Shown here: piece by piece, positions 1 to 64,000 of the stretch
Numbering within the stretch: position 1 is the stretch's first letter
Layout: each line of letters begins with the position of its first letter
Source of the DNA: Verrucomicrobiota bacterium
GTDB lineage: Bacteria > Verrucomicrobiota > Verrucomicrobiia > Opitutales > Seribacteraceae
Reading direction: 5' to 3'
DNA length: 64,000 bases
NCBI GenBank assembly: GCA_027622665.1
Contig: JAQBYT010000001.1
Span: 1-64,000 of the forward strand
Position numbers and translations under genes: made by a program
The notes under the pieces: model-generated
What the model was told of the DNA's origin: nothing
The model's database searches: none
The model's input: only the letters and a program-made list of their open reading frames with translations

Positions 1-76
1 ATACATCTGGAAATACGTCTCAACGTAACTCAGCATTCAGCCCTCAGCATTCATCATTCGCCAAAGGCGCGAAGTT
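1..76 (+). repeat. Partial copy of heptamer-arm mini-unit (3' arm plus CGCC-AAA-GGCG hairpin)
   Basis: 1-54 matches 4906-4959 with one mismatch; 55-76 resembles 4811-4832 (cattcgcc[a/g]aaggcgc[g/t]aagtt). Confidence 0.9.
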
Positions 77-442
77 ATGAGTGCTGAATTGAAGATTGTT
101 GAGCGTAGCTTTGAGTTTGCGGTGGGCGTAGTTCGGCTTTGCCGTTTTTTGGACGAGCAAGACCGATCTAGTCGAACCCTGGCTTCGCAACTTTTACGTT
201 CGGGGACATCGATCGGGGCTAATATCGAAGAAGCTCAGGCCGGACAGAGCAAAGCCGACTTCACTGCAAAAATGTCGATCGCCCGAAAGGAAGCACGTGA
301 AACGCTTTACTGGCTCAGACTGATCAAGGCCGCTGATAGGGTTGAGGTCAGCAAACTAGATGATATCACGAGGGAAGCGGACGAATTAGTCCGCATTCTG
401 ACTGCAATAGTCAAAACTTCGCAGCTTGGGAAAAATTCATAA
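77..442 (+). CDS. Four helix bundle protein (TIGR02436 / 23S rRNA IVS protein / Avd-like family)
   Basis: 121 aa; family motifs QLLRSGTSIGANIEEA, S.ADF..K..IA.KEA.ET.YWL. Confidence 0.92.
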   Translation: MSAELKIVERSFEFAVGVVRLCRFLDEQDRSSRTLASQLLRSGTSIGANIEEAQAGQSKADFTAKMSIARKEARETLYWLRLIKAADRVEVSKLDDITREADELVRILTAIVKTSQLGKNS

Positions 443-445
443 TTC

Positions 446-1000
446 ATGACTCAGCACTCAAAATTCAGCGCAGCTGCCTTGGAACAGGCGATTATCGAGC
501 TGCTAGGCCAAGAAGGCTACCCCTACGTCAAAGGCGACACGATCACAAGAGAGCCAGGGCAAGTTTTGCTGCATGCCGACCTGCGGGCCTTTCTGGCCAA
601 GCGGTATTCGGCAGACAAGATCACGTCGCAGGAAATCGAGGCGGTCATCAAGCAGCTCGAAGCCTACTCGGCAGCCGATCTCTACGAGAGCAACAAGGCG
701 ATCATGAAGCTGGTCTCGGATGGCTTTCTGCTGAAGCGGGAAGACCGCAGCCAGAAGGATCTGTATGTCCAGTTGATCGATTACTCGGAGCTGGTGGCGT
801 TTCGGGAACCAAACCCCGGCGAAGTGCCGACCATCGTGGCGGAGGACCAAGCCGTCTATGGCGGCAGCCGAAACCTTTTCAAGATCGTCAATCAGCTGGA
901 GATTGTCGGCCACGAGAAGCGCATTCGCGACACCCTCCTCCCGAAACTCATCTCCGGCGAACTCCGCGTCCTCGAGGGCGAACAACTTACCAAGGCCTGA
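446..1000 (+). pseudogene. Truncated HsdR N-terminus (446-925) fused in frame to an HsdS-like C-terminal tail (926-1000)
   Basis: First ~160 aa nearly identical to N-terminus of 6377..9607; then RDTLLPKLISGELRV, the typical HsdS C-terminal motif. Confidence 0.85.
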
Positions 1001-1060
1001 TAAGGACAGAGTCCTGTCTCGACTAAATCCCATTCAGCACCTATCCTATTCACGAAACTT

Positions 1061-2023
1061 ATGCCGACTGCCGACCAACTCAAATCACTGATCCGCTCTC
1101 ATTTCGACGAAGATGATGAGCTCTTTCACACTTTGGCTCTGCAAGTCGCAGCACATGAGGCTCGTCGTGGCCATTCGACTCTGGCCCATGACATCCGTGA
1201 CCTCATCGACCAAAGAAGCAAGAAACAGTCGGAGGTCAATATCGTTCCCTTTCCTCTGGAACTTGCAGGTTTAGTCATCTCAACTCAGCCTAATGCTCAC
1301 CTTTCTCGTCTTGTACTCGCAGACACTCTTAAATCCCGGATCAAAAAGGTCATTCATGAGTTCCATCAGCGACACAAGCTACAGAAACATGGACTGACTA
1401 ACCGTCGAAAAGTCCTTCTTTCCGGCCCTCCGGGCACAGGGAAAACACTCACCAGTCACATCCTTGCGGGCGAATTAAAGCTCCCTCTCCACGTCATTCA
1501 GGTGGACAAACTGGTCACCCGCTTCATGGGTGAAACAAGTGCCAAGTTGAGACAAATTTTTGATCTGATTCGCAGCGAAACAGGCGTTTACCTTTTCGAC
1601 GAATTTGATGCCATCGGTGGAGATCGCTCGCGTGATAACGATGTGGGAGAAATGCGTCGCGTGCTGAACGCCCTGCTACAATTTATTGAACAGGACAGCT
1701 CCGAAAGTCTCATTATTGCGGCTACTAATAATTCAGAACTTTTGGACCGGGCCTTGTTCCGTCGCTTCGATGATGTGCTGCGGTATAATTTCCCAAACGA
1801 GGAAGAGAGAAAGAGTCTCATCACCAATGTTCTCGGGCCATTTAATCAGCTAAAAGGCTGGAAAGGCGTCTTGAAGGCCTGTGACTCTCTTAGTCATGCT
1901 GAAATCGATCATGCGTGCCGAGATGCCATGAAAGAAGCCATTCTCTCCAACAAGAATCAGGTTACGGCAAAGGATTTAGTCAAAGCCTTCGATGAGCGCC
2001 ACAAGACTCATGACCGCATCTAA
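1061..2023 (+). CDS. AAA+ ATPase (IetA-like)
   Basis: Walker A GPPGTGKT, Walker B LFDEFD, AATN..LLDRALFRRFD; directly upstream of an S8 peptidase. Confidence 0.88.
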   Translation: MPTADQLKSLIRSHFDEDDELFHTLALQVAAHEARRGHSTLAHDIRDLIDQRSKKQSEVNIVPFPLELAGLVISTQPNAHLSRLVLADTLKSRIKKVIHEFHQRHKLQKHGLTNRRKVLLSGPPGTGKTLTSHILAGELKLPLHVIQVDKLVTRFMGETSAKLRQIFDLIRSETGVYLFDEFDAIGGDRSRDNDVGEMRRVLNALLQFIEQDSSESLIIAATNNSELLDRALFRRFDDVLRYNFPNEEERKSLITNVLGPFNQLKGWKGVLKACDSLSHAEIDHACRDAMKEAILSNKNQVTAKDLVKAFDERHKTHDRI

Positions 2024-2029
2024 ATCCTC

Positions 2030-4531
2030 ATGCCGCCGCAAACATCACGCCACCCCCACCTTTTTCTTCCCGGACCTTCAACCACACGGGATGACTATAC
2101 TAGTCCGCGACAGGGCGGTGGAGGTGCCACGTTAAAGCAACAACATCGAGAGTCTCACGCAGGGGCAATCATTCAAGGATTGGAGAAAGCAGAGGCGGAA
2201 ACATTACAAAGAAAGGCCACTGCGCAATCAACTCGTGAAGGCACTTATATCGAATTCTCAAGCGAACCTGGGTTTGACCTCGTTCTTAAAAGTCTCGAAT
2301 CCCAACAAGCGGGAATCAGACTCCTAAACGTAAGGACCACGGGGAGCGACTCTGACGCAATCACACGTGCTACAGTATTTGTTCCTCAGGATAAGAACGC
2401 TTACTTTTTGGACAAAGCGAAGGTCTATCTTGCAGAAGATAACCCGCCAAAACCTGATGGCACATCGACGCCTAAGAACGGGCCTTTGATTGAGAGCATC
2501 GCGGAAGTAAAAGCTGCTATTCTTCAAAGGTCCTTTTGGAACGACGAACTGGATTTACTTCCTTCTGAATCTCCAAAATGGATCGAAGCTTGGATCAGTA
2601 GTGAAGACGTTGAGGACATTGCTCACTTCAAAGAACTTTGTGAGACACAGAGAATTATTGTAGGAGAAGGCCAGTGTCATTTCCCTGAAAGAACTGTTCT
2701 TCTCCTTCAGGCAAATCGTATTCAACTGGAGTCCCTCATTGAGCACTCGGCACTCATTGCTGAATTTCGCTCAGCCAGAGAGGTCGCGACCTTCTTCATC
2801 GAGCAGAATAATACTGACCAGACCTCCTGGGCCAATCATCTCCTTGATCGAACGAGCTTCGATCAATCTAAAGATATTAGCGTGCTGGTTCTCGATCACG
2901 GCGTAAATAATGGGCACATGCTCTTGGAGCCATTGCTGGCTGACGATGATTGCCATGCAAACAATCCGGAATGGGGAACTCAAGACGATCACGGGCACGG
3001 GACACTCATGGCAGGAACAGCTGCCTATGGAGACATTCAGGAAAAACTAGAGCAGCACAATCCCCTGATCATTGAGCATATTCTGGAATCTTCTAAAATT
3101 CTCCCTCCCCCTCCTGAAGTAAACCCGCGCAGGCTCTGGGGCTATCAGACAGCGGAAGGTATCTACCGGGCAGAGATCCAAGCTCCACAGCGGAAACGGA
3201 TTATCTGTATGGCTATCACTAGCAAGGAAGGATTGAAGCAAGGTCGGCCTTCCTCCTGGTCTGGCCAAATTGATAGGCTTGCCGCCGGAGTCGAAGATGA
3301 GCGCCAGCGACTCATCATTCTGAGCGCAGGAAACGTTGATGATCCGGAAGAATGGAAAAACTATCCCGATGCAAACCTAACAGCTCAGGTGCAAGACCCC
3401 GCTCAGGCCTGGAATGCTCTCACTGTCGGCGCATACACCACAAAGACCCGCATTTCAGACCCGTTCTTAAACGGCTATTCGCCGGTAGCAGACTCAGGCG
3501 GGCTTTCTCCCTTTTCTTCAAGCTCACTTACGTGGCCGGAGAGAAAATGGCCGATCAAACCAGAGATTCTTTTTGAAGGAGGGAATGTTGCAAAAAACTC
3601 TTCAAATGCCGTCTTCCCCACTGACGACCTCGCCCTTCTCTCGACATATCACCTCCCTGGCGAATCACTTTTTTCAGCATTTAATGCTACCAGTATCGCC
3701 TCTGCACAGGCCGCTCACATGGCAGCACAACTTCAAGCTGTCTACTCAGACTCTTGGCCTGAGACGATCCGTGGACTGATGGTGCATTCTGCAAACTGGA
3801 CTGAGACTCAAATAAGAAACCACCTCTCGGGAAGAACCAAAGCGGATTACCAAAGACTCGCCAGAGTCTGTGGCTACGGAGTGCCCAATCTACAGACGGC
3901 TATCTCTTGCGGTCAAAACTCTCTTTCTCTGATTGCTGAGGCTGAAATTCAGCCATTCACAAAACACGCTACGGATAGCAGAGGCATCACCAAAGACATG
4001 CACATCTACAGCCTTCCTTGGCCTGAAACAGAGCTGCTCGACCTCGGTGAGCTCGAGATCCAGATGAGAGTCACGCTCTCCTATTTCATCGAACCAAGCC
4101 CAGGAGAAATCGGTTGGCAAGACCGCTATCGCTACGCTTCACATGCCCTTCGCTTCGAATTAAACGGCCCTGGAGAAAATCAGGACCGCTTCATTCAGCG
4201 CATCAATAGGAAAGCCCGTGATGATGATCAGCATCCAGGAAGTGAAGGTGCGGGAAGCCACTGGACTCTCGGTGAGTCGCGCAATGTTGGGTCAATTCAT
4301 TCTGATATCTGGACAGGCACGGCAGCTCAGTTAGCCGCGTCAAACTTGATCGCTGTGCATCCAGCGGTCGGTTGGTGGAAGGAACGCAGGCATTTAGGAA
4401 ATCTAGAAAAATCCACACGCTATTCGCTCATTATCTCATTCACACTCCCTAGCCAAGAGATCGACATTTATACCCCAATCGCCCAACAGCTAGGAATCAA
4501 GACACCTATCGAGGTCTCGATTCCAACGTAG
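2030..4531 (+). CDS. S8 family serine peptidase (IetS-like)
   Basis: Subtilase triad VLDHG, HGTLMAG, ATSIA; SAGN oxyanion motif; no signal peptide; C-terminal P..GWWK.R. Confidence 0.88.
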   Translation: MPPQTSRHPHLFLPGPSTTRDDYTSPRQGGGGATLKQQHRESHAGAIIQGLEKAEAETLQRKATAQSTREGTYIEFSSEPGFDLVLKSLESQQAGIRLLNVRTTGSDSDAITRATVFVPQDKNAYFLDKAKVYLAEDNPPKPDGTSTPKNGPLIESIAEVKAAILQRSFWNDELDLLPSESPKWIEAWISSEDVEDIAHFKELCETQRIIVGEGQCHFPERTVLLLQANRIQLESLIEHSALIAEFRSAREVATFFIEQNNTDQTSWANHLLDRTSFDQSKDISVLVLDHGVNNGHMLLEPLLADDDCHANNPEWGTQDDHGHGTLMAGTAAYGDIQEKLEQHNPLIIEHILESSKILPPPPEVNPRRLWGYQTAEGIYRAEIQAPQRKRIICMAITSKEGLKQGRPSSWSGQIDRLAAGVEDERQRLIILSAGNVDDPEEWKNYPDANLTAQVQDPAQAWNALTVGAYTTKTRISDPFLNGYSPVADSGGLSPFSSSSLTWPERKWPIKPEILFEGGNVAKNSSNAVFPTDDLALLSTYHLPGESLFSAFNATSIASAQAAHMAAQLQAVYSDSWPETIRGLMVHSANWTETQIRNHLSGRTKADYQRLARVCGYGVPNLQTAISCGQNSLSLIAEAEIQPFTKHATDSRGITKDMHIYSLPWPETELLDLGELEIQMRVTLSYFIEPSPGEIGWQDRYRYASHALRFELNGPGENQDRFIQRINRKARDDDQHPGSEGAGSHWTLGESRNVGSIHSDIWTGTAAQLAASNLIAVHPAVGWWKERRHLGNLEKSTRYSLIISFTLPSQEIDIYTPIAQQLGIKTPIEVSIPT

Positions 4532-4560
4532 AGATTCAGAGAAGAAATCTTATGACTACT

Positions 4561-4581
4561 AAATTCGGAAATCCCGAATTT
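4561..4581. terminator. 8-bp inverted repeat after S8 peptidase (possible terminator or operator)
   Basis: AAATTCGG-aaatc-CCGAATTT. Confidence 0.35.
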
Positions 4582-4631
4582 GCTTCAGAACCAAGGATTC
4601 CCTCATCAATAAGATTATCTAACTAAGCACG

Positions 4632-4971
4632 ATGAAATTCACCGAAGCCCAACTCGAAGCAAACGCCCCACTGGGGCGAAGGATGAAGGATGAATTATGA
4701 GTGATGAACAGCTGCTTTGCAGAATGATGAAGGATAAATTATGAATGATAAATTAAATATCATCGAAAATGCGTCTGAACGGACCTCAGCATTCAGCCCT
4801 CAGCATTCATCATTCGCCGAAGGCGCTAAGTTCACCGAAGCCCAACTCGAAGCAAACGCCCCACTGGGGCGAATGATGAAGGATGAATTATGAGTGTTGA
4901 ATTAGATACATCTGGAAATACGTCTCAACGCAACTCAGCATTCAGCCCTCAGCATTCATAACTCATAATTC
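4632..4971 (+). repeat. Two tandem gene-less heptamer-arm units, each preceded by a copy of an hsdR-like 5' end and a CGCCCCA-C-TGGGGCG palindrome
   Basis: 4638-4708 is repeated at 4831-4901 (2 mismatches); 5' arms ggcgaa(g/t)gatgaaggatgaattatgagtg, 3' arms ctcagcattcagccctcagcattcat. Confidence 0.9.
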
Positions 4972-4980
4972 TAACAGCTT

Positions 4981-6000
4981 ATGCCCAACGAACTCATTTT
5001 CTACAAAACCCCGGACGGCGAGCAACGGATTGAAGTCGTCTATGAGGACGAGAACTTCTGGATGTCGCAACGGGCGCTGGCAGAGCTATTCTCGGTTCAG
5101 GTTCCCGCGATCAGCAAGCACCTGAAAAACATCTTCGAATCTGGAGAATTGGCCGAAGAACAGGTTGTTTCCATTTTGGAAACAACCACTCAACACGGAG
5201 CCATTGCGGGGAAAACCCAATCTCAGAAGACTAAATTCTACAGCCTCGATGCCATCATCGCCGTCGGCTACCGAGTGAATAGCTACCAAGCTACTCAGTT
5301 TCGCATCTGGGCAACGAAGACCTTGAAGGAGTTTGTGATCAAGGGCTTCGTGATGGACGATGAGCGTCTCAAACAGGGCAAACAGTTTGGTCAGGATTAT
5401 TTCGATGAGTTGTTGGAGCGCATTCGTGAGATCCGTGCCAGCGAGCGCCGTTTCTACCAAAAAATCACCGACATCTACGCCCTCTCGACCGACTACGACA
5501 AGAATGCTCCCGTCACCCGAGAATTCTTTGTCTCCGTGCAGAATAAGCTCCACTGGGCGATCACCGGTAAGACCGCTGCCGAGACGATCCACGAGCTGGC
5601 CGATTCTGAGAAGCCTCACATGGGACTCGCGACATGGAAAGACGGCCCCAAAGGTAAAGTATTGAAGTCGGATGTATCCGTCGCAAAAAATTATCTTAAC
5701 GAGGCTCACGTGAAGGAGCTGAATCGCATCGTCTCCGCCTACCTCGACTTGGCCGAGAATCGAGCCGAACGGCTGATCACGATGAACATGGCGGACTGGG
5801 TCGTATTTTTAAACAATTTCCTAGAGCTATCGAGCTACCCGATCCTGGATGATAAAGGCAAAGTGAGCGCCTTGGAAGCCAAGCTTAAAGCAGAAGCCGT
5901 GTATGAGCAATTCCGGCAAGAGCAAGATCGGGAATACGTTTCCGATTTCGACCGTGAGATCAAACGCCTTAGCGGATCTAAAGATCCGAATGATGAATGA
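4981..6000 (+). CDS. rhuM: Virulence RhuM family DNA-binding protein
   Basis: Motifs YSLDAIIAVGYRVNS..ATQFRIWAT, DYFDELLERIREIRASERRFYQK, VQNKLHWAITG.TAAE. Confidence 0.9.
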   Translation: MPNELIFYKTPDGEQRIEVVYEDENFWMSQRALAELFSVQVPAISKHLKNIFESGELAEEQVVSILETTTQHGAIAGKTQSQKTKFYSLDAIIAVGYRVNSYQATQFRIWATKTLKEFVIKGFVMDDERLKQGKQFGQDYFDELLERIREIRASERRFYQKITDIYALSTDYDKNAPVTREFFVSVQNKLHWAITGKTAAETIHELADSEKPHMGLATWKDGPKGKVLKSDVSVAKNYLNEAHVKELNRIVSAYLDLAENRAERLITMNMADWVVFLNNFLELSSYPILDDKGKVSALEAKLKAEAVYEQFRQEQDREYVSDFDREIKRLSGSKDPNDE

Positions 6001-6006
6001 TAAATT

Positions 6007-6373
6007 ATGAGTGATGAATTAACTATTGTTGAGCGTAGTTTTGAGTTTGCTGTGCGTGTTATCCGCCTGTGCCGTTTTTTTGGACGATCAGGATCGTTCG
6101 ACTCGAACACTGGCTTCTCAACTGTTGCGTTCGGGAACATCTGTCGGAGCGAATATCGAAGAAGCTCAAGCTGGACAGAGCAAAGCGGACTTCACTGCTA
6201 AAATGTCAATTGCTAGAAAGGAAGCTCGAGAAACGCTTTATTGGCTCAATCTACTCAAAGCTGCTGAGATCGTCGAAGCCGAAAAACTAAACGATATAAC
6301 GAGAGAAGCAGATGAGTTGGTTCGTATTATAACCTCGATCGTCAAAACTTCACAACTCGGGAAAAATTCATAA
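6007..6373 (+). pseudogene. Four helix bundle protein, second copy, +1 frameshift in T7 run
   Basis: MSDELTIVERSFEFAV (frame of 6007) continues as FLDDQDRS..QLLRSGTSVGANIEEA (frame of 6026); T7 at 6075-6081 versus T6 in intact copy 77..442. Confidence 0.88.
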
Positions 6374-6376
6374 CTC

Positions 6377-9300
6377 ATGACTCAGCATTCAAAATTCAGC
6401 GAAGCTGCCTTGGAACAGGCGATTATCGAGCTGCTAGGCCAAGAAGGCTACCCCTACGTCAAAGGCGACACGATCACAAGAGAGCCAGGGCAAGTTTTGC
6501 TGCATGCCGACCTGCGGGCCTTTCTGGCCAAGCAATACGCGGCGGACCATATCACGCCGCAAGAAATCGAGGCGGTGATCAAGCAGCTTGAAGCCTACTC
6601 GGCGGCTGATCTCTACGAGAGCAACAAGGCGGTCATGAAGTTGGTCTCGGATGGCTTTCTGCTGAAGCGGGAGGACCGCAGCCAGAAGGATTTGTATATC
6701 CAGTTGATCGATTACTCGGAGCTTGTGGGGTTTAGGGAACCGAATCCCGGCGAAGTGCCGACCATCGTGGCGGAGGATGCTGGCGTCTATGGCAGCAGCC
6801 GAAACATTTTCAAGATGGTCAACCAGTTGGAGATCACTGGTGGAGAGAAGCGGATTCCGGACGGGATCCTCTATGTCAACGGGTTGCCCTTGGTGGTGTT
6901 TGAGTTCAAGAGCGCAATCCGCGAGGTGGCGACGATTCACGATGCCTTTGTGCAACTGACGGTGCGCTACCGGCGGGATATCCCGGAGTTGTTCAAGTAC
7001 AATGCGTTTTGCGTGATTTCGGACGGGGTGAACAACAAGGTGGGCTCGTTCTTCGCCCCCTACGAGTTCTACTATGCTTGGCGCAAGATCGATGGGGCGG
7101 ACTTGGTGGAGGCGGAGGGGATTGATTCGCTCTACACGATGGTGAAGGGTTTGTTCGACCCGACGCGCCTGCTGGACGTGATCCGCAACTTCGTCTACCT
7201 GCCCGACGTTTCGCGCGCCGAACAGAAGATTCTCTGCCGCTATCCGCAGTATTATGCAGCGAAGAAATTGTTCGATAGCGTGCTGGCTCACCGCAAGCCG
7301 GTGGGAGATGGCAAGGGAGGAACCTATTTCGGGGCCACGGGGTGCGGGAAGAGTTTTACCATGCTCTTTCTCGCCCGTCTGCTGATGCGCAGCGTGGAGC
7401 TGGCCAGCCCGACGATCGTATTGATTACCGACCGGACGGATCTGGATGACCAGCTCTCCGGCTTGTTCACCAACGGGAAGGGCTATCTGGGGGACGAGTC
7501 GGTGATCAGCGTGGAGAGCCGGGAGCATTTGCGCGATTTGCTGAAGGGAAGAAATAGTGGAGGAGTCTTCCTGACCACGATCCACAAGTTCACCGAGGAT
7601 ACGGAGCTCCTGACCGAACGTACCAACGTGATCTGCATATCCGATGAGGCCCACCGCAGCCAGGTAAACCTCGAACAGAAACTGAGAGTGACCGAGGAGG
7701 GAGTGAAGAAAACTTACGGGTTCGCCAAGTACCTGCACGATTCCCTGCCCAACGCGACTTACGTGGGCTTCACGGGGACACCGATCGACGCGACACTGGA
7801 TGTCTTCGGCGAGGTGGTGGATGCCTACACCATGACGGAGTCGGTGGCGGACGAGATTACGGTGCGCATCGTATACGAGGGGCGGGCGGCGAAGGTGATG
7901 CTGGACAATAGCAAGCTCAAGGAGATCGAGGACTACTACGGCCGGTGCGCGAATGAGGGAGCGAGCGAGCACGCGATCGAGGAGAGCAAGAAGGCCACGA
8001 CGAACATGGGCGCCATCCTGGGCGACCCGGACCGGATCCAAGCCTTGGCCGAGGATTTCGTGAAACACTACGAGAAGCGCGTCAACGAGGGGTCGACTGT
8101 GGCAGGCAAGGCGATGTTCGTGAGCAGTAGCCGGACGGTGGCCTACGATTTTTACAAGGCGGTGATCGCCCTGCGTCCGGAATGGGCCGAGGTGAAGGTG
8201 TGCGCCGATGGCGTGGAACTGAGCGAGGCGGAGACCAAGACGATCAAGCCGATGGAGCGCATCAAGATGGTGATGACCCGGGGCAAGGATGACGAGGAAA
8301 CCCTTTACGATTTGCTGGGGACCAGCGAGTACCGCAAGGAGCTGGACCGGCAGTTCAAGACGGCGAAGTCGAACTTCAAGATCGCGATCCTTGTGGACAT
8401 GTGGTTGACGGGCTTCGACGTGCCTTTCCTCGACACCATCTACGTCGATAAACCGATTCAGCGACACAACCTGATCCAGACGATTTCCCGGGTGAACCGA
8501 AAGTTCGAGAACAAGCAAAAGGGGCTGGTGGTCGACTACGTGGGGATCAAGAAGCAGATGAACCAGGCGCTGGCCCAGTACTCGAAGGCGGACAGCGCCA
8601 ACATCGAGGAGATCGCCGCATCCATCACGGTGGTGAAGGATCACTTGGACTTGCTGACGAGACTTTTTTACACCTTTGATACGACCCCCTACTTCTCCGG
8701 TTCACCGGCAGACCAGTTGCAGTGCCTGAATCGTGCGGCGGAATTCGCCCTGATAACGGAGAAGGTGAAGACGCGGTTCATGTTCCTGGTGAAGCGCATG
8801 AAGGCGGCCTACGACATATGCAGCGGGAGCGATGCGTTCACCGAAGAGGAGCGCGATCACATCCACTTCTACCTGGCCGTGCGTTCCATCGTCGCCAAGT
8901 TGACCGTCGGCCCCGCCCCCGACACCGCCCAGATGAACGCCAAGGTGCGCGACATGATCAGTGCTGCAATCCAAAGCGACGGGGTGGAGGAAATTTTCAA
9001 GCTCGGGGAGGACGACGCAACCGAGATCGACATCTTCGAGGGCGACTACTTGTCGAAGATCGAGAAGATCAAGCTGCCCAATACGAAGATCAAGCTGCTC
9101 CAGCAATTGCTGAAGAGAGCGATCACCGACTTCAAGAAGGTGAACAGGATAAAGGGAGTCGACTTCTCCAAGAAATTTCAGACCTTGGTCGAGAAATACA
9201 ATGAGCGGGACGAGCAGGACGTGCTGCGCAGCAATGTGCTCGAGGACTTTACCGATGAGATCATCGACTTGTTCCAAGCCCTGAAGGTGGAGAAGGATTC

Positions 9301-9607
9301 CTTTAATGAGCTGGGCATCGATATCGAGGAGAAGGCATTCTACGACATCCTGAAGTCGCTCGCGATCAAGTATGACTTCGATTATCCCGAGGACAAGCTT
9401 CTGGAGTTGGCCAAAAAGGTGAAGACCGAAGTCGACGACAAGGCGAAGTACACCGACTGGAGCCAACGCGAGGACATCAAGGCGGAATTGAAGGTCAGCC
9501 TGATCATCTTACTCGCCAATAACGACTACCCACCCGTGGATCGAGACGAAGTGTATAAGGAAATCTTCGAGCAGGCCCAGAACTTCAAGAAGCACCGCGG
9601 GGCCTAG
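6377..9607 (+). CDS. hsdR: Type I restriction endonuclease subunit R
   Basis: 1076 aa; nuclease motif IPDG..YVNGLPLVVFEFK, Walker A GATGCGKS, DEAH box, FTGTP, MWLTGFD, QTISRVNR. Confidence 0.96.
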   Translation: MTQHSKFSEAALEQAIIELLGQEGYPYVKGDTITREPGQVLLHADLRAFLAKQYAADHITPQEIEAVIKQLEAYSAADLYESNKAVMKLVSDGFLLKREDRSQKDLYIQLIDYSELVGFREPNPGEVPTIVAEDAGVYGSSRNIFKMVNQLEITGGEKRIPDGILYVNGLPLVVFEFKSAIREVATIHDAFVQLTVRYRRDIPELFKYNAFCVISDGVNNKVGSFFAPYEFYYAWRKIDGADLVEAEGIDSLYTMVKGLFDPTRLLDVIRNFVYLPDVSRAEQKILCRYPQYYAAKKLFDSVLAHRKPVGDGKGGTYFGATGCGKSFTMLFLARLLMRSVELASPTIVLITDRTDLDDQLSGLFTNGKGYLGDESVISVESREHLRDLLKGRNSGGVFLTTIHKFTEDTELLTERTNVICISDEAHRSQVNLEQKLRVTEEGVKKTYGFAKYLHDSLPNATYVGFTGTPIDATLDVFGEVVDAYTMTESVADEITVRIVYEGRAAKVMLDNSKLKEIEDYYGRCANEGASEHAIEESKKATTNMGAILGDPDRIQALAEDFVKHYEKRVNEGSTVAGKAMFVSSSRTVAYDFYKAVIALRPEWAEVKVCADGVELSEAETKTIKPMERIKMVMTRGKDDEETLYDLLGTSEYRKELDRQFKTAKSNFKIAILVDMWLTGFDVPFLDTIYVDKPIQRHNLIQTISRVNRKFENKQKGLVVDYVGIKKQMNQALAQYSKADSANIEEIAASITVVKDHLDLLTRLFYTFDTTPYFSGSPADQLQCLNRAAEFALITEKVKTRFMFLVKRMKAAYDICSGSDAFTEEERDHIHFYLAVRSIVAKLTVGPAPDTAQMNAKVRDMISAAIQSDGVEEIFKLGEDDATEIDIFEGDYLSKIEKIKLPNTKIKLLQQLLKRAITDFKKVNRIKGVDFSKKFQTLVEKYNERDEQDVLRSNVLEDFTDEIIDLFQALKVEKDSFNELGIDIEEKAFYDILKSLAIKYDFDYPEDKLLELAKKVKTEVDDKAKYTDWSQREDIKAELKVSLIILLANNDYPPVDRDEVYKEIFEQAQNFKKHRGA

Positions 9608-9733
9608 GCATTGCCTGCCGAGAGCCACACATAGGATCCCAGAAAATCACAGCCTGCCTTTGGCATGGCACCCATGTGGGGCGCGCCCTTCCCACCCGGC
9701 GGTGCGGAACCTGCGGAGACCCTCTAACACAGA

Positions 9734-11065
9734 TCAGGGCTTCCGCCAGGGAATCTTGCCGGCTTTTTGGAGGTGATCCATGAGGGCTCGGGAAAGCTCG
9801 TTGGCGACTTTGCCGTTGGGTGGCTTGGGGTTTGCCTCCGCCGGGTCGCTGGAAAGATTGAAGAGTTGCATGGGCTCGAAGCCGGTGTTTTGCAGGAGCT
9901 TCCATGGGCCGCGCCGGATGGCGTAGTAGGCCCGCCCCTGGTATCGGCGGTTACCCTCGCGGCGGACCCAGATAAGAGTGCGGTTCGGATCGCCCTTGGC
10001 GGCCTTGAGCCAGATCGGGGCTAGGCTTACGCCATCGATCTCGTGCTCCACCTTCACGCCGGCGATTTCGCAGAAGGTGGGGAGAAGGTCCATGGTCATG
10101 CCGAGCTCGTTGCTGCGACCGGGCTTGATGGTTCCGGGCCAGACGGCGCAGGTGGGGACGCGAATGCCGCCTTCCCAATGATCCTGCTTGCCTCCGCGAA
10201 GCTCTCCGTTAAGGGCTCCGTGCGGGATGGAGCCTCCGTTGTCGGAGGAAAAGACGATGAGGGTGTCGTCGGCGATGCCCAGCTCCTTTACGGCATCGAG
10301 GAACTTGCCGATCTCGTGGTCCATGTGCTCGACGAAGGCAACGTTGGTGGCACGTTTTTTGTTGAGCTTGGGCTCCCGCTTTTGCACTTTTTCCAGCCAA
10401 TCCTTGGGCGGCTGGATGGGAAAGTGAGGGGCGTTGTATGCGAGGTAGAGAAAGAAGGGTTTCTTTTTGTCGGCGGCCTGTTCCTTTACGTATTCGATGC
10501 CCCAGCGGGTAAAAACCTCGGTGGCGTGGCCCTTGGGTTTTACCTCCTCCTTGTTGCGACGCATCCAGTTGACGCCGCCGCGCAGGTGGGTCCAGTAGTC
10601 GTCCATCATATCGGCGAGGAAGCCATGAAAGAAATCGAAGCCGCGATCGTTGGGCACGTTGGGCGACTCGTAGCCGAGGTGCCACTTGCCTACCATGCCG
10701 GCATGGTAACCTGCCTTGCGCATGAGATCGGGCATGGTGGGACCAGAAGGGTTGAAGTAGCCCCAACTATCCTTCTCCCACTGGCGAATAACGCCGGGTG
10801 CGCCGACCATGTCGGGATAGCGCCCGGTGAGGAGGGAGGCCCGGGTGGGGGTGCACACGGTGCAGTTAGCGTAGAACTGATCCATGCGCAGGCCCGCTTT
10901 CATGAGGCTGTCTATGGCGGGCGTGCGAATATCCGTACCACCGAAGGAGGAGAGGTCGCTGTATCCAAGATCATCAACGAGGATGCAGATGACGTTCGGC
11001 TTTTTGGCCGCTACGGACAAAGCCAGGGAAAAAAGAAGGCAGAGAAGATAGAGGTTGCGTTTCAT
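9734..11065 (-). CDS. Sulfatase (arylsulfatase-like, exported)
   Basis: Signal peptide, KPN..ILVDDLG, CTPTR formylglycine motif, GKWHLG, SDNG. Confidence 0.93.
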   Translation of the reverse strand: MKRNLYLLCLLFSLALSVAAKKPNVICILVDDLGYSDLSSFGGTDIRTPAIDSLMKAGLRMDQFYANCTVCTPTRASLLTGRYPDMVGAPGVIRQWEKDSWGYFNPSGPTMPDLMRKAGYHAGMVGKWHLGYESPNVPNDRGFDFFHGFLADMMDDYWTHLRGGVNWMRRNKEEVKPKGHATEVFTRWGIEYVKEQAADKKKPFFLYLAYNAPHFPIQPPKDWLEKVQKREPKLNKKRATNVAFVEHMDHEIGKFLDAVKELGIADDTLIVFSSDNGGSIPHGALNGELRGGKQDHWEGGIRVPTCAVWPGTIKPGRSNELGMTMDLLPTFCEIAGVKVEHEIDGVSLAPIWLKAAKGDPNRTLIWVRREGNRRYQGRAYYAIRRGPWKLLQNTGFEPMQLFNLSSDPAEANPKPPNGKVANELSRALMDHLQKAGKIPWRKP

Positions 11066-11099
11066 GGATGCGAGGAAAGCGGTCTTCTATTAACAGGCA

Positions 11100-11135
11100 A
11101 GCAAAAGCCCCGGCGAAAACATCGGGGCTTTTGCT
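11100..11135 (-). terminator. Intrinsic terminator-like hairpin
   Basis: GCAAAAGCCCCG-n10-CGGGGCTTTTGC just downstream of 11160..11669. Confidence 0.75.
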
Positions 11136-11159
11136 GAAAAAGAGGTGGAGGAAAACGCC

Positions 11160-11669
11160 TTACTTCACGAAGGCGTGCAAGCCATTTGCATGGAGCGCAT
11201 TAATAAAGGCAGCGGCATTGAAGTCGCCCGTGACCTTAAAGGTCTTGCTTCCCTTCTTTGCGGTGTGAGCTGAAGCCCCATCGGTTTCGTTGACGGCTTT
11301 GGCAACGGCTTTGATGCATTTCCCGCAACAGAGATGCGATCCGCCCAAGGTTAGGCTCTTCACCTTTTCGTCCTTGGCTCCGCCTTGGCAGTCGATGGCG
11401 AGGTCTTTGTTGTCGGACTTCCCATAGTAGCCGGCCTTAGACATACCCGTAAGGGCCTTTTTAACGGATGCCTGATCCCCGGTAATAACTACGGAGCCCG
11501 CGTTGGCATCGCAGGTTGCAGAGGCACCGGCCTTCTTGACCGCTTTGCTCACACCGTTTACGCAACCCTTGCAGCAGAGATGAACTCCGGAGAGAGTGAC
11601 TTTGGTTTCGGCGTGAATCGAGAAAGTCGCCGCAGTGATCGTGAGCAGGCTTAGTAATAGAGTCTTCAT
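11160..11669 (-). CDS. Exported protein with two HMA-like metal-binding domains
   Basis: Signal peptide; two repeats carrying HLCCKGC and HLCCGKC. Confidence 0.7.
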   Translation of the reverse strand: MKTLLLSLLTITAATFSIHAETKVTLSGVHLCCKGCVNGVSKAVKKAGASATCDANAGSVVITGDQASVKKALTGMSKAGYYGKSDNKDLAIDCQGGAKDEKVKSLTLGGSHLCCGKCIKAVAKAVNETDGASAHTAKKGSKTFKVTGDFNAAAFINALHANGLHAFVK

Positions 11670-12151
11670 AGTAGCTGTTCGTTAAATGTAATAAAAAGGT
11701 GCGAGTCTTAGCAAATAGACGAAACCGGCGCCCTCGAGACAAATATATGAAAACTCCCACCAAGCCTGATCAATAAAAGAGTAGACCACTGAAAATATGT
11801 CTCAAATTCGAGTACTTCGGCTATTTAAACTATAGAAAGCAACAAGCTTTCGGCACAGAAAAACAAACTGGATTGAAACAAACGATGAAACTGCAGACCG
11901 AACTAAACGAGATTGCCAAATCATCTGTGGATAAAAAGACCCCGATCTTTCGCACCACAGGCTGGCGTCCCGTTTCATTCTTTGGGGAAGACCTCGCCAA
12001 AAGGAAAACTCGCAGCATCTACCTCGGGTGCGGCGAGTTTCCCTCTTTGGCCAACATCATGACTCAACGGCCAATCCTTCCCTCGACTCCTTAAATAGTT
12101 CCGGCCTTTTCACTTTGCCCGGAGGCATCGGGTGGTCAGCTTTCTCAACCC

Positions 12152-12793
12152 ATGCTCCTAGACCTCTCCCATCCGCTCGCCAACGGCGTTCCAAGCTTTC
12201 CCGGTGACCCTGCATTCGTCGCTACGCCTCATGCCACCCATCAAGAGCAGCGGGTAAGCGTCACCAAATTAACAATGGGTAGCCACCAAGGAACCCATCT
12301 CGATGCTCCCTTTCACTTCTATGCCGAGGGAAAGACCATCGATGAAATGCCGCTGGAACCTTTTTTCGGACCGGCTCGCCTCATCGATCTCGTGCCCGGA
12401 GGAGAGCTTGCTCCCAATACGGAGCTGACTGTGGAAACCTTTCTTCCCCACGCCGATGCCTTTGATTCAGGTACCCGCATAATCCTAAGGACAGGTTGGG
12501 AAAAACAGTTCGGAAAAGAGACTTTCTTCACCGATTTTCCGTACATAACGCCCGAAGCCGCCGAATGGATTGCCGATACGGGGATCGCTTTGCTGGGAAT
12601 GGATCTCCCTACTCCGGGCAAGGATGCTTGGGGAACACACTTGCCGCTGCTCGCTCCGGGCGTTGAAATTGTCATAGTCGAGGCCCTGCGAAATCTTGAC
12701 AGGCTCCCAAATGAATTTACGCTTTCGGCCTTTCCACTCAACCTGAAGGGAATTGACGGTTCCCCGGTCAGGGCAATTGCAATAATAGAATAA
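12152..12793 (+). CDS. Cyclase family metal hydrolase (kynurenine formamidase-like)
   Basis: DLSHP, H.GTHLDAP.H, DGSPVRA. Confidence 0.9.
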   Translation: MLLDLSHPLANGVPSFPGDPAFVATPHATHQEQRVSVTKLTMGSHQGTHLDAPFHFYAEGKTIDEMPLEPFFGPARLIDLVPGGELAPNTELTVETFLPHADAFDSGTRIILRTGWEKQFGKETFFTDFPYITPEAAEWIADTGIALLGMDLPTPGKDAWGTHLPLLAPGVEIVIVEALRNLDRLPNEFTLSAFPLNLKGIDGSPVRAIAIIE

Positions 12794-13509
12794 TGAAGCC
12801 CATAGTCCAAATTTCCTTAGACATAATTGACCTAGACGAGGCCATTTCCCATGCCCGGATGGCATTAAGGGCAGGGGTTGACTGGTTGGAAGCAGGAACT
12901 CCACTCATACTCGCCGAAGGGATGCGAGCCGTCAGGACTCTACGAGAACAATTTCCCGAGATTCCAATAGTAGCCGACCTGAAGACAATGGACGGAGGGT
13001 ACTTGGAAGCGGAAGTCATGGCAAAGGCAGGAGCCACGCACGTCGTAGTAATGGCTCGGGCCCATGCAGAAACAATAAAGGAAGTGGTAAAAGCCGGCGC
13101 GGATTTTGGTATCGGAGTCATGGGGGATAATCTTGGCTGCGAGGACATGGTCGAGGGTGCCCGCAGGCTAGCCGAACTAGGTTGTGGATACGTCGTTCAC
13201 CATGTGGGATACGACGAACGCCGGGGAATTGCCGCAAGAAACGAAATCGCTCCAAATCCCCTAGACCAATTGCGTGCAGTTGTTGACGCAGTGGAAGTGC
13301 CCGTACAGGCAGTTGGAGGTTTAACCATTGAGCAAGCCGTCCAAACACCTGAATACGGAGCCCCTCTCGTGGTGCTTGGTGCCCCACTGGCAATCGATGC
13401 GGACTCTTTCCGCGCAGCCGATGGAAACGTGGAGTCGTCTCTACGAATTATTTGCGAGAAAGTACATGCCTACGATGATGTTCCGGTAGGTCGTGAAAAA
13501 CAGCAGTAG
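12793..13509 (+). CDS. OMP decarboxylase/HUMPS family protein (3-hexulose-6-phosphate synthase / KGPDC-like)
   Basis: VQISLD, WLEAGTPLI, VADLKTMDGG..E, AVGGL. Confidence 0.88.
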   Translation: MKPIVQISLDIIDLDEAISHARMALRAGVDWLEAGTPLILAEGMRAVRTLREQFPEIPIVADLKTMDGGYLEAEVMAKAGATHVVVMARAHAETIKEVVKAGADFGIGVMGDNLGCEDMVEGARRLAELGCGYVVHHVGYDERRGIAARNEIAPNPLDQLRAVVDAVEVPVQAVGGLTIEQAVQTPEYGAPLVVLGAPLAIDADSFRAADGNVESSLRIICEKVHAYDDVPVGREKQQ

Positions 13510-13518
13510 AAGTTATAT

Positions 13519-14550
13519 ATGAAGGCCATAGTAAATTACGCCACAGACCCCGACAGTGTTGAGATACGAGATATCCCTGAACCAAAACCAGGACCCGACG
13601 ACGTAATAATGGAGGTGGATACCGTAAGCGTATGCGGTTCCGACCTACACCAATGGAAGGGTGGCCATAGTTGGCCGGTAAATTACCCGGTGGTTCTTGG
13701 CCACGAATTTGCAGGAAGAATCGTTGAACTCGGAAAACAAGTAATTGAATTCGAAATGGGTGATCGAGTAACGAGTGAAACGGCTGCAGTCATTGACCCT
13801 CAAAATCCTCTAACTAAAGAAGGCAATTACCAACTGGATCCGAACAGAAAAGGATTTGGCTATGGCGTAGATGGAGCAATGACTAGATTCGTGAAAGTGC
13901 CAGTTCGCTGCCTGCATCACGTTCCGGAAGAACTGCCTCTGAAAATAGCCGCCGTAACTGAACCATGTTGCGTAGCCTACAATGCCGTTATTGAAAACGG
14001 ATCAGTCAAGCCCGGTGATCGGGTACTCGTACTTGGTCCTGGACCTATCGGTATTTTATGCGGTTTGATGGCCAAGGTGGGCGGTGCGGCCGAGGTCGCC
14101 ATATCGGGATTACCGAGTGATAAAGCACGTCTTTCGATAGCAAAGGATTTGGGCCTGATTCCGTTGACCGAGGGCATCATTGAATGGGCCAAGAAGTCAG
14201 ACGGCACCGGAGTTAATTTGGCTGTCGATGCTGCCGGTGTATCGGTAACACTCCGAACGGCTATCGATGCCGTTCGACCCGGAGGAAGAATCGCAAAAGT
14301 CGGGTGGGGACCACAACCGATCGACTTCAGTTTGGATCCACTTGTACAAAAGAACATTTCACTTTTTGGGAGCTTTAGTCATAATAGACCTATGTGGGAA
14401 GCCGTCTTGCGATTGCTGACATCGAAAAGACTAGACCCCGCTCCAATACTAACTGAAACATGGAAGCTCTCTAATTGGAGAGATGCATTCGAGGCAATGC
14501 ATAATGGTGAAATAGTAAAGGCTCAATTAAATCCGCAAGAGCTAAATTAG
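13519..14550 (+). CDS. Zinc-binding alcohol/polyol dehydrogenase (MDR)
   Basis: CGSDLH, GHEFAG, GPGPIG; structural-Zn cysteine cluster absent. Confidence 0.9.
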   Translation: MKAIVNYATDPDSVEIRDIPEPKPGPDDVIMEVDTVSVCGSDLHQWKGGHSWPVNYPVVLGHEFAGRIVELGKQVIEFEMGDRVTSETAAVIDPQNPLTKEGNYQLDPNRKGFGYGVDGAMTRFVKVPVRCLHHVPEELPLKIAAVTEPCCVAYNAVIENGSVKPGDRVLVLGPGPIGILCGLMAKVGGAAEVAISGLPSDKARLSIAKDLGLIPLTEGIIEWAKKSDGTGVNLAVDAAGVSVTLRTAIDAVRPGGRIAKVGWGPQPIDFSLDPLVQKNISLFGSFSHNRPMWEAVLRLLTSKRLDPAPILTETWKLSNWRDAFEAMHNGEIVKAQLNPQELN

Positions 14551-14576
14551 TTTTATTTATTTTTATTTATAACTAG

Positions 14577-15347
14577 ATGATTGATGGGAAAACAATTCTA
14601 ATCACTGGCAGCGCGACGGGGATCGGGGAAGCTATGGCCCGCCTCTTTCATGCGGCAGGAGCTCGAGTTGTAATTCACGGAAAGGACCCAAGTGAAGTTC
14701 ATCGTGTAGCCAGTGATCTCGGCGATCGAGTTCTGGAACGCTCGGATGATTTATCCGATCCAGAAAGCCCCCAGAACTTAATTGATGCGACCGTAAACGC
14801 CTTTGGCGGGATCGATGCATTGGTAAACAACGCTGCCGTAATAACCCGAAAGGATTTGGACAAATCTGACGCCAATCTATTTGACCATGATTTCAGTGTC
14901 AATACCCGCGCTCCCCTATTTCTCATCAAATCCGCCCTACCCTATTTATCTAAAGCAAAGGGCAATGTGCTAAATATTGGGTCCATTAACTCATACTGCG
15001 GCGAGCGAAACCTTCTCATTTATAGTATGACCAAGGGAGCGTTGCTTACAATGACTAGAAATCTTGGAGATACCCTTCACCGAGAGAATGGAGTTTGCGT
15101 AAATCAGTTCAACCTGGGTTGGGTCCTAAGTCCAAATGAGATCAAGGCCAAAATCGCCGAGGGTTTATCCGCCGACTGGCCCGACAAGGTGCCCGCTAAC
15201 CTAGCTCCTTGTGGACGTATATTACTTCCTGAGGAAATCGCTAAAATCGCACTCCCTTGGGTTTCCGGCGAGACCCGACCCGTGAGTGGTTCGATAATAG
15301 ACATAGAGCAATTTCCCGTCATTGGCAGAAATCCCGTTAAAGAATGA
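14577..15347 (+). CDS. SDR family oxidoreductase
   Basis: TGSATGIG, NNAA, YSMTK. Confidence 0.92.
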   Translation: MIDGKTILITGSATGIGEAMARLFHAAGARVVIHGKDPSEVHRVASDLGDRVLERSDDLSDPESPQNLIDATVNAFGGIDALVNNAAVITRKDLDKSDANLFDHDFSVNTRAPLFLIKSALPYLSKAKGNVLNIGSINSYCGERNLLIYSMTKGALLTMTRNLGDTLHRENGVCVNQFNLGWVLSPNEIKAKIAEGLSADWPDKVPANLAPCGRILLPEEIAKIALPWVSGETRPVSGSIIDIEQFPVIGRNPVKE

Positions 15348-16234
15348 TTAAACGACCTAAAATTGCAGTATTCCCAAAAGCCTATATGCAAGCTCTTTGC
15401 AAAACGGGGGAAATGACTGTAGAAGAGTGGATCGATATGGCGTCTGTACTCCCTATTGATGGGTTGGAGTTTTACTGCGGATTCATCGAATTATCCGAAT
15501 TAAGCAATGCATCTAAATTTCGCAAGATGGTGGAAGATAAGGATTTGTGTATTCCCATGTTCTGCTGCTCCCCTGATTTCACACATCCTGATTCAGGATT
15601 CAGAAAAGAACAGGTAGAAAAAGAAATATCCTGGATAGAAATGACCGCTCAATTAGGTGGTTCTTTCTGTCGCGTTCTTTCAGGGCAAAGGCGTCCTGAA
15701 CTATCTGAAGACGACGGCCTCCGTCTTGCCGCAGAATGCATCGAATCATGCCTTCCTAAGGCAAAGGAATTGGGAGTGACTTTAATCATCGAAAATCACT
15801 ACAAGGATGATTTTTGGATTTATCCCGAATTTGCTCAAAAGATGAGCAGTTTCCAGAAGCTAGTTGGTTCCATAGACGACCCTGGATTTGGCGTGAACTA
15901 CGATCCTTCCAATGCCTTTCTTGCTGGTGATGATCCCATCGAACTCCTTGATTCTATCCTGGATCGCGTTCTCACGATGCACGCCAGCGACAGATATTTG
16001 GCGGAAGGAACCTTGGAGGATCTGAGGCGAGAAGAAAATGTCGAGGGATACGCATCCCGTCTTCGTCACGGTGAAATAGGTAAGGGCTTAAACGACTACG
16101 ATGCCATTTTTTCGCGCCTCGCGGGTCGTAACTTCTCGGGTTGGATTAGTGTGGAAGATGGCGTAGACGGAATGGATCAGTTGGCTCGCAGCGTTGATTT
16201 CTTGATAAGAAAAATTGGCGAGCACTGGAAATGA
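15344..16234 (+). CDS. Sugar phosphate isomerase/epimerase (xylose isomerase-like TIM barrel)
   Basis: IENH, VNYDPSN, MHASD, ISVE metal ligands. Confidence 0.88.
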   Translation: MIKRPKIAVFPKAYMQALCKTGEMTVEEWIDMASVLPIDGLEFYCGFIELSELSNASKFRKMVEDKDLCIPMFCCSPDFTHPDSGFRKEQVEKEISWIEMTAQLGGSFCRVLSGQRRPELSEDDGLRLAAECIESCLPKAKELGVTLIIENHYKDDFWIYPEFAQKMSSFQKLVGSIDDPGFGVNYDPSNAFLAGDDPIELLDSILDRVLTMHASDRYLAEGTLEDLRREENVEGYASRLRHGEIGKGLNDYDAIFSRLAGRNFSGWISVEDGVDGMDQLARSVDFLIRKIGEHWK

Positions 16235-16239
16235 AATTT

Positions 16240-16881
16240 CTACTGATCTTTTGCGTCTTCTCCCAATTTTAGTTTTTTCAACTTCGGTCGAATGACAAAA
16301 GCACAGTAACTTTGGTTCGGGTTGCGCCGGAAGTAGTCTTGATGATAGTCCTCGGCAGGGTAAAACACGGGAGATGCCACAATTTCCGTTACCACCGGAT
16401 CCTCTAGTTCAGACCCAAGCTTGGACTTCCAGGCTTCAGCCAATTGTTTTTGATCTTCGTTAACATACATGATTGTGGAACGATACTGGGTTCCCGTATC
16501 GGCGCCTTGTCGATTCAAGGTCGTTGGGTCATGGCACTCGCCAAAGGTTACAAGCAACTGCTCGTAACTGGTTTCAGCAGGATTGAACAAGATCTTTATG
16601 ACCTCTGCGTGACCTGTATTCCCTGTACATATTTGCTCATAAGTCGGGTTTGGATTAGCGCCACCCGCATAGCCTGAAACAACGGATTCGACACCTTCCA
16701 AAAGCTCGAAGACAGCTTCCGTACACCAAAAGCAACCCCCGCCCAGAATAGCAATCTGAGTTTTTTCAGTCTTGATTGGAACAGTTTCCTGATTTTCTGT
16801 TTTCATAGCTTCGTCTTTTTTTGTACCTAGGCAACCTCCCGAAAATATGGCAATACAAGTAAGAAATAAAATTTGTTTCAT
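16240..16881 (-). CDS. msrA: Peptide-methionine (S)-S-oxide reductase, probable lipoprotein
   Basis: GGGCFWC, SGYAGG, GHAE, HDPTTLNRQG.D.GTQYRS, AEDYHQDY; start placed at MKQILF with SGGC lipobox-like motif. Confidence 0.95.
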   Translation of the reverse strand: MKQILFLTCIAIFSGGCLGTKKDEAMKTENQETVPIKTEKTQIAILGGGCFWCTEAVFELLEGVESVVSGYAGGANPNPTYEQICTGNTGHAEVIKILFNPAETSYEQLLVTFGECHDPTTLNRQGADTGTQYRSTIMYVNEDQKQLAEAWKSKLGSELEDPVVTEIVASPVFYPAEDYHQDYFRRNPNQSYCAFVIRPKLKKLKLGEDAKDQ

Positions 16882-16984
16882 TAGCCTGTTATAACTAAGG
16901 CTCGTAGACATCCAAGTAAAAGAGATAGTAAATCGCTAAATATGTTTGCTTCTTCCTAATCGAATCCCCTATCGAAGAATTATT

Positions 16985-18319
16985 ATGAAAACCTACCAAT
17001 CCAGACGTCGTTTTATTTTACAATCCGGAAAACTCGTCGCTGCGAGTGCCGCAGCAACCGTTACGGGGCCATTTTTACTCTCTGCAGAAAAGGGTTCGCC
17101 AAATGAACGGGTTCGCTTCGGAGCCATCGGGGTCGGTGGTCGTGGCACAAGCGATGCCAATGCCGCTCGTCGCTTCGCCGACGTCGTGGGCGTTTGCGAT
17201 CTGGATACCCAGCGAGTTGAGCGGGTGATCAAGGGGTTTCGTGCCCAAGACACGGCCAAGGGATATCAAGAATATCGAAAATTGCTCGATCGTAAGGATA
17301 TTGACTTTGTTACAATTGGCACCACCGACCATTGGCATACCCGAGTGGCCATCCATGCCATGCAAGCCGGTAAAGACGTTTACTGCGAAAAGCCACTGAC
17401 CCTCACCATCGATGAGGGAAAACAAATTTGCAAGGTCGTCAAGGAAACCGGAAGGATCTTTCAAGTGGGCACCCAGCAACGTTCCGAAATGGGCCAAAAG
17501 TTTTTGCAAGCCATCGGAATTATTCGCGAAGGTCGAATCGGCAAGGTTAAGAAAGTGACTTGTAATATCGGGGGAGGTCCTCAAGGCGGTCCTTTCAAAA
17601 AGTCGGACCCGCCTGCGAATATCGACTGGAATACTTGGCTAGGACAGGCACCGCTCGTCGACTACATCAAGGAACGTTGCCATTATCAATTTCGCTGGTG
17701 GTATGAGTACTCTGGCGGCAAGATGACCGACTGGGGAGCTCACCACATCGACATCGCCCAGTGGGCATTGGACCAAAACGGCGACGGTCAAGGCCCTCTC
17801 TCAATCGATCCGATCATAGGTGATCATCCTGTCCCGCTCAAGAATGGCATGCCAACCAAGGATAACCATTACAATACTTCGCACAATTTCCACATTCGTT
17901 GTGGTTTTCCAGATGGCGTTGAAATGAATATCGTAAGCCGTTCGCCCGAGGGCAACGGAATCCTCTTCGAGGGTTCTAAAGGTAAGTTGCTGGTAAGCCG
18001 AGGGAAACTACAAGGTGACGCAGTAAATGATTTAAAAGAGAAACCACTTGCTTCTGACACCATAAAGAAGATCTACAAGGGCAAGAACCCGACCAATCAT
18101 ATGGAAAATTTCTTCAAGTGCGTGAAGGATCGCAGCGAACCAATTTCCGATGTCTTCAGTCACCACCGAGCCATGACTACGTGTCACCTTGCAAACATAT
18201 CGATTCGTTTAGGCCGAAAGCTTACTTGGAATCCCAAAACCGAGCAGATGGTTGGAGACGAAAAAGCCAACGCTTGGCAGTCCCGCGAGCAACGGAAGGG
18301 TTTCGAGACCAATACTTAA
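16985..18319 (+). CDS. Gfo/Idh/MocA family oxidoreductase with Tat signal
   Basis: SRRRFI twin-arginine, IGVGGRG, DHWH, CEKP, QVGTQQRS, DWGAHHID. Confidence 0.92.
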   Translation: MKTYQSRRRFILQSGKLVAASAAATVTGPFLLSAEKGSPNERVRFGAIGVGGRGTSDANAARRFADVVGVCDLDTQRVERVIKGFRAQDTAKGYQEYRKLLDRKDIDFVTIGTTDHWHTRVAIHAMQAGKDVYCEKPLTLTIDEGKQICKVVKETGRIFQVGTQQRSEMGQKFLQAIGIIREGRIGKVKKVTCNIGGGPQGGPFKKSDPPANIDWNTWLGQAPLVDYIKERCHYQFRWWYEYSGGKMTDWGAHHIDIAQWALDQNGDGQGPLSIDPIIGDHPVPLKNGMPTKDNHYNTSHNFHIRCGFPDGVEMNIVSRSPEGNGILFEGSKGKLLVSRGKLQGDAVNDLKEKPLASDTIKKIYKGKNPTNHMENFFKCVKDRSEPISDVFSHHRAMTTCHLANISIRLGRKLTWNPKTEQMVGDEKANAWQSREQRKGFETNT

Positions 18320-18700
18320 TTGACCTCCTAGCGCGGATCACTTCCGCAGGGCTAGCATCGAAAGTTTGCCGGCAGCCATCATGTTTAATTGATGACGCAT
18401 TAGATGGCGGGTTGCTGCAATGGTTTCGTTGCGGATTTTAGGCCACACATCGTTCCATGTGTCCAAACATTGGAAGCGCCGGCAAGGTATGGAGCAATCG
18501 ACAAACTACTCAATACTTTTGAGGGGTATTTGAGGGTAAAAACTAAGCACAGTTGTTGACTGCGATTTATGAGCCTTTAGTTTTCTTTAAATGATTTGTT
18601 TCGTGATGCTTCACCAATCAATCCAGAAACGGACCCTCTCCTCTCCCCGAAATAGGTTGACTCCTCCACTTGCAAAGATGGGAATAACTATGATACTTTA

Positions 18701-21700
18701 ATGCAATTCATGTCTTTCTTGAAGGAAAAGATTACCCTGCCACCCACACGCCGTGAAAAGGATGGGCGTAGTGGCTTTGCGTTAATCCTATGCCTAGCCC
18801 TGCTGTCCGTAGTGTTTTTGTTTGTGTTGAGCATGATGTCTCTGGTGTCCTTGGAGCTACGACAGTCACAGCTTCGCGAGAAAACAGTACTGGCCAAAAC
18901 GCATGCTCGTTTTGGATTAAGCGTGGCATGCGGGCAATTAAACAAGCATTTGGGACCTGATCAAAAAATTTCAGCGGCGGCCGCGTTATTAGAAGGATCT
19001 ATGGCTTATCCTTCGGAACTCGGTGGGCGCAAGTATTGGACGGGCGTTTGGGATACGAAGGACAAGACAACTCCGCCCGTATGGTTGGTTTCGGAAGAAG
19101 ACGCCGATCCTTTCGACTCGGGGTCCCTGCCTCTTGATTCCAAAGAGCGAGTAGAGCTGGTGGGAGCAACAGGAGGCACTTCATCCGATGCAGACGAGAT
19201 TTTGGTGAAGAAAGTCGGATTGGATCTTATTTCGAACACTAATCCGAGCAGCTCAAGAGATCCAATTGGAAGTCCCAAAAGTTCAGGTTCGTACGCTTAC
19301 TGGGTGGGCGACGAAGGTCTCAAGGCAAAAATCAGCATGCCTCGGACCGAAGACGCCCTTGTCTCAACGGGTTTTGGTGTTTCAATCATCCCCGGGTTTG
19401 AGGGTTTCGAATCGAAGATTCCAGCCCAAATACGCTCTAGATTACTGAACGAGGCTTCCGTTGCAAACGCAACGAAGGCAGTCAACGAAGATACTTTGCA
19501 TGCTCGATTTCACGATGTAACCGTACACGGACACGGCGTGCTGGCAAATGTCCGAGGGGGAGGCTTGCGGCGAGACCTAACGGCTGGGTTGCAACCCGAG
19601 TCAAAGAATTCCGAAGGGGAGCTCGTGCTTACCGGCGACGAACAAATTTTCGGCCCGGTGGGCGGTACTGAACCGTCTAGCGCCGTCGGCTATATTCCCC
19701 GCGAAGGTTTTCCCGAATTGCAGGGTTATGAAATTGACATGGGAAGCCGCGTGGGTCGTTTGCCCTTCAATCCGACCAGTGCTTCGCCTCAAAACTCGCG
19801 TCGGGTAGAGTTGAGAGAATCGACCGCTGAATTCTACGCTATCGATTTCGAAGATGCCGGAGATTTCGATTGGGACGTACGCATTGAAGCCGAGCGGATG
19901 GGCGACGGCAACATTCGTCTCTCCTTGTACCATCCGAGTTATACCTGCTATGCAGCTACTGTTTACAACGATAGAGGTCAGGCGGTTCAGGGCTTGATCA
20001 ACTGCAACCATAAGCGTGATTCAAGTGACCGTCGCGTGGTCACCCTGCAAGGTGGCCCGGGCAACAGTACTGAGAATGTAACAATCGACCCGGGAGGTCC
20101 TTTGTGGGATCAATTAAGGGACTACTATAACTTGCGCGCCTCGGGCAAAGCCATGTCTCCGCGAGTTCAGATGGAAGACAAGGTGGGGATTCATCCGGTA
20201 ATATCTCGTGCACAGTTCTTTCTTTATCCTACCTACGAGAGGGAGCCTTCGGGCAAGTTTCGCATCCACTCCCACATTTTGCCTGCCGTGGTACTTTGGA
20301 ACCCCCACAATGTGGATATTGCGCCCTCCAAGTATACCGTGGCGCTCTGGAATCGGGAGCAAAACGGTTTTGGAGACAAATACCGCATCTATTACAACGA
20401 CCGGAATGTTTGCGAAAGTAACTACTTTCTTTGGTATCCCCGTAAATCCGGAGGACCCGACGGCGAAATCCTGGATCAAGGGAGAGCAAAAGTGGACATT
20501 AAGGGCAAAAACCCCGAAGCCGGATATCCTAATGCCACTTGGCCCTACATCGACTTGGAAAACGAAATTGCCATTGATCTTGTTGGTCCCTGTCGAAACG
20601 GGAAAATCTGGACCATTCTCGAGACTGTACCAGGTGAAACCTACGAGGTGCGATTCCCATATGGCATAAACGAAGATGATCGCCCAAAACCCTATGTTCG
20701 TAGGGGCATTGTATCTTGGGATGGAACCGACATGGCCACCTTCGAGGGCAATACTGAGCTTTTCACTTATGGTACTCCGCAGGATTACGTAAGTTTCAGC
20801 GCAGTGGCCACTACAGATCAAACCAAACTTGAGTTCCGTAGCGATACACACACTAAAGCGGATGGCGGAAGCGGTGGCTCCACCTGCCAAGGCGTAGTCA
20901 TCGGCATCTGCACGGTAAAGTCCAGTTCCGGTTATCCTGCTTCGGTGAAGGTCCCGACGAAATATAGCGGATTAATGGGCAAAAAAATTGGTTTCGTGAT
21001 CGACAATGCTTCCGGATTGAAGGCGGGCGAGGCACTTGTCTTTACTCCCTCCGCCGAAGGGGAATACACGGGATACAGCATCGGGGAAGCCCCTGGGAAT
21101 GTTCTGAGTGAGGGTTGGCACGGTGGTCACACCTTCTGGAAACCAACGGACAAGACCTTGGATAGTGACGCAAAGCCCACACACGGCGAAGTTCTTCTGG
21201 ATCAAAACGATACCTATGTTGCACTCTTCAAGGGTGCCGTCGATACTGATGCCAGTCTCCTTCCCGATGGCAGCACACCGAATGATCCGTTGGTGGTTTT
21301 GTCTATGGGGCGATTCCTAGACGAAGGATTGGAACCCGAGCAATTCCAGCTGCTTTCCCGTAAGTCCAGCGACCGCTATAGTTCAAGTGAATTGGCCGGA
21401 TCCGTCGGTCGTCGGTTCGTCATGCGATATGCCGCGGAAGAGGACCAATCGTCGAGTGGAGGACGCATACGCTGGTTGGCCAACTATAATCCACGAGCCT
21501 CCCTCCTGTCACCTACGCCATATGAATTTTCCGAAAGCGCGGAGCATCCCTTGACGGGTTCCCTTCAGACAATCCCGAACTATCGCACCAAAAAGGCACG
21601 GGTTTCCGACGACGAGTGGGAGGTGCCGGTCTCCGGTTCGGCTTCGCACGATAGTCCATTTATCGCCTACTCGCACCAATCAGGAGTGACTCAAGGTGCC

Positions 21701-23092
21701 CTGTTCGAAATTCCCAAGGGCTATGACCACGAGCATTTTCGCTCTCTTGCGCAATTTTCACACGTCGATTTTTCCACGAAGACTCATCGACTGATTCGTG
21801 AGTACCTGACATTTGACAACAGTTCTTTCTATGAAAAATACGCTATGCGTGGACTGGGTCACAAACCCAGTTATGCCATCGGCAACTCGCTGGCCGACCC
21901 CCGCATTCCTCTGGACGCTCCTTATACAAACCTAAGTGACAATATCTGGACTGCTACCGAGTCTCGCCTTGATGCGGGTTACCACTATGACCATTCCTAC
22001 CTGCTCAACGAGGCCCTTTGGGACAGCTATTTCCTCTCCACTGTACCCCGCAGCGTGACTTCCCGACAGATGGAAGAAGTCGACTTCGCCTTGGCCAATA
22101 ATCGATTGAAACTCCGACGGAATCCACGGCTCCTGTGGCGGCAGGCTCGCGAACTTGTCGAAGCCGGCCTTCCTGCGCCACAAGCCTACATGGCGATTCG
22201 CGATCGAAGCGACGATGACTTGAAGTCCTACGACTTGGCGTCGTCGATGCTTCTGCTGGACGGAGCCTTCAACGTCAACTCTACCTCGGTCCATGCATGG
22301 TCGGCGTTGCTCGGCTCATTCTTCGGAGCCAAGGTCAAAGGTAAAGACGGAGTCCAACCCGGAGATGAATACGAATCGCCCTTCTTAAGGATCAACGAAC
22401 CGCTCGGCTCCGCGATCAAGGATGGAGACAACGTGAATTCCGCCTCCGAAGAAGCTTATTTGGGATACCGCTCACTCAGCCAATCAGAAATCCGGGACCT
22501 AGCCACTGAAATTGTGGTTCAAGTCAAGCAACGCGGGCCTTTTCGATCCCTTGCCGAATTCATTAACCGCACCTTGCCGGAAGGTGCTTCCTCGGCATCA
22601 TCCGACTGGGAAAGCGATGCCCTTCAAGGCGCCCTCGCCGCCGCCATTGAGTCCGCTGGCATCAACGAAGACTTTCGCGTCGAAATGATTGAGGCGAAGA
22701 AGAATCGAAACTTCGACTTGGAACTTAAAGCGACTAAAAAACCAGGCGGTTCTACAGCCGCCGCGGGTCCTGCCGCATCGAATGCACCCGGATTTCTCAC
22801 ACAAGCCGACCTACTGTCTCGTCTGGGCCCATGTCTTTCGGTCCGATCCGACACTTTCCGCGTACGCGTTTACGGCGAAGCCATGGCAACTTTGGGAGCG
22901 AATAGAGATGGAGACGAGAGCCACTTCCGTGGCGAGGCCATTTTCCAACGACTTCCCGACGTCGTGGAACAATACGAAGTACCTTCCAAATCTTCCGATT
23001 CTCCTGATTCTCCCGAGAAAGAGGATTGGAACGGCCTCCACAGAACGTTTGCACTCATCGGCTTTCGTTGGTTGCGAGACAACGAGATTTGA
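18701..23092 (+). CDS. Large PilX/GspK-like protein of verrucomicrobial type with inserted extracellular domains
   Basis: GFALILCL prepilin-like N-terminus, GQL.K.LGPDQ, YWVGDEG.KA, AFNVNSTS..AW, RGPF.SLAEFINR, TQADLL..LGP..SVRSDTF. Confidence 0.72.
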   Translation: MQFMSFLKEKITLPPTRREKDGRSGFALILCLALLSVVFLFVLSMMSLVSLELRQSQLREKTVLAKTHARFGLSVACGQLNKHLGPDQKISAAAALLEGSMAYPSELGGRKYWTGVWDTKDKTTPPVWLVSEEDADPFDSGSLPLDSKERVELVGATGGTSSDADEILVKKVGLDLISNTNPSSSRDPIGSPKSSGSYAYWVGDEGLKAKISMPRTEDALVSTGFGVSIIPGFEGFESKIPAQIRSRLLNEASVANATKAVNEDTLHARFHDVTVHGHGVLANVRGGGLRRDLTAGLQPESKNSEGELVLTGDEQIFGPVGGTEPSSAVGYIPREGFPELQGYEIDMGSRVGRLPFNPTSASPQNSRRVELRESTAEFYAIDFEDAGDFDWDVRIEAERMGDGNIRLSLYHPSYTCYAATVYNDRGQAVQGLINCNHKRDSSDRRVVTLQGGPGNSTENVTIDPGGPLWDQLRDYYNLRASGKAMSPRVQMEDKVGIHPVISRAQFFLYPTYEREPSGKFRIHSHILPAVVLWNPHNVDIAPSKYTVALWNREQNGFGDKYRIYYNDRNVCESNYFLWYPRKSGGPDGEILDQGRAKVDIKGKNPEAGYPNATWPYIDLENEIAIDLVGPCRNGKIWTILETVPGETYEVRFPYGINEDDRPKPYVRRGIVSWDGTDMATFEGNTELFTYGTPQDYVSFSAVATTDQTKLEFRSDTHTKADGGSGGSTCQGVVIGICTVKSSSGYPASVKVPTKYSGLMGKKIGFVIDNASGLKAGEALVFTPSAEGEYTGYSIGEAPGNVLSEGWHGGHTFWKPTDKTLDSDAKPTHGEVLLDQNDTYVALFKGAVDTDASLLPDGSTPNDPLVVLSMGRFLDEGLEPEQFQLLSRKSSDRYSSSELAGSVGRRFVMRYAAEEDQSSSGGRIRWLANYNPRASLLSPTPYEFSESAEHPLTGSLQTIPNYRTKKARVSDDEWEVPVSGSASHDSPFIAYSHQSGVTQGALFEIPKGYDHEHFRSLAQFSHVDFSTKTHRLIREYLTFDNSSFYEKYAMRGLGHKPSYAIGNSLADPRIPLDAPYTNLSDNIWTATESRLDAGYHYDHSYLLNEALWDSYFLSTVPRSVTSRQMEEVDFALANNRLKLRRNPRLLWRQARELVEAGLPAPQAYMAIRDRSDDDLKSYDLASSMLLLDGAFNVNSTSVHAWSALLGSFFGAKVKGKDGVQPGDEYESPFLRINEPLGSAIKDGDNVNSASEEAYLGYRSLSQSEIRDLATEIVVQVKQRGPFRSLAEFINRTLPEGASSASSDWESDALQGALAAAIESAGINEDFRVEMIEAKKNRNFDLELKATKKPGGSTAAAGPAASNAPGFLTQADLLSRLGPCLSVRSDTFRVRVYGEAMATLGANRDGDESHFRGEAIFQRLPDVVEQYEVPSKSSDSPDSPEKEDWNGLHRTFALIGFRWLRDNEI

Positions 23093-23148
23093 GAAGTCTC
23101 GATAATTCTCGACTCTAAGTCAGCTTAATACTCAAATCCGATCATCCC

Positions 23149-23520
23149 ATGAAAAAACTCCATCCATCCCGGTTCGTTCTATTCCTTGTCGCGTTGGCTC
23201 TTGTACCTCTTTTCCAAGGCCAAGTTAGTGACCAACAGAGAAAGCAACTGCGTGAACTGCTTCGCTACCAGAGAGCATACAACGAACAGTTGGACCAAGC
23301 CCGTAAGCAACTCCTCGAAAAAGACGAGGAACTCCAACTCGTCTACTCTGAGATGATCGATGCAGAGAGAGTTTATCTCGAGGTCACCAAACAGTACGAA
23401 ACTCTCCTTGAAAAAAAGCTGAAAGCCAATCCACAGGTGAAGGACATCCAGACCAAACTTGGCAAAATCAATGAGCAGATCCGAAGTGTCGGAACAACTC
23501 CAAAGAGCCCGCGGCGTTGA
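23149..23520 (+). CDS. Exported coiled-coil hypothetical protein
   Basis: Signal peptide followed by Q/E/K/L-rich helical sequence. Confidence 0.7.
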   Translation: MKKLHPSRFVLFLVALALVPLFQGQVSDQQRKQLRELLRYQRAYNEQLDQARKQLLEKDEELQLVYSEMIDAERVYLEVTKQYETLLEKKLKANPQVKDIQTKLGKINEQIRSVGTTPKSPRR

Positions 23521-24260
23521 TGCGTCTCTCTCGTTTCTTGTTTGTAGTCATTGCCTGCGCCGCATCGGCAAGCTCAGTCTTTGGGGAAATCGATAGAGAC
23601 AAACCGCCGGAAGTAACGGTCGACTTCCGCCTCTTGGTATGGGCTCACCCAAAAAGTCAGGCCTCGGCTGTAACGACTTCAGCTAAAACCGGAGAACCCA
23701 CCGAGGTCCGCTTCCATTCAACATTTCACTATCAGGATGGAAACATAACGAAGGAGCTTCGCTTACTCCCGGGGAAGCCATCTAAGAACGTATCCTATGC
23801 CGGTGACGCCACATTATCATTTTTCAGCAATCAGAATCTTGAGTCTCCACATGCATTTAGTATCTCTTTCGATCCGCTGTGGAAGGAGGTTCTGCTACTT
23901 CTCTATCCAAAGACTTCGTCGGAAAAGACATTCAACTGTCTCCCCGTGTTCCGTCCCATCGGTCAGCCGAGCATAGGCATTGCCGTCAACTTAACGGGAA
24001 ATCCCCTTTCGCTTTTAGTGGATGGACGCCGGCAGCGTTTATCGTCATGGAAACCGACGCCGTTTCGTTTTTCCCTCAGAAACAAGGATCACATCCGGTT
24101 TGGGGTGAATGCTCTCGATTCCGGAACGACTAAGCAGCTTCTCTCGGTCAAGAAATTCTTTGACCGTGATGACAATCCCATACTGTTACTACGCCGAGAA
24201 ACCTTTATTGATCCCAAAGGACTCATCAAGCACGGGAAGTTGTTGATGACCACCCTCTAG
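23517..24260 (+). CDS. Exported hypothetical protein
   Basis: Signal peptide; overlaps the stop of the previous gene. Confidence 0.65.
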   Translation: MMRLSRFLFVVIACAASASSVFGEIDRDKPPEVTVDFRLLVWAHPKSQASAVTTSAKTGEPTEVRFHSTFHYQDGNITKELRLLPGKPSKNVSYAGDATLSFFSNQNLESPHAFSISFDPLWKEVLLLLYPKTSSEKTFNCLPVFRPIGQPSIGIAVNLTGNPLSLLVDGRRQRLSSWKPTPFRFSLRNKDHIRFGVNALDSGTTKQLLSVKKFFDRDDNPILLLRRETFIDPKGLIKHGKLLMTTL

Positions 24261-24280
24261 GCGTGGCCTGTATACAAGGC

Positions 24281-24511
24281 CTATGCTTTTTGAATCTTGC
24301 CGGCCTTGATGGCCTTGGCGGAAACCCATATGCGTTTCACTTGCCCGCTAGGCAACTTTACGCGTACACGCTGCAAGTTAGGCCGGAAGGTGCGTTTGTT
24401 CACCTTGACTAATTGCAAGCCGATGCCGCCGGACTTTTTACTGATGCCCTTACGGATGATAATACCGCCTCTACGAGGGCGTTTGCCAGTGATTGCACAA
24501 ATTCTAGACAT
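24281..24511 (-). CDS. rpmB: 50S ribosomal protein L28
   Basis: MSRICAITGK.P..G, KRTFRPNLQ, I.VSAKAIK. Confidence 0.95.
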   Translation of the reverse strand: MSRICAITGKRPRRGGIIIRKGISKKSGGIGLQLVKVNKRTFRPNLQRVRVKLPSGQVKRIWVSAKAIKAGKIQKA

Positions 24512-24584
24512 GGGTACTTTGTTGGGAAAAGAGAGAAAACATCATGAGAAGCCGTTAACGGCAAGTCATTTCCTAGTCCAAGCG

Positions 24585-25841
24585 CTACTTTTTGCGGGGC
24601 CGAAAGATTGACCTATCGGCTATCGATCCGTCTAGAAGAACAACTTCATAGTCCATTTTTTCGGGGGTGAAACGAATGTTCATTACATGGTGACCTCTGG
24701 CAACCATGCCGGGAGAGCGCAAATACCAACGCCCGGCATCAGGTTTTCGTTGCGAGACACCAAGGCCGCCCTCACCTACATATACTACCCCGGTGGAATC
24801 CTTCTTCTCATTACGGATGGGAACGGTTCTTTTGATGACGTGACCGTCGGATTCCACAACCAAGTCGACGTCGAATTCCTCGAACAAAGGCACCCAGAAT
24901 TCTTGGGCGGCACCAGGCCTTTTGACTGCGGGCCATGCGGGCCGATGATACTCCGCCAACAACCAACGAACCTCGGGGCGCAAAGACTGCAGGGTCTTGC
25001 CCAACCACGTCCGCTGGGCTCCTCCCGCTTTTGTTTCGGAATTAAGGGTAACGAGAGCTACCTGTGGAGACAGTTTAGTCGAAAAGTAGTTTTCTCGTTC
25101 CTTCCCGCCGGGACTATCAAATATTTCATCGAAGAGCGGTCCGCTGTCATGATTTCCACGGGTAGGGATGATGGGCAACACTTTGCCCGATCCCGCAACC
25201 GTCAATTCATGCTGGCTAAGCCAGCGCGACCATTGTCCCCAGTTTTTCCCACTGGAAACGTAGTCGCCGCCATGAGCGAATGCGAGGAGGTCCTCAGTTT
25301 CTTCAGATAGGCTAGCCATCAATAAATTGATCTGGGCTCTCGCGAAATGACCGGAGCGGGAATCCCCACCGAAGAGTACGCTAAAGGGACGATCGTCGGA
25401 AGGGGCAGTAGTAAAATGCATTTCGGGAGAGTGTTCACTATCGGACTCGATCACGAACCAGTAAGTCGTGGAAGGTTTTAGGTCCGTGAGACGGGCGTGA
25501 TGAAAATGCTCGCCACGGGAGTCGGAAAAGCGACCGTCGCGGTCGGAAACTTTGCGAAAGGAACAAGTCTCCGGGTTGCCTCCGCAGGACTTCAGGTCGT
25601 AGTGGACGATGTGACTTTCGCCTTTTTTCTCTGTACTCCAAGAGATGGTGGCTTGGGAGGACGGGTCGGTTTCCCAGATAACGCGCCACTGGGCGGGTCG
25701 AGAACCTACCAACTTTGCGATGCCGTTGGTTTTCTCGATGACGAACTTTTCTTCTAGCCAAGGCGCATTGCCTTTGTCCGGATTCCCTTTAAGAGGAAAA
25801 ATCCAAAGAAGGAGGGCGACATATTGTAATATAGGTTTCAT
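24585..25841 (-). CDS. Purple acid phosphatase-like metallophosphoesterase with N-terminal FN3-like domain
   Basis: H.A.LTDLKPSTTYW, GGDSR, HGGDY, RGNHD, YHRP, DGH. Confidence 0.85.
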   Translation of the reverse strand: MKPILQYVALLLWIFPLKGNPDKGNAPWLEEKFVIEKTNGIAKLVGSRPAQWRVIWETDPSSQATISWSTEKKGESHIVHYDLKSCGGNPETCSFRKVSDRDGRFSDSRGEHFHHARLTDLKPSTTYWFVIESDSEHSPEMHFTTAPSDDRPFSVLFGGDSRSGHFARAQINLLMASLSEETEDLLAFAHGGDYVSSGKNWGQWSRWLSQHELTVAGSGKVLPIIPTRGNHDSGPLFDEIFDSPGGKERENYFSTKLSPQVALVTLNSETKAGGAQRTWLGKTLQSLRPEVRWLLAEYHRPAWPAVKRPGAAQEFWVPLFEEFDVDLVVESDGHVIKRTVPIRNEKKDSTGVVYVGEGGLGVSQRKPDAGRWYLRSPGMVARGHHVMNIRFTPEKMDYEVVLLDGSIADRSIFRPRKK

Positions 25842-26692
25842 AAGGAGGGCGGACGGTTAGACGAGGTTTTCCATTCAAGCCAAAGCAGCAAGGGTAATCC
25901 ACCGTTGGCCATACGGATCAAAATGTCGGGCCAGCGTTCCCAGCCAAAAGCCGTCACACGGGAAACCGCTGTAACGAAGCCCCAAATCGCCATCCACAAG
26001 GCCACTGTCCGTAAGCGTTTGAAAGGGATCAAAATCAATGCGGCTAATAGAAAGTCAAGTCGGCCGATCCAAGGCAGCATGACGAGAGTAAAGCTTTCTC
26101 GTTGCCCTGCCAATCGCCAGTCATCCCCCAAAAAAGTATCCATTGTGCCAACGATCAAGTCCACAAAGCCGGGCTTCAACCAATACGCGGCTAGACCATG
26201 CCCGATGAAGGTGGAAGCAATCGCAATGCGCAAGAGCCACTCAAGTGTGAGGTAGGAACCTCTCCCTGTCCCGAAGGCAAGCAACACGACGGGAGCGACA
26301 AAGCGAACGGCGTGGCCAAAAGGATCCGTTGCGGCAAACTCATCTTCAATATTCATTTGCCATGAAAAAACCGAATTGGCAAAAGCCCATCCGGCTACAA
26401 AGCATAGCAATGCAGCATCGCATCTAGCGACAGGACATGACCATTGAGCTTGGGAGGTCGGCAAAGATGCACGGCCTAGAAAAGGAAGCGCACAACCTGA
26501 CAGCCAAAGTATTAGGGCAAGAGTTGCGTCCACTGCTCCGGCAAAGGCGTCCCCTTGTAAAGGCAACAACCAGCTATTAAGATGAGAAGGAACCACAAGC
26601 GAGGCGGCGTAACCGAAACACTGCAAGGAGATGACCCAGCGCAGACCCCATGCCAAGCGAGCGTAAGAGTAATGATTGTTGAAGGAGTTCAC
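25838..26692 (-). CDS. Integral membrane hypothetical protein
   Basis: Several hydrophobic segments; LRIAIASTFIGHG; overlaps start of phosphatase gene. Confidence 0.7.
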   Translation of the reverse strand: MNSFNNHYSYARLAWGLRWVISLQCFGYAASLVVPSHLNSWLLPLQGDAFAGAVDATLALILWLSGCALPFLGRASLPTSQAQWSCPVARCDAALLCFVAGWAFANSVFSWQMNIEDEFAATDPFGHAVRFVAPVVLLAFGTGRGSYLTLEWLLRIAIASTFIGHGLAAYWLKPGFVDLIVGTMDTFLGDDWRLAGQRESFTLVMLPWIGRLDFLLAALILIPFKRLRTVALWMAIWGFVTAVSRVTAFGWERWPDILIRMANGGLPLLLWLEWKTSSNRPPSL

Positions 26693-26825
26693 TATTTAAC
26701 TATTCCTCAGCCATGGAAAAGGTCTCGGACAATGCCGGAACTCAGCATTTCGGCCAGACCAAAGGTGCCCTTCCGAACTTGCACGATCTCAAGGAAGTCA
26801 CTTTCATCGCTTCTTATTTAATTTC

Positions 26826-27809
26826 ATGAACAAACGAATTTTCGGTAATAGTAATTTTCATGTCTCAGAGGTGGGGCTCGGTTGTTGGCAGCTGGGTGGT
26901 GATTGCTGGGGCGATCTCGATGAAGCGGAAGCCCTAGGCATTTTGCGAGCAGCCGTTGAAAGTGGCGTCAACTTCCTCGACACCGCAGACGCGTATGGAG
27001 GTGGACGGAGCGAGCAGTTGATTGGAAAGTTCCTGAAGGAAAATTCGGATGAGTTATTCGTCGCGACCAAGCTAGGTCGACGCGACCATGTGTTCCCTGA
27101 TAGCTTCACTCCTGAAAATCTACGTGGATGTACGGAAGACTCGCTCAAACATCTTGGCGTGGAAAGCCTTGATCTCACGCAACTACACTGTCTACCGACT
27201 GAAGTTTTGAGAAAGGGAGAAGTTTTTGACGAAATGCGTAAACAACAGGCAGCCGGCTTAATCCGTCACTGGGGCGTGAGCGTGGAGAGCATGGAGGAAG
27301 CCCTGATCTGTATGGAACAAGACGGTCTGACCTCTCTCCAAATCATCTTCAACGTTTTCCGCCGTAAACCGGCCGAAATACTATTCGAAAAGGCGAAGGC
27401 GATGAATATTGCAATTATAGTCAGGTTGCCGCTGGCCAGCGGACTTTTGTCGGGCAAGCTTTCATCCAATTCCACCTTCGCAGAGAACGACCACCGAGGT
27501 TTCAACGCAGACGGTCAATTCTTCAACGTCGGCGAAACATTCGCGGGACTCGGCTTGGCCAAAGGCACGGAGCTGGCGGATGAGCTGAAGCCATTCGTTC
27601 CCGAAGGCATGAGCATGGCGACGATGGCCCTGCGATGGATACTCGATTTCGACGGCATCACGACGATCATCCCGGGAGCGAGTCGCGCGGAGCAAGCTCA
27701 AGGTAACGCCTCCGCTTCAAAGCTGCCGTCCCTCCCCGACGAACTTCATGAAAAGCTCAAAGCCTTCTATTACGAAAGAGTGACGCCTCACATTCGAGGA
27801 CCTTATTGA
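26826..27809 (+). CDS. Aldo/keto reductase
   Basis: VSEVGLGCW, DTADAYG.G.SE, ATK, DLTQLH, PLASGLLSGK, IPGA. Confidence 0.93.
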   Translation: MNKRIFGNSNFHVSEVGLGCWQLGGDCWGDLDEAEALGILRAAVESGVNFLDTADAYGGGRSEQLIGKFLKENSDELFVATKLGRRDHVFPDSFTPENLRGCTEDSLKHLGVESLDLTQLHCLPTEVLRKGEVFDEMRKQQAAGLIRHWGVSVESMEEALICMEQDGLTSLQIIFNVFRRKPAEILFEKAKAMNIAIIVRLPLASGLLSGKLSSNSTFAENDHRGFNADGQFFNVGETFAGLGLAKGTELADELKPFVPEGMSMATMALRWILDFDGITTIIPGASRAEQAQGNASASKLPSLPDELHEKLKAFYYERVTPHIRGPY

Positions 27810-28054
27810 GGAGTACGATGCTGGAGACTCGGCTAAGTAAAATTCTCGCGTCGATTTTTCTCTTCGCCCTTATTATGGGACCGGGACCGGGTTTATATCT
27901 GGTAAACCCATCGACCGACAATCCCTCATCCACTACGTTTCTCGGCATGCCCGTGCTCTTCGCTTGGGCGTCGTTCTGGTTTTTTGTACAAGCAGGGGTG
28001 GTGTTGGTGGCCTACGGGAGGCTCTGGACAAACGGAAACGATCTTGACGAATGA
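27806..28054 (+). CDS. Small two-TM membrane protein (SSS transporter accessory-like)
   Basis: Two hydrophobic helices, FLGMP..FAW..W; coupled to the symporter gene. Confidence 0.7.
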   Translation: MRSTMLETRLSKILASIFLFALIMGPGPGLYLVNPSTDNPSSTTFLGMPVLFAWASFWFFVQAGVVLVAYGRLWTNGNDLDE

Positions 28055-29691
28055 GTCATTTTCACATTCTCGCAATCACCGATATCGCAGGAGGGCATCT
28101 TCCCCATTTCATGCTTGGGGGATACATGCTGCTACTGGTCTGGTTGTGTTACCTCGGTTACCGTAAGGGAAAGGCGACGGAGGAAGACTACTACCTCGCC
28201 GGACGCGGGCAGGGCGCAATCGTCACCTCGCTCACGATCATGGCCACCTTTTTCTCCAGCGCTGCGTTGCTGGGCATTCCCGGGGTGGTGTATCGGGACG
28301 GTGTCAGCTTCTTTCTGTTCGCCCTCAACCTTCCAGTAGCCGGAGCCGCCGTTTATTTACTTGGCGACCGCATCCGAAAACTAGGCAAGGCCAGGGGCTA
28401 TGTAACACCAGCCGACCTAGTCGGAGATTATTACGGCGGAACGGAGGTAAGACTTTTGGCGGCGGCCACGAGTGCACTTTACGTGTTGCCCTACGTCATC
28501 ATGCAAATCAAGGCGGGCGGTTACCTCGCCCAACGTCTTTTTCCCGAAACGCCACCTCTGGAATTTTTCGGAAGCTCTTTCACGATGTACGAGACTGGCG
28601 TGTGGGCTCTTTCTTTCCTGACCATGGTCTATGTGCTGGTAGGAGGCATGCGTTCGGTGGCGTGGACGGATGTAATCCAAGGCATCCTACTAATTTTCGG
28701 CATGCTGGTGGCAGGTCTTGCCACCATCGCATATTTCGGTGGTCTCGGCGGCTATTTCGAGGCGGTTTCGGCACTTCCCGCGAAGGCTCTTTCCGCTCCC
28801 GGATATTCAGACAAGTGGAATGCAGGGATGCTCTTCACGATTTGTGCTTTTGCCTCTCTCGGATCCATCATACAGCCAGGGCAATGGATGCGTTTCTACG
28901 CAGCCAAGGATTCGAATACTTTACGCAAATCGGCACTCGTATTTTCAGTCGTCTTGCCAGTCTGCTTTATCTTCGGCATCATGCTCGTAGCCTTAGGTGG
29001 GCAAGTCCTTTTCCCGCCTGAAATCACGGCAGAGGGAATCATTCCGCATCCTTCGGTCGGAACGAAATCAAGCGAGGTGGACCAAATTGTCATCGTCATG
29101 ATTCAGCGGGTGGTGCCTGAGATGCTGGGCATTACTTTCGGCGCAGTTGTGGTAACTATGATTTTGATTGCAGTACTGGCTGCCTCCATGAGCACTGCCG
29201 ACAGCAATTTGCACGCCTTAAGCGCCGTCCTGACCCGCGACGTCTATGACCGTTTCATCCGCCCGCAAGCCGACGAGCGAGAAAGGACATGGGTCGGGCG
29301 AATCGTAATTGTGCTAGCGACAATGGCTGCGGTCGCGTTGGTGGAGTGGAGTCAAAAGGCGGGAGCGTTTAATCCGCTAGAACTCATATCCCAACTCATG
29401 CTATTGGCCATCGCCTTCTCTAGTCAGTTACTCCCTATCGCCATCGACGTCTTATTTCTGAACAAGGGAACCCGTCAAGGAGCTATCGCCGGTTTGACCG
29501 CAGGCATCGGATTGGTCCTCCTTCTAACAATAAAACCCGAATGGAGCTTCGGTATCACGAAGATCGTTCACGTCAGCGCCATAGGCATCGCTGCCAACGC
29601 AATCGTGTTCGGTCTCGTAAGCCGAGTAACGAAAAAAGTACCGCAAAAGCGCATTGACGAGTTCCGCAGGATAATCAAAGCCAAGGGGTGA
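28051..29691 (+). CDS. Sodium:solute symporter family protein
   Basis: DYYLAGR, GGMRSVAWTDVIQG, AASMSTADS.L. Confidence 0.93.
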   Translation: MSHFHILAITDIAGGHLPHFMLGGYMLLLVWLCYLGYRKGKATEEDYYLAGRGQGAIVTSLTIMATFFSSAALLGIPGVVYRDGVSFFLFALNLPVAGAAVYLLGDRIRKLGKARGYVTPADLVGDYYGGTEVRLLAAATSALYVLPYVIMQIKAGGYLAQRLFPETPPLEFFGSSFTMYETGVWALSFLTMVYVLVGGMRSVAWTDVIQGILLIFGMLVAGLATIAYFGGLGGYFEAVSALPAKALSAPGYSDKWNAGMLFTICAFASLGSIIQPGQWMRFYAAKDSNTLRKSALVFSVVLPVCFIFGIMLVALGGQVLFPPEITAEGIIPHPSVGTKSSEVDQIVIVMIQRVVPEMLGITFGAVVVTMILIAVLAASMSTADSNLHALSAVLTRDVYDRFIRPQADERERTWVGRIVIVLATMAAVALVEWSQKAGAFNPLELISQLMLLAIAFSSQLLPIAIDVLFLNKGTRQGAIAGLTAGIGLVLLLTIKPEWSFGITKIVHVSAIGIAANAIVFGLVSRVTKKVPQKRIDEFRRIIKAKG

Positions 29692-29710
29692 TCCTTCACC
29701 ATTAATTATT

Positions 29711-30715
29711 ATGAGCGCTCCACGCATTCAAGTTTCCACCGTTGGTTCCTATCCCGTTCCCGATTGGCTTGCCGCCTACCCAAACGAACAATCATTAGTA
29801 GATGCCACCCGCGTCATATTCGCCACCCAGCGCGACGCTGGCGTCGATCTTCCGACCGACGGCGAATTGTATCGCTTTGACGTCAATCATCCCGACACCA
29901 ACGGCATGATCGAATACTTTACGGGCAAGCTCGGGGGCATCGACTCCCAAATCGGTCGTGCAGACCACGAAGCCTTTCGGGCCAAGGCAGAGATGGGGTT
30001 TCGGGCCAAGCCGGCCGGCATCGTGCGTAGCGAGTTAGACGAGGGCGTACTGAACCTTCCGGAAGATTGCTCGCGAGCTGCAAGCGTAGCGGGCGGCGCC
30101 TTCAAGTTCACCGTAACTTCTCCCTACATGCTGGCCCGTACCCTTTTGGACCTTCATTACGGTGACTTCGAGAAACTCACCCTCGGCCTCGCCGACGTAC
30201 TTGCCAAGCAAGCCTCCTCCCTATCTTGTGCCTGCCTGCAGGTGGACGAGGCAAACGTTCCCGGGAACCCCGCCCATGGTCCACTTGCCGCCGAGGCCAT
30301 CAATCGTATTCTCGATGCCTTCGAAGGAGAAAAAGCCGTCCACCTCTGCTTCGGCAACTATGGCGGTCAAACCATCCAGGGAGGAACTTGGGAAGCCTTG
30401 CTTGCTTTCCTAAATGCCCTTCGAACCGACCATGTCGTCCTGGAACTTGCCCACCGTCCGAGCGAAGATCTAGAATCTCTCGCCAAAGTAGACGACCGCA
30501 TCGCACTCGGCATCGGGGTGGTCGACGTAAAGGCAAACCAAGTCGAGACGGCAGACGAAGTCGCCAAAGCCCTCGAACAAGCGGAGTTCAAGCTCGGGGA
30601 GGGACGAATCCGCTGGATTCACCCCGACTGTGGTTTTTGGATGCTCAAGCGTTCCGTGGCCGACCGCAAGATCGCCGCCCTCGCCGCAGGACGCGATCTT
30701 TACCTCGGGAAGTGA
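29711..30715 (+). CDS. Cobalamin-independent methionine synthase II family (MetE catalytic domain only)
   Basis: VGSYP.P, Q..AG.D..TDGE, QVDE, HLCFGN, GVVDVK, HPDCG. Confidence 0.88.
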   Translation: MSAPRIQVSTVGSYPVPDWLAAYPNEQSLVDATRVIFATQRDAGVDLPTDGELYRFDVNHPDTNGMIEYFTGKLGGIDSQIGRADHEAFRAKAEMGFRAKPAGIVRSELDEGVLNLPEDCSRAASVAGGAFKFTVTSPYMLARTLLDLHYGDFEKLTLGLADVLAKQASSLSCACLQVDEANVPGNPAHGPLAAEAINRILDAFEGEKAVHLCFGNYGGQTIQGGTWEALLAFLNALRTDHVVLELAHRPSEDLESLAKVDDRIALGIGVVDVKANQVETADEVAKALEQAEFKLGEGRIRWIHPDCGFWMLKRSVADRKIAALAAGRDLYLGK

Positions 30716-32181
30716 CGGCCACCCTTCCCACGCTCGACCTGAAGCAGGTCGATTTCCGCGTCCTCCCCATGCGGACGCGCTTCCCCTTCAAGTACGGCAT
30801 CGCCAGCCTCACCGCCCTGCCCCACCTCGTCCTGCAAGCCAAGGTCGAAGTAAACGGAACCCTCGCGGACGGCATCACCTCCGAAGGTCTGCCGCCGAAG
30901 TGGTTCACGAAAGCACCCGACACCACCTTCGAGCAAGACCTCCCCGCCATGCTCGCCGTCATCGAGAACGCTGTAAACGTCGCCCTCGCCTCCCCTTCCG
31001 CCACCTTCTTTAACCTTTGGCGAAACCTCTACGACGAACAAGCCGCTTGGGCCTCCGCCGAAGGGCATCCGCCTCTTCTCGCCAACCTCGGCGTAAGCCT
31101 CGTGGAACGTGCCTTGCTCGATGCCCTCTGCCGCCACCTCGGGCACCCTATCCACGAAGTCATCCGCGAAAACCTGATTGGCATCCGTCTTGGCGACGTT
31201 CGCCCGGAGCTAAACGATCTTTCTCTCGCCGAAGCTCTTCCCGAAAAACCACGGGCTACAATCATCGCTCGCCATACCATCGGTCTCGGCGATCCCCTGA
31301 CGACCGACGACGTCACCGACGAAACCCGTGCAGACGACACTCTGCCCCTCGACCTCGAGTCCTGCATACGCTCTTATAAATTAAATTATTTTAAAATAAA
31401 AGTCTGCGGCGACCTCGGCATCGATCTTCCCCGCCTCCGTGCCATCGCCGGGCTTCTCGGTCCGCAAGCCCTTTTCACCCTCGACGGAAACGAGCAATAC
31501 GCAAGCATCGCCGCCTTTCGAGAACACTGGGAAGTTTGGCGTGAGGATGAAAAGGTTCGTACATTCCTCGCCGCCGGCCTGCTTCTCGTCGAGCAACCCG
31601 CCCACCGCGACGAGACCTTCGCTCCCGAAGTCGCCGACGACTTCGCCAACTGGCCCGAACGCCCCTCCTTCATAATCGACGAAGCCGACGCAACTCTCGA
31701 CTCCCTTCCCGTTGCTCTCACCCTAGGCTACGATGGCTCCAGTCACAAGAACTGCAAAGGGATCGTCAAGGGCATCGCCAACGCCGCTACTCTCGCCCAA
31801 GCGGGAGCTTCACGGGAACGCCCCGTCCACCTCTCGGGCGAAGACCTTGCCAACGTCGGTCCTATCGCACTCCTCCAAGATCTCGCAATCATGGCCACCC
31901 TCGGCATCGAGCACGTCGAGCGCAACGGCCATCACTACTTCAAAGGTCTTTCCGCATGGCCCGAACCGATCCAAGAACCCATCCTCGCCAAGCACGGCGA
32001 CCTTTACCATCGCCACCCCGAAGGTTACCCTACCCTGCGCATCGAAAACGGCCGACTCGACCTCACCACTCTCAACACCGCACCCTTCGGTCCCGCCCCA
32101 AACCTCGACCTTTCCGATCTCGCCGAAGTGGACTTGAGCGACACCGACAACTTCGTCGCCACAGGTTTGCCAAACACTTGA
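30712..32181 (+). CDS. Enolase superfamily-like protein (mandelate racemase/MLE-like)
   Basis: GTG start overlapping previous stop; FKIK, LDGNE, VEQP, IDE metal/catalytic pattern. Confidence 0.75.
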   Translation: MTATLPTLDLKQVDFRVLPMRTRFPFKYGIASLTALPHLVLQAKVEVNGTLADGITSEGLPPKWFTKAPDTTFEQDLPAMLAVIENAVNVALASPSATFFNLWRNLYDEQAAWASAEGHPPLLANLGVSLVERALLDALCRHLGHPIHEVIRENLIGIRLGDVRPELNDLSLAEALPEKPRATIIARHTIGLGDPLTTDDVTDETRADDTLPLDLESCIRSYKLNYFKIKVCGDLGIDLPRLRAIAGLLGPQALFTLDGNEQYASIAAFREHWEVWREDEKVRTFLAAGLLLVEQPAHRDETFAPEVADDFANWPERPSFIIDEADATLDSLPVALTLGYDGSSHKNCKGIVKGIANAATLAQAGASRERPVHLSGEDLANVGPIALLQDLAIMATLGIEHVERNGHHYFKGLSAWPEPIQEPILAKHGDLYHRHPEGYPTLRIENGRLDLTTLNTAPFGPAPNLDLSDLAEVDLSDTDNFVATGLPNT

Positions 32182-32351
32182 CAGTCAATTAAAATTGATT
32201 GCTTCTAGGTGTGCGGACCGTCAAGAAAACTGTTCCAACTCTCTTTGACAATGATCAGTGAAGGGGCTCAATCAAATCAGCACTCCTTTGTTATTCCCGT
32301 CAGGACTTGTCATATTCCATGTAAAGAATTGTTCGACAAAAGATTTACGCG

Positions 32352-32709
32352 ATGAAACGAACACCTGTTCGTTCTCACCATCACAGTAGTCACATTTTTG
32401 TCTGCCTGCGGGACACTCGAAAAGAAGACCATCCTCATCAATCCAGGCGACACTAAGGAGAAAGTGCTGTCTATCATGGGACCGCCAGGTGATCGACAGT
32501 TCCGAGGCAAAGACGAAGCATGGCAGTATGGTCAGACTGGAGCCGGTTTCGGATACCACGACTTCAGGATTATTTGGTTCTACGATGGCAAAGTTACAGG
32601 TATCACATCCTACAAGGACAAAACTCCGGCATCGTCAGCAGCAGCTCATTTCAAGCCGATACGATGGGATGATGTGCCTGATCGAACAGTAGAATTTCGA
32701 ATTCGGTGA
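32352..32709 (+). CDS. SmpA/OmlA(BamE)-like lipoprotein with start out of frame by 1 nt
   Basis: HLFVLTITVVTFLSAC lipoprotein signal, G.TKE.V..IMG.P, W.Y, F.DGKV; ATG AAA CGA at 32352 is one base out of frame. Confidence 0.65.
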
Positions 32710-32751
32710 CACTCCAGAACGAAAAGCACAACAATCGCATCTATCTATCCC

Positions 32752-34125
32752 CTACCTCATCAACCGAAAGGTCGGGTTGATGGTTCGGGAGCTGGTCATT
32801 AGACGGGACATTTCCTTGATTAGGTCGGGGTGTTTTTCGGCGAGGTTCTTGGTTTCGCCGATGTCGCTGGAAAGGTCGTAAAGTTCTATGGGTCCGTCGG
32901 GCTTCTTACGAACGTTAAGGCGGACGGCTTTCCACTTCCCTTTGCGGATGGCTTGTTTGCCGCCCTGTTCGTGGAACTCCCAGTAAATGTATTCTCGCTT
33001 GGTCTGCTTGCTTTTCTCGCCTCTGAGAGTGGGTGCGAAGGAGACACCGTCGATGCCGTCGGGAGCAGATATTCCGGCGAGTTCGCAAAATGTAGGCAGA
33101 ACATCCCAACCCGCACCGATGTGGGAACTGGTCGAACCGGACTTGATTACGCCGGGCCACCATGCGGTGGTAGCTACGCGGATACCCCCTTCGTAGAGGT
33201 CTCGCTTGTAGCCACGCAGGGGACCGTTGCTGTCAAAGAAATCGGGTTTGTGACCTCCTTCCTTGTGAGGACCGTTGTCGGAGGTGAAGATGACAAGAGT
33301 GTCTTTGGCTATGCCTAGTTCGTTCAATAGGTCGAGGATACGCCCGACATCGTGGTCAAGAATGGTCATCATGCCGGCAAAGGCAGCGACGGGGTTGTTT
33401 ATAACGGCTCCCCCATATTTTCCCTTCACATCTTCAAACTCTTGAAATTTCTTGCGCCATGGAACCACGTGCTCCTCGGGTGCCTGCATGGCGGCATGGG
33501 GAATGGTGAAAGGGGCGTAGCAAAAGAAAGGCTTGTCCTTGTTCTTGCGGATGAACTTAAGACACTCCTCTGCAATCAGACTATGGGAGTAGGACTTGCG
33601 ATTCAGCTCAACCTTCGAGCGGTCACTCCAGAGATGGGTCGGATAGAAATTGTGAGCCTGACGCTGGCAGTTGTATCCGTAAAAGCGATCGAAGCCTTGA
33701 TTCATTGGATCGCCTTCGGAACCGGGAGCTCCGAGACCCCATTTGCCGAACATTCCCGAGACATACCCCGCCTTGCCGAGGACTTCGGGCATAGTGAGGG
33801 CGGAGTCGGCGAGGGGAGCCTGTCCCTCAGGCTGAACCTCGCGATTACCCCGAACCAATGCATGCCCAGTGTGCACACCCGTCATAAGGCTACAACGGGA
33901 CGGTGCGCAGACAGTGCTGGCCGCGTAAAAATCGGTGAACTTCATGCCCTCGGTTGCCATACGATCGACACTTGGCGTCTTAAAGTGCTTTTGCCCGAAG
34001 CAGGAGAAATCTCCGTAACCGGCGTCATCAACCATGATGTAGACGAAATTGGGCTTGCGGGCAGCAGCGTGGAAAAAAGTGAAAGCGGTGGCGCAAAGGA
34101 TGGCCAAGGCGTGAATGTGCTTCAT
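32752..34125 (-). CDS. Sulfatase (arylsulfatase-like, exported)
   Basis: Start at MKHIH; KPNF..IMVDDAG, CAPSR, GKWGLG, SDNG. Confidence 0.93.
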   Translation of the reverse strand: MKHIHALAILCATAFTFFHAAARKPNFVYIMVDDAGYGDFSCFGQKHFKTPSVDRMATEGMKFTDFYAASTVCAPSRCSLMTGVHTGHALVRGNREVQPEGQAPLADSALTMPEVLGKAGYVSGMFGKWGLGAPGSEGDPMNQGFDRFYGYNCQRQAHNFYPTHLWSDRSKVELNRKSYSHSLIAEECLKFIRKNKDKPFFCYAPFTIPHAAMQAPEEHVVPWRKKFQEFEDVKGKYGGAVINNPVAAFAGMMTILDHDVGRILDLLNELGIAKDTLVIFTSDNGPHKEGGHKPDFFDSNGPLRGYKRDLYEGGIRVATTAWWPGVIKSGSTSSHIGAGWDVLPTFCELAGISAPDGIDGVSFAPTLRGEKSKQTKREYIYWEFHEQGGKQAIRKGKWKAVRLNVRKKPDGPIELYDLSSDIGETKNLAEKHPDLIKEMSRLMTSSRTINPTFRLMR

Positions 34126-34199
34126 GGTTCGGGCTTGTTTTGGATAAAGGTCAAAAGAAACAGGGATAATCTTCAAGACCGTGAGGTCACGCAGAAAGT

Positions 34200-34706
34200 T
34201 CATTTGCCGGGCAAGGGCTCTATGTAGATGAATTGACGGAACTTCCAGTCGCCATCGATCTTTCGCAAATTAATTTTGGCATGAAAGGATTCAACGCGGT
34301 TGGAAGCTCGAATATTGTCAGTTCCCTCAGCATGTACGTCGGCAGTGGTGGTGGCATCCGTCTCGCTCAAGGAAAGAATTTCGATATTTTCGAAACGGAG
34401 GCTGAGTCGCTTAGACTGAAGGCGGATTCGACCGTAGAGCTGCATAAGTTCTCGGTCGGTATATTGGCCCGCAAGTCTGGCTCGCCCACCAGTCTTTAGA
34501 TAAACTTGGGGGGCAAAGATATCACGGAAGTCTTCGAGAACGAGTGCATCGGCTATGGCAGAAGCTATGTCAGACTTTGATGCAATATCGGAAAGTTCCT
34601 CAAACCGAGCTAGAATCTGCTCCTCTTCAGTTGGATAAAACAACCAAAAGAGCAGGAGTGCGACCGTAAGGGATATTAGTGAAAATATGCCGATTCGGTT
34701 TCTCAT
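34200..34706 (-). CDS. Membrane-anchored hypothetical protein (possible SnoaL/NTF2-like fold)
   Basis: Start at MRNRIG; N-terminal TM; C-terminal LRKIDGDWK. Confidence 0.6.
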   Translation of the reverse strand: MRNRIGIFSLISLTVALLLFWLFYPTEEEQILARFEELSDIASKSDIASAIADALVLEDFRDIFAPQVYLKTGGRARLAGQYTDRELMQLYGRIRLQSKRLSLRFENIEILSLSETDATTTADVHAEGTDNIRASNRVESFHAKINLRKIDGDWKFRQFIYIEPLPGK

Positions 34707-34774
34707 TGAGGTCTTGAGGATTCTGACAAGGAAAGGCGCAGGGAAAAAGTCCCCTTCTTGCTTCACTTCATGAA

Positions 34775-34954
34775 ATGATAAAAGACGGAGGTGATGAAGC
34801 TCCCATTCTGCATAACCTAAGTTACGAGCCAAGCGAACGGTTTGACGTTTCAGCCGAGCACCCAAAAACACTCGCCGCAATCGCTATGGGCAAAGCCGCC
34901 GTCAAGCGGGTGGAGAAACCGCTGACCAAGGGTTGGCTAACGTACGAAGACTAG
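34775..34954 (+). pseudogene. Remnant of a sulfatase C-terminus
   Basis: Translates PILHNLSYEPSERFDVSAEHPKTL, like the LYDL..D..E..NLAEKHP tails of the intact sulfatases in this window. Confidence 0.55.
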
Positions 34955-35152
34955 GCCCGTCTGGCCTTTTTCACCGTAGAAAACGAATTTCAGGTTGTAG
35001 CCGCCGTTGAGCAAATCCGCAGAACGAATTCTATAATCGCGAGATTGTTCGGGATAAATGATCTGTAAATCGTGACGGGTGGCTTGTCCCGAGAAAATGA
35101 CTGCAGATAGAATAAGAATAATACCGACTAGACCGTAGTGGAGTTTTTTCAT
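34937..35152 (-). CDS. Small exported/membrane hypothetical protein
   Basis: 71 aa, MKK plus hydrophobic stretch. Confidence 0.5.
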   Translation of the reverse strand: MKKLHYGLVGIILILSAVIFSGQATRHDLQIIYPEQSRDYRIRSADLLNGGYNLKFVFYGEKGQTGLVFVR

Positions 35153-35212
35153 AGGTTTGTTTTTTATTACTTTTAGGTGATAAGATTTTCTGTGAGGAAA
35201 AGCTAAGGCTCG

Positions 35213-36193
35213 TTACTTTCCTCTCGCTACGCAAAGGGTTCGTTGATCGCCAACGCCTTCCACAAAATAGGCTCTGACTCCAGATAGTTTTTGCACAAAC
35301 TTGGTGCCTTTTTTAGTCCCCAGCACACTGAGAACCGAGGCAAGAGAGTCTGCATGGATTCCTGTCGACGTCACCACCGTGACCTGAATTCGCGTAGTGA
35401 GACCGATGCCGGTACTTGGATCTATAAGGTGGGAGTAACGTTTGCCGGTGATTTCAACGAATTGCTCCACGTCGCCAGAAGTAGCTACGGCGCAACGGGC
35501 CAATTCCAAAACAGGGAGGTCGGGATGCTTGAGACCCCCAATCTCGATTCGCCAACCTTTCCGGCCTGGAGGGGGATCACCTAGCACCAAATCGCCCCCG
35601 GCGTCCACCAGGACCGATCCAATGCCTCGCTTTCCCAAAATCATAAGGGCTTTTTCGGCGACGTATCCCTTTGCGATGCCTCCAAGATCGAGCACCATGT
35701 TTGGAACCTCTAAAAAAGCAGTTTGTTTTGTATGTGAAATGTTCAGATGCCGAAAGCCGACCGCCTTGCGAGCTTCCGCAAGCTTTTCGGGAAGAGGGAA
35801 AGTCTTTCGAAAACGGGCAATGCGCCAAAGACGCACACAGGGTCCAATCGTGATGTCGAAGGCACCTGCCGTTTGACGAGAAAGTTTTTGGGAGGCATCA
35901 AGCACAGCGAAGAGATCATCGCTGAGTAGAAAGTGTCGTTCCGAGCCGGAAGTATCAGAAAGACGACTGAGTTCACTTTCGGGGTCATAGTCACTGAGAA
36001 TGGAATTGAGGCGTTCGACCTCAGCAAAAGCGGCAGTGGCGGCTTCATTAGCAACCTTTTCGCTCTCTGCATAGAGAACAATGCGGAAATCCGCACCCAT
36101 TTGCTTTTCGACGAAAGCAAAGCGGGTCTGCTCGGCCAGAGAGACCTCAAGCATAACCCGAAAAAGCATTAAAGCTATTGCAAGGAATCGCAT
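35213..36193 (-). CDS. apbE: FAD:protein FMN transferase
   Basis: MGA, S.Y...SELS, GAFDITIGP, LDLGGIAKGY, VDAGGD, VATSG, YSHLIDP.TG, ADSLA. Confidence 0.94.
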   Translation of the reverse strand: MRFLAIALMLFRVMLEVSLAEQTRFAFVEKQMGADFRIVLYAESEKVANEAATAAFAEVERLNSILSDYDPESELSRLSDTSGSERHFLLSDDLFAVLDASQKLSRQTAGAFDITIGPCVRLWRIARFRKTFPLPEKLAEARKAVGFRHLNISHTKQTAFLEVPNMVLDLGGIAKGYVAEKALMILGKRGIGSVLVDAGGDLVLGDPPPGRKGWRIEIGGLKHPDLPVLELARCAVATSGDVEQFVEITGKRYSHLIDPSTGIGLTTRIQVTVVTSTGIHADSLASVLSVLGTKKGTKFVQKLSGVRAYFVEGVGDQRTLCVARGK

Positions 36194-36313
36194 ATTATAT
36201 AATTTCGCATAACCTGAGCCTTCCTACAACAGAGCTTTTTTCTTCACACTTCGAAAGGTTTTTGGGATAAAGGTCGGTTTACCCTATATTTGATAGTTAG
36301 AATAAACAATATA

Positions 36314-38047
36314 ATGAAACGGTATCATTTACATTTCCTTACGCACCTAAGTGCAAGTCTAGGCCTGTTTGGCTCATTGGCAGCTGAAGTCGACTTTGTT
36401 CGCGACGTAAAGCCTGTGCTGGAGTTCAACTGCGTGAGCTGTCATCGAGCCGACAACGCTAAAGGCAAACTTCGCCTCGATGAAAAAGCATTCGCGTTTA
36501 AGTCAAAGGAAGTAATTTCTCCCGGCGACCCCGACGAAAGCTCCCTCTATTGGATGACGACACTCCCCCCGGATGACGATGAGATCATGCCCCCGATTAA
36601 GCATGAGGACAAGGATTACCCTCTTCGTAAACCTGAGCAAGCAATCCTTAAGGAATGGATCAAGGAAGGAGCCAAGTGGCCCGACGGGGTAAAACTGACG
36701 CCACAAAAGCGTCTGCCCCAAAAGATCTCCTTTGTGAATGACGTACAGCCCATTCTCGAGATCAATTGCCTAAAATGTCACCGCAAGGACAAGGCCGAGG
36801 GCAAACTGCGACTGGACACCTTTGAGCACGCCTTCGCCAAGGAAGAGGTAATCGTGCCCGGCGACCCCGTGGCCAGCGATCTATGGTTCCTCTGCACTTT
36901 ACCGATGGATGACGAGGACAGGATGCCTCCCGAAGAAAACGACCTCCTCGACCCCGCCGATCTATTCATGCTTCGCAGATGGATTGAGGAAGGGGCTGAA
37001 TGGCCTGAGGACATTACCCTTAAAGCCAAAAAGAAATCTTTCACTCTTTTGGGAATGTTGCCAAAGGAACTGTACCAAAAATTAGGATTTAAGCCTGGAG
37101 CGGTCAATGGAGACTTCAAAGGTTACACGCAAGAGATTCCGACCTCAGACGCATCGTTCGACTTGCTCCCGATTAAGGGAGGAACCTTTACGATGGGCAG
37201 CCCAAAGAATGACCCCAACCGGGGAAAAGAAGAACAGCTCGCTCACAAAGTAAAGGTGAATGATTTCTGGATGGCCAAGCACGAATTGACTTGGGACGAA
37301 TACGAGCTCTGGATGCTCAATCTCGACAAGGACAACCGAAAGTACAAGAAGCTTGATCCTACTTTTGCCGATGGGCTCTCGGATGGAGTAACCAAGCCGA
37401 CGGCACCTTACACCGACATGACGTTCGGAATGGGCAAGAACGGTTACCCCGCCATTTGCATGACACAACTCGCCGCCAAGATGTACAGTATGTGGCTAAG
37501 CGCAAGAACCGGTAGGTTTTATCGTTTGCCGACCGAGGCTGAGTGGGAATACGCCTGCAAGGCAGGCACCGAAACCGCATATAGCTTTGGCAACGATAAA
37601 GGGGAACTATCGAAACACTCTTGGCATCTTGGAAATAGTCGATTCAAGTATCAGAAAGTTGGCCAAAAACCGGCCAACCCTTGGGGTCTGCACGATATGC
37701 ACGGTAATGTTTGGGAATGGGTGCTCGATCAATACGCGCCTCCTGCAGAATCAGTGTTCAAGGGTCTAACGGAAAATCCTTTGGTGGCTCCCAACACCCT
37801 CTATCCAAGGGTAGTCAAGGGAGGATCTTGGGACGATGGATCGACTAAGCATCGAAGTGCTGCCCGCATGGGTTCCAACGAGGCATGGAAACAGCAAGAT
37901 CCTCAAATCCCTAAAAGCGTCTGGTATCATACCGATGCCATCTTCGTAGGCTTTCGCTTAGTCCGCCCCAGAGAGATACCCACTATTTCGGACATAGAAA
38001 AATTTTGGCCTTCCGAAGAAGATATTAAAGCTATCCCAAGTCGCTGA
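36314..38047 (+). CDS. Di-heme planctomycete-type cytochrome c fused to FGE/SUMF1-like domain
   Basis: Two VDF..DV.P....CxxCH...MPP repeats (CVSCH, CLKCH); GGTF.MGS, RLPTEAEWEYAC, NPWGLHDMHGNVWEW, GFRL. Confidence 0.88.
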   Translation: MKRYHLHFLTHLSASLGLFGSLAAEVDFVRDVKPVLEFNCVSCHRADNAKGKLRLDEKAFAFKSKEVISPGDPDESSLYWMTTLPPDDDEIMPPIKHEDKDYPLRKPEQAILKEWIKEGAKWPDGVKLTPQKRLPQKISFVNDVQPILEINCLKCHRKDKAEGKLRLDTFEHAFAKEEVIVPGDPVASDLWFLCTLPMDDEDRMPPEENDLLDPADLFMLRRWIEEGAEWPEDITLKAKKKSFTLLGMLPKELYQKLGFKPGAVNGDFKGYTQEIPTSDASFDLLPIKGGTFTMGSPKNDPNRGKEEQLAHKVKVNDFWMAKHELTWDEYELWMLNLDKDNRKYKKLDPTFADGLSDGVTKPTAPYTDMTFGMGKNGYPAICMTQLAAKMYSMWLSARTGRFYRLPTEAEWEYACKAGTETAYSFGNDKGELSKHSWHLGNSRFKYQKVGQKPANPWGLHDMHGNVWEWVLDQYAPPAESVFKGLTENPLVAPNTLYPRVVKGGSWDDGSTKHRSAARMGSNEAWKQQDPQIPKSVWYHTDAIFVGFRLVRPREIPTISDIEKFWPSEEDIKAIPSR

Positions 38048-38168
38048 ACCGTGCACTTCATTGGGTTCGGGTTCCCGAAAAAACATGAGATTCAACCCTA
38101 GCTTTTCCGTTGCCTTTAATAATCCCATCTCTCAGATTTAGACCTCAACCTCCCTAGGAAAAAATATC

Positions 38169-39224
38169 ATGTTAATTCGCTTCGTTATCTCTCCTTGCTT
38201 GGCCCTACTTGCCGCCGCGACCCTCGCAATCGCAGCCCCGAAAAACTTCGGTGGAACTTTCACCGACATTGAAGACCCGAACCTCCCGGTTGATTTTAAT
38301 TACCAAGGAGAATATGAGGGAGAAGGCCTTGGCGCCCAAGTTATCGCCCTCGACAAAGGGGCGTTCCAGACCGTTCTTTATCCGGGTGGTCTGCCGGGAG
38401 CCGGTTGGGATGGCAAAAACAAGATTCTGCTTGAGGGAAAACTCGAAGGGAAAGCCGTTGTTCTGCATGCCGCCAAGGGGAAAAAGCGTTACCTCGGAAA
38501 TTCCCCCAACGAGTTCAGCGCAACCAAACAATTCCCTCCAAATGGTCACAAGGAATATTCCGGTGTGATCTCGGGAGGGAAACTCGAAGGGAAGACCGAG
38601 AAAGGCAAAGCTTTTTCCCTAACCAAGGCAAACCGCGTAAGCCCTACCATGGGCAAAAAGTCACCCAAAGGCGGCATCGTACTCTTCGATGGTTCAAGCA
38701 AAGAAGAATGGCAAGGTGGCCGCGTTGACGAGAAAACAAAACTTCTCAACACCGACGGCAGCGACATTAGTACTAAGCGTAAGTTCAACGACTATCTTAT
38801 GCATATCGAATTTCTCCTTCCCTACCGTCCCGCCGCACGAGGACAAGGTCGCGGTAACAGCGGTTTCTACCATGTGGACCACTACGAGATGCAAATTCTC
38901 GACTCCTTCGGGCTCGAGGGGCTCAACAACGAATGCGGTGGCATCTATTCGAAGAAAGCCTCCGACGTAAACGGATGCTTTCCACCGCTTAGCTGGCAAA
39001 CCTACGACGTAGATTTCAAGAACGCTCGCTCCAAGAACGGTAAAAAAACGGCAAATGCCATTCTTACCGCTCGTTTAAACAGTATCCTTATCCACAACGG
39101 ATATGAAATCCCAGGTAAGACCGGAGGGTCACGTGCTGATCCCGAAGGAACTCCCGGACCGATTAAATTACAAGGGCACGGGAATCCACTCCAGTTTCGC
39201 AACATCTGGATCTTGGAAAAGTAA
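38169..39224 (+). CDS. DUF1080 (3-keto-disaccharide hydrolase-like) domain protein, exported
   Basis: VLFDG, HIEF, GNSG, YEMQILDS, WQTYD, GPIKLQGHG..LQFRNIW. Confidence 0.88.
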   Translation: MLIRFVISPCLALLAAATLAIAAPKNFGGTFTDIEDPNLPVDFNYQGEYEGEGLGAQVIALDKGAFQTVLYPGGLPGAGWDGKNKILLEGKLEGKAVVLHAAKGKKRYLGNSPNEFSATKQFPPNGHKEYSGVISGGKLEGKTEKGKAFSLTKANRVSPTMGKKSPKGGIVLFDGSSKEEWQGGRVDEKTKLLNTDGSDISTKRKFNDYLMHIEFLLPYRPAARGQGRGNSGFYHVDHYEMQILDSFGLEGLNNECGGIYSKKASDVNGCFPPLSWQTYDVDFKNARSKNGKKTANAILTARLNSILIHNGYEIPGKTGGSRADPEGTPGPIKLQGHGNPLQFRNIWILEK

Positions 39225-39448
39225 AGTTTCGCATCCCCCAGTCCAAGCGAAGTAATTCCATTTTGGATGGTCGCCTTTGACGGTGCCGGAAAAAGGTGCA
39301 TTGAAACAAGTTCTTTGGGGGCACTAGCTACATCACCCACACTTGAAGCCTAGCCTTAACCCTCGGCAAACGATTTCTTTGGATCACCGCATCACCTCGA
39401 AAAACCTGTCTTGAACGATGACCCGAAAGGGATTTCAGTAACTTTTTC

Positions 39449-39817
39449 ATGCTGAATCCCTTGCTGAACAACTCCCTCGTACGCGAACAGGATCGCCGCC
39501 GCTATGCAGATGGGGACATGGCGCTCACCGTTTGGTTCGACGCACATGGCGGAATCTTTGCCTTCGAATTGATATTTGATCTCTTGCTTGAGGAATACGC
39601 AGTTCGTCATACTAGAGGCAAACTGGGCAAATACTTAAAAATTTCAGAAGGAGAGCTCAAGCCGGGTAGACACCAAAAACAAGTTTTAGGCTCACAAAAC
39701 TATTCACTACCGTCATCACGCTTGGAAAATTTTGAAGCTCGAGCCAACAACCTTCCAATGAAGATTCGCGAACATATAAGCGAATCTCTCTCGAGGATGA
39801 TTGCCGAAGGGGAGTAG
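39449..39817 (+). CDS. Hypothetical protein
   Basis: 122 aa ORF co-oriented with neighbours. Confidence 0.6.
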   Translation: MLNPLLNNSLVREQDRRRYADGDMALTVWFDAHGGIFAFELIFDLLLEEYAVRHTRGKLGKYLKISEGELKPGRHQKQVLGSQNYSLPSSRLENFEARANNLPMKIREHISESLSRMIAEGE

Positions 39818-39898
39818 ACGAAGATTGACGATTAAGGCACCAATCATGAGAACAAAATAGCTTTCGATCAAATCCTCAATGCCAAGCAACAAGAAATT

Positions 39899-40840
39899 AT
39901 GTATAAAATACTCATCAGTTCAATTCTCAGCATCAGCTCGGTTGGCTTTCTCTTTCCAGAAAAAGGCACTGCCTCAGTTGTGCTTAAAAAGGACGACGTC
40001 GCAGTTGTTGTTACGGTGGACGGCAAACTCTTCACCAAATACGTCTACAATGACGAGAAGCGAGCGAAGCCAATCTTGTACCCGGTGATAGGGCCGAACG
40101 ACATTCCCATGACTAGACGATACCCAATTGAAGAAGCCGGAGAGGGAGAAGCCAAGGATCACCCTCACCATGCCTCGCTTTGGTATACTCACGGGGAAGT
40201 AAACGGTATCAGCTTTTGGCACATCGGGAAGGATACCGGAAAAATTATCCACGAAAAATTCCTAAAACTGGAAGGTAACGTCATCGCCACTCGAAACAAG
40301 TGGGTTGATTCAAAGGGGCAGGTCGTGTGCCGTGACGAGAGCATGCTCGCTTTTCACGGTGAAGGCGACGACAGGGCAATCGACGTAACGGTAAAGATTC
40401 TCGCCGATTCCGGCGACGTCACTTTCGGCGACACGAAGGAAGGGTCAATGGGGATAAGGTCCAACCCGATTCTTCGCCTAAAAGGATCGGTCGCCAAAGG
40501 CAAAGCACTCAACAGCGCCGGCGACACTGGCCAGGCGCTGTGGGGGAAACGGGCCTCTTGGGTCTCCTACTGGGCCCCACTGGACAAAAAAGTGGTTGGC
40601 TTCTCCATCTTCGATCATCCCACCAATCCCAGACACCCGACTTGGTGGCACGCCCGCGACTACGGCTTAGTAGCCGCCAATCCTTTCGGAATCCACAACT
40701 TCGAAAGAAAACCAAAGGGTACGGGGGACATGAAAGTAAAGAATGGTGAGTCCGTAACCTTCCGCTATCGTTTTCTCTTTCATGCAAATGACGCCAAAAC
40801 CGCAGGCATTGCAAAAAGGTACGAGGATTGGGCGAAATAG
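39899..40840 (+). CDS. PmoA-like/DUF6807 family exported beta-sandwich protein
   Basis: KP.LYP..GP, DHPHH..LW..HG.VNG..FW, FDHP.NP..P..WHARDYG...ANPFG. Confidence 0.82.
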   Translation: MYKILISSILSISSVGFLFPEKGTASVVLKKDDVAVVVTVDGKLFTKYVYNDEKRAKPILYPVIGPNDIPMTRRYPIEEAGEGEAKDHPHHASLWYTHGEVNGISFWHIGKDTGKIIHEKFLKLEGNVIATRNKWVDSKGQVVCRDESMLAFHGEGDDRAIDVTVKILADSGDVTFGDTKEGSMGIRSNPILRLKGSVAKGKALNSAGDTGQALWGKRASWVSYWAPLDKKVVGFSIFDHPTNPRHPTWWHARDYGLVAANPFGIHNFERKPKGTGDMKVKNGESVTFRYRFLFHANDAKTAGIAKRYEDWAK

Positions 40841-40875
40841 AACGGGAGGCTATGCCCGTGGGGCAAAAATCTGCT

Positions 40876-41664
40876 TTAACGGGAAATACGGATATTGACC
40901 CCGCTCCTACGCGAAAACCCGGAGGAGGTTCCAATGAACCCGCCGTTGATGCCGTTTAATGAAACACCTCCCGCAAAAGGATTTACGTAAACCGGGGAAG
41001 GGCCTCTAGGCAAAATAACAACGGAGGTATTCGCCGGAATACCATTAGTAAACACAATTTGGCTGGGTTGTTGATAAAGGATGGGGCCGGATACACTCGG
41101 AAGTCCCATAAAATTACCTCCCATTACCATCGGACCACCCACGCCGACGGAGATCGCAGAGCGTGACCGAAAGCCAATGCGAGCCTGCCAGTTGTTCTTT
41201 ACCAAATCAAAGGTCACACCCGTGGTACTAAATCGATTATACCTGCTCGCCAATCGATCATAGCCATTCACCCAAGCTAAAAACGGGGTCGGGCCATTTC
41301 CAATGACGACGGGGCGATAGCCGGGACCATACAATATAGCCTGCCCATACCCAATCCCTCCGGCATTCAACATTTTCATAAGCAACTGCAGATGCCCGGG
41401 ATATTCCTTGCCATAAATAAAATAGCTTTCCTTGGAACCGGTTTGCCAACGCAACACGTAGGTTTGGTCAGCCCCGCTAAAAAGTGAGATTGCACTTTCA
41501 AATGTACGACCATCCTTGCGACGAATCTGTACGATTTCGGATTCCTCGTCATAAGAAATGACGGAAGCATCGATCTTTCGCACTCCATCCGCGCTTGTAA
41601 AAACTCTCCCAAGCAAAGGGATGGTGAACGTGGCCAAAAGGAAAACTGAGAGGAGATGCCTCAT
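40876..41664 (-). CDS. Exported SHD1 (SLA1 homology domain)-like protein with Gly-rich tail
   Basis: R.FTSADG...A......V.IRR.DG....I..FS..DQ.YV..W. Confidence 0.65.
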   Translation of the reverse strand: MRHLLSVFLLATFTIPLLGRVFTSADGVRKIDASVISYDEESEIVQIRRKDGRTFESAISLFSGADQTYVLRWQTGSKESYFIYGKEYPGHLQLLMKMLNAGGIGYGQAILYGPGYRPVVIGNGPTPFLAWVNGYDRLASRYNRFSTTGVTFDLVKNNWQARIGFRSRSAISVGVGGPMVMGGNFMGLPSVSGPILYQQPSQIVFTNGIPANTSVVILPRGPSPVYVNPFAGGVSLNGINGGFIGTSSGFSRRSGVNIRISR

Positions 41665-41815
41665 GTAGATAGTACATAAGCGTACTATCTCCCCTTCCGC
41701 AGGTCAAATGATTATAAAGGTTTTTCTTTTATTGTACCTGAGGGCACTATGAGGTTTTATGTTGGTAATACCTATTTCAAATACCCTATAAATCCCACTG
41801 AAAGGAAATCCTACC

Positions 41816-43312
41816 GTGTCCCGTAATTTCATGAATTCTGTGCTCATCGTCGTTGCCTCGACCTTCGGCTTGGCTTCTATTCAAGCCGCGGAGCCCGCTT
41901 TCGGCATAAAACCCAACGTGATCCTCGTCATCACCGACGATCAAGGTTACGGACCGGTTGGTAAACATGGGCATCCTTGGATCAAGACTCCAAGCCTTGA
42001 TGCCCTGCACGGTCAAAGCACCCGCTTTGAACGTTTCTTGGTTAGTCCAACCTGTTCTCCAACTCGGGCAGCACTCATGTCGGGTCGTCATCCGATGAAA
42101 AACGGGATCACTCATACCATTCTGGAGCGCGAGCGGATGGCCCTGAGCACGGTTACTCTTCCTCAGGTTCTGTCCAAGGCTGGTTATACCTCGGGGATTT
42201 TCGGGAAGTGGCATCTTGGAGACGAGGAAGCCTATCAGCCTCACAAGCGCGGTTTCGACGAGGCTTTCATTCACGGGGCGGGAGGAATTGGCCAAGCTTA
42301 CAAATGTTCTTGTGCCGATGCACCCGGAAACAAGTACTTCAACCCGACCATTCGTCACAACGGATCATTCGTAAAAACCGAGGGCTACTGCACCGACCTG
42401 TTCTTCACCGCAGCACTCGGTTGGATCAAGAAGATGAAGGAAGGAGACAAACCCTTCTTTGCCTATGTCACTACCAATGCTCCGCACGGTCCCTTCATCG
42501 CACCGCCCTCCAATACAAAGCGTTTTACGGATTTAGGTTTTTCAGGAAAGACTGCCGGATTCTACGGGATGATCGAGAACATCGACGAGAACATGGGCCG
42601 CTTGATGAAGAAGTTGGATGAATGGAAGCTTAACGAAAACACCATTCTCATATTCATGTCCGACAACGGCATGACGGGAGGGGGCTCGGGACGTGGAAAA
42701 GTCGGAATTTCCAAGGACGGCAAACCCATGGAAGCGTACAACGCCAACATGAAAGGACAGAAGGGTTCTCCTGACGAAGGTGGAGTTCGCGTTCCTTTCT
42801 TCGTGCGCTGGTCTGGCAAGCTCAAGGCTGGCAGAGAAGTAGACCACCTTGCCGCCCACATCGACCTTTTGCCCACGTTAGCGGACATTGCCGGGATAGA
42901 CGAGTTGCCAAAAGGGCAAGTGGAGGGCCGAAGCTTGGTCCCTCTTCTGAAGAACCCGAAAGCCAACTGGAAGGATCGTCATCTCTTTACGCAGGTTGCC
43001 CGCTGGAGGACCGGTTCAGAACCGACCGACCATATGTGGAAAGGTTTCGCCGTGCGCAACGCCTGCTACCGTCTGGTTGGGAACAGCCTCTACGACATGA
43101 GGAAGGATCCGTTCCAGAAGACCGACGTTGCATCCAAGCATCCCGAGGAGATCAAGTCCATGCGGGCCGCCTACGAAAAGTTCTGGAAAGAAGCCCGCCC
43201 CTTGATGGTAAATGAAAAGGCTCCCATGTCCCCTACCCGTCCCTATCACGTTCTACACGCCAAGCAACTAAAGGAAGGCGGCATCCCCAACTGGCAACCA
43301 CCCAAGTTGTAA
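41816..43312 (+). CDS. Arylsulfatase (exported)
   Basis: KPNVILVITDDQG, CSPTR, GKWHLG, SDNG. Confidence 0.93.
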   Translation: MSRNFMNSVLIVVASTFGLASIQAAEPAFGIKPNVILVITDDQGYGPVGKHGHPWIKTPSLDALHGQSTRFERFLVSPTCSPTRAALMSGRHPMKNGITHTILERERMALSTVTLPQVLSKAGYTSGIFGKWHLGDEEAYQPHKRGFDEAFIHGAGGIGQAYKCSCADAPGNKYFNPTIRHNGSFVKTEGYCTDLFFTAALGWIKKMKEGDKPFFAYVTTNAPHGPFIAPPSNTKRFTDLGFSGKTAGFYGMIENIDENMGRLMKKLDEWKLNENTILIFMSDNGMTGGGSGRGKVGISKDGKPMEAYNANMKGQKGSPDEGGVRVPFFVRWSGKLKAGREVDHLAAHIDLLPTLADIAGIDELPKGQVEGRSLVPLLKNPKANWKDRHLFTQVARWRTGSEPTDHMWKGFAVRNACYRLVGNSLYDMRKDPFQKTDVASKHPEEIKSMRAAYEKFWKEARPLMVNEKAPMSPTRPYHVLHAKQLKEGGIPNWQPPKL

Positions 43313-43330
43313 GGCTCGCTGCAAAATACC

Positions 43331-44383
43331 ATGAGTGACTCACCAAAACTTACCGCCCCTTGGGGCAACACAAAAGGTTCCTCGGGAAATGTATCGAGAC
43401 GTTCGGCCTTCAAGTGGGTAGCCGCCGCCGCAGGAACGGTCGCCACCGCGACGGCAACCACTTCGGCTACCGCCGCTCCCCGCAAGGCCGACGAGCGACG
43501 CAGTTCGCCCAAACGCTACAAGATGAAGAAGTCCATCAACCAGTGGGCCTTTCCCTATCCGGAAAGAATGAACCTGCGAGAATGCCTGCAACTGGCCAAG
43601 GACGCGGGATTCGACGGCATCGAGCTGAACTACGACCTGGAAAACGATCTCTCTCCGAAGAGCGGCACCAAGGAGTATCATGCCATTCGCAAGATGGCGG
43701 ATGATATCGGAATCGCGATAAGCGGTCTTTGCTCCTTCCTCTTCTGGCCCTACCCGTTGACCAGCAACGATCCCAAGGAAAGAAAACGGGGCATGGAATT
43801 GGCGGGGCTCATGACCCAGGCTGCCCACGATCTCGGTGTGGAAAACCTACTCGTCGTGCCGGGAGCCGTCCACATGCCTTGGCGCGAAGACCACGATCCC
43901 ACTCCCAATGATGTCTGCGACAAGCGAGCACGCGAGGCCATCAAGAAGCTTCTCCCCACTGCCGAGAAGCTAAAGGTTAAGCTCAACATGGAGAACATCT
44001 TCTTCAACGGCTTTCTGCTCTCGCCTGAGGAAATGATCAATTTCGTCGATCCCTTCGATAGCGAGTACGTGAACGTTCATTTCGATACCGGCAACATCAT
44101 GCTGTTCCAATTTCCCGAGCACTGGATACCCCAGCTCGGCAAACGAATCCAAAACGTCCACCTCAAGGAATTCTCCAAGAAAGGCACCGACCATTCACTG
44201 GAGTCGTTTCGCCCTCTCCTCGACGGTACCACAAACTGGCCCGCGGTGATCGAGGCCTTCGACGAGACCGGGTACAACGGCTACCTGACTTTCGAGTACT
44301 TCCACCCCTATCCCCACTATCCGGAAGCTCTCATCCATCAAACCGCAGATTCCCTCGACCGTATGCTCGGCATCCATTCGTAA
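43331..44383 (+). CDS. Sugar phosphate isomerase/epimerase (TIM barrel) with Tat signal
   Basis: SRRSAFK twin-arginine; AGFDGIEL, MEN, HFDTGN, VHLKE, TFE. Confidence 0.88.
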   Translation: MSDSPKLTAPWGNTKGSSGNVSRRSAFKWVAAAAGTVATATATTSATAAPRKADERRSSPKRYKMKKSINQWAFPYPERMNLRECLQLAKDAGFDGIELNYDLENDLSPKSGTKEYHAIRKMADDIGIAISGLCSFLFWPYPLTSNDPKERKRGMELAGLMTQAAHDLGVENLLVVPGAVHMPWREDHDPTPNDVCDKRAREAIKKLLPTAEKLKVKLNMENIFFNGFLLSPEEMINFVDPFDSEYVNVHFDTGNIMLFQFPEHWIPQLGKRIQNVHLKEFSKKGTDHSLESFRPLLDGTTNWPAVIEAFDETGYNGYLTFEYFHPYPHYPEALIHQTADSLDRMLGIHS

Positions 44384-44391
44384 GTTAAGCC

Positions 44392-45393
44392 ATGACCCGA
44401 TTCTCCATCCTTCTCTGGTGTTCCCTGTTCGCCACTTTCATCTCCCAGGCGAAACTCAAAGTGTTCGTGCTCGCCGGACAGTCCAATATGCAAGGAGCAG
44501 GGCAAGTGGAAATGAAGGAAAACAGCCGCAACGGAGGACGGGGCACCTTGGCCTATCTGGTCAAAAACGAGAAAACGGCCAAGAAGTACGCCCACTTGAT
44601 GAACAAAAAAGGCGAGTGGATCACCCGCCAGGACGTCTGGATCCGCTACGATGACCGACAAGATGGGTTGCGCCCCGGGTTCGGTTACCGTAACACAAGC
44701 ATAGGTCCCGAATTAGGGTTCGGCTCGGTGGTGGGAGATGCCATCGACGAACCGGTGTTGCTCATCAAGACCTGCTGGGGCGGCAAGAACGTGATGGTTG
44801 ATTTTCGCTCACCTTCCGGAGGCATGCCTCCGAAAGCATTGATGGAACGCATACTGGCTGGTAAAAAGAAGCGGGAACCGGATGCCACCATGAAAGACGT
44901 CGAGGCCCAAGTCGGATTTTATTATCGCGAGATGGTTCGTCTCGTGAACGAAACCCTCAAGGACATCAAAAAGAGCTACCCCGCCTATGACGACAAAGGG
45001 TACGAGTTGGTTGGTTTCGGATGGCACCAAGGTTGGAACGACGGAGGCAGCATGGACAACGTCAACGCTTACGAGGAAAACCTCAGCAACATCATAAAGG
45101 ACCTCCGCAAGGAATGGAAAGTGCCCAATTTGCCAGTGGTCATTGGGGTCAGCGGATTTGGTGGGCGCAAGCAATCGGTCGACCGACGCCTCGGCATCAT
45201 AGCGGCCCAGCATGCCGTGGCCAAACGCAAGGAATTCAAGGGCACGGTCGCCAGCGTGGAAACTCGCGACTTCTTCCGTCCCGCCGAGGAATCACCTTCT
45301 CGTCAAGGCTACCACTGGAACGGCAATGCCGAGACCTACTACTTGATCGGCGAGGGGATGGGACAGGCCATGGTGAAACTATTCAAGAAATGA
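44392..45393 (+). CDS. Sialate O-acetylesterase / SGNH carbohydrate esterase
   Basis: LAGQSNM, GPELGFG, WHQG, C-terminal catalytic His (YHW). Confidence 0.85.
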   Translation: MTRFSILLWCSLFATFISQAKLKVFVLAGQSNMQGAGQVEMKENSRNGGRGTLAYLVKNEKTAKKYAHLMNKKGEWITRQDVWIRYDDRQDGLRPGFGYRNTSIGPELGFGSVVGDAIDEPVLLIKTCWGGKNVMVDFRSPSGGMPPKALMERILAGKKKREPDATMKDVEAQVGFYYREMVRLVNETLKDIKKSYPAYDDKGYELVGFGWHQGWNDGGSMDNVNAYEENLSNIIKDLRKEWKVPNLPVVIGVSGFGGRKQSVDRRLGIIAAQHAVAKRKEFKGTVASVETRDFFRPAEESPSRQGYHWNGNAETYYLIGEGMGQAMVKLFKK

Positions 45394-48053
45394 ATCTGCT
45401 TCGAGGCATCTTCGTCTCTGCCTCGGCAATCGCTTTCGTCCAAGGCGGGTTGCCGGCCGAAGAGGACGCCTGGTGGTCACGTAAGTCGCTGGTCGCACCC
45501 AAGCTTCCTCCGCAAAGCACATGGGCCCGCAACGAGGTAGATCGGTTCATTCTGGCCAAGCTCAAAGCAAGTGGCCTCCGACCATCACAAGAAGCCTCTC
45601 CGCTCGCCCTCGTCCGTCGGGTGACCCATGACCTGACCGGTCTGCCGCCGACCCCAAAGGAAACCGAAGAGTTTCTGGAAGCATTCAAGGCTGATTCGGA
45701 CAAAGCCTACGAAGCCTTGGTGGACCGTCTCCTCGAATCCCCCCGCTATGGCGAACGTTTCGCACGACACTGGCTCGACGTGGCCAAGTACGCAGACACC
45801 TGCGGGTACGACAAAGACAAGTTGCGTCCCAATGCCTGGCCTTACCGAGACTACGTCATACGCTCTTTCAATGAGGACAAGCCCTATGCCCGGTTCGTGC
45901 AGGAACAGGTGGCGGGAGACGCCCTCTTTGTTGATGAACCGGACGGCATTCTCGGACTTGGCTTTCTTGCTGCGGGTCCTTGGGACTTCATCGGCCACTC
46001 GGAGGTTCCGGAAAGCAAGATCGACGGCATGGTCGCCCGCAACTTGGACCGGGACGACATGCTTACCAATGTCCTCAACACCTTCTGCGCCGTCACCATA
46101 CAGTGCGCCCGCTGCCACGAGCACAAGGGTGATCCCATCACACAGGAGCATTACTACAGCCTGCAGTCCGTTTTCGCCGCCGTCGACAAGGCGGACCGTA
46201 AATACGGAACCGATGCCGCAACCGAAAAACATCGTTCCGCGTTAGAGGGCGAGCGCGTTCAATACAGGGCCGAAAACACCAAAATCGAGAAGGATATAAA
46301 ACAGCAAGGCGGCCAGGCGCTGGCCAAGCTCGAATCGCAAATCAAGGCTTTGCAAGCCAAGGCCAAGCCATCAGCCAAACGACCGGAATTCGGTTATCAC
46401 AGCAAGGTCGGGAAGTCTCCCGATCAAGCCAAATGGGTCCAAGTCGACCTCGGCGAACGAGTCGACATCAAGAAAATCGTCCTGCATGCATGCCATGACG
46501 ACTACAACAACATTGGGGCAGGTTTCGGGTTTCCCGTGCGGTTCAGGGTCATTGCCTCCAACCGAGCCGATTTCTCGCGCTCTCAAGTGTTGGTGGACGA
46601 AACAGGACGAGACTTTGCAAATCCCGGATTGGTTCCCATCGAGCACGGGGTTCAGTCTTCCGCCCGCTATATTCGAGTAAAGGCAACGAAATTGGCTCCA
46701 AGATCCAACGACTACATCTTCGCCTTGGCGGAACTGGAGGTCTTGGACGGCAATGGTAAAAACCGTGCCCTAAGGGCCAAGGTTTCCTCGCTCGACTCCA
46801 TCGAGGCCCCGGTTCGTTGGCGGCAAAACAACCTGACCGACGGCATCTGGGCAAAAGGGTCAGACAAGGCAGCCGCCCAAGAAACAGCCAGGTTGAACAA
46901 GGAAAAAACCGCTCTTTTGGCCACGCTCCAGACTCCGGAACGAATGACTCGTCTCGCAGAACTGGAAAAAGCGATCATGCAAACCACCGCCAAGGTCGCC
47001 AAACTCCCCAAGGGCAGCATGGTTTACGCCGCAGCTACTCAATTCAAGGCCCAAGGAAACTTCAAACCGACCAACGGCAAACCCCGCGACATCCGTTTTC
47101 TGCATCGGGGCGAAGTCACCCAACCGCGAGAAGAAGTCAGGCCCGGAACCCTGCCCCTCTTCAAGGATGAAGCGTGGCAGTTCAATCTGCCCAAGAATCA
47201 CGACGAATCCGCTCGCCGAGCCGCCCTCGCCAAATGGCTCGTCCGCAAGGATCACCCGCTCACCTGGCGAACAATCGCCAACCGCGTCTGGCAATGGCAT
47301 TTCGGGCAGGGTCTTGTCCCCTCCCCCAACGACTTCGGCGAACTCGGCCAAACTCCCAGCCATTCCGAACTACTCGACTGGCTTGCCCTTTACTTCCGAG
47401 ACCAGGGTGGTTCCTTCAAGAAAATGCATAAGCTACTCGTGATGAGCGCCACCTACCGGCAGACTTCGAATGGTAACGAAAGCTTTGCCAAGGCGGATTC
47501 AGGTAACCAGTTGCTTTGGCGCATGAACCGCAGGAAACTCTCCGCGGAGGAAATTCGGGACGCTATCCTCTCCGTCAGCGGAAAGCTCAATCTGGAGATG
47601 GGCGGGCCCGGTTACTATCTCTTCGCCTTGGAAAAAACGGCCCACTCGCCCCATTACGAATATCACAAGTTCAATCCGGAGGACGCCAAGAGCCACCGCC
47701 GTTCCATCTACCGGTTCATCGTCCGTTCGCAACCGAACCCCTTCATGACTACCTTGGATTGCGCCGACTCCTCCCAGAGCACCCCAAAGCGCAACGAGAC
47801 CCTCACCTCCTTGCAGGCCCTCAGCCTCCTGAATAATAAATTCAGCATAGCCATGGCCCGACACTTTGCTTCCCGACTTGAAAAAGAAGCCGATGACTTG
47901 CTCGTGCAAGTGAAGCGCGGACACCTTTTGGTCACAAGCAGGGATCCCGCAAAAGAGGAAACTGGTTTGCTGGTGAAATATGCCCAAAGCCACGGCTTGG
48001 AAAATCTCTGCCGAGCCTTGTTCAATCTCTCCGAATTCACTTATTTGGACTGA
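45390..48053 (+). CDS. DUF1549/DUF1553 (PSD1) protein with discoidin (F5/8-like) insert
   Basis: ATG 45390 overlaps previous stop; N.VD.FI, DLTGLPP, YGER.ARHWLD, CARCH, NRVWQWHFG.G, HSELLDWLA; WVQVDLG insert. Confidence 0.9.
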   Translation: MNLLRGIFVSASAIAFVQGGLPAEEDAWWSRKSLVAPKLPPQSTWARNEVDRFILAKLKASGLRPSQEASPLALVRRVTHDLTGLPPTPKETEEFLEAFKADSDKAYEALVDRLLESPRYGERFARHWLDVAKYADTCGYDKDKLRPNAWPYRDYVIRSFNEDKPYARFVQEQVAGDALFVDEPDGILGLGFLAAGPWDFIGHSEVPESKIDGMVARNLDRDDMLTNVLNTFCAVTIQCARCHEHKGDPITQEHYYSLQSVFAAVDKADRKYGTDAATEKHRSALEGERVQYRAENTKIEKDIKQQGGQALAKLESQIKALQAKAKPSAKRPEFGYHSKVGKSPDQAKWVQVDLGERVDIKKIVLHACHDDYNNIGAGFGFPVRFRVIASNRADFSRSQVLVDETGRDFANPGLVPIEHGVQSSARYIRVKATKLAPRSNDYIFALAELEVLDGNGKNRALRAKVSSLDSIEAPVRWRQNNLTDGIWAKGSDKAAAQETARLNKEKTALLATLQTPERMTRLAELEKAIMQTTAKVAKLPKGSMVYAAATQFKAQGNFKPTNGKPRDIRFLHRGEVTQPREEVRPGTLPLFKDEAWQFNLPKNHDESARRAALAKWLVRKDHPLTWRTIANRVWQWHFGQGLVPSPNDFGELGQTPSHSELLDWLALYFRDQGGSFKKMHKLLVMSATYRQTSNGNESFAKADSGNQLLWRMNRRKLSAEEIRDAILSVSGKLNLEMGGPGYYLFALEKTAHSPHYEYHKFNPEDAKSHRRSIYRFIVRSQPNPFMTTLDCADSSQSTPKRNETLTSLQALSLLNNKFSIAMARHFASRLEKEADDLLVQVKRGHLLVTSRDPAKEETGLLVKYAQSHGLENLCRALFNLSEFTYLD

Positions 48054-49507
48054 TGATGAATCCGATGGGCACGCGGAGAGGCTTTCTCAAGCAATCCAGC
48101 TTCGGCGGAATGGCTTTGGCCTCGATGCTAGCTGGGGATCCTCTCTCAGCCACCCCTTCCGTCATGCCCCAAGGGCTCCATCACCCGCCTCGGGCCAAAC
48201 GAGTCATCCAACTGTTCATGGCGGGAGCGGCTAGCCATCTCGACATGTTCGACTTCAAGCCCGAGTTAGTGAAACGACATGGCGAAAAATCGGACTTCGG
48301 CGAACATGTGGAAGCTTTTCAGAACGGACTCGGTCCATGGATGAAATCCCCTTTCGAATTCAAGCGATACGGACGATGCGGCAAGCTCATGAGCGATATC
48401 GTGGCTCCTCTCGGTGAAGTGGTCGACGACATGGCCTTCATTCACAACATGGTGGGGAAAACGGGGGTCCATAGTCAGGCCACCTACCTGCAAGCCACCG
48501 GGTTTCAATTGCCGGGTTTCCCCGGCGCCGGCTCCTGGGTGAGCTATGGCCTTGGTTCAGCAAATGAAGACCTGCCCACCTTCGTGGTCCTGCCCGATCA
48601 CCGCGGGTTCGCCTCCAACGGCCCGAAGAACTGGGGGTCTGCCTTTCTGCCTACTCACACGCAAGGCACCACCATCTTTCCTCAACGCAAGAACCCCATA
48701 GAGGATCTTCATCCCCATGCCGACTACGTCACAGAGGCCAGTCACCGAGAAGGCATCGAATTGGTCAATCAATTGAACCAGCGCCATAGTAGGAGTCGCC
48801 CCGGAGACCCTCGCCTCGATGCCCGCATACGCAGCTATGAGCTGGCCGCCCAGCTTCAATTGTCCGCCACGAGAGCATTGGACATATCCAAAGAACCCAA
48901 GCATGTCTTGAAGATGTACGGTCTAGACAATCCCAAGACGAAGTACCCAAAGGATATCAATCCCGAGGAAGAAACCGAGTACTTCGGTCGCAAGTGCTTG
49001 ATCGCACGTCGACTGATCGAACGCGGCGTACGATTCGTCCAAATCTGGAGTGGCAACGACAATAGTTTTCCTCGCCGCAATTGGGACAGTCACGAGGACA
49101 TGAACCGCGATCACCCGTCCCTTTCACTCGGCATGGCGCGAGGCGTTGCAGGCCTCATTCAAGACCTAAAGCAACGCGGTCTGCTGGAAGACACCATCAT
49201 CCACTGGACGACCGAGTTCGGCCGCATGCCCAGTTCGCAGGCAGGCAAAGGACGTGACCACAACCCTTTCGTCTTTACCAACTGGTTGGCTGGCGGAGGC
49301 ATCAAGGGGGGCACGACCCACGGCGAGAGCGATCAATGGGGATACAAACCCCTCGACCGGAAGCACCCCACCCAAGTCTACGACGTATACGCCACCATGC
49401 TTCATCTCCTAGGCATCGACCACGAACGCCTCACGGTACGCCACAACAGCATCGACCGGCGCCTGACCGATGTTCACGGACATGTGATTGGTGAGTTGCT
49501 TTCTTAA
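48053..49507 (+). CDS. DUF1501 domain protein (Tat signal)
   Basis: TRRGFL, AKRVIQLFM.G..SHLD.FD.KP, WDSH, EFGR.P, GRDH. Confidence 0.92.
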   Translation: MMNPMGTRRGFLKQSSFGGMALASMLAGDPLSATPSVMPQGLHHPPRAKRVIQLFMAGAASHLDMFDFKPELVKRHGEKSDFGEHVEAFQNGLGPWMKSPFEFKRYGRCGKLMSDIVAPLGEVVDDMAFIHNMVGKTGVHSQATYLQATGFQLPGFPGAGSWVSYGLGSANEDLPTFVVLPDHRGFASNGPKNWGSAFLPTHTQGTTIFPQRKNPIEDLHPHADYVTEASHREGIELVNQLNQRHSRSRPGDPRLDARIRSYELAAQLQLSATRALDISKEPKHVLKMYGLDNPKTKYPKDINPEEETEYFGRKCLIARRLIERGVRFVQIWSGNDNSFPRRNWDSHEDMNRDHPSLSLGMARGVAGLIQDLKQRGLLEDTIIHWTTEFGRMPSSQAGKGRDHNPFVFTNWLAGGGIKGGTTHGESDQWGYKPLDRKHPTQVYDVYATMLHLLGIDHERLTVRHNSIDRRLTDVHGHVIGELLS

Positions 49508-49556
49508 TTTCATTGGGTTTGACGTACAAATCCAACGACATAATTGTTAAAGGATA

Positions 49557-50495
49557 ATGGTCACCGACTTAGGACTGGACAAATCGCCGCTGACGGAGCT
49601 GTTTCCCCAACCGCGAAACGCCGAGGAATGGTTGCAATATGCCTTGAGCGAGGAACAGGTCAGGCACTTCAAGGAGCATGGCTACCTGCACAAGGTAAAG
49701 TTGCTGAACGAGGAGCAACTGGACGCCTTGAGAAAACAGTTGGCCGAAATGGTCGATCCCGAGCACGATGGACGTGAGTTCTTTTACGAGTACCACAGCA
49801 ACGAGTCGGAAAGCACCGACAATGTGCTGTTTCATGCCTTGGGAGCTTGGCGAGTGCGACCCGCCTTTCACGACGCCCTATGGAATCCCGCCTTCCTGAT
49901 GGCGGCCTACCAGTTGCTGGGCTCGGGCTTCAGGCTCTTTCACGACCAACTCTTCAGTAAACCGGCCAAGCACGGCAGCGTGGTGGCGTGGCATCAGGAC
50001 TACTCCTACTGGACTTGGACGACACCCATGGCCCACCTCACCTGCTGGATGGGTCTGGACGACGCGGATATCGAGAACGGGTGCATGTACTACGTCCCCG
50101 ACAGTCACCACTGGGGCCTGCTTGAGAAGACAGGCTTGGCCGGCGACATGGATGCCGTGAGAGATGTCCTGACACCCGATCAGTTAGCCGACTTCGACAA
50201 CAAGATACCCGTCGAAGTGAAAGCGGGAGAAGCCGCCTTCCACCATCCTCTCATGATGCACGGTTCCTACGAGAACCGCTCCGCCCGGAAGCGCCGAGCC
50301 ACCTTGATAAACGTCTTCGCCGACGGCGTGATCAGCAACCGGGAAGACGATGGAACCAACGCCCCCGGGGCGGACAACTACCCAAGGGTTCCCAGGGGGG
50401 AACGAATGGGCGGCACTTATTATCCCTTGTTGCTCGATGCCGAGGAAGCATACTCCGGATTCACCGAATCGATCCCGACGATCAACGATGTTTGA
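49557..50495 (+). CDS. Phytanoyl-CoA dioxygenase family (Fe/2OG) protein
   Basis: F...GY, WHQD, W..LDD...ENGC..VP.SH, HGS..N. Confidence 0.9.
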   Translation: MVTDLGLDKSPLTELFPQPRNAEEWLQYALSEEQVRHFKEHGYLHKVKLLNEEQLDALRKQLAEMVDPEHDGREFFYEYHSNESESTDNVLFHALGAWRVRPAFHDALWNPAFLMAAYQLLGSGFRLFHDQLFSKPAKHGSVVAWHQDYSYWTWTTPMAHLTCWMGLDDADIENGCMYYVPDSHHWGLLEKTGLAGDMDAVRDVLTPDQLADFDNKIPVEVKAGEAAFHHPLMMHGSYENRSARKRRATLINVFADGVISNREDDGTNAPGADNYPRVPRGERMGGTYYPLLLDAEEAYSGFTESIPTINDV

Positions 50496-50591
50496 TTACA
50501 GGAAATCTCGCGGACGGCTGAAAGAAGAAGCGGTTGCAACAGCCCGTTCTCGCTTACAAACATTCGACTGTATTGCCTAGCTAATCGTTCG

Positions 50592-53492
50592 ATGAACCCC
50601 CTTGCCACAGCTATGGTGAGCTTGACCCTTATCTGCATCCTCGAGAGTGCGGAACGGGAGCATGTCTTCAGCAAGGAAGACAAGTCTTGGTGGGCGATTC
50701 AGCCAGTAATTGAGCCAGTGGTTCCAACTCATGGAAAGAAATGGGCACGTAACGAAATCGACCGCTTCGTGGCTCGCAAACTCGATCAGGCCAAACTCTC
50801 CCATGCCCAGACGGCCGGGGCTCGCGAACTCGTACGCAGAGTCTATTTCGACCTGCACGGATTGCCTCCGACCCCCAAGCAGGTTGAAGCTTTCCTCTCC
50901 GCCCATGAACAGGATCCCGACGAAGCCTACGAGACGCTCGTGGAAAGCTTGCTCGCCTCATCCCGGTATGGCGAGCGCTGGGCCACCCACTGGCTAGACG
51001 TGGCGCGCTACGCGGACTCCGATGGCTACCGAGCGGACGATTTTCGTCCCGGAGCCTTCCTGTATAGAGATTATGTGATCGATTCACTCAATCATGACAA
51101 ACCGTACGACCAATTCGTTCGCGAGCAACTGGCTGCCGACGAGTTTGCTGCCAACGATCCTAAAATCCTCATTGCCACCGCCTTCCTTCGTCACGGGGTC
51201 TACGAATGGAACCAGCGCGAAGCTCGCATGCAATGGGAAATCATCATGAACGAGATGACAAAGGTGACGGGCGAAGCGTTTCTAGGGCTCGGCATTGGTT
51301 GCGCCCAGTGCCACGACCACAAGTTCGATCCCATTTTGCAAAAGGACTATTACGCTCTGCAAAGCTTTTTTTCCGGTGTCTGGTGGCCCGAAAACCGCAA
51401 GCTGGGATCTTCCGAAGACTTAATGAAATTAAAGATTTGGAAAAGCCAAACCCAAGAGATTCGAGCCAAGCTAGCAAAAATAGAAGGCGATGCTCTCGCA
51501 GGAAAGAAAGCCTTCGCGGTGGGCCAGTTTCCGGAGGACATCAAGGCGATGTACAACAAGCCCGCCGCGGAGAGGACGCCCTACGAGGAGCAACTTGCCC
51601 AAATGGTTGAGCGTCAGGTATTCGCTCAGGGCCGGAAGCAGAACATCGAAAAACTATTGGAAAAGAAGCCTGAGGAGCTGACCCAGTACTTGAAGTTTAA
51701 AAAGCAACTCGATGCTTTCGGCAGCAAAAAGCCTCAATTGCCAGATGCTTTCATCACCACGGACGTCGGACCAAAGGCCGCTCGAACCTTCATGCCATCG
51801 AGCTTGGGCAAAACCGAGGTGAAGCCTGCGTTTCTTTCCCTATTGGAACAACCCGTCCCGAACATCAAGCCCTTGTCAAAAACCTCGGGGCGTCGCAGCG
51901 CCTTGGCCAAATGGATCGCTAACAAGGACAATCCGCTCTCCACCCGGGTCATAGTGAACCGCATATGGCAGCATCACTTCGGACAGGGCATCGTGCCTAC
52001 GCCCAATGATTTCGGCACATTGGGTGAACCGCCTAGCCACCCTGAACTGCTGGATTGGTTAACGATGCGTTTTGTGGAAAAAGGTTGGCGAATGAAGGCC
52101 TTGCACAAGCTCATCATGACCAGCGCAACCTACCGCCAGACCACCCGTCACGAACCCGGGGAAAGAGAGAAACTCACTGATCCCGGCAATCGCCTCCTGT
52201 GGCGTTTTTCGCCACGGCGGCTCTCCGCGGAACAGACGCGCGACGGCATGCTGGTCGTTTCAGGCGAACTGCGGGAGAAAAAAGGTGGTTCGCCCGAGAA
52301 TGCCGACAAGCTCGTTCGCAGCGTATACCTAAAGAAAATGCGGAACTCGCCCGACAAAGTACTGCAAAGTTTCGACGCTCCCTCCGGTTTCGACTCAGCT
52401 CCCACTCGCCTCCAAACGACCACCCCTACACAATCGCTTTTGCTGGCAAACGCAGATTGGCCGCGGAATAGAGCTAAATCTTTTGCCGCCAAGTTGCTTG
52501 GCAACAACAAAACGGTCAGTCAAAAGCTCGTTGAGCGAGGCTATCTTGGTGCATACGCTCGACCGCCAACCGAGGGTGAACGGCGCACGGCGCTCGATTT
52601 CCTCAAAGCCCAGAAAGTGGCTGCCAAAATATCCACTCCACAAAAAGTCGACAAGTTTCCCGATGAAAACGGGCTACGTCCCATTGCCCGGGCGTTTGGG
52701 AACGTGAAAGGATTCGACTTGGGCGAACGCGCCCTGTGGTTGCAACCTGGCAGTCGCTTCGAACAGCTTGAAGTGGAGGATCCCGAACTGGACCTCGACG
52801 CCTTTACCATAGAGGTCGTAGCCAGCTTGGATAATCTACACCCTGACGCCAGTGTGAACACCTTGGTCTCCAACTGGAACGGCAACCAGCAAACTCCCGG
52901 CTGGACCTTCGGCGTGACCAGCGTCAAGTCCGCCTACCAACCCCGCAACTTCATTCTCCAGTTGGTCGGCGAAAACGTGGGGGGCGACGTCGTCTATGAA
53001 GTGGTTGCCTCCAACCTGCGCATTCCCACCGGCAAGCCCGTTTATCTAGCCGCAACCGTCGCCGCCAATGGGAAGGGGGAAGGCAAGGCAACCTTCCATT
53101 TCAAAGACCTTTCCGATCCCTATGCAAAACTGCAGTCCGCAGAAGTCGATCACGGCATAGCAAGACGCATCCAGACTCCTGATGTTCGTCTGCTTATCGG
53201 TGGTCGGGATCAGAGCGGACACCTCTGGGACGGCCAACTCGCTCGTCTTGTAATATCGTCCGGAGTCTTGGTGCGTGACCAGTTGTTAATCTCCGCTCCC
53301 AAAAGTCCGCCGAGCAGGCTTATAGACTGGAGTTTCAAAGGACAAGACGGCGAACGCCCCGTTCCGAACACGGCTTGGATTCGTCGCGAGAAACCTAAGT
53401 CATCCAGTGCCCCCCCCTTCAGCACCCTTGCCGCCGTGACGGACTTCTGCCACGCGTTGCTGACCTCCAACGAGTTTCTTTATCTTCATTGA
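50592..53492 (+). CDS. DUF1549/DUF1553 (PSD1) protein with LamG-like insert
   Basis: DLHGLPP, YGERWATHWLD, CAQCHDHKFDP, NRIWQHHFG.G; FTIE...IGGR...WDGQL insert near C-terminus. Confidence 0.9.
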   Translation: MNPLATAMVSLTLICILESAEREHVFSKEDKSWWAIQPVIEPVVPTHGKKWARNEIDRFVARKLDQAKLSHAQTAGARELVRRVYFDLHGLPPTPKQVEAFLSAHEQDPDEAYETLVESLLASSRYGERWATHWLDVARYADSDGYRADDFRPGAFLYRDYVIDSLNHDKPYDQFVREQLAADEFAANDPKILIATAFLRHGVYEWNQREARMQWEIIMNEMTKVTGEAFLGLGIGCAQCHDHKFDPILQKDYYALQSFFSGVWWPENRKLGSSEDLMKLKIWKSQTQEIRAKLAKIEGDALAGKKAFAVGQFPEDIKAMYNKPAAERTPYEEQLAQMVERQVFAQGRKQNIEKLLEKKPEELTQYLKFKKQLDAFGSKKPQLPDAFITTDVGPKAARTFMPSSLGKTEVKPAFLSLLEQPVPNIKPLSKTSGRRSALAKWIANKDNPLSTRVIVNRIWQHHFGQGIVPTPNDFGTLGEPPSHPELLDWLTMRFVEKGWRMKALHKLIMTSATYRQTTRHEPGEREKLTDPGNRLLWRFSPRRLSAEQTRDGMLVVSGELREKKGGSPENADKLVRSVYLKKMRNSPDKVLQSFDAPSGFDSAPTRLQTTTPTQSLLLANADWPRNRAKSFAAKLLGNNKTVSQKLVERGYLGAYARPPTEGERRTALDFLKAQKVAAKISTPQKVDKFPDENGLRPIARAFGNVKGFDLGERALWLQPGSRFEQLEVEDPELDLDAFTIEVVASLDNLHPDASVNTLVSNWNGNQQTPGWTFGVTSVKSAYQPRNFILQLVGENVGGDVVYEVVASNLRIPTGKPVYLAATVAANGKGEGKATFHFKDLSDPYAKLQSAEVDHGIARRIQTPDVRLLIGGRDQSGHLWDGQLARLVISSGVLVRDQLLISAPKSPPSRLIDWSFKGQDGERPVPNTAWIRREKPKSSSAPPFSTLAAVTDFCHALLTSNEFLYLH

Positions 53493-53495
53493 GCC

Positions 53496-54917
53496 ATGGC
53501 TTGCAACCGCATAACACTACCTGCCTCGCGTCGCGATTTCCTTCTTTCGGCAGGATCCGGCTTCGGTGCCGTGGCTCTCTCCGCCTTGACTGGCGAACGC
53601 GCCTTGGCCGCGACCTCGGACAATCCGGCTGCCGCCAAGATACCGCATGCCCTTGGACGAGCCAAGAACGTCATCTTTCTCTTCATGGAAGGCGGTCCGA
53701 GTCACCTCGATCTCTTCGACCCCAAGCCCTTGCTCCAGAAACTGGCGGGACAAAGCCTCCCGGACAGCTTCGAACGCCCCGTAACCGCCATGGGCGAAGT
53801 GAATTCGCCCCTGCTCGCGTCCAAGCGCAAATGGAAGCAACATGGTGCAAGCGGCCTTTGGATTTCCGACTGGCTCCCGAACCACGCCCGCATCGCCGAC
53901 GAACTTTGTGTAATTCGATCCTGCGTTTCGGACGGAATCAACCATGCCGGCGGCGTCTGCCAAATGAACACGGGCTTGGTCTTTGGCGGCAGACCCTCGC
54001 TGGGAGCTTGGGTATCCTACGGCTTGGGCACGGAAAACGAAAGTTTGCCGGGCTTCGTGGTGATCAAGGATACCAAGGCGATGGTCGTCAACGGTGCCCG
54101 ATGCTGGGGTTCGGGCTTCATTCCCGCCAGTTTTCAAGGCACCTTGCTGGAACCGGGCGACGAACCGATCTCTTACCTGAACGCCCCAAAGGACATGTCT
54201 CTGGACAGGCAGCGAAACAAACTTGCTTTTCTGCAAGGCCTCAATCGACGCCACCAAAAGAATCGTGCATCCAACACTGATCTCGAGGCCCGCATACGCA
54301 GCTACGAACTAGCGGCTCGCATGCAAGCGGAAGCCCCCGAGGCAGTCGATCTGTCCAAGGAAAGTCAAGCGATCCAAAACCTTTACGGACTAGACCAAGA
54401 TGAAACCAAAACCTTTGGTCGCCAGTGCCTGATGGCCAGGCGCCTAGTCGAACGAGGAGTGCGTTTCGTCCAGCTTTACCATGGAGCCGGCAGCAAATGG
54501 GACAGCCACTCGGGCATGGAAAAAAATCACTCCAAATTATGCACTTCGATCGATCAGCCGATCGTCGGCTTGATCACCGACCTGAAGGCGAGAGGGCTAC
54601 TCGACGAGACGCTTGTCATCTGGGGCGGAGAGTTCGGGCGCACACCGATGAGCGAGAAAGGCGATGGCCGCGACCACAACCCTACTGGTTTTACCATGTG
54701 GATGGCGGGCGGCGGAGTGAAAAAAGGCCAGGCGGTTGGAGCAACAGACGAACTCGGGCTCTTTGCAGTGAAGGACAAATTGCACGTTCGCGATCTGCAC
54801 GCCACCATTCTCGGATTGCTTGGCCTTGATCACACAAAGGTGGTCTACATGCACAAGGGACGTCCCGAGCGAGTGGACCTCAACGAAGGACATGTATCGC
54901 CAAAAATCATTGGCTAG
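53496..54917 (+). CDS. DUF1501 domain protein (Tat signal)
   Basis: SRRDFL, AKNVIFLFMEGGPSHLDLFDPKP, WDSH, GEFGRTP, GRDH. Confidence 0.92.
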   Translation: MACNRITLPASRRDFLLSAGSGFGAVALSALTGERALAATSDNPAAAKIPHALGRAKNVIFLFMEGGPSHLDLFDPKPLLQKLAGQSLPDSFERPVTAMGEVNSPLLASKRKWKQHGASGLWISDWLPNHARIADELCVIRSCVSDGINHAGGVCQMNTGLVFGGRPSLGAWVSYGLGTENESLPGFVVIKDTKAMVVNGARCWGSGFIPASFQGTLLEPGDEPISYLNAPKDMSLDRQRNKLAFLQGLNRRHQKNRASNTDLEARIRSYELAARMQAEAPEAVDLSKESQAIQNLYGLDQDETKTFGRQCLMARRLVERGVRFVQLYHGAGSKWDSHSGMEKNHSKLCTSIDQPIVGLITDLKARGLLDETLVIWGGEFGRTPMSEKGDGRDHNPTGFTMWMAGGGVKKGQAVGATDELGLFAVKDKLHVRDLHATILGLLGLDHTKVVYMHKGRPERVDLNEGHVSPKIIG

Positions 54918-54936
54918 CCAATAACTCCATTACCCT

Positions 54937-55206
54937 TTGCAGGTCATGAAGAATTACACCGGTTCGGTTTTTGCTTTGCTGGTTGCTCTTGTCCTCATAA
55001 TAGATGACCGCGAATTGGAAATGCTGGGACGATATGAGGAAAATGCCTACCTATGGCGGATGATGAAAGTGGCCAAGCACAAGTCAACCGAACTGTATGA
55101 GCTTCAGGGATTCGACCACGGCGGCATGGCAGCGCCCGCTCACGGAATTTTGCTCAAGCACATCAACAGCAAGGCTAAATTGAAAAGAAATTCTACGGAG
55201 AAGTGA
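54937..55206 (+). pseudogene. C-terminal fragment of an alpha/beta hydrolase
   Basis: DRELEMLGRYEENAY.WRMMK...H....YEL.G.DHG.M tail without any nucleophile-containing N-terminal part. Confidence 0.6.
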
Positions 55207-55270
55207 AGAAAAGAGGATTTTCCTGCCGCCAAGAATACGATGTTATGTTCTTTGGCCTCTTAGAACAAAA

Positions 55271-56098
55271 CTAGAGATTGTAAGCTTTCATGGCGGTTCC
55301 GCCCCAAACCGCAGATTGTTCGTCATCTGAAAGTTGAGATAGGAATTCGGCGACAATTGAAACCCATCGTTGGTAATCAATCGCAAGTTTGGCTACAGGC
55401 CAATCGGAACCAAACATCATACGATTCGGACCAAAGGCTTCGAGAGCAACCTCCGCAAAACGAAACAGTTGCTCTTCCGTCCAGTTTGCCCAAGCGGCCT
55501 CCGTAGCCATACCGGAAAGTTTGCAGTAGACATTGGGTCGTTCAGCCATTTCCCGCATAAGTTCGGCCCATGGTTCCATGGAGTCGTCGCGAATCCGAGG
55601 CTTGGCAACATGGTCTAGCACAAAGACAAGGTCGGGATGCCTATCCACGAACTCAATGGAAGCGGCAAGCTGACGTTCATAGATTAGGATGTCGTAGACG
55701 AGATTAAAATCCTTGAGGAGAGCAACACCTCCGCCAAAAGCTTCCCCGAGTATAAAACGATCATCGGGTTCGTCTTGGACGATATGGCGAATGCCCTTAA
55801 GATAAGGGTTTGCGGCATAGCCGCAGAGTATATCGGAAATATTCTCATCTGCTAGCGGAAACCAGCCCACGACGCCCTTGATGAAATCGTGTTCGGCAGC
55901 GTACCCTAGCAACGCATCCGTCTCCGCCAACGTTTGCCTTGCTTGAACCGATACAACGGCATCGATGCCAGCTTGTTCAATTTCTTGCTTTATGTCTGTA
56001 GGCAAATGATCTTCCTTTAAAACGCCCATTTCCTCGTTCATCCAAGGATACTCGACAGGATCATATTTCCAAAAGTGATGGTGTGAATCGATTTTCAT
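55271..56098 (-). CDS. Amidohydrolase_2 family (L-fuconolactone hydrolase-like)
   Basis: IDSHHHFW, VQA, GVVGW, GIRH, LDHVAKP, CKLSG, FGSDWP. Confidence 0.9.
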   Translation of the reverse strand: MKIDSHHHFWKYDPVEYPWMNEEMGVLKEDHLPTDIKQEIEQAGIDAVVSVQARQTLAETDALLGYAAEHDFIKGVVGWFPLADENISDILCGYAANPYLKGIRHIVQDEPDDRFILGEAFGGGVALLKDFNLVYDILIYERQLAASIEFVDRHPDLVFVLDHVAKPRIRDDSMEPWAELMREMAERPNVYCKLSGMATEAAWANWTEEQLFRFAEVALEAFGPNRMMFGSDWPVAKLAIDYQRWVSIVAEFLSQLSDDEQSAVWGGTAMKAYNL

Positions 56099-56123
56099 GA
56101 CGGTCCTTTCAATCGCGTAGCGT

Positions 56124-57182
56124 TTACTTTCCTTTTCCTCTTGATCGCATCTCGGCGAGCAAGCGTGGCCACCCAAGTCGTGAAAGCTTTTCCGCCATTT
56201 TTCGATAGCCTTCACCATAGGTCGGACTGCTGCTTTTTTGCATGTTGTCCAAGAGGATCGAAGATAATTTATTCGTTTCTATTTTGAGCAAATTGGATGC
56301 CCCCAGATTACAAAAGCCCTCGACGACGTCGGGGGGAGCCTCAACAAAAAGTTCATTAAGCCAAACATGCATGTGCTCATGGGCAAGGACAGCCTCACAT
56401 TCGGTGTGAGGGAGACCATACAGAACCAGAATGCGATGTTCGAAAGTAGTATTGGACACATTGCCTTTTGTTACGGTACGGAACTTTGTGAGAGTGAGAC
56501 CCTTTAGTTTACCACTAGCACGGATGCGTTTCGCTTCTTCATCCAAAGTGGGCTTATCTACGAGAACTAGCGTGATCTTTCCCTCGGGTTTTACAATTCC
56601 GATTTGGCTCAATGCTTTCTTTACCCGTTCGTTTACCAAACCGAGGGCTTTCTCCTCGAGCACGGCATTGGTTAAACAGGTCAAGCAAGCAAAGCGGTTT
56701 GAATCAAGAATTTGCTCCCTTTTAGCTTCCCGTTTTGCAAACATGCGTCCGCATGAACCACAGCTAGCGACAAAAGAGAAATGATCGACATGCGCGAGCA
56801 TGCCCCATTGGTCGCGGCGAAACTCATCACCTCCCTTGAAAACCTTCTTGCATACAAGACACCGGAAACAGGCGGTATGGTAGGTTTTGCCTCCAGCTTC
56901 CATCGTACGAGTCCCGAGAGTTTTTGAACACAATTCGCAACGAGGCTGGCTTTGCCATTCCCGAGCATAGGCCTGATCCCCATCAATAAATCGGGAAAGA
57001 GAAAATCGATACTCACGGTTGGAAATGCGAAGACCGATTTGATCGCCTTCTATTTCAAAAATTTCGCCCTGCGCTTTTCGACCGTCAGTCGTGGTCCAAG
57101 TTCTCAATTCGGCCGATGCAACATAGGGCAAGGCTCCAATAATAAATCCAAGTAGGAGTCGAAGCATCGAGTCGGAAGCCAA
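56124..57182 (-). CDS. Exported SHD1 + LIM-like zinc finger + DA1-like metallopeptidase
   Basis: RTWTTTDG SHD1-like start; CxxC-x16-HxxCxxCxxC; CGSC..CLTC; AHEHMH...EGFC; YGEGYR. Confidence 0.8.
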   Translation of the reverse strand: MASDSMLRLLLGFIIGALPYVASAELRTWTTTDGRKAQGEIFEIEGDQIGLRISNREYRFSLSRFIDGDQAYAREWQSQPRCELCSKTLGTRTMEAGGKTYHTACFRCLVCKKVFKGGDEFRRDQWGMLAHVDHFSFVASCGSCGRMFAKREAKREQILDSNRFACLTCLTNAVLEEKALGLVNERVKKALSQIGIVKPEGKITLVLVDKPTLDEEAKRIRASGKLKGLTLTKFRTVTKGNVSNTTFEHRILVLYGLPHTECEAVLAHEHMHVWLNELFVEAPPDVVEGFCNLGASNLLKIETNKLSSILLDNMQKSSSPTYGEGYRKMAEKLSRLGWPRLLAEMRSRGKGK

Positions 57183-57188
57183 GCAACT

Positions 57189-58616
57189 TCAGTCCAAAAG
57201 GTTTTCCCAGTGGGCAATTCGAGTGGCAATTTGCGTTGGTCCAGGCATCCCCGGTTTTTCCCGACGTGCAAAAGCTCGGTCGAGATCAAAGACTTCTCGC
57301 CAGTCGTCGTCGAGAGCAGCGCATGCAGGATGAGCTCCCTTGGCTTGTTCGTCGGTAAGGTCGGGCAAGGCTACGCCCACCCTCTCCGCTTCGGCAACTA
57401 CGCCACCGACGGCATGATGAGCATCACGAAAGGGTACACCTCGCTCAACGAGATAATCAGCCAAATCGGTAGCCAAAAGCATGGGATCTGAAGCGACTTC
57501 TCGACAACGGTCGGCATTAATTTCCATTCCATCGATGGTGGCCGCGAGGACGGCTAGACCAATGCCGAGCTGGTCGAATGAATCGAACACGGGGGGCTTG
57601 TCTTCCTGAAGGTCTCGATTGTAAGTAAGCGGCAGACCCTTGATCGTAACGTAGAGATTTTGCAAGTTGCCGACAAGACGCCCCGTCTTTCCTCGCAGTA
57701 ATTCGAGAGAATCCGGATTTTTCTTCTGTGGCATGAGAGATGATCCCGTGGTAAAACTATCGGGCAAAACCACGAACCCGAACTCGCTGGAATTCCACAG
57801 AATGAAATCCTCCGCCAATCGAGATATATGTAGTCCGCAGGTAGCGCATGCACTGGCAAACTCTACGAAGATGTCGCGATCGGCTACCGCATCCATTCCA
57901 TTCGCCGTCAAGCGAGGCTCGCCTTGGTCGTCCACGAAACCAAGTTCGGTGGCAACGAAGTAACGGTCGATCGGCAAAGTGGAACCCGCTATAGCTCCTG
58001 ACCCGAGCGGGCAGACATTGGCATGATCGGCCACTTCGAAGAACCGCATGCGATCTCTGGCAAAAGCCTCTACATGGGCAAGTAGATGATGCCCAACGGT
58101 AACGGGTTGGGCACGCTGAAGGTGGGTATATCCGGCGATCGGAACAGACGCATTTTGTCGAGCCTGACCAAGAAGGGATTTCATGACAGTCTCGAGAGCT
58201 TCACCCAACTTGCCGCAGGCGTCTTTAAAGAAAAGGCGCATGTCTGTGGCGATTTGGTCGTTTCGACTCCGACCCGCATGTAACTTGGCGGCGGCAGGAG
58301 TTTTTGCCAGCAAGGCTTGTTCAAGGTTCATGTGAACGTCCTCGTGCTCGGCATCCCATTCAAAAGTCCCTGCCTCAATCTCGGAGAGAATTTCGTCCAA
58401 ACCTTTGTGAATATCCTCGCACTCGTCGGCTGAAAGCAGACCCACCTTCTCCAGCATGGAGGAATGGGCCTTGCTACCGTTCACGTCAAAGGGGGCAAGC
58501 CTCTTGTCAAATGAAACGGACTCTCCAAACCACTTCATTAGTTCAGATGGGCCGTCAGAAAATCTTCCGCCCCATGTTGCTTGTTTGCCGTCGGTCATAT
58601 GAACCCAATTTTTCAA
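57189..58616 (-). CDS. argH: Argininosuccinate lyase
   Basis: [39 protein letters not shown]. Confidence 0.97.
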
Positions 58617-58758
58617 ACCTCCCGAATTGCCGCAACGTTATTTCGATGTAAAAAATGGGGAAAGTTCCGACTGTGTTTCAAGAGCAACTAGCAACGAGCA
58701 CTCTTACCGAAGGAAATCCCCAATCAAGAAGGCGAAAGATCTCCCACAGGACAAGGAC

Positions 58759-59511
58759 TCAGGACAATATCTTTTTTACCGATGCCACCGAATAGTCACG
58801 ATTCAGCTTCGCAATAAAATCCAAGGATATGTCTTTCGGACAAGCAGCTGAACATTCACCATAATTTCGGCAATTGCCAAAACCGGCTTCGTCCATGGTG
58901 GCGACCATGTTGAGCACGCGTTGGTCCTTTTCGGCCTGACCTTGCGGCAGCAGGTTAAGGTGACCGGCCTTGGCGGCAGTAAACAGCATAGCCGAGGCAT
59001 TCTTGCATGCGGCGACACAAGCACCGCAACCGATACAGGCAGCGGCGTCCATCGCCCGATCCGCGTCTTGCTTTGCTATGGGGATTGCATTGCCGTCCGG
59101 GGCGCTACCAGTGCGGACGGAAACATATCCACCGGCTTGAATGATCTTGTCGAAGGCGGAACGATCCACGACAAGATCGCGAATGACCGGAAAGGCCTTA
59201 GCCCGAAAAGGCTCGATGGTGATTGTTTCGCCATCGTTAAACTTCCTCATATGGAGTTGGCAGGTGGTAGTAGAATCTTCAGGCCCATGAGGCAATCCGT
59301 TGATCGTCAGAGAACAAGTGCCGCAAATCCCTTCCCGACAGTCGTGATCAAAAGAAACGGGTTCTTTTCCGTTTTCCAGAAGCTGTTCGTTAAGGAGATC
59401 GAGCATCTCGAGGAAAGAGCAATCCTCGGACACCCCATCCAGATCGTGCATTTCAAATTGTCCGGAATCCTCGGGTCCGGCCTGTCGCCAAATCTTCAGC
59501 TTCAATTTCAT
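58759..59511 (-). CDS. sdhB: Succinate dehydrogenase/fumarate reductase iron-sulfur subunit
   Basis: [21 protein letters not shown]...GECSAACPK. Confidence 0.95.
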
Positions 59512-59522
59512 CCGTACAATCC

Positions 59523-61439
59523 TTACTTGTAACTGCGCACGGCAAGTTTCACATTTTCAAAATGAAGATCCTCTTTGTGCCTGGTGGGCTCGCTGCCCTG
59601 ACCGTTGTGCTCCCAAACGGCAGCATGTGAAAAGTTCTCATCATCGCGTACTGCTTCGCCCTCTGCGGTTTGATGCTCCTCACGGAAGTGCCCCCCACAT
59701 GACTCGTCTCTTTCAAGAGCGTCTCGGCACAGCAGTTCACCGAAATCGAGAAAATCCTCCGTTCTGGAAGCCCTCTCAAGTTCAGCATTCAAGTGTTCCC
59801 CTTTACCGGGAACGATAAGGTTTTGAGAAAAATCTTCTTTAAGGTCTTGAATCAGTCCAATGGCTTTTTGTAGACCTGACGCATTACGAGCCATGCCCGC
59901 AAATTCCCACATGATATGCCCTAGTTCCTTGTGGTAGGAACGAGAAGAGCGTTTGCCCCCAGAAGAAAGGTAACCCGAGACACGCTCACGAACCTGATCA
60001 ATGGCTTCCTTGAATATCGGTCCATCGGGATCGGGGGCGCCGGCACCTTCTTCGGCAAGATAATTAGCCACCGTGTAGGGGATGACGAAATAACCGTCGC
60101 TCAGTCCTTGCATCAATGCGCTGGCTCCAAGACGGTTCGCTCCATGATCAGAAAAGTTTGCTTCTCCTAGTACAAAACACCCTGGGAGCGTACTCATGAG
60201 GTTGTAGTCCACCCAAAGACCTCCCATCGTGTAGTGGATGGCAGGATAAATGCGCATCGGACGCGAGTAGGCGTTCTCACCCGTGATGCGTTCGTACATC
60301 TGAAACAGGTTTCCATATCGCTCCCGAATCATGCTTTCTCCGAAACGATCGATCGCATCGGAGAAATCCAAGTAGACGCCTCGGGCACCGGGTCCCACTC
60401 CGAGACCATTGTCGCAAGCTTCCTTGGCCGATCGACTGGAAATGTCTCTGGGCGCTAAATTACCAAAACTGGGATATTTGCGTTCGAGATAGTAATCCCG
60501 AGCCTCTTCGGGTATCTGATCGGGCGACTTGTTGCAATCCGCCGGATCTTTCGGAACCCACACCCTTCCATCGTTTCGAAGAGATTCCGACATTAGAGTC
60601 AGCTTGGATTGGTGATCGCCCGAAACAGGTATGCAAGTGGGATGAATCTGAGTATAGCAAGGGTTTGCAAAACCGGCGCCGCGTTTGTAGGCTCGAAAGG
60701 CAGCCGTTACGTTACAGCCCGTGGCATTAGTGGAAAGAAAGTAGGCATTACCATACCCGCCGGTAGCAAGAATGACGGCATCGGCAGACCAAGATTCGAT
60801 GGCTCCGGTAATGAGGTTCCGAGTGATAATTCCCTTGGCATGGCCATTCACCACCACCACGTCGAGCATCTCGTGGCGGTTATGCATTTTCACCTGACCC
60901 GAAGCAATTTGCCGGCTCAGCGAACTGTAGGCGCCAAGCAAGAGTTGTTGCCCAGTCTGACCACGGGCATAGAAGGTTCGACTTACTTGAGCTCCTCCAA
61001 AAGAGCGATTAGCCAAAAGCCCCCCGTACTCGCGGGCAAAGGGAACTCCTTGCGCCACGCATTGGTCGATAATGTTGCCACTTACTTGAGCAAGCCGATA
61101 GACATTGGCTTCCCTTGAACGAAAGTCGCCCCCCTTGACGGTATCGTAAAAAAGTCTGTGTATGCTGTCGCCATCGTTCTGATAGTTCTTGGCGCCATTG
61201 ATTCCACCTTGGGCAGCAATGGAATGAGCCCGCCGCGGACTGTCTTGATAGCAGAAGCAGTTCACATTGTAACCAAGTTCACCCAAGGTGGCGGCAGCGG
61301 ATCCGCCAGCCAATCCCGAACCGACAACGATTATGCGGTACTTTCGCTTGTTTGCGGGATTCACCAGCTTCATCGAAAAGCGATGGTTGTCCCATTTTTC
61401 GGATAAGGTTCCGGCTGGAATTTTGGCATCAAGAATCAT
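59523..61439 (-). CDS. sdhA: Succinate dehydrogenase/fumarate reductase flavoprotein subunit
   Basis: [35 protein letters not shown]. Confidence 0.96.
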
Positions 61440-62218
61440 TGGGTGGGTGCCTCCGAGTTCGAACTGCTGACGGCGGCAGGAACGGCTTGGTCGAAGGCCA
61501 CCTTATCAAAAACTTCCACCGCCCCATGCTTTTGCAGGATAACCGCCAATGGAATTGAAATGAATCCAAAGAAAATCACCCAGCCATAGAGAATGGCCAA
61601 ACTATCAAGCTTGCCACGCCAAGATTCTCGGCGGAGACCGAGAGATTGAAACATACTAGACACGCCATGAGTTAAGTGGCGACAAAGCAAAAACATGCAT
61701 AAAGCATAGACGGCGGACAACCACTCGGACCCAAAACCGGTAAGCACCATAAGATAAACGTCTTGCACCTCCGCTCCGTCAGACGCCGGAACATAAGTGG
61801 TAAGCTCCTTGTATTCAGGAAATACGGTTTGAGTGGTGAAATGAAGAATGTGGAATACGATAAAGGCAAACAGTATGGAACCCGTCAGCCCCATGTTGAG
61901 CGATGACCATCCGGACTTTTTAGTGACCTCCACATCATTTGACTTGGGACGCGAGGCACGGTTCTCCGCACATATTTTAGCAGCAGTCCAAGCATGGACG
62001 ACTACGACGGCAAGCAGAAACAATCTCGAACCCCACAACACAAACCAAGGAAGGGCTTTCAGTTGGTAAGCATAAGTATTAATAGCTTCAGCACCTGCAA
62101 ACATCTGCAGGTTGCCCGCCATGTGAACGAAGACAAAACCGACCAAGACAAAGCCCGAAAGAGCCATCAGGTATTTTTTTCCCAATGAACTGGAACAGAT
62201 AGAACAAATACTAGTCAC
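61436..62218 (-). CDS. sdhC: Succinate dehydrogenase cytochrome b subunit (b558 family)
   Basis: SSLGKK.LMALSG, HMAGNL, five TM helices with His ligands, HG..S.FQSLG. Confidence 0.93.
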
Positions 62219-62485
62219 AAAATAAAAGATTCAAAAGAAGTTGATATTTCCCTTTGAGCAAAAGGCAAGAAGAGACAAAAACCGAAATGAAGAACAGTTT
62301 CCGCCCAAAAACCGTTCAAGGCGCAACCCCTATTCATGCATCGAGGAATCGAGAGCAGGGTGCAGGCGATGGTGAGAACGCCAGAGATATAGTGTGTATG
62401 TCATGGAAAAAAAGATGATTACCGTTAACTTCACTTTGGGACGATCAAAAACAATCCAAAGTTACTGGACGACATACTGCAAAGG

Positions 62486-63574
62486 TCAACTTACTTTACG
62501 GAGCTTGGCGACGCGTCCCGTGGAAACCCACTCAACTACGAAAATGTTTCCGTCCTTATCAAAACAGGCGTCGTGAGGGTGTACGAATCGGCCCGCCTTC
62601 CATTGATCGCGCTTCCTGCGGAAACCTTTGCGGAGGGCCACCTTGCACCATTCCGGGTCGTCGCCAAGGTGAGTGATTGCCTTGTCTTCTTTGTCGAGCA
62701 AAGTGATGCGGGCGCCCAAGTCGGGCACGAGCATCAATTCGCCTTTCACATCGATGTCGGCGGGAAAGAGAAAATTGTCCAATGTCTTTAAAGTGCTTCA
62801 CCGGCCGCGGCGAACCATTGGAGACGCTTGTTGGCTCGATCGCATACGGCGAGTTTGGGTATGCCGTCACGAATGTCCAACTCATTGCCCGTGCGGTGTG
62901 CGAAACTATCCAGGGTCATTACCTCCACCGCCGATGGTACGCACATATTTATCGTTCTTGTCGAATTGGTGAAGGAAATTGCTCCCGTAACCATCGCCAA
63001 GACAGTAACCATCGTAACGCGAAAAACTAGTGTTGGTAGGACGATAACGCGACTTCGCTGCATATTTCCGGAAAGCTCGTCGAGAAGCTTCTTCCCTTTT
63101 CGCCAAACGACCTCTCCTCCCATCGTCATTTTCGTAAAACTCAGGTTGGAGTTGCCGGGAGACAGGTAGAGGCATTCCGTTCCGTCTTCATCTCGGATAT
63201 CGATTCCGTGCTCATTCGCCGCATGGATATCGCCCATCGATTTGACGAATTTCGCGCTTGGTTCGAACACAAAAACACTACCAAGCGTTTCATAGTGCGT
63301 AAAGTAGAACAACCCAGCTTTATCAACCGTCACTCGGTGAGATTGCGTTGCCATATAAGTGACCCTCGGACAAATCCCCCCAGTCATGATCAACCTGGTA
63401 AAGGAATTCCCCCTCACTCACCGGCAACACCTTATCCTTTTCCCGAGAGGTCGACACATTAGGTACGGCAAGCATGGTCGCCCCGGCAAAGGAAGCGTCA
63501 CGAACAAAACGACGACGACTCGCGAATTCTTTCTTCTCATTCCATATGGGAGCAGAGAAGATCATTATTTGCAC
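62486..63574 (-). pseudogene. Multiply frameshifted NHL-repeat (beta-propeller) protein with Tat signal
   Basis: Consecutive fragments in different frames: SRRRFV..DHDWG; H.VTVDKAG..HGIDI; RPTN..DGYGS; VCDRAN.RLQWF; HPHDACFDKDGNIFVVEW. Confidence 0.8.
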
Positions 63575-63806
63575 TCAATCGTCAAGAGCGTGCCAAAGGT
63601 TTTTCAAGCCTCGGTTAATATGGTTCCGCCAAAGCAAACAAATCAGTCAGAGCAACCGACCTGTCCACGGATCGCCTAAATATTTACTGATGCTACGATA
63701 ACGATTCGCTGGAAGGAGATTTTTTTCGATCGTAAAAAATAAACCAGTGACCCCAATCCGTCGGGAAGAAGAGAAGTAAAGGAAAATGGTTATTGCGTTT
63801 AGCTTA

Positions 63807-64000
63807 ATGAATGATTCTTGTAAAACCCCCGAAGAGGTTGATGATTTGAAATACATTTTTATTACGGGTGGGGTGGTTTCATCCTTGGGCAAGGGACTTA
63901 CAGCTGCGGCATTGGGTGCATTGCTGGAGCAGCGGGGATTGACTACCCGCATACAGAAGTTCGATCCCTACTTAAATGTCGACCCGGGCACCATGAGTCC
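63807..64000 (+). CDS. pyrG: CTP synthase (5' part, runs off window)
   Basis: [16 protein letters not shown]...[14 protein letters not shown]. Confidence 0.95.

Follow-up and report, generated by a model that had tools for sequence, protein, structure and literature searches.

A four-helix-bundle (4HB) gene between rhuM and hsdR of a type I restriction-modification (R-M) operon, together with the two 33-nt arms that enclose it, is probably one copy of a widespread cassette type known from the ORF-bearing intervening sequences (IVSs) of 23S rRNA; the cassette would have entered the operon as DNA, right at the beginning of hsdR, and survives today as a frameshifted relic. In the literature searched this class of cassette is described only for rRNA, and here it is found inside a protein-coding operon. 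The window, i.e., the whole stretch of DNA analysed, comprises 64,000 nucleotides and its base 1 is the start of the contig. The features of the locus are collected in Table 1.

Table 1. Features of the type I R-M locus, in positions of the window.
Feature	Position	Strand	Remarks
Further gene-less hairpin, cut by the contig start	1..59	+	Loop and minus arm 27-59; 1-54 98% identical to 4906-4959
4HB-A, intact paralogue, 121 aa	77..442	+	5' arm present as inner half only; full 3' arm 434-466
hsdR N-terminal fragment fused to hsdS-like tail	446..1000	+	Near-identical duplicate of 6377-6860
Junction module	4632..4710	+	hsdR-5' remnant (MKFTEAQLEAN...), hairpin CGCCCC-ACT-GGGGCG, plus-orientation arm 4678-4710
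Gene-less hairpin	4722..4815	+	Plus arm 4722-4754, 28-nt loop, minus arm 4783-4815; fold z -0.97
Second hsdR-5' remnant with hairpin, then gene-less hairpin	4826..4964	+	Plus arm 4871-4903, 28-nt loop, minus arm 4932-4964; fold z -1.43
rhuM (PF13310; PADLOC PDC-S05)	4981..6000	+	C-terminus and stop come from the boundary hairpin and 5' arm
Small boundary hairpin CGGATC-TAAA-GATCCG	5973..5988	+	Ends exactly at the start of the heptamer array; codes the last RhuM residues
5' arm	5988..6020	+	4.6 GAATGAT units; rhuM stop TGA 5998-6000, second stop TAA 6001-6003, 4HB start ATG 6007
4HB-B, four-helix-bundle gene (PF05635/TIGR02436)	6007..6373	+	Frameshifted at T7 run 6075-6081; residues 1-24 in frame 1, remainder in frame 2
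3' arm	6365..6397	+	Reverse-complement heptamer array; 4HB stop TAA 6371-6373, hsdR start ATG 6377; codes MTQHS of HsdR
hsdR, type I restriction subunit	6377..9607	+	Start codon and first 5 codons within the 3' arm

Pairing of the heptamer arms

The two arms match as reverse complements at 26 of their 33 positions and have one further G-T pair; on re-analysis, the count of 26 given in the original prediction is thus reproduced. When both junction zones were dinucleotide-shuffled 2000 times, no shuffle attained the ungapped score of 19 that the arms have, and none of 1000 shuffles attained the energy of their RNA duplex, which is -23.1 kcal/mol, shuffles averaging -8.5; the pairing is better than that of every shuffled control. 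The 5' arm pairs equally well or better with other minus-orientation arms of the window, reaching -25.0 kcal/mol both with 27-59 and with 4783-4815. A period of 7 was detected by TRF in both arms, as 4.6 copies of GAATGAT in the 5' arm and 2.4 copies in the 3' arm, in agreement with the heptamer arrays first described. The rhuM stop and the 4HB start do lie inside the 5' arm, and the 4HB stop and the hsdR start inside the 3' arm, at the positions in Table 1. Since the upstream gene ends, and the downstream gene begins, within the arms, the reading frames of the operon stay usable; insertion at gene junctions without breaking translation, as initially suggested, is found to hold as a position at junctions where the arms provide the adjacent genes with a stop and a start codon.

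The same layout had originally been interpreted as a unit that folds out of the transcript, possibly processed as RNA or regulatory for HsdR. In an RNA-level explanation, which is compatible with an origin at the DNA level and appears rather unlikely, the arms of the operon transcript would form a stem of some 33 bp cut by RNase III, or the stem would occlude the starts of both 4HB and hsdR, so that hsdR translation would need read-through of the 4HB ORF. Folding of 5980-6410 agrees with this in one part: the arm stem closes the minimum free energy structure and is present in the ensemble of 5960-6420, where its pairs have a mean probability of 0.71; in the arm register, the 4HB ATG (6007-6009) pairs with 6376-6378, overlapping the hsdR ATG. 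However, 2x2, 5x5, and 1x1 loops interrupt this stem and leave helices of 4, 6, 8, and 7 bp, and the stretch as a whole is no stabler than its shuffles (z -0.15, against -0.97 and -1.43 for the gene-less hairpins). Single arms showed no folding on their own. A precedent for cleavage is the IVS of Coxiella, with the same ORF family and heptamers, for which excision by RNase III at the terminal stem in vitro is reported in the available part of PMC4990558.

The comparison of loci speaks against the RNA-level explanation. Because arm mismatches in 61 loci amount to 43 G·U and 58 A·C on the sense strand (p 0.16), the excess of wobble pairs that would mark an RNA helix of that strand is absent. In the family of arms built on GAATGAT, pairing within a locus (17.8) is about that between loci (16.4) and is the higher in 9 of 18 loci, i.e., the arms are interchangeable between loci and the locus-specific covariation looked for in this family is absent. 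Moreover, the intact paralogue 4HB-A has merely half a 5' arm, and an Rfam search of positions 1-10000 at E up to 1 matched no family, rRNA included. In six RNA runs (X15-X20), 5-9% of the sampled words were present. Given the lack of a G·U excess, the interchangeable arms, and the missing Rfam match, folding-out of the transcript and RNA processing are not supported by these tests.

The four-helix-bundle genes

To our knowledge, PF05635/TIGR02436 is a very large family without known function. The assignment of the gene to this family, proposed from the start, is upheld by scores above the curated cut-offs: 4HB-A obtains 85.6 bits with Pfam PF05635 (cut-off 33.8) and 102.3 bits with TIGR02436 (cut-off 24), and the frame-2 part of 4HB-B 76.5 and 91.7 bits, respectively. 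The AF2 model of 4HB-A (pLDDT 92.7) consists of four helices at residues 3-26, 30-55, 59-85, and 91-120. In Foldseek this model matches 2rld (TM 0.83-0.92), 2gsc (TM 0.77-0.82), and Avd 4dwl (TM 0.71-0.79), the last of which confirms the predicted fold likeness to Avd.

The reading frames of 4HB-B extend over 6007-6201 (frame 1) and 6026-6373 (frame 2), and the run at 6075-6081 holds 7 T, one more than the 6 T of the intact paralogue at 77-442. The intact frame is kept in 12 of the 12 close homologues checked and not in 4HB-B. In the contigs of four public runs from four studies 4HB-B has identical letters and no indel at T7; a programmed frameshift or phase variation at this run appears unlikely, no length variant being present in these contigs, which do drop rare variants. 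Since the codon differences between 4HB-B and 4HB-A are 47 synonymous and 16 non-synonymous, the 4HB protein appears, on codon comparison, to have been under purifying selection until recently. The original prediction had overlooked the frameshift of 4HB-B, the half 5' arm of 4HB-A, and the presence in the locus of at least ten arm modules with and without the gene.

Recurrence of the cassette and junctions without it

An inverted-flank score of at least 13 was found in 61 of 81 homologue loci, which are not independent, having been gathered by likeness to the 4HB protein, compared with 2 of 400 ORFs of the own genome and 2 of 174 neighbour ORFs; the loci with complementary flanks come from many phyla. 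Cultivable carriers of a cassette include Rubritalea tangerina KCTC 12907 (L022) and Persicirhabdus sediminis KCTC 22039 (L038). Homologue ORFs L035, L036, and L053, which have internal stops, are excluded from the protein alignment. The lag-7 autocorrelation of the homologue flanks is 0.44/0.45 vs 0.26. Of the 82 zones on each side, TRF assigns a period of 7 to 63 upstream and to 72 downstream; the arrays have a median length of 4.4 copies, an interquartile range of 4.0-5.05 units upstream and 3.3-4.7 downstream, and a full range of 2 to 22.7. The repeat unit varies between loci and differs between 4HB protein lineages, and it agrees between the two arms of one locus (score of 16.0 within a locus vs 9.6 across loci, the former being the greater in 58 of 63). 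Directly next to the first heptamer word, a perfect hairpin (stem of at least 5, loop of 3-6) is found in 11 loci out of 36, compared with 6 of 980 control sites of the own genome, its stem varying by locus (CGAACC, CGCCCC, CGCAC, CGGATC, CGCAG). The design that recurs around most homologues and in many phyla starts with a small hairpin, which is followed by a period-7 array rich in purines, the PF05635 ORF, and finally the array in reverse complement. The expectation that arm, 4HB gene, and arm form a recurring unit, whose flanks elsewhere are both 7-nt periodic and complementary, is thereby supported.

These comparisons bear on two further explanations. In the first there would be no element at all, and the complementarity would be a by-product of a low-complexity junction rich in stops and starts (ATGA/TCAT) in a tightly coupled operon, a view suggested by the overlap of both arms with coding ends and by the self-complementarity of TCATGA. 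It is highly improbable, considering that none of the shuffles reaches the observed arm values, that the arm-flank score is attained at only the few real gene junctions counted above, and that the cassette design is also found where the flanks are non-coding throughout and the units quite different. In the second, some five heptamer units per side would be bound, as RNA or DNA, by a ring-shaped pentameric 4HB protein, for autoregulation or mobility. The closest solved relatives, 2rld and 2gsc, have 5 chains each in the deposition, XCC0516 is a homopentameric toroid according to the available part of PMC4990558 (citing Lin 2006), and Avd, a relative in fold, is part of a deposited ribonucleoprotein of a reverse transcriptase (RT) from a diversity-generating retroelement (DGR), as the title of 8ub7 states. 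The median array length and the unit type, lineage-specific by protein and matched on both sides, would fit such binding; however, the matching of unit and protein is equally expected from simple co-inheritance, array lengths are widely spread, and gene-less hairpins persist with no protein nearby. Recognition of the arrays by the protein is accordingly regarded as improbable.

In this genome the 33-nt arm module occurs in at least ten copies in the type I R-M locus, all in C55:1-6400 and C49:1-320, and some of them form gene-less hairpins. Ten seeds and three 33-mers matched only the R-M locus in a genome-wide search for dispersed arms, and of the matches with up to nine substitutions all but one, which has 9 mismatches and lies on C61, fall in C55:1-6400 and C49:248-316. 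Next to the cassettes, the hsdR-5' codons are duplicated; the copies agree at about 70% (counted by hand), so that the duplication is not a fresh one. A 62-nt gene-less hairpin interrupts hsdM of the own genome and causes a TAA stop and a frameshift; hsdM of G006 is without it. As a side observation, extra defence genes, IetAS and rhuM, are stacked at the hsdR start in this locus.

Junctions with and without the cassette, which it had been proposed to look for, were found in congeneric genomes. At a junction of the PSD1|DUF1501 type, the cassette is present in G034:C80, G026:C25, and G020:C25, and the ORF and plus arm are missing in G028, G024, G036, and G034:C100; the cassette of G016 has an internal deletion. 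In G048, rhuM and hsdR are found without the 4HB gene, hsdR begins with MKFTEAQLE, and the junction module (hsdR-5' remnant, hairpin, plus arm) is also located upstream of rhuM. In genus g3 the gene-less site still has the pyrimidine array, and in G048 it has an arm-like stretch; for this reason the site may, in these two of the three comparisons, be a deletion product and not a naive site. No unambiguous target-site duplication could be read from the alignments at the hsdM or genus g3 junctions.

Related systems, proposed mechanism, and significance

An IVS of Leptospira was reportedly the subject of work by Ralph and McClelland in 1993, as cited in PMC4990558. The ORF-bearing 23S rRNA IVSs, as far as the accessible parts of the sources go, share with the present cassette a PF05635-family ORF in the loop of a terminal inverted-repeat hairpin and tandem heptamers just 5' of the start codon, in numbers that vary among strains; the ORF is prone to decay, and the elements are regarded as selfish, with origin and mobility unexplained. 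In Coxiella burnetii, the 23S IVS holds an S23p ORF, a terminal stem of 28 bp, and a variable number of tandem heptamers before the start codon (PMC4990558, available part). That stem has one mismatch and one bulge, whereas 26 of 33 positions would be paired in the imperfect stem described here. In contrast with the IVSs, the present copy is located between rhuM and hsdR in a protein-coding operon and not in a 23S or 16S rRNA helix, and its arms overlap the neighbouring genes, supplying their stop and start codons.

Other repeats and cassettes are similar in part. Like MITEs and REPINs, the locus contains short gene-less hairpins (62-95 nt), one of them inside hsdM and lacking in a relative; unlike them, its arms are tandem heptamer arrays, its copies in this genome are confined to one locus, and neither a cognate transposase or RAYT nor a clear target duplication was found. 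Integron attC cassettes are likewise promoter-less single-gene units with imperfect inverted repeats, stacked in tandem at one operon site and with a short box recurring at unit junctions (here the hsdR-5' codons), but in the present case no integrase is found among the ORFs of the window, which covers only what lies downstream of the contig start, and heptamer arrays lie on both sides of the gene. PF05635 has been likened to Avd in the accessible part of PMC10053308, and 4HB-A shares with Avd (4dwl, 8ub7) the four-helix-bundle fold at 14% identity; in contrast with DGRs, there is no RT or template/variable repeat nearby, the only genomic RVT_1 match being on C65 with an internal stop. Intergenic tandem repeats of period 7 are known in Xanthomonas and Nostoc, with 70-75 convergent (inverted) pairs in Xanthomonas; their unit is GGGAATC, and the available text of PMC4692102 draws no link to S23p/4HB genes ("S23", "intervening", and "four helix" occur 0 times in it).

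As to the mechanism, the absence of a transposase, recombinase, or RT noted in the original prediction was borne out, none of these and no integrase being found among window ORFs of at least 110 aa (domain search, E up to 1e-5). Because the cassette encodes nothing but the 4HB protein and the window lacks a transposase, integrase, or RT among these ORFs, insertion at the DNA level would have required a function supplied in trans, or recombination. Stops occur in all three frames in 37 of 81 zones on the 5' side and in 5 of 81 on the 3' side. A plus arm with stops and ATG/GTG in all three frames and a mostly stop-free minus arm may thus constitute a frame-independent stop/start adaptor, and the gene-less hairpins would be deletion derivatives of the cassette. 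The layout could also have arisen with no transposition involved, by homologous or illegitimate recombination between R-M loci.

Several points weigh against a DNA cassette, including those on target-site duplication, gene-less sites, recombination, and the non-independence of the loci considered above. In addition, no mobility enzyme was identified: an RT or a Y1 transposase was rejected as helper, the genome having a single RVT_1 match and a single weak Y1_Tnp match, both far from the locus, on other contigs, and with an internal stop. The arm family is also limited to one locus in this genome, unlike a dispersed mobile repeat. There is a slim chance that the cassette represents a new class of autonomous mobile element, in which a five-part four-helix-bundle ring would read about five heptamer units per end and direct insertion beside small hairpins. 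Were this true, one mechanism would account for the ORF-bearing rRNA IVSs, for many unexplained bacterial heptamer repeats, and for the stacking of defence genes at the hsdR start.

The origin and spread of ORF-bearing rRNA IVSs have been an open question since the 1990s (PMC4990558, available part). If a gene-in-heptamer-hairpin unit of this kind sits between ordinary genes in many phyla, with filled and empty sites, the element becomes open to study outside essential rRNA genes. For type I restriction operons, the locus offers a concrete route by which defence genes such as IetAS and rhuM, as well as small cassettes, stack at the start of hsdR with reading frames unbroken, and the case of hsdM shows that these repeats can also destroy a gene.

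The arms and reading frame of the four-helix-bundle gene

The four-helix-bundle (4HB) gene between rhuM and hsdR, here 4HB-B, had been described in the original prediction as enclosed by complementary heptamer arrays that contain the neighbouring stop and start codons, and this description was borne out. Between the arms 5988-6020 and 6365-6397, 26 of 33 positions are complementary and one more forms a G-T pair. When the junction zones were dinucleotide-shuffled 2000 times, the ungapped score of 19 was never reached, nor was the duplex energy (-23.1 kcal/mol) in 1000 arm shuffles. Both arms have a period of 7 (TRF), and the codons lie in them as predicted. The fold was supported in part: the arm stem is present in the MFE structure with a mean pair probability of 0.71, but the stability of the 431-nt stretch around 4HB-B is not above that of shuffles (z -0.15). 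Moreover, the 5' arm pairs with the minus-orientation arms 27-59 and 4783-4815 (-25.0 kcal/mol each) at least as strongly as with 6365-6397.

The gap between rhuM and hsdR holds no single ORF and is occupied by two overlapping frames, 6007-6201 (64 aa) and 6026-6373 (115 aa), the second of which alone matches PF05635, starting at profile position 27. The two frames and the partial match are found because the T run at 6075-6081 has 7 T in 4HB-B and 6 T in the aligned paralogue 4HB-A. Read as two pieces over 122 codons, 4HB-B differs from 4HB-A by 47 synonymous and 16 non-synonymous changes and, apart from the frameshift, is otherwise well kept. All of the 12 close homologues checked are in frame. 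Furthermore, in four public metagenome runs, each from a different study, contigs over 4901-6395 or 5613-6432 are identical to the window, and no indel at the T7 run is listed in them. From the in-frame homologues, the codon differences and the identical contigs it follows that the frameshift is real and recent; the 4HB-B copy is a recently frameshifted relic within a decaying restriction-modification (R-M) locus.

Arm modules and cargo of the locus

The genome consists of 66 contigs, and the window is the initial 64 kb of one of them, C55. A genome search with the arms, allowing up to 9 substitutions, gave at least 10 copies of the arm module, with nothing convincing outside the window locus and contig C49. 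The gap 4531-4980, between the subtilase gene and rhuM, contains two gene-less hairpins, in each of which a plus arm is joined through a 28-nt loop to a minus arm, together with two hsdR-start remnants (MKFTEAQLEAN...). At 4HB-A the 3' arm is full, whereas of a 5' arm the inner half alone is present; farther upstream is the minus arm belonging to another hairpin, which the contig end truncates. Contig C49 begins with the hsdM 3' end on the minus strand (G000:C49:1-330, L014). Compared with hsdM of the congeneric genome G006, the gene carries 62 additional bases, which form a gene-less heptamer hairpin; between YHAWRSASA and YADIAGYCKS they introduce a TAA stop and shift the reading frame. Another arm, directly past the hsdM stop, terminates C49.

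Features of the locus and arm copies (positions in the window unless a contig is named)
Feature	Position	Description
Arms, minus orientation	27-59, 434-466, 4783-4815, 4932-4964, 6365-6397	
4HB-A, paralogue of 4HB-B	77-442	121 aa; PF05635 85.6 bits; TIGR02436 102.3 bits
hsdR N-terminal fragment	446-1000	~160 aa; fused to hsdS-like C-terminal tail (LPKLISGELRV)
IetA, AAA ATPase	1061-2023	PADLOC, E 1e-74
IetS, S8 subtilase	2030-4531	PADLOC, E 1e-30
Arms, plus orientation	4678, 4722, 4871, 5988	
rhuM	4981-6000	PF13310, E 2.6e-109
Boundary hairpin	5973-5988	within rhuM coding end
hsdR	6377-9607	
Tight hairpin	C49:248-316	arm search

The IetA/IetS defence pair is placed between the hsdR fragment and rhuM (PDC-S05 in PADLOC), inside the type I R-M locus. 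The fragment shares an identical 130-nt stretch with the true hsdR start at 6377, and its fusion to an hsdS-like tail is a recombination scar. The Iet pair, rhuM and this fusion mark the locus as a type I R-M operon full of defence cargo and arm modules; its broken genes include at least hsdM and 4HB-B. In line with the original prediction, no transposase, recombinase/integrase or RT was found among the window ORFs of at least 110 aa; a Pfam match was lacking for 10 of the 37 window ORFs in one of the domain scans. Elsewhere in the genome, RVT_1 and Y1_Tnp are matched once each, Y1_Tnp weakly, and both matches have an internal stop.

Some further observations concern the window and a related locus. 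The ORF 18701-23089 (+), of 1463 aa, matches nothing in Pfam at E up to 1e-5, nor do the two small ORFs after it (at 23149-24257), and the ORF 56127-57182 (-) joins a LIM domain (E 1e-8) to a DA1-like peptidase domain (E 5e-13). By name, the two domains are typical of eukaryotes, and their combination is unusual in a bacterium. Over 4600-6100, the depth summed across contigs in runs X4 and X6 rises 10- to 30-fold at the arms (bins 5940-6073); the arm sequences are therefore common to many other contigs in marine/estuary metagenomes. In genome G048 (G048:C121, L004 ~3000-3750), hsdR appears broken by GC-rich repeats, whose translation in several frames gives runs like SPLGRSG / PSPLPKG; they look like another type of small inserted repeat.

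Homologues and their junctions

Of 367 relatives, the best 80, spread over many phyla at 46-88% identity, served as homologues; the nearest of them come from Verrucomicrobiales MAGs. Purine-rich tandem repeats are found 5' of the homologue starts and the reverse complement 3' of the stops, with units varying by locus (GAATGAT, GGGTGAA, AAAAGGC, GTAGCGA, TTTTGAG, others). Complementarity and 7-nt periodicity are general in the flanks of this protein family, where the original prediction had suggested looking for them: an inverted-flank score of at least 13 (zones -70..+10 and -10..+70) was obtained at 61 of 81 loci, compared with 2/400 own-genome ORFs of at least 250 aa and 2/174 neighbour ORFs from the same loci, and the direct orientation exceeded the shuffle 99th percentile at 9/81. 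Lag-7 autocorrelation was 0.44 upstream and 0.45 downstream versus 0.26 in controls, 7 being the best lag in 50/81 upstream and 62/81 downstream zones. TRF gave period 7 in 63/82 upstream and 72/82 downstream zones, and both flanks have it in 54/82; the median is 4.4 units. The 5' side is purine-rich at 69/81 loci, and stops in all three frames occur on it at 37/81 versus 5/81 on the 3' side. An internal stop is present in 3/80 homologue ORFs. The gene downstream is hsdR in 20/79 cases and hsdS in 5/79, the remaining neighbours including defence-type and housekeeping genes (e.g., ATP synthase, MoaC, Thi4, AcrB). Genes for cytidine-deaminase-domain proteins (dCMP_cyt_deam_1, Inv-AAD) lie directly 3' of the cassette (arm, 4HB ORF, arm) in two related R-M loci, L017 (2241-3242) and L042 (2045-3283), and are more defence-type cargo at the same junction.

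In the homologue loci L015-L019, L037, L038 and L042, the 3' arm provides a new start (MTQHS..., MSNNSSFSTQHS...) that continues into hsdR from the second codon of that gene, KF(T/S)EA. At 5/80 loci the cassette follows a short hsdR-5' remnant (MKFTEAQLE...); such remnants number two in the window and one in G048. Moreover, the first heptamer word directly adjoins the end of a small perfect hairpin at 11 of the 36 loci with this word type versus 6/980 control sites, the hairpin stem varying (CGAACC, CGCCCC, CGCAC, CGGATC, CGCAG).

Sites lacking the gene were found as well. In G048, which has a related locus (rhuM 77% identical), rhuM is followed by an hsdR starting MKFTEAQLESAIIELL, without a 4HB gene, although an arm-like stretch remains at the junction; the rhuM C-terminus and hsdR start of the window and of G048 diverge where the hairpin and arm begin. 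Upstream of rhuM, G048 has an hsdR-5' remnant, a hairpin and a plus arm together as one module. The cassette of the sister genus g3 sits between PSD1-type and DUF1501-type genes and is full in G034:C80, G026:C25 and G020:C25, while the plus arm and ORF are missing in G028, G024, G036 and at the paralogous junction G034:C100, and the G016 cassette has a 178-nt internal deletion. Each of the two paralogue types of this junction is seen in both states. The inserted stretch extends from immediately 3' of the upstream stop codon to the end of the 4HB stop; sites without the gene still carry the pyrimidine array; an element-free site without any array was seen only in the hsdM comparison with G006. 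The window has two PSCyt2/PSD1 + DUF1501 gene pairs of the kind hosting the g3 cassette (45021-49504, 50592-54914), with short junctions and no cassette.

RNA stem or DNA feature

In the original prediction the unit folds out of the transcript. A unit bounded by a hairpin and placed at gene junctions is supported; it may fold out as RNA, but mismatches and pairing within and across loci lend this no support. A helix under selection in the sense RNA is expected to favour G·U; the best arm alignments of 61 loci have, on the sense strand, 43 G·U-type, 58 A·C-type (p 0.16) and 234 other mismatches. The covariation sought between arms did not appear in the GAATGAT family (18 loci), where pairing averages 17.8 within and 16.4 across loci and is higher within in only 9/18. 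In the remaining 63 loci the values are 16.0 and 9.6, with 58/63 higher within. The arms of a locus therefore share a unit type, with no base-by-base co-evolution. Neither comparison gave a positive sign of RNA-level selection on the arms, and both fit a single array type present as oppositely oriented copies in the two arms.

As regards the protein, the AF2 model of 4HB-A (45-sequence alignment, pLDDT 92.7) has four helices, and its top Foldseek matches are 2rld (TM 0.83-0.92) and 2gsc/XCC0516 (0.77-0.82), each deposited with five chains, followed by Avd (4dwl and 8ub7, TM about 0.7-0.8, 14% identity). PF05635 is said to be Avd-like in PMC10053308, and 23S_rRNA_IVP ORFs are described in rRNA insertions of CPR bacteria (bioRxiv 10.1101/2024.02.27.582315). 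In the full-text papers searched, subscription journals being outside the coverage, the design of heptamers, hairpin and S23p gene was found for the Coxiella rRNA intervening sequence (IVS) only; Xanthomonas heptamer repeat pairs are reported, in the passages available, without a link to a 4HB/S23p gene (PMC4692102). In the Coxiella IVS, three tandem heptamers (GACAGAT), whose number differs among strains, lie 5' of the S23p start, and RNase III cuts the 28-bp terminal stem in vitro (PMC4990558). This sole experimental precedent concerns the RNA level. ORF-bearing IVSs sit in rRNA, whereas the window cassette is embedded in an operon, and the class to which 4HB-B belongs is read as an operon-embedded variant of the ORF-bearing rRNA IVS.
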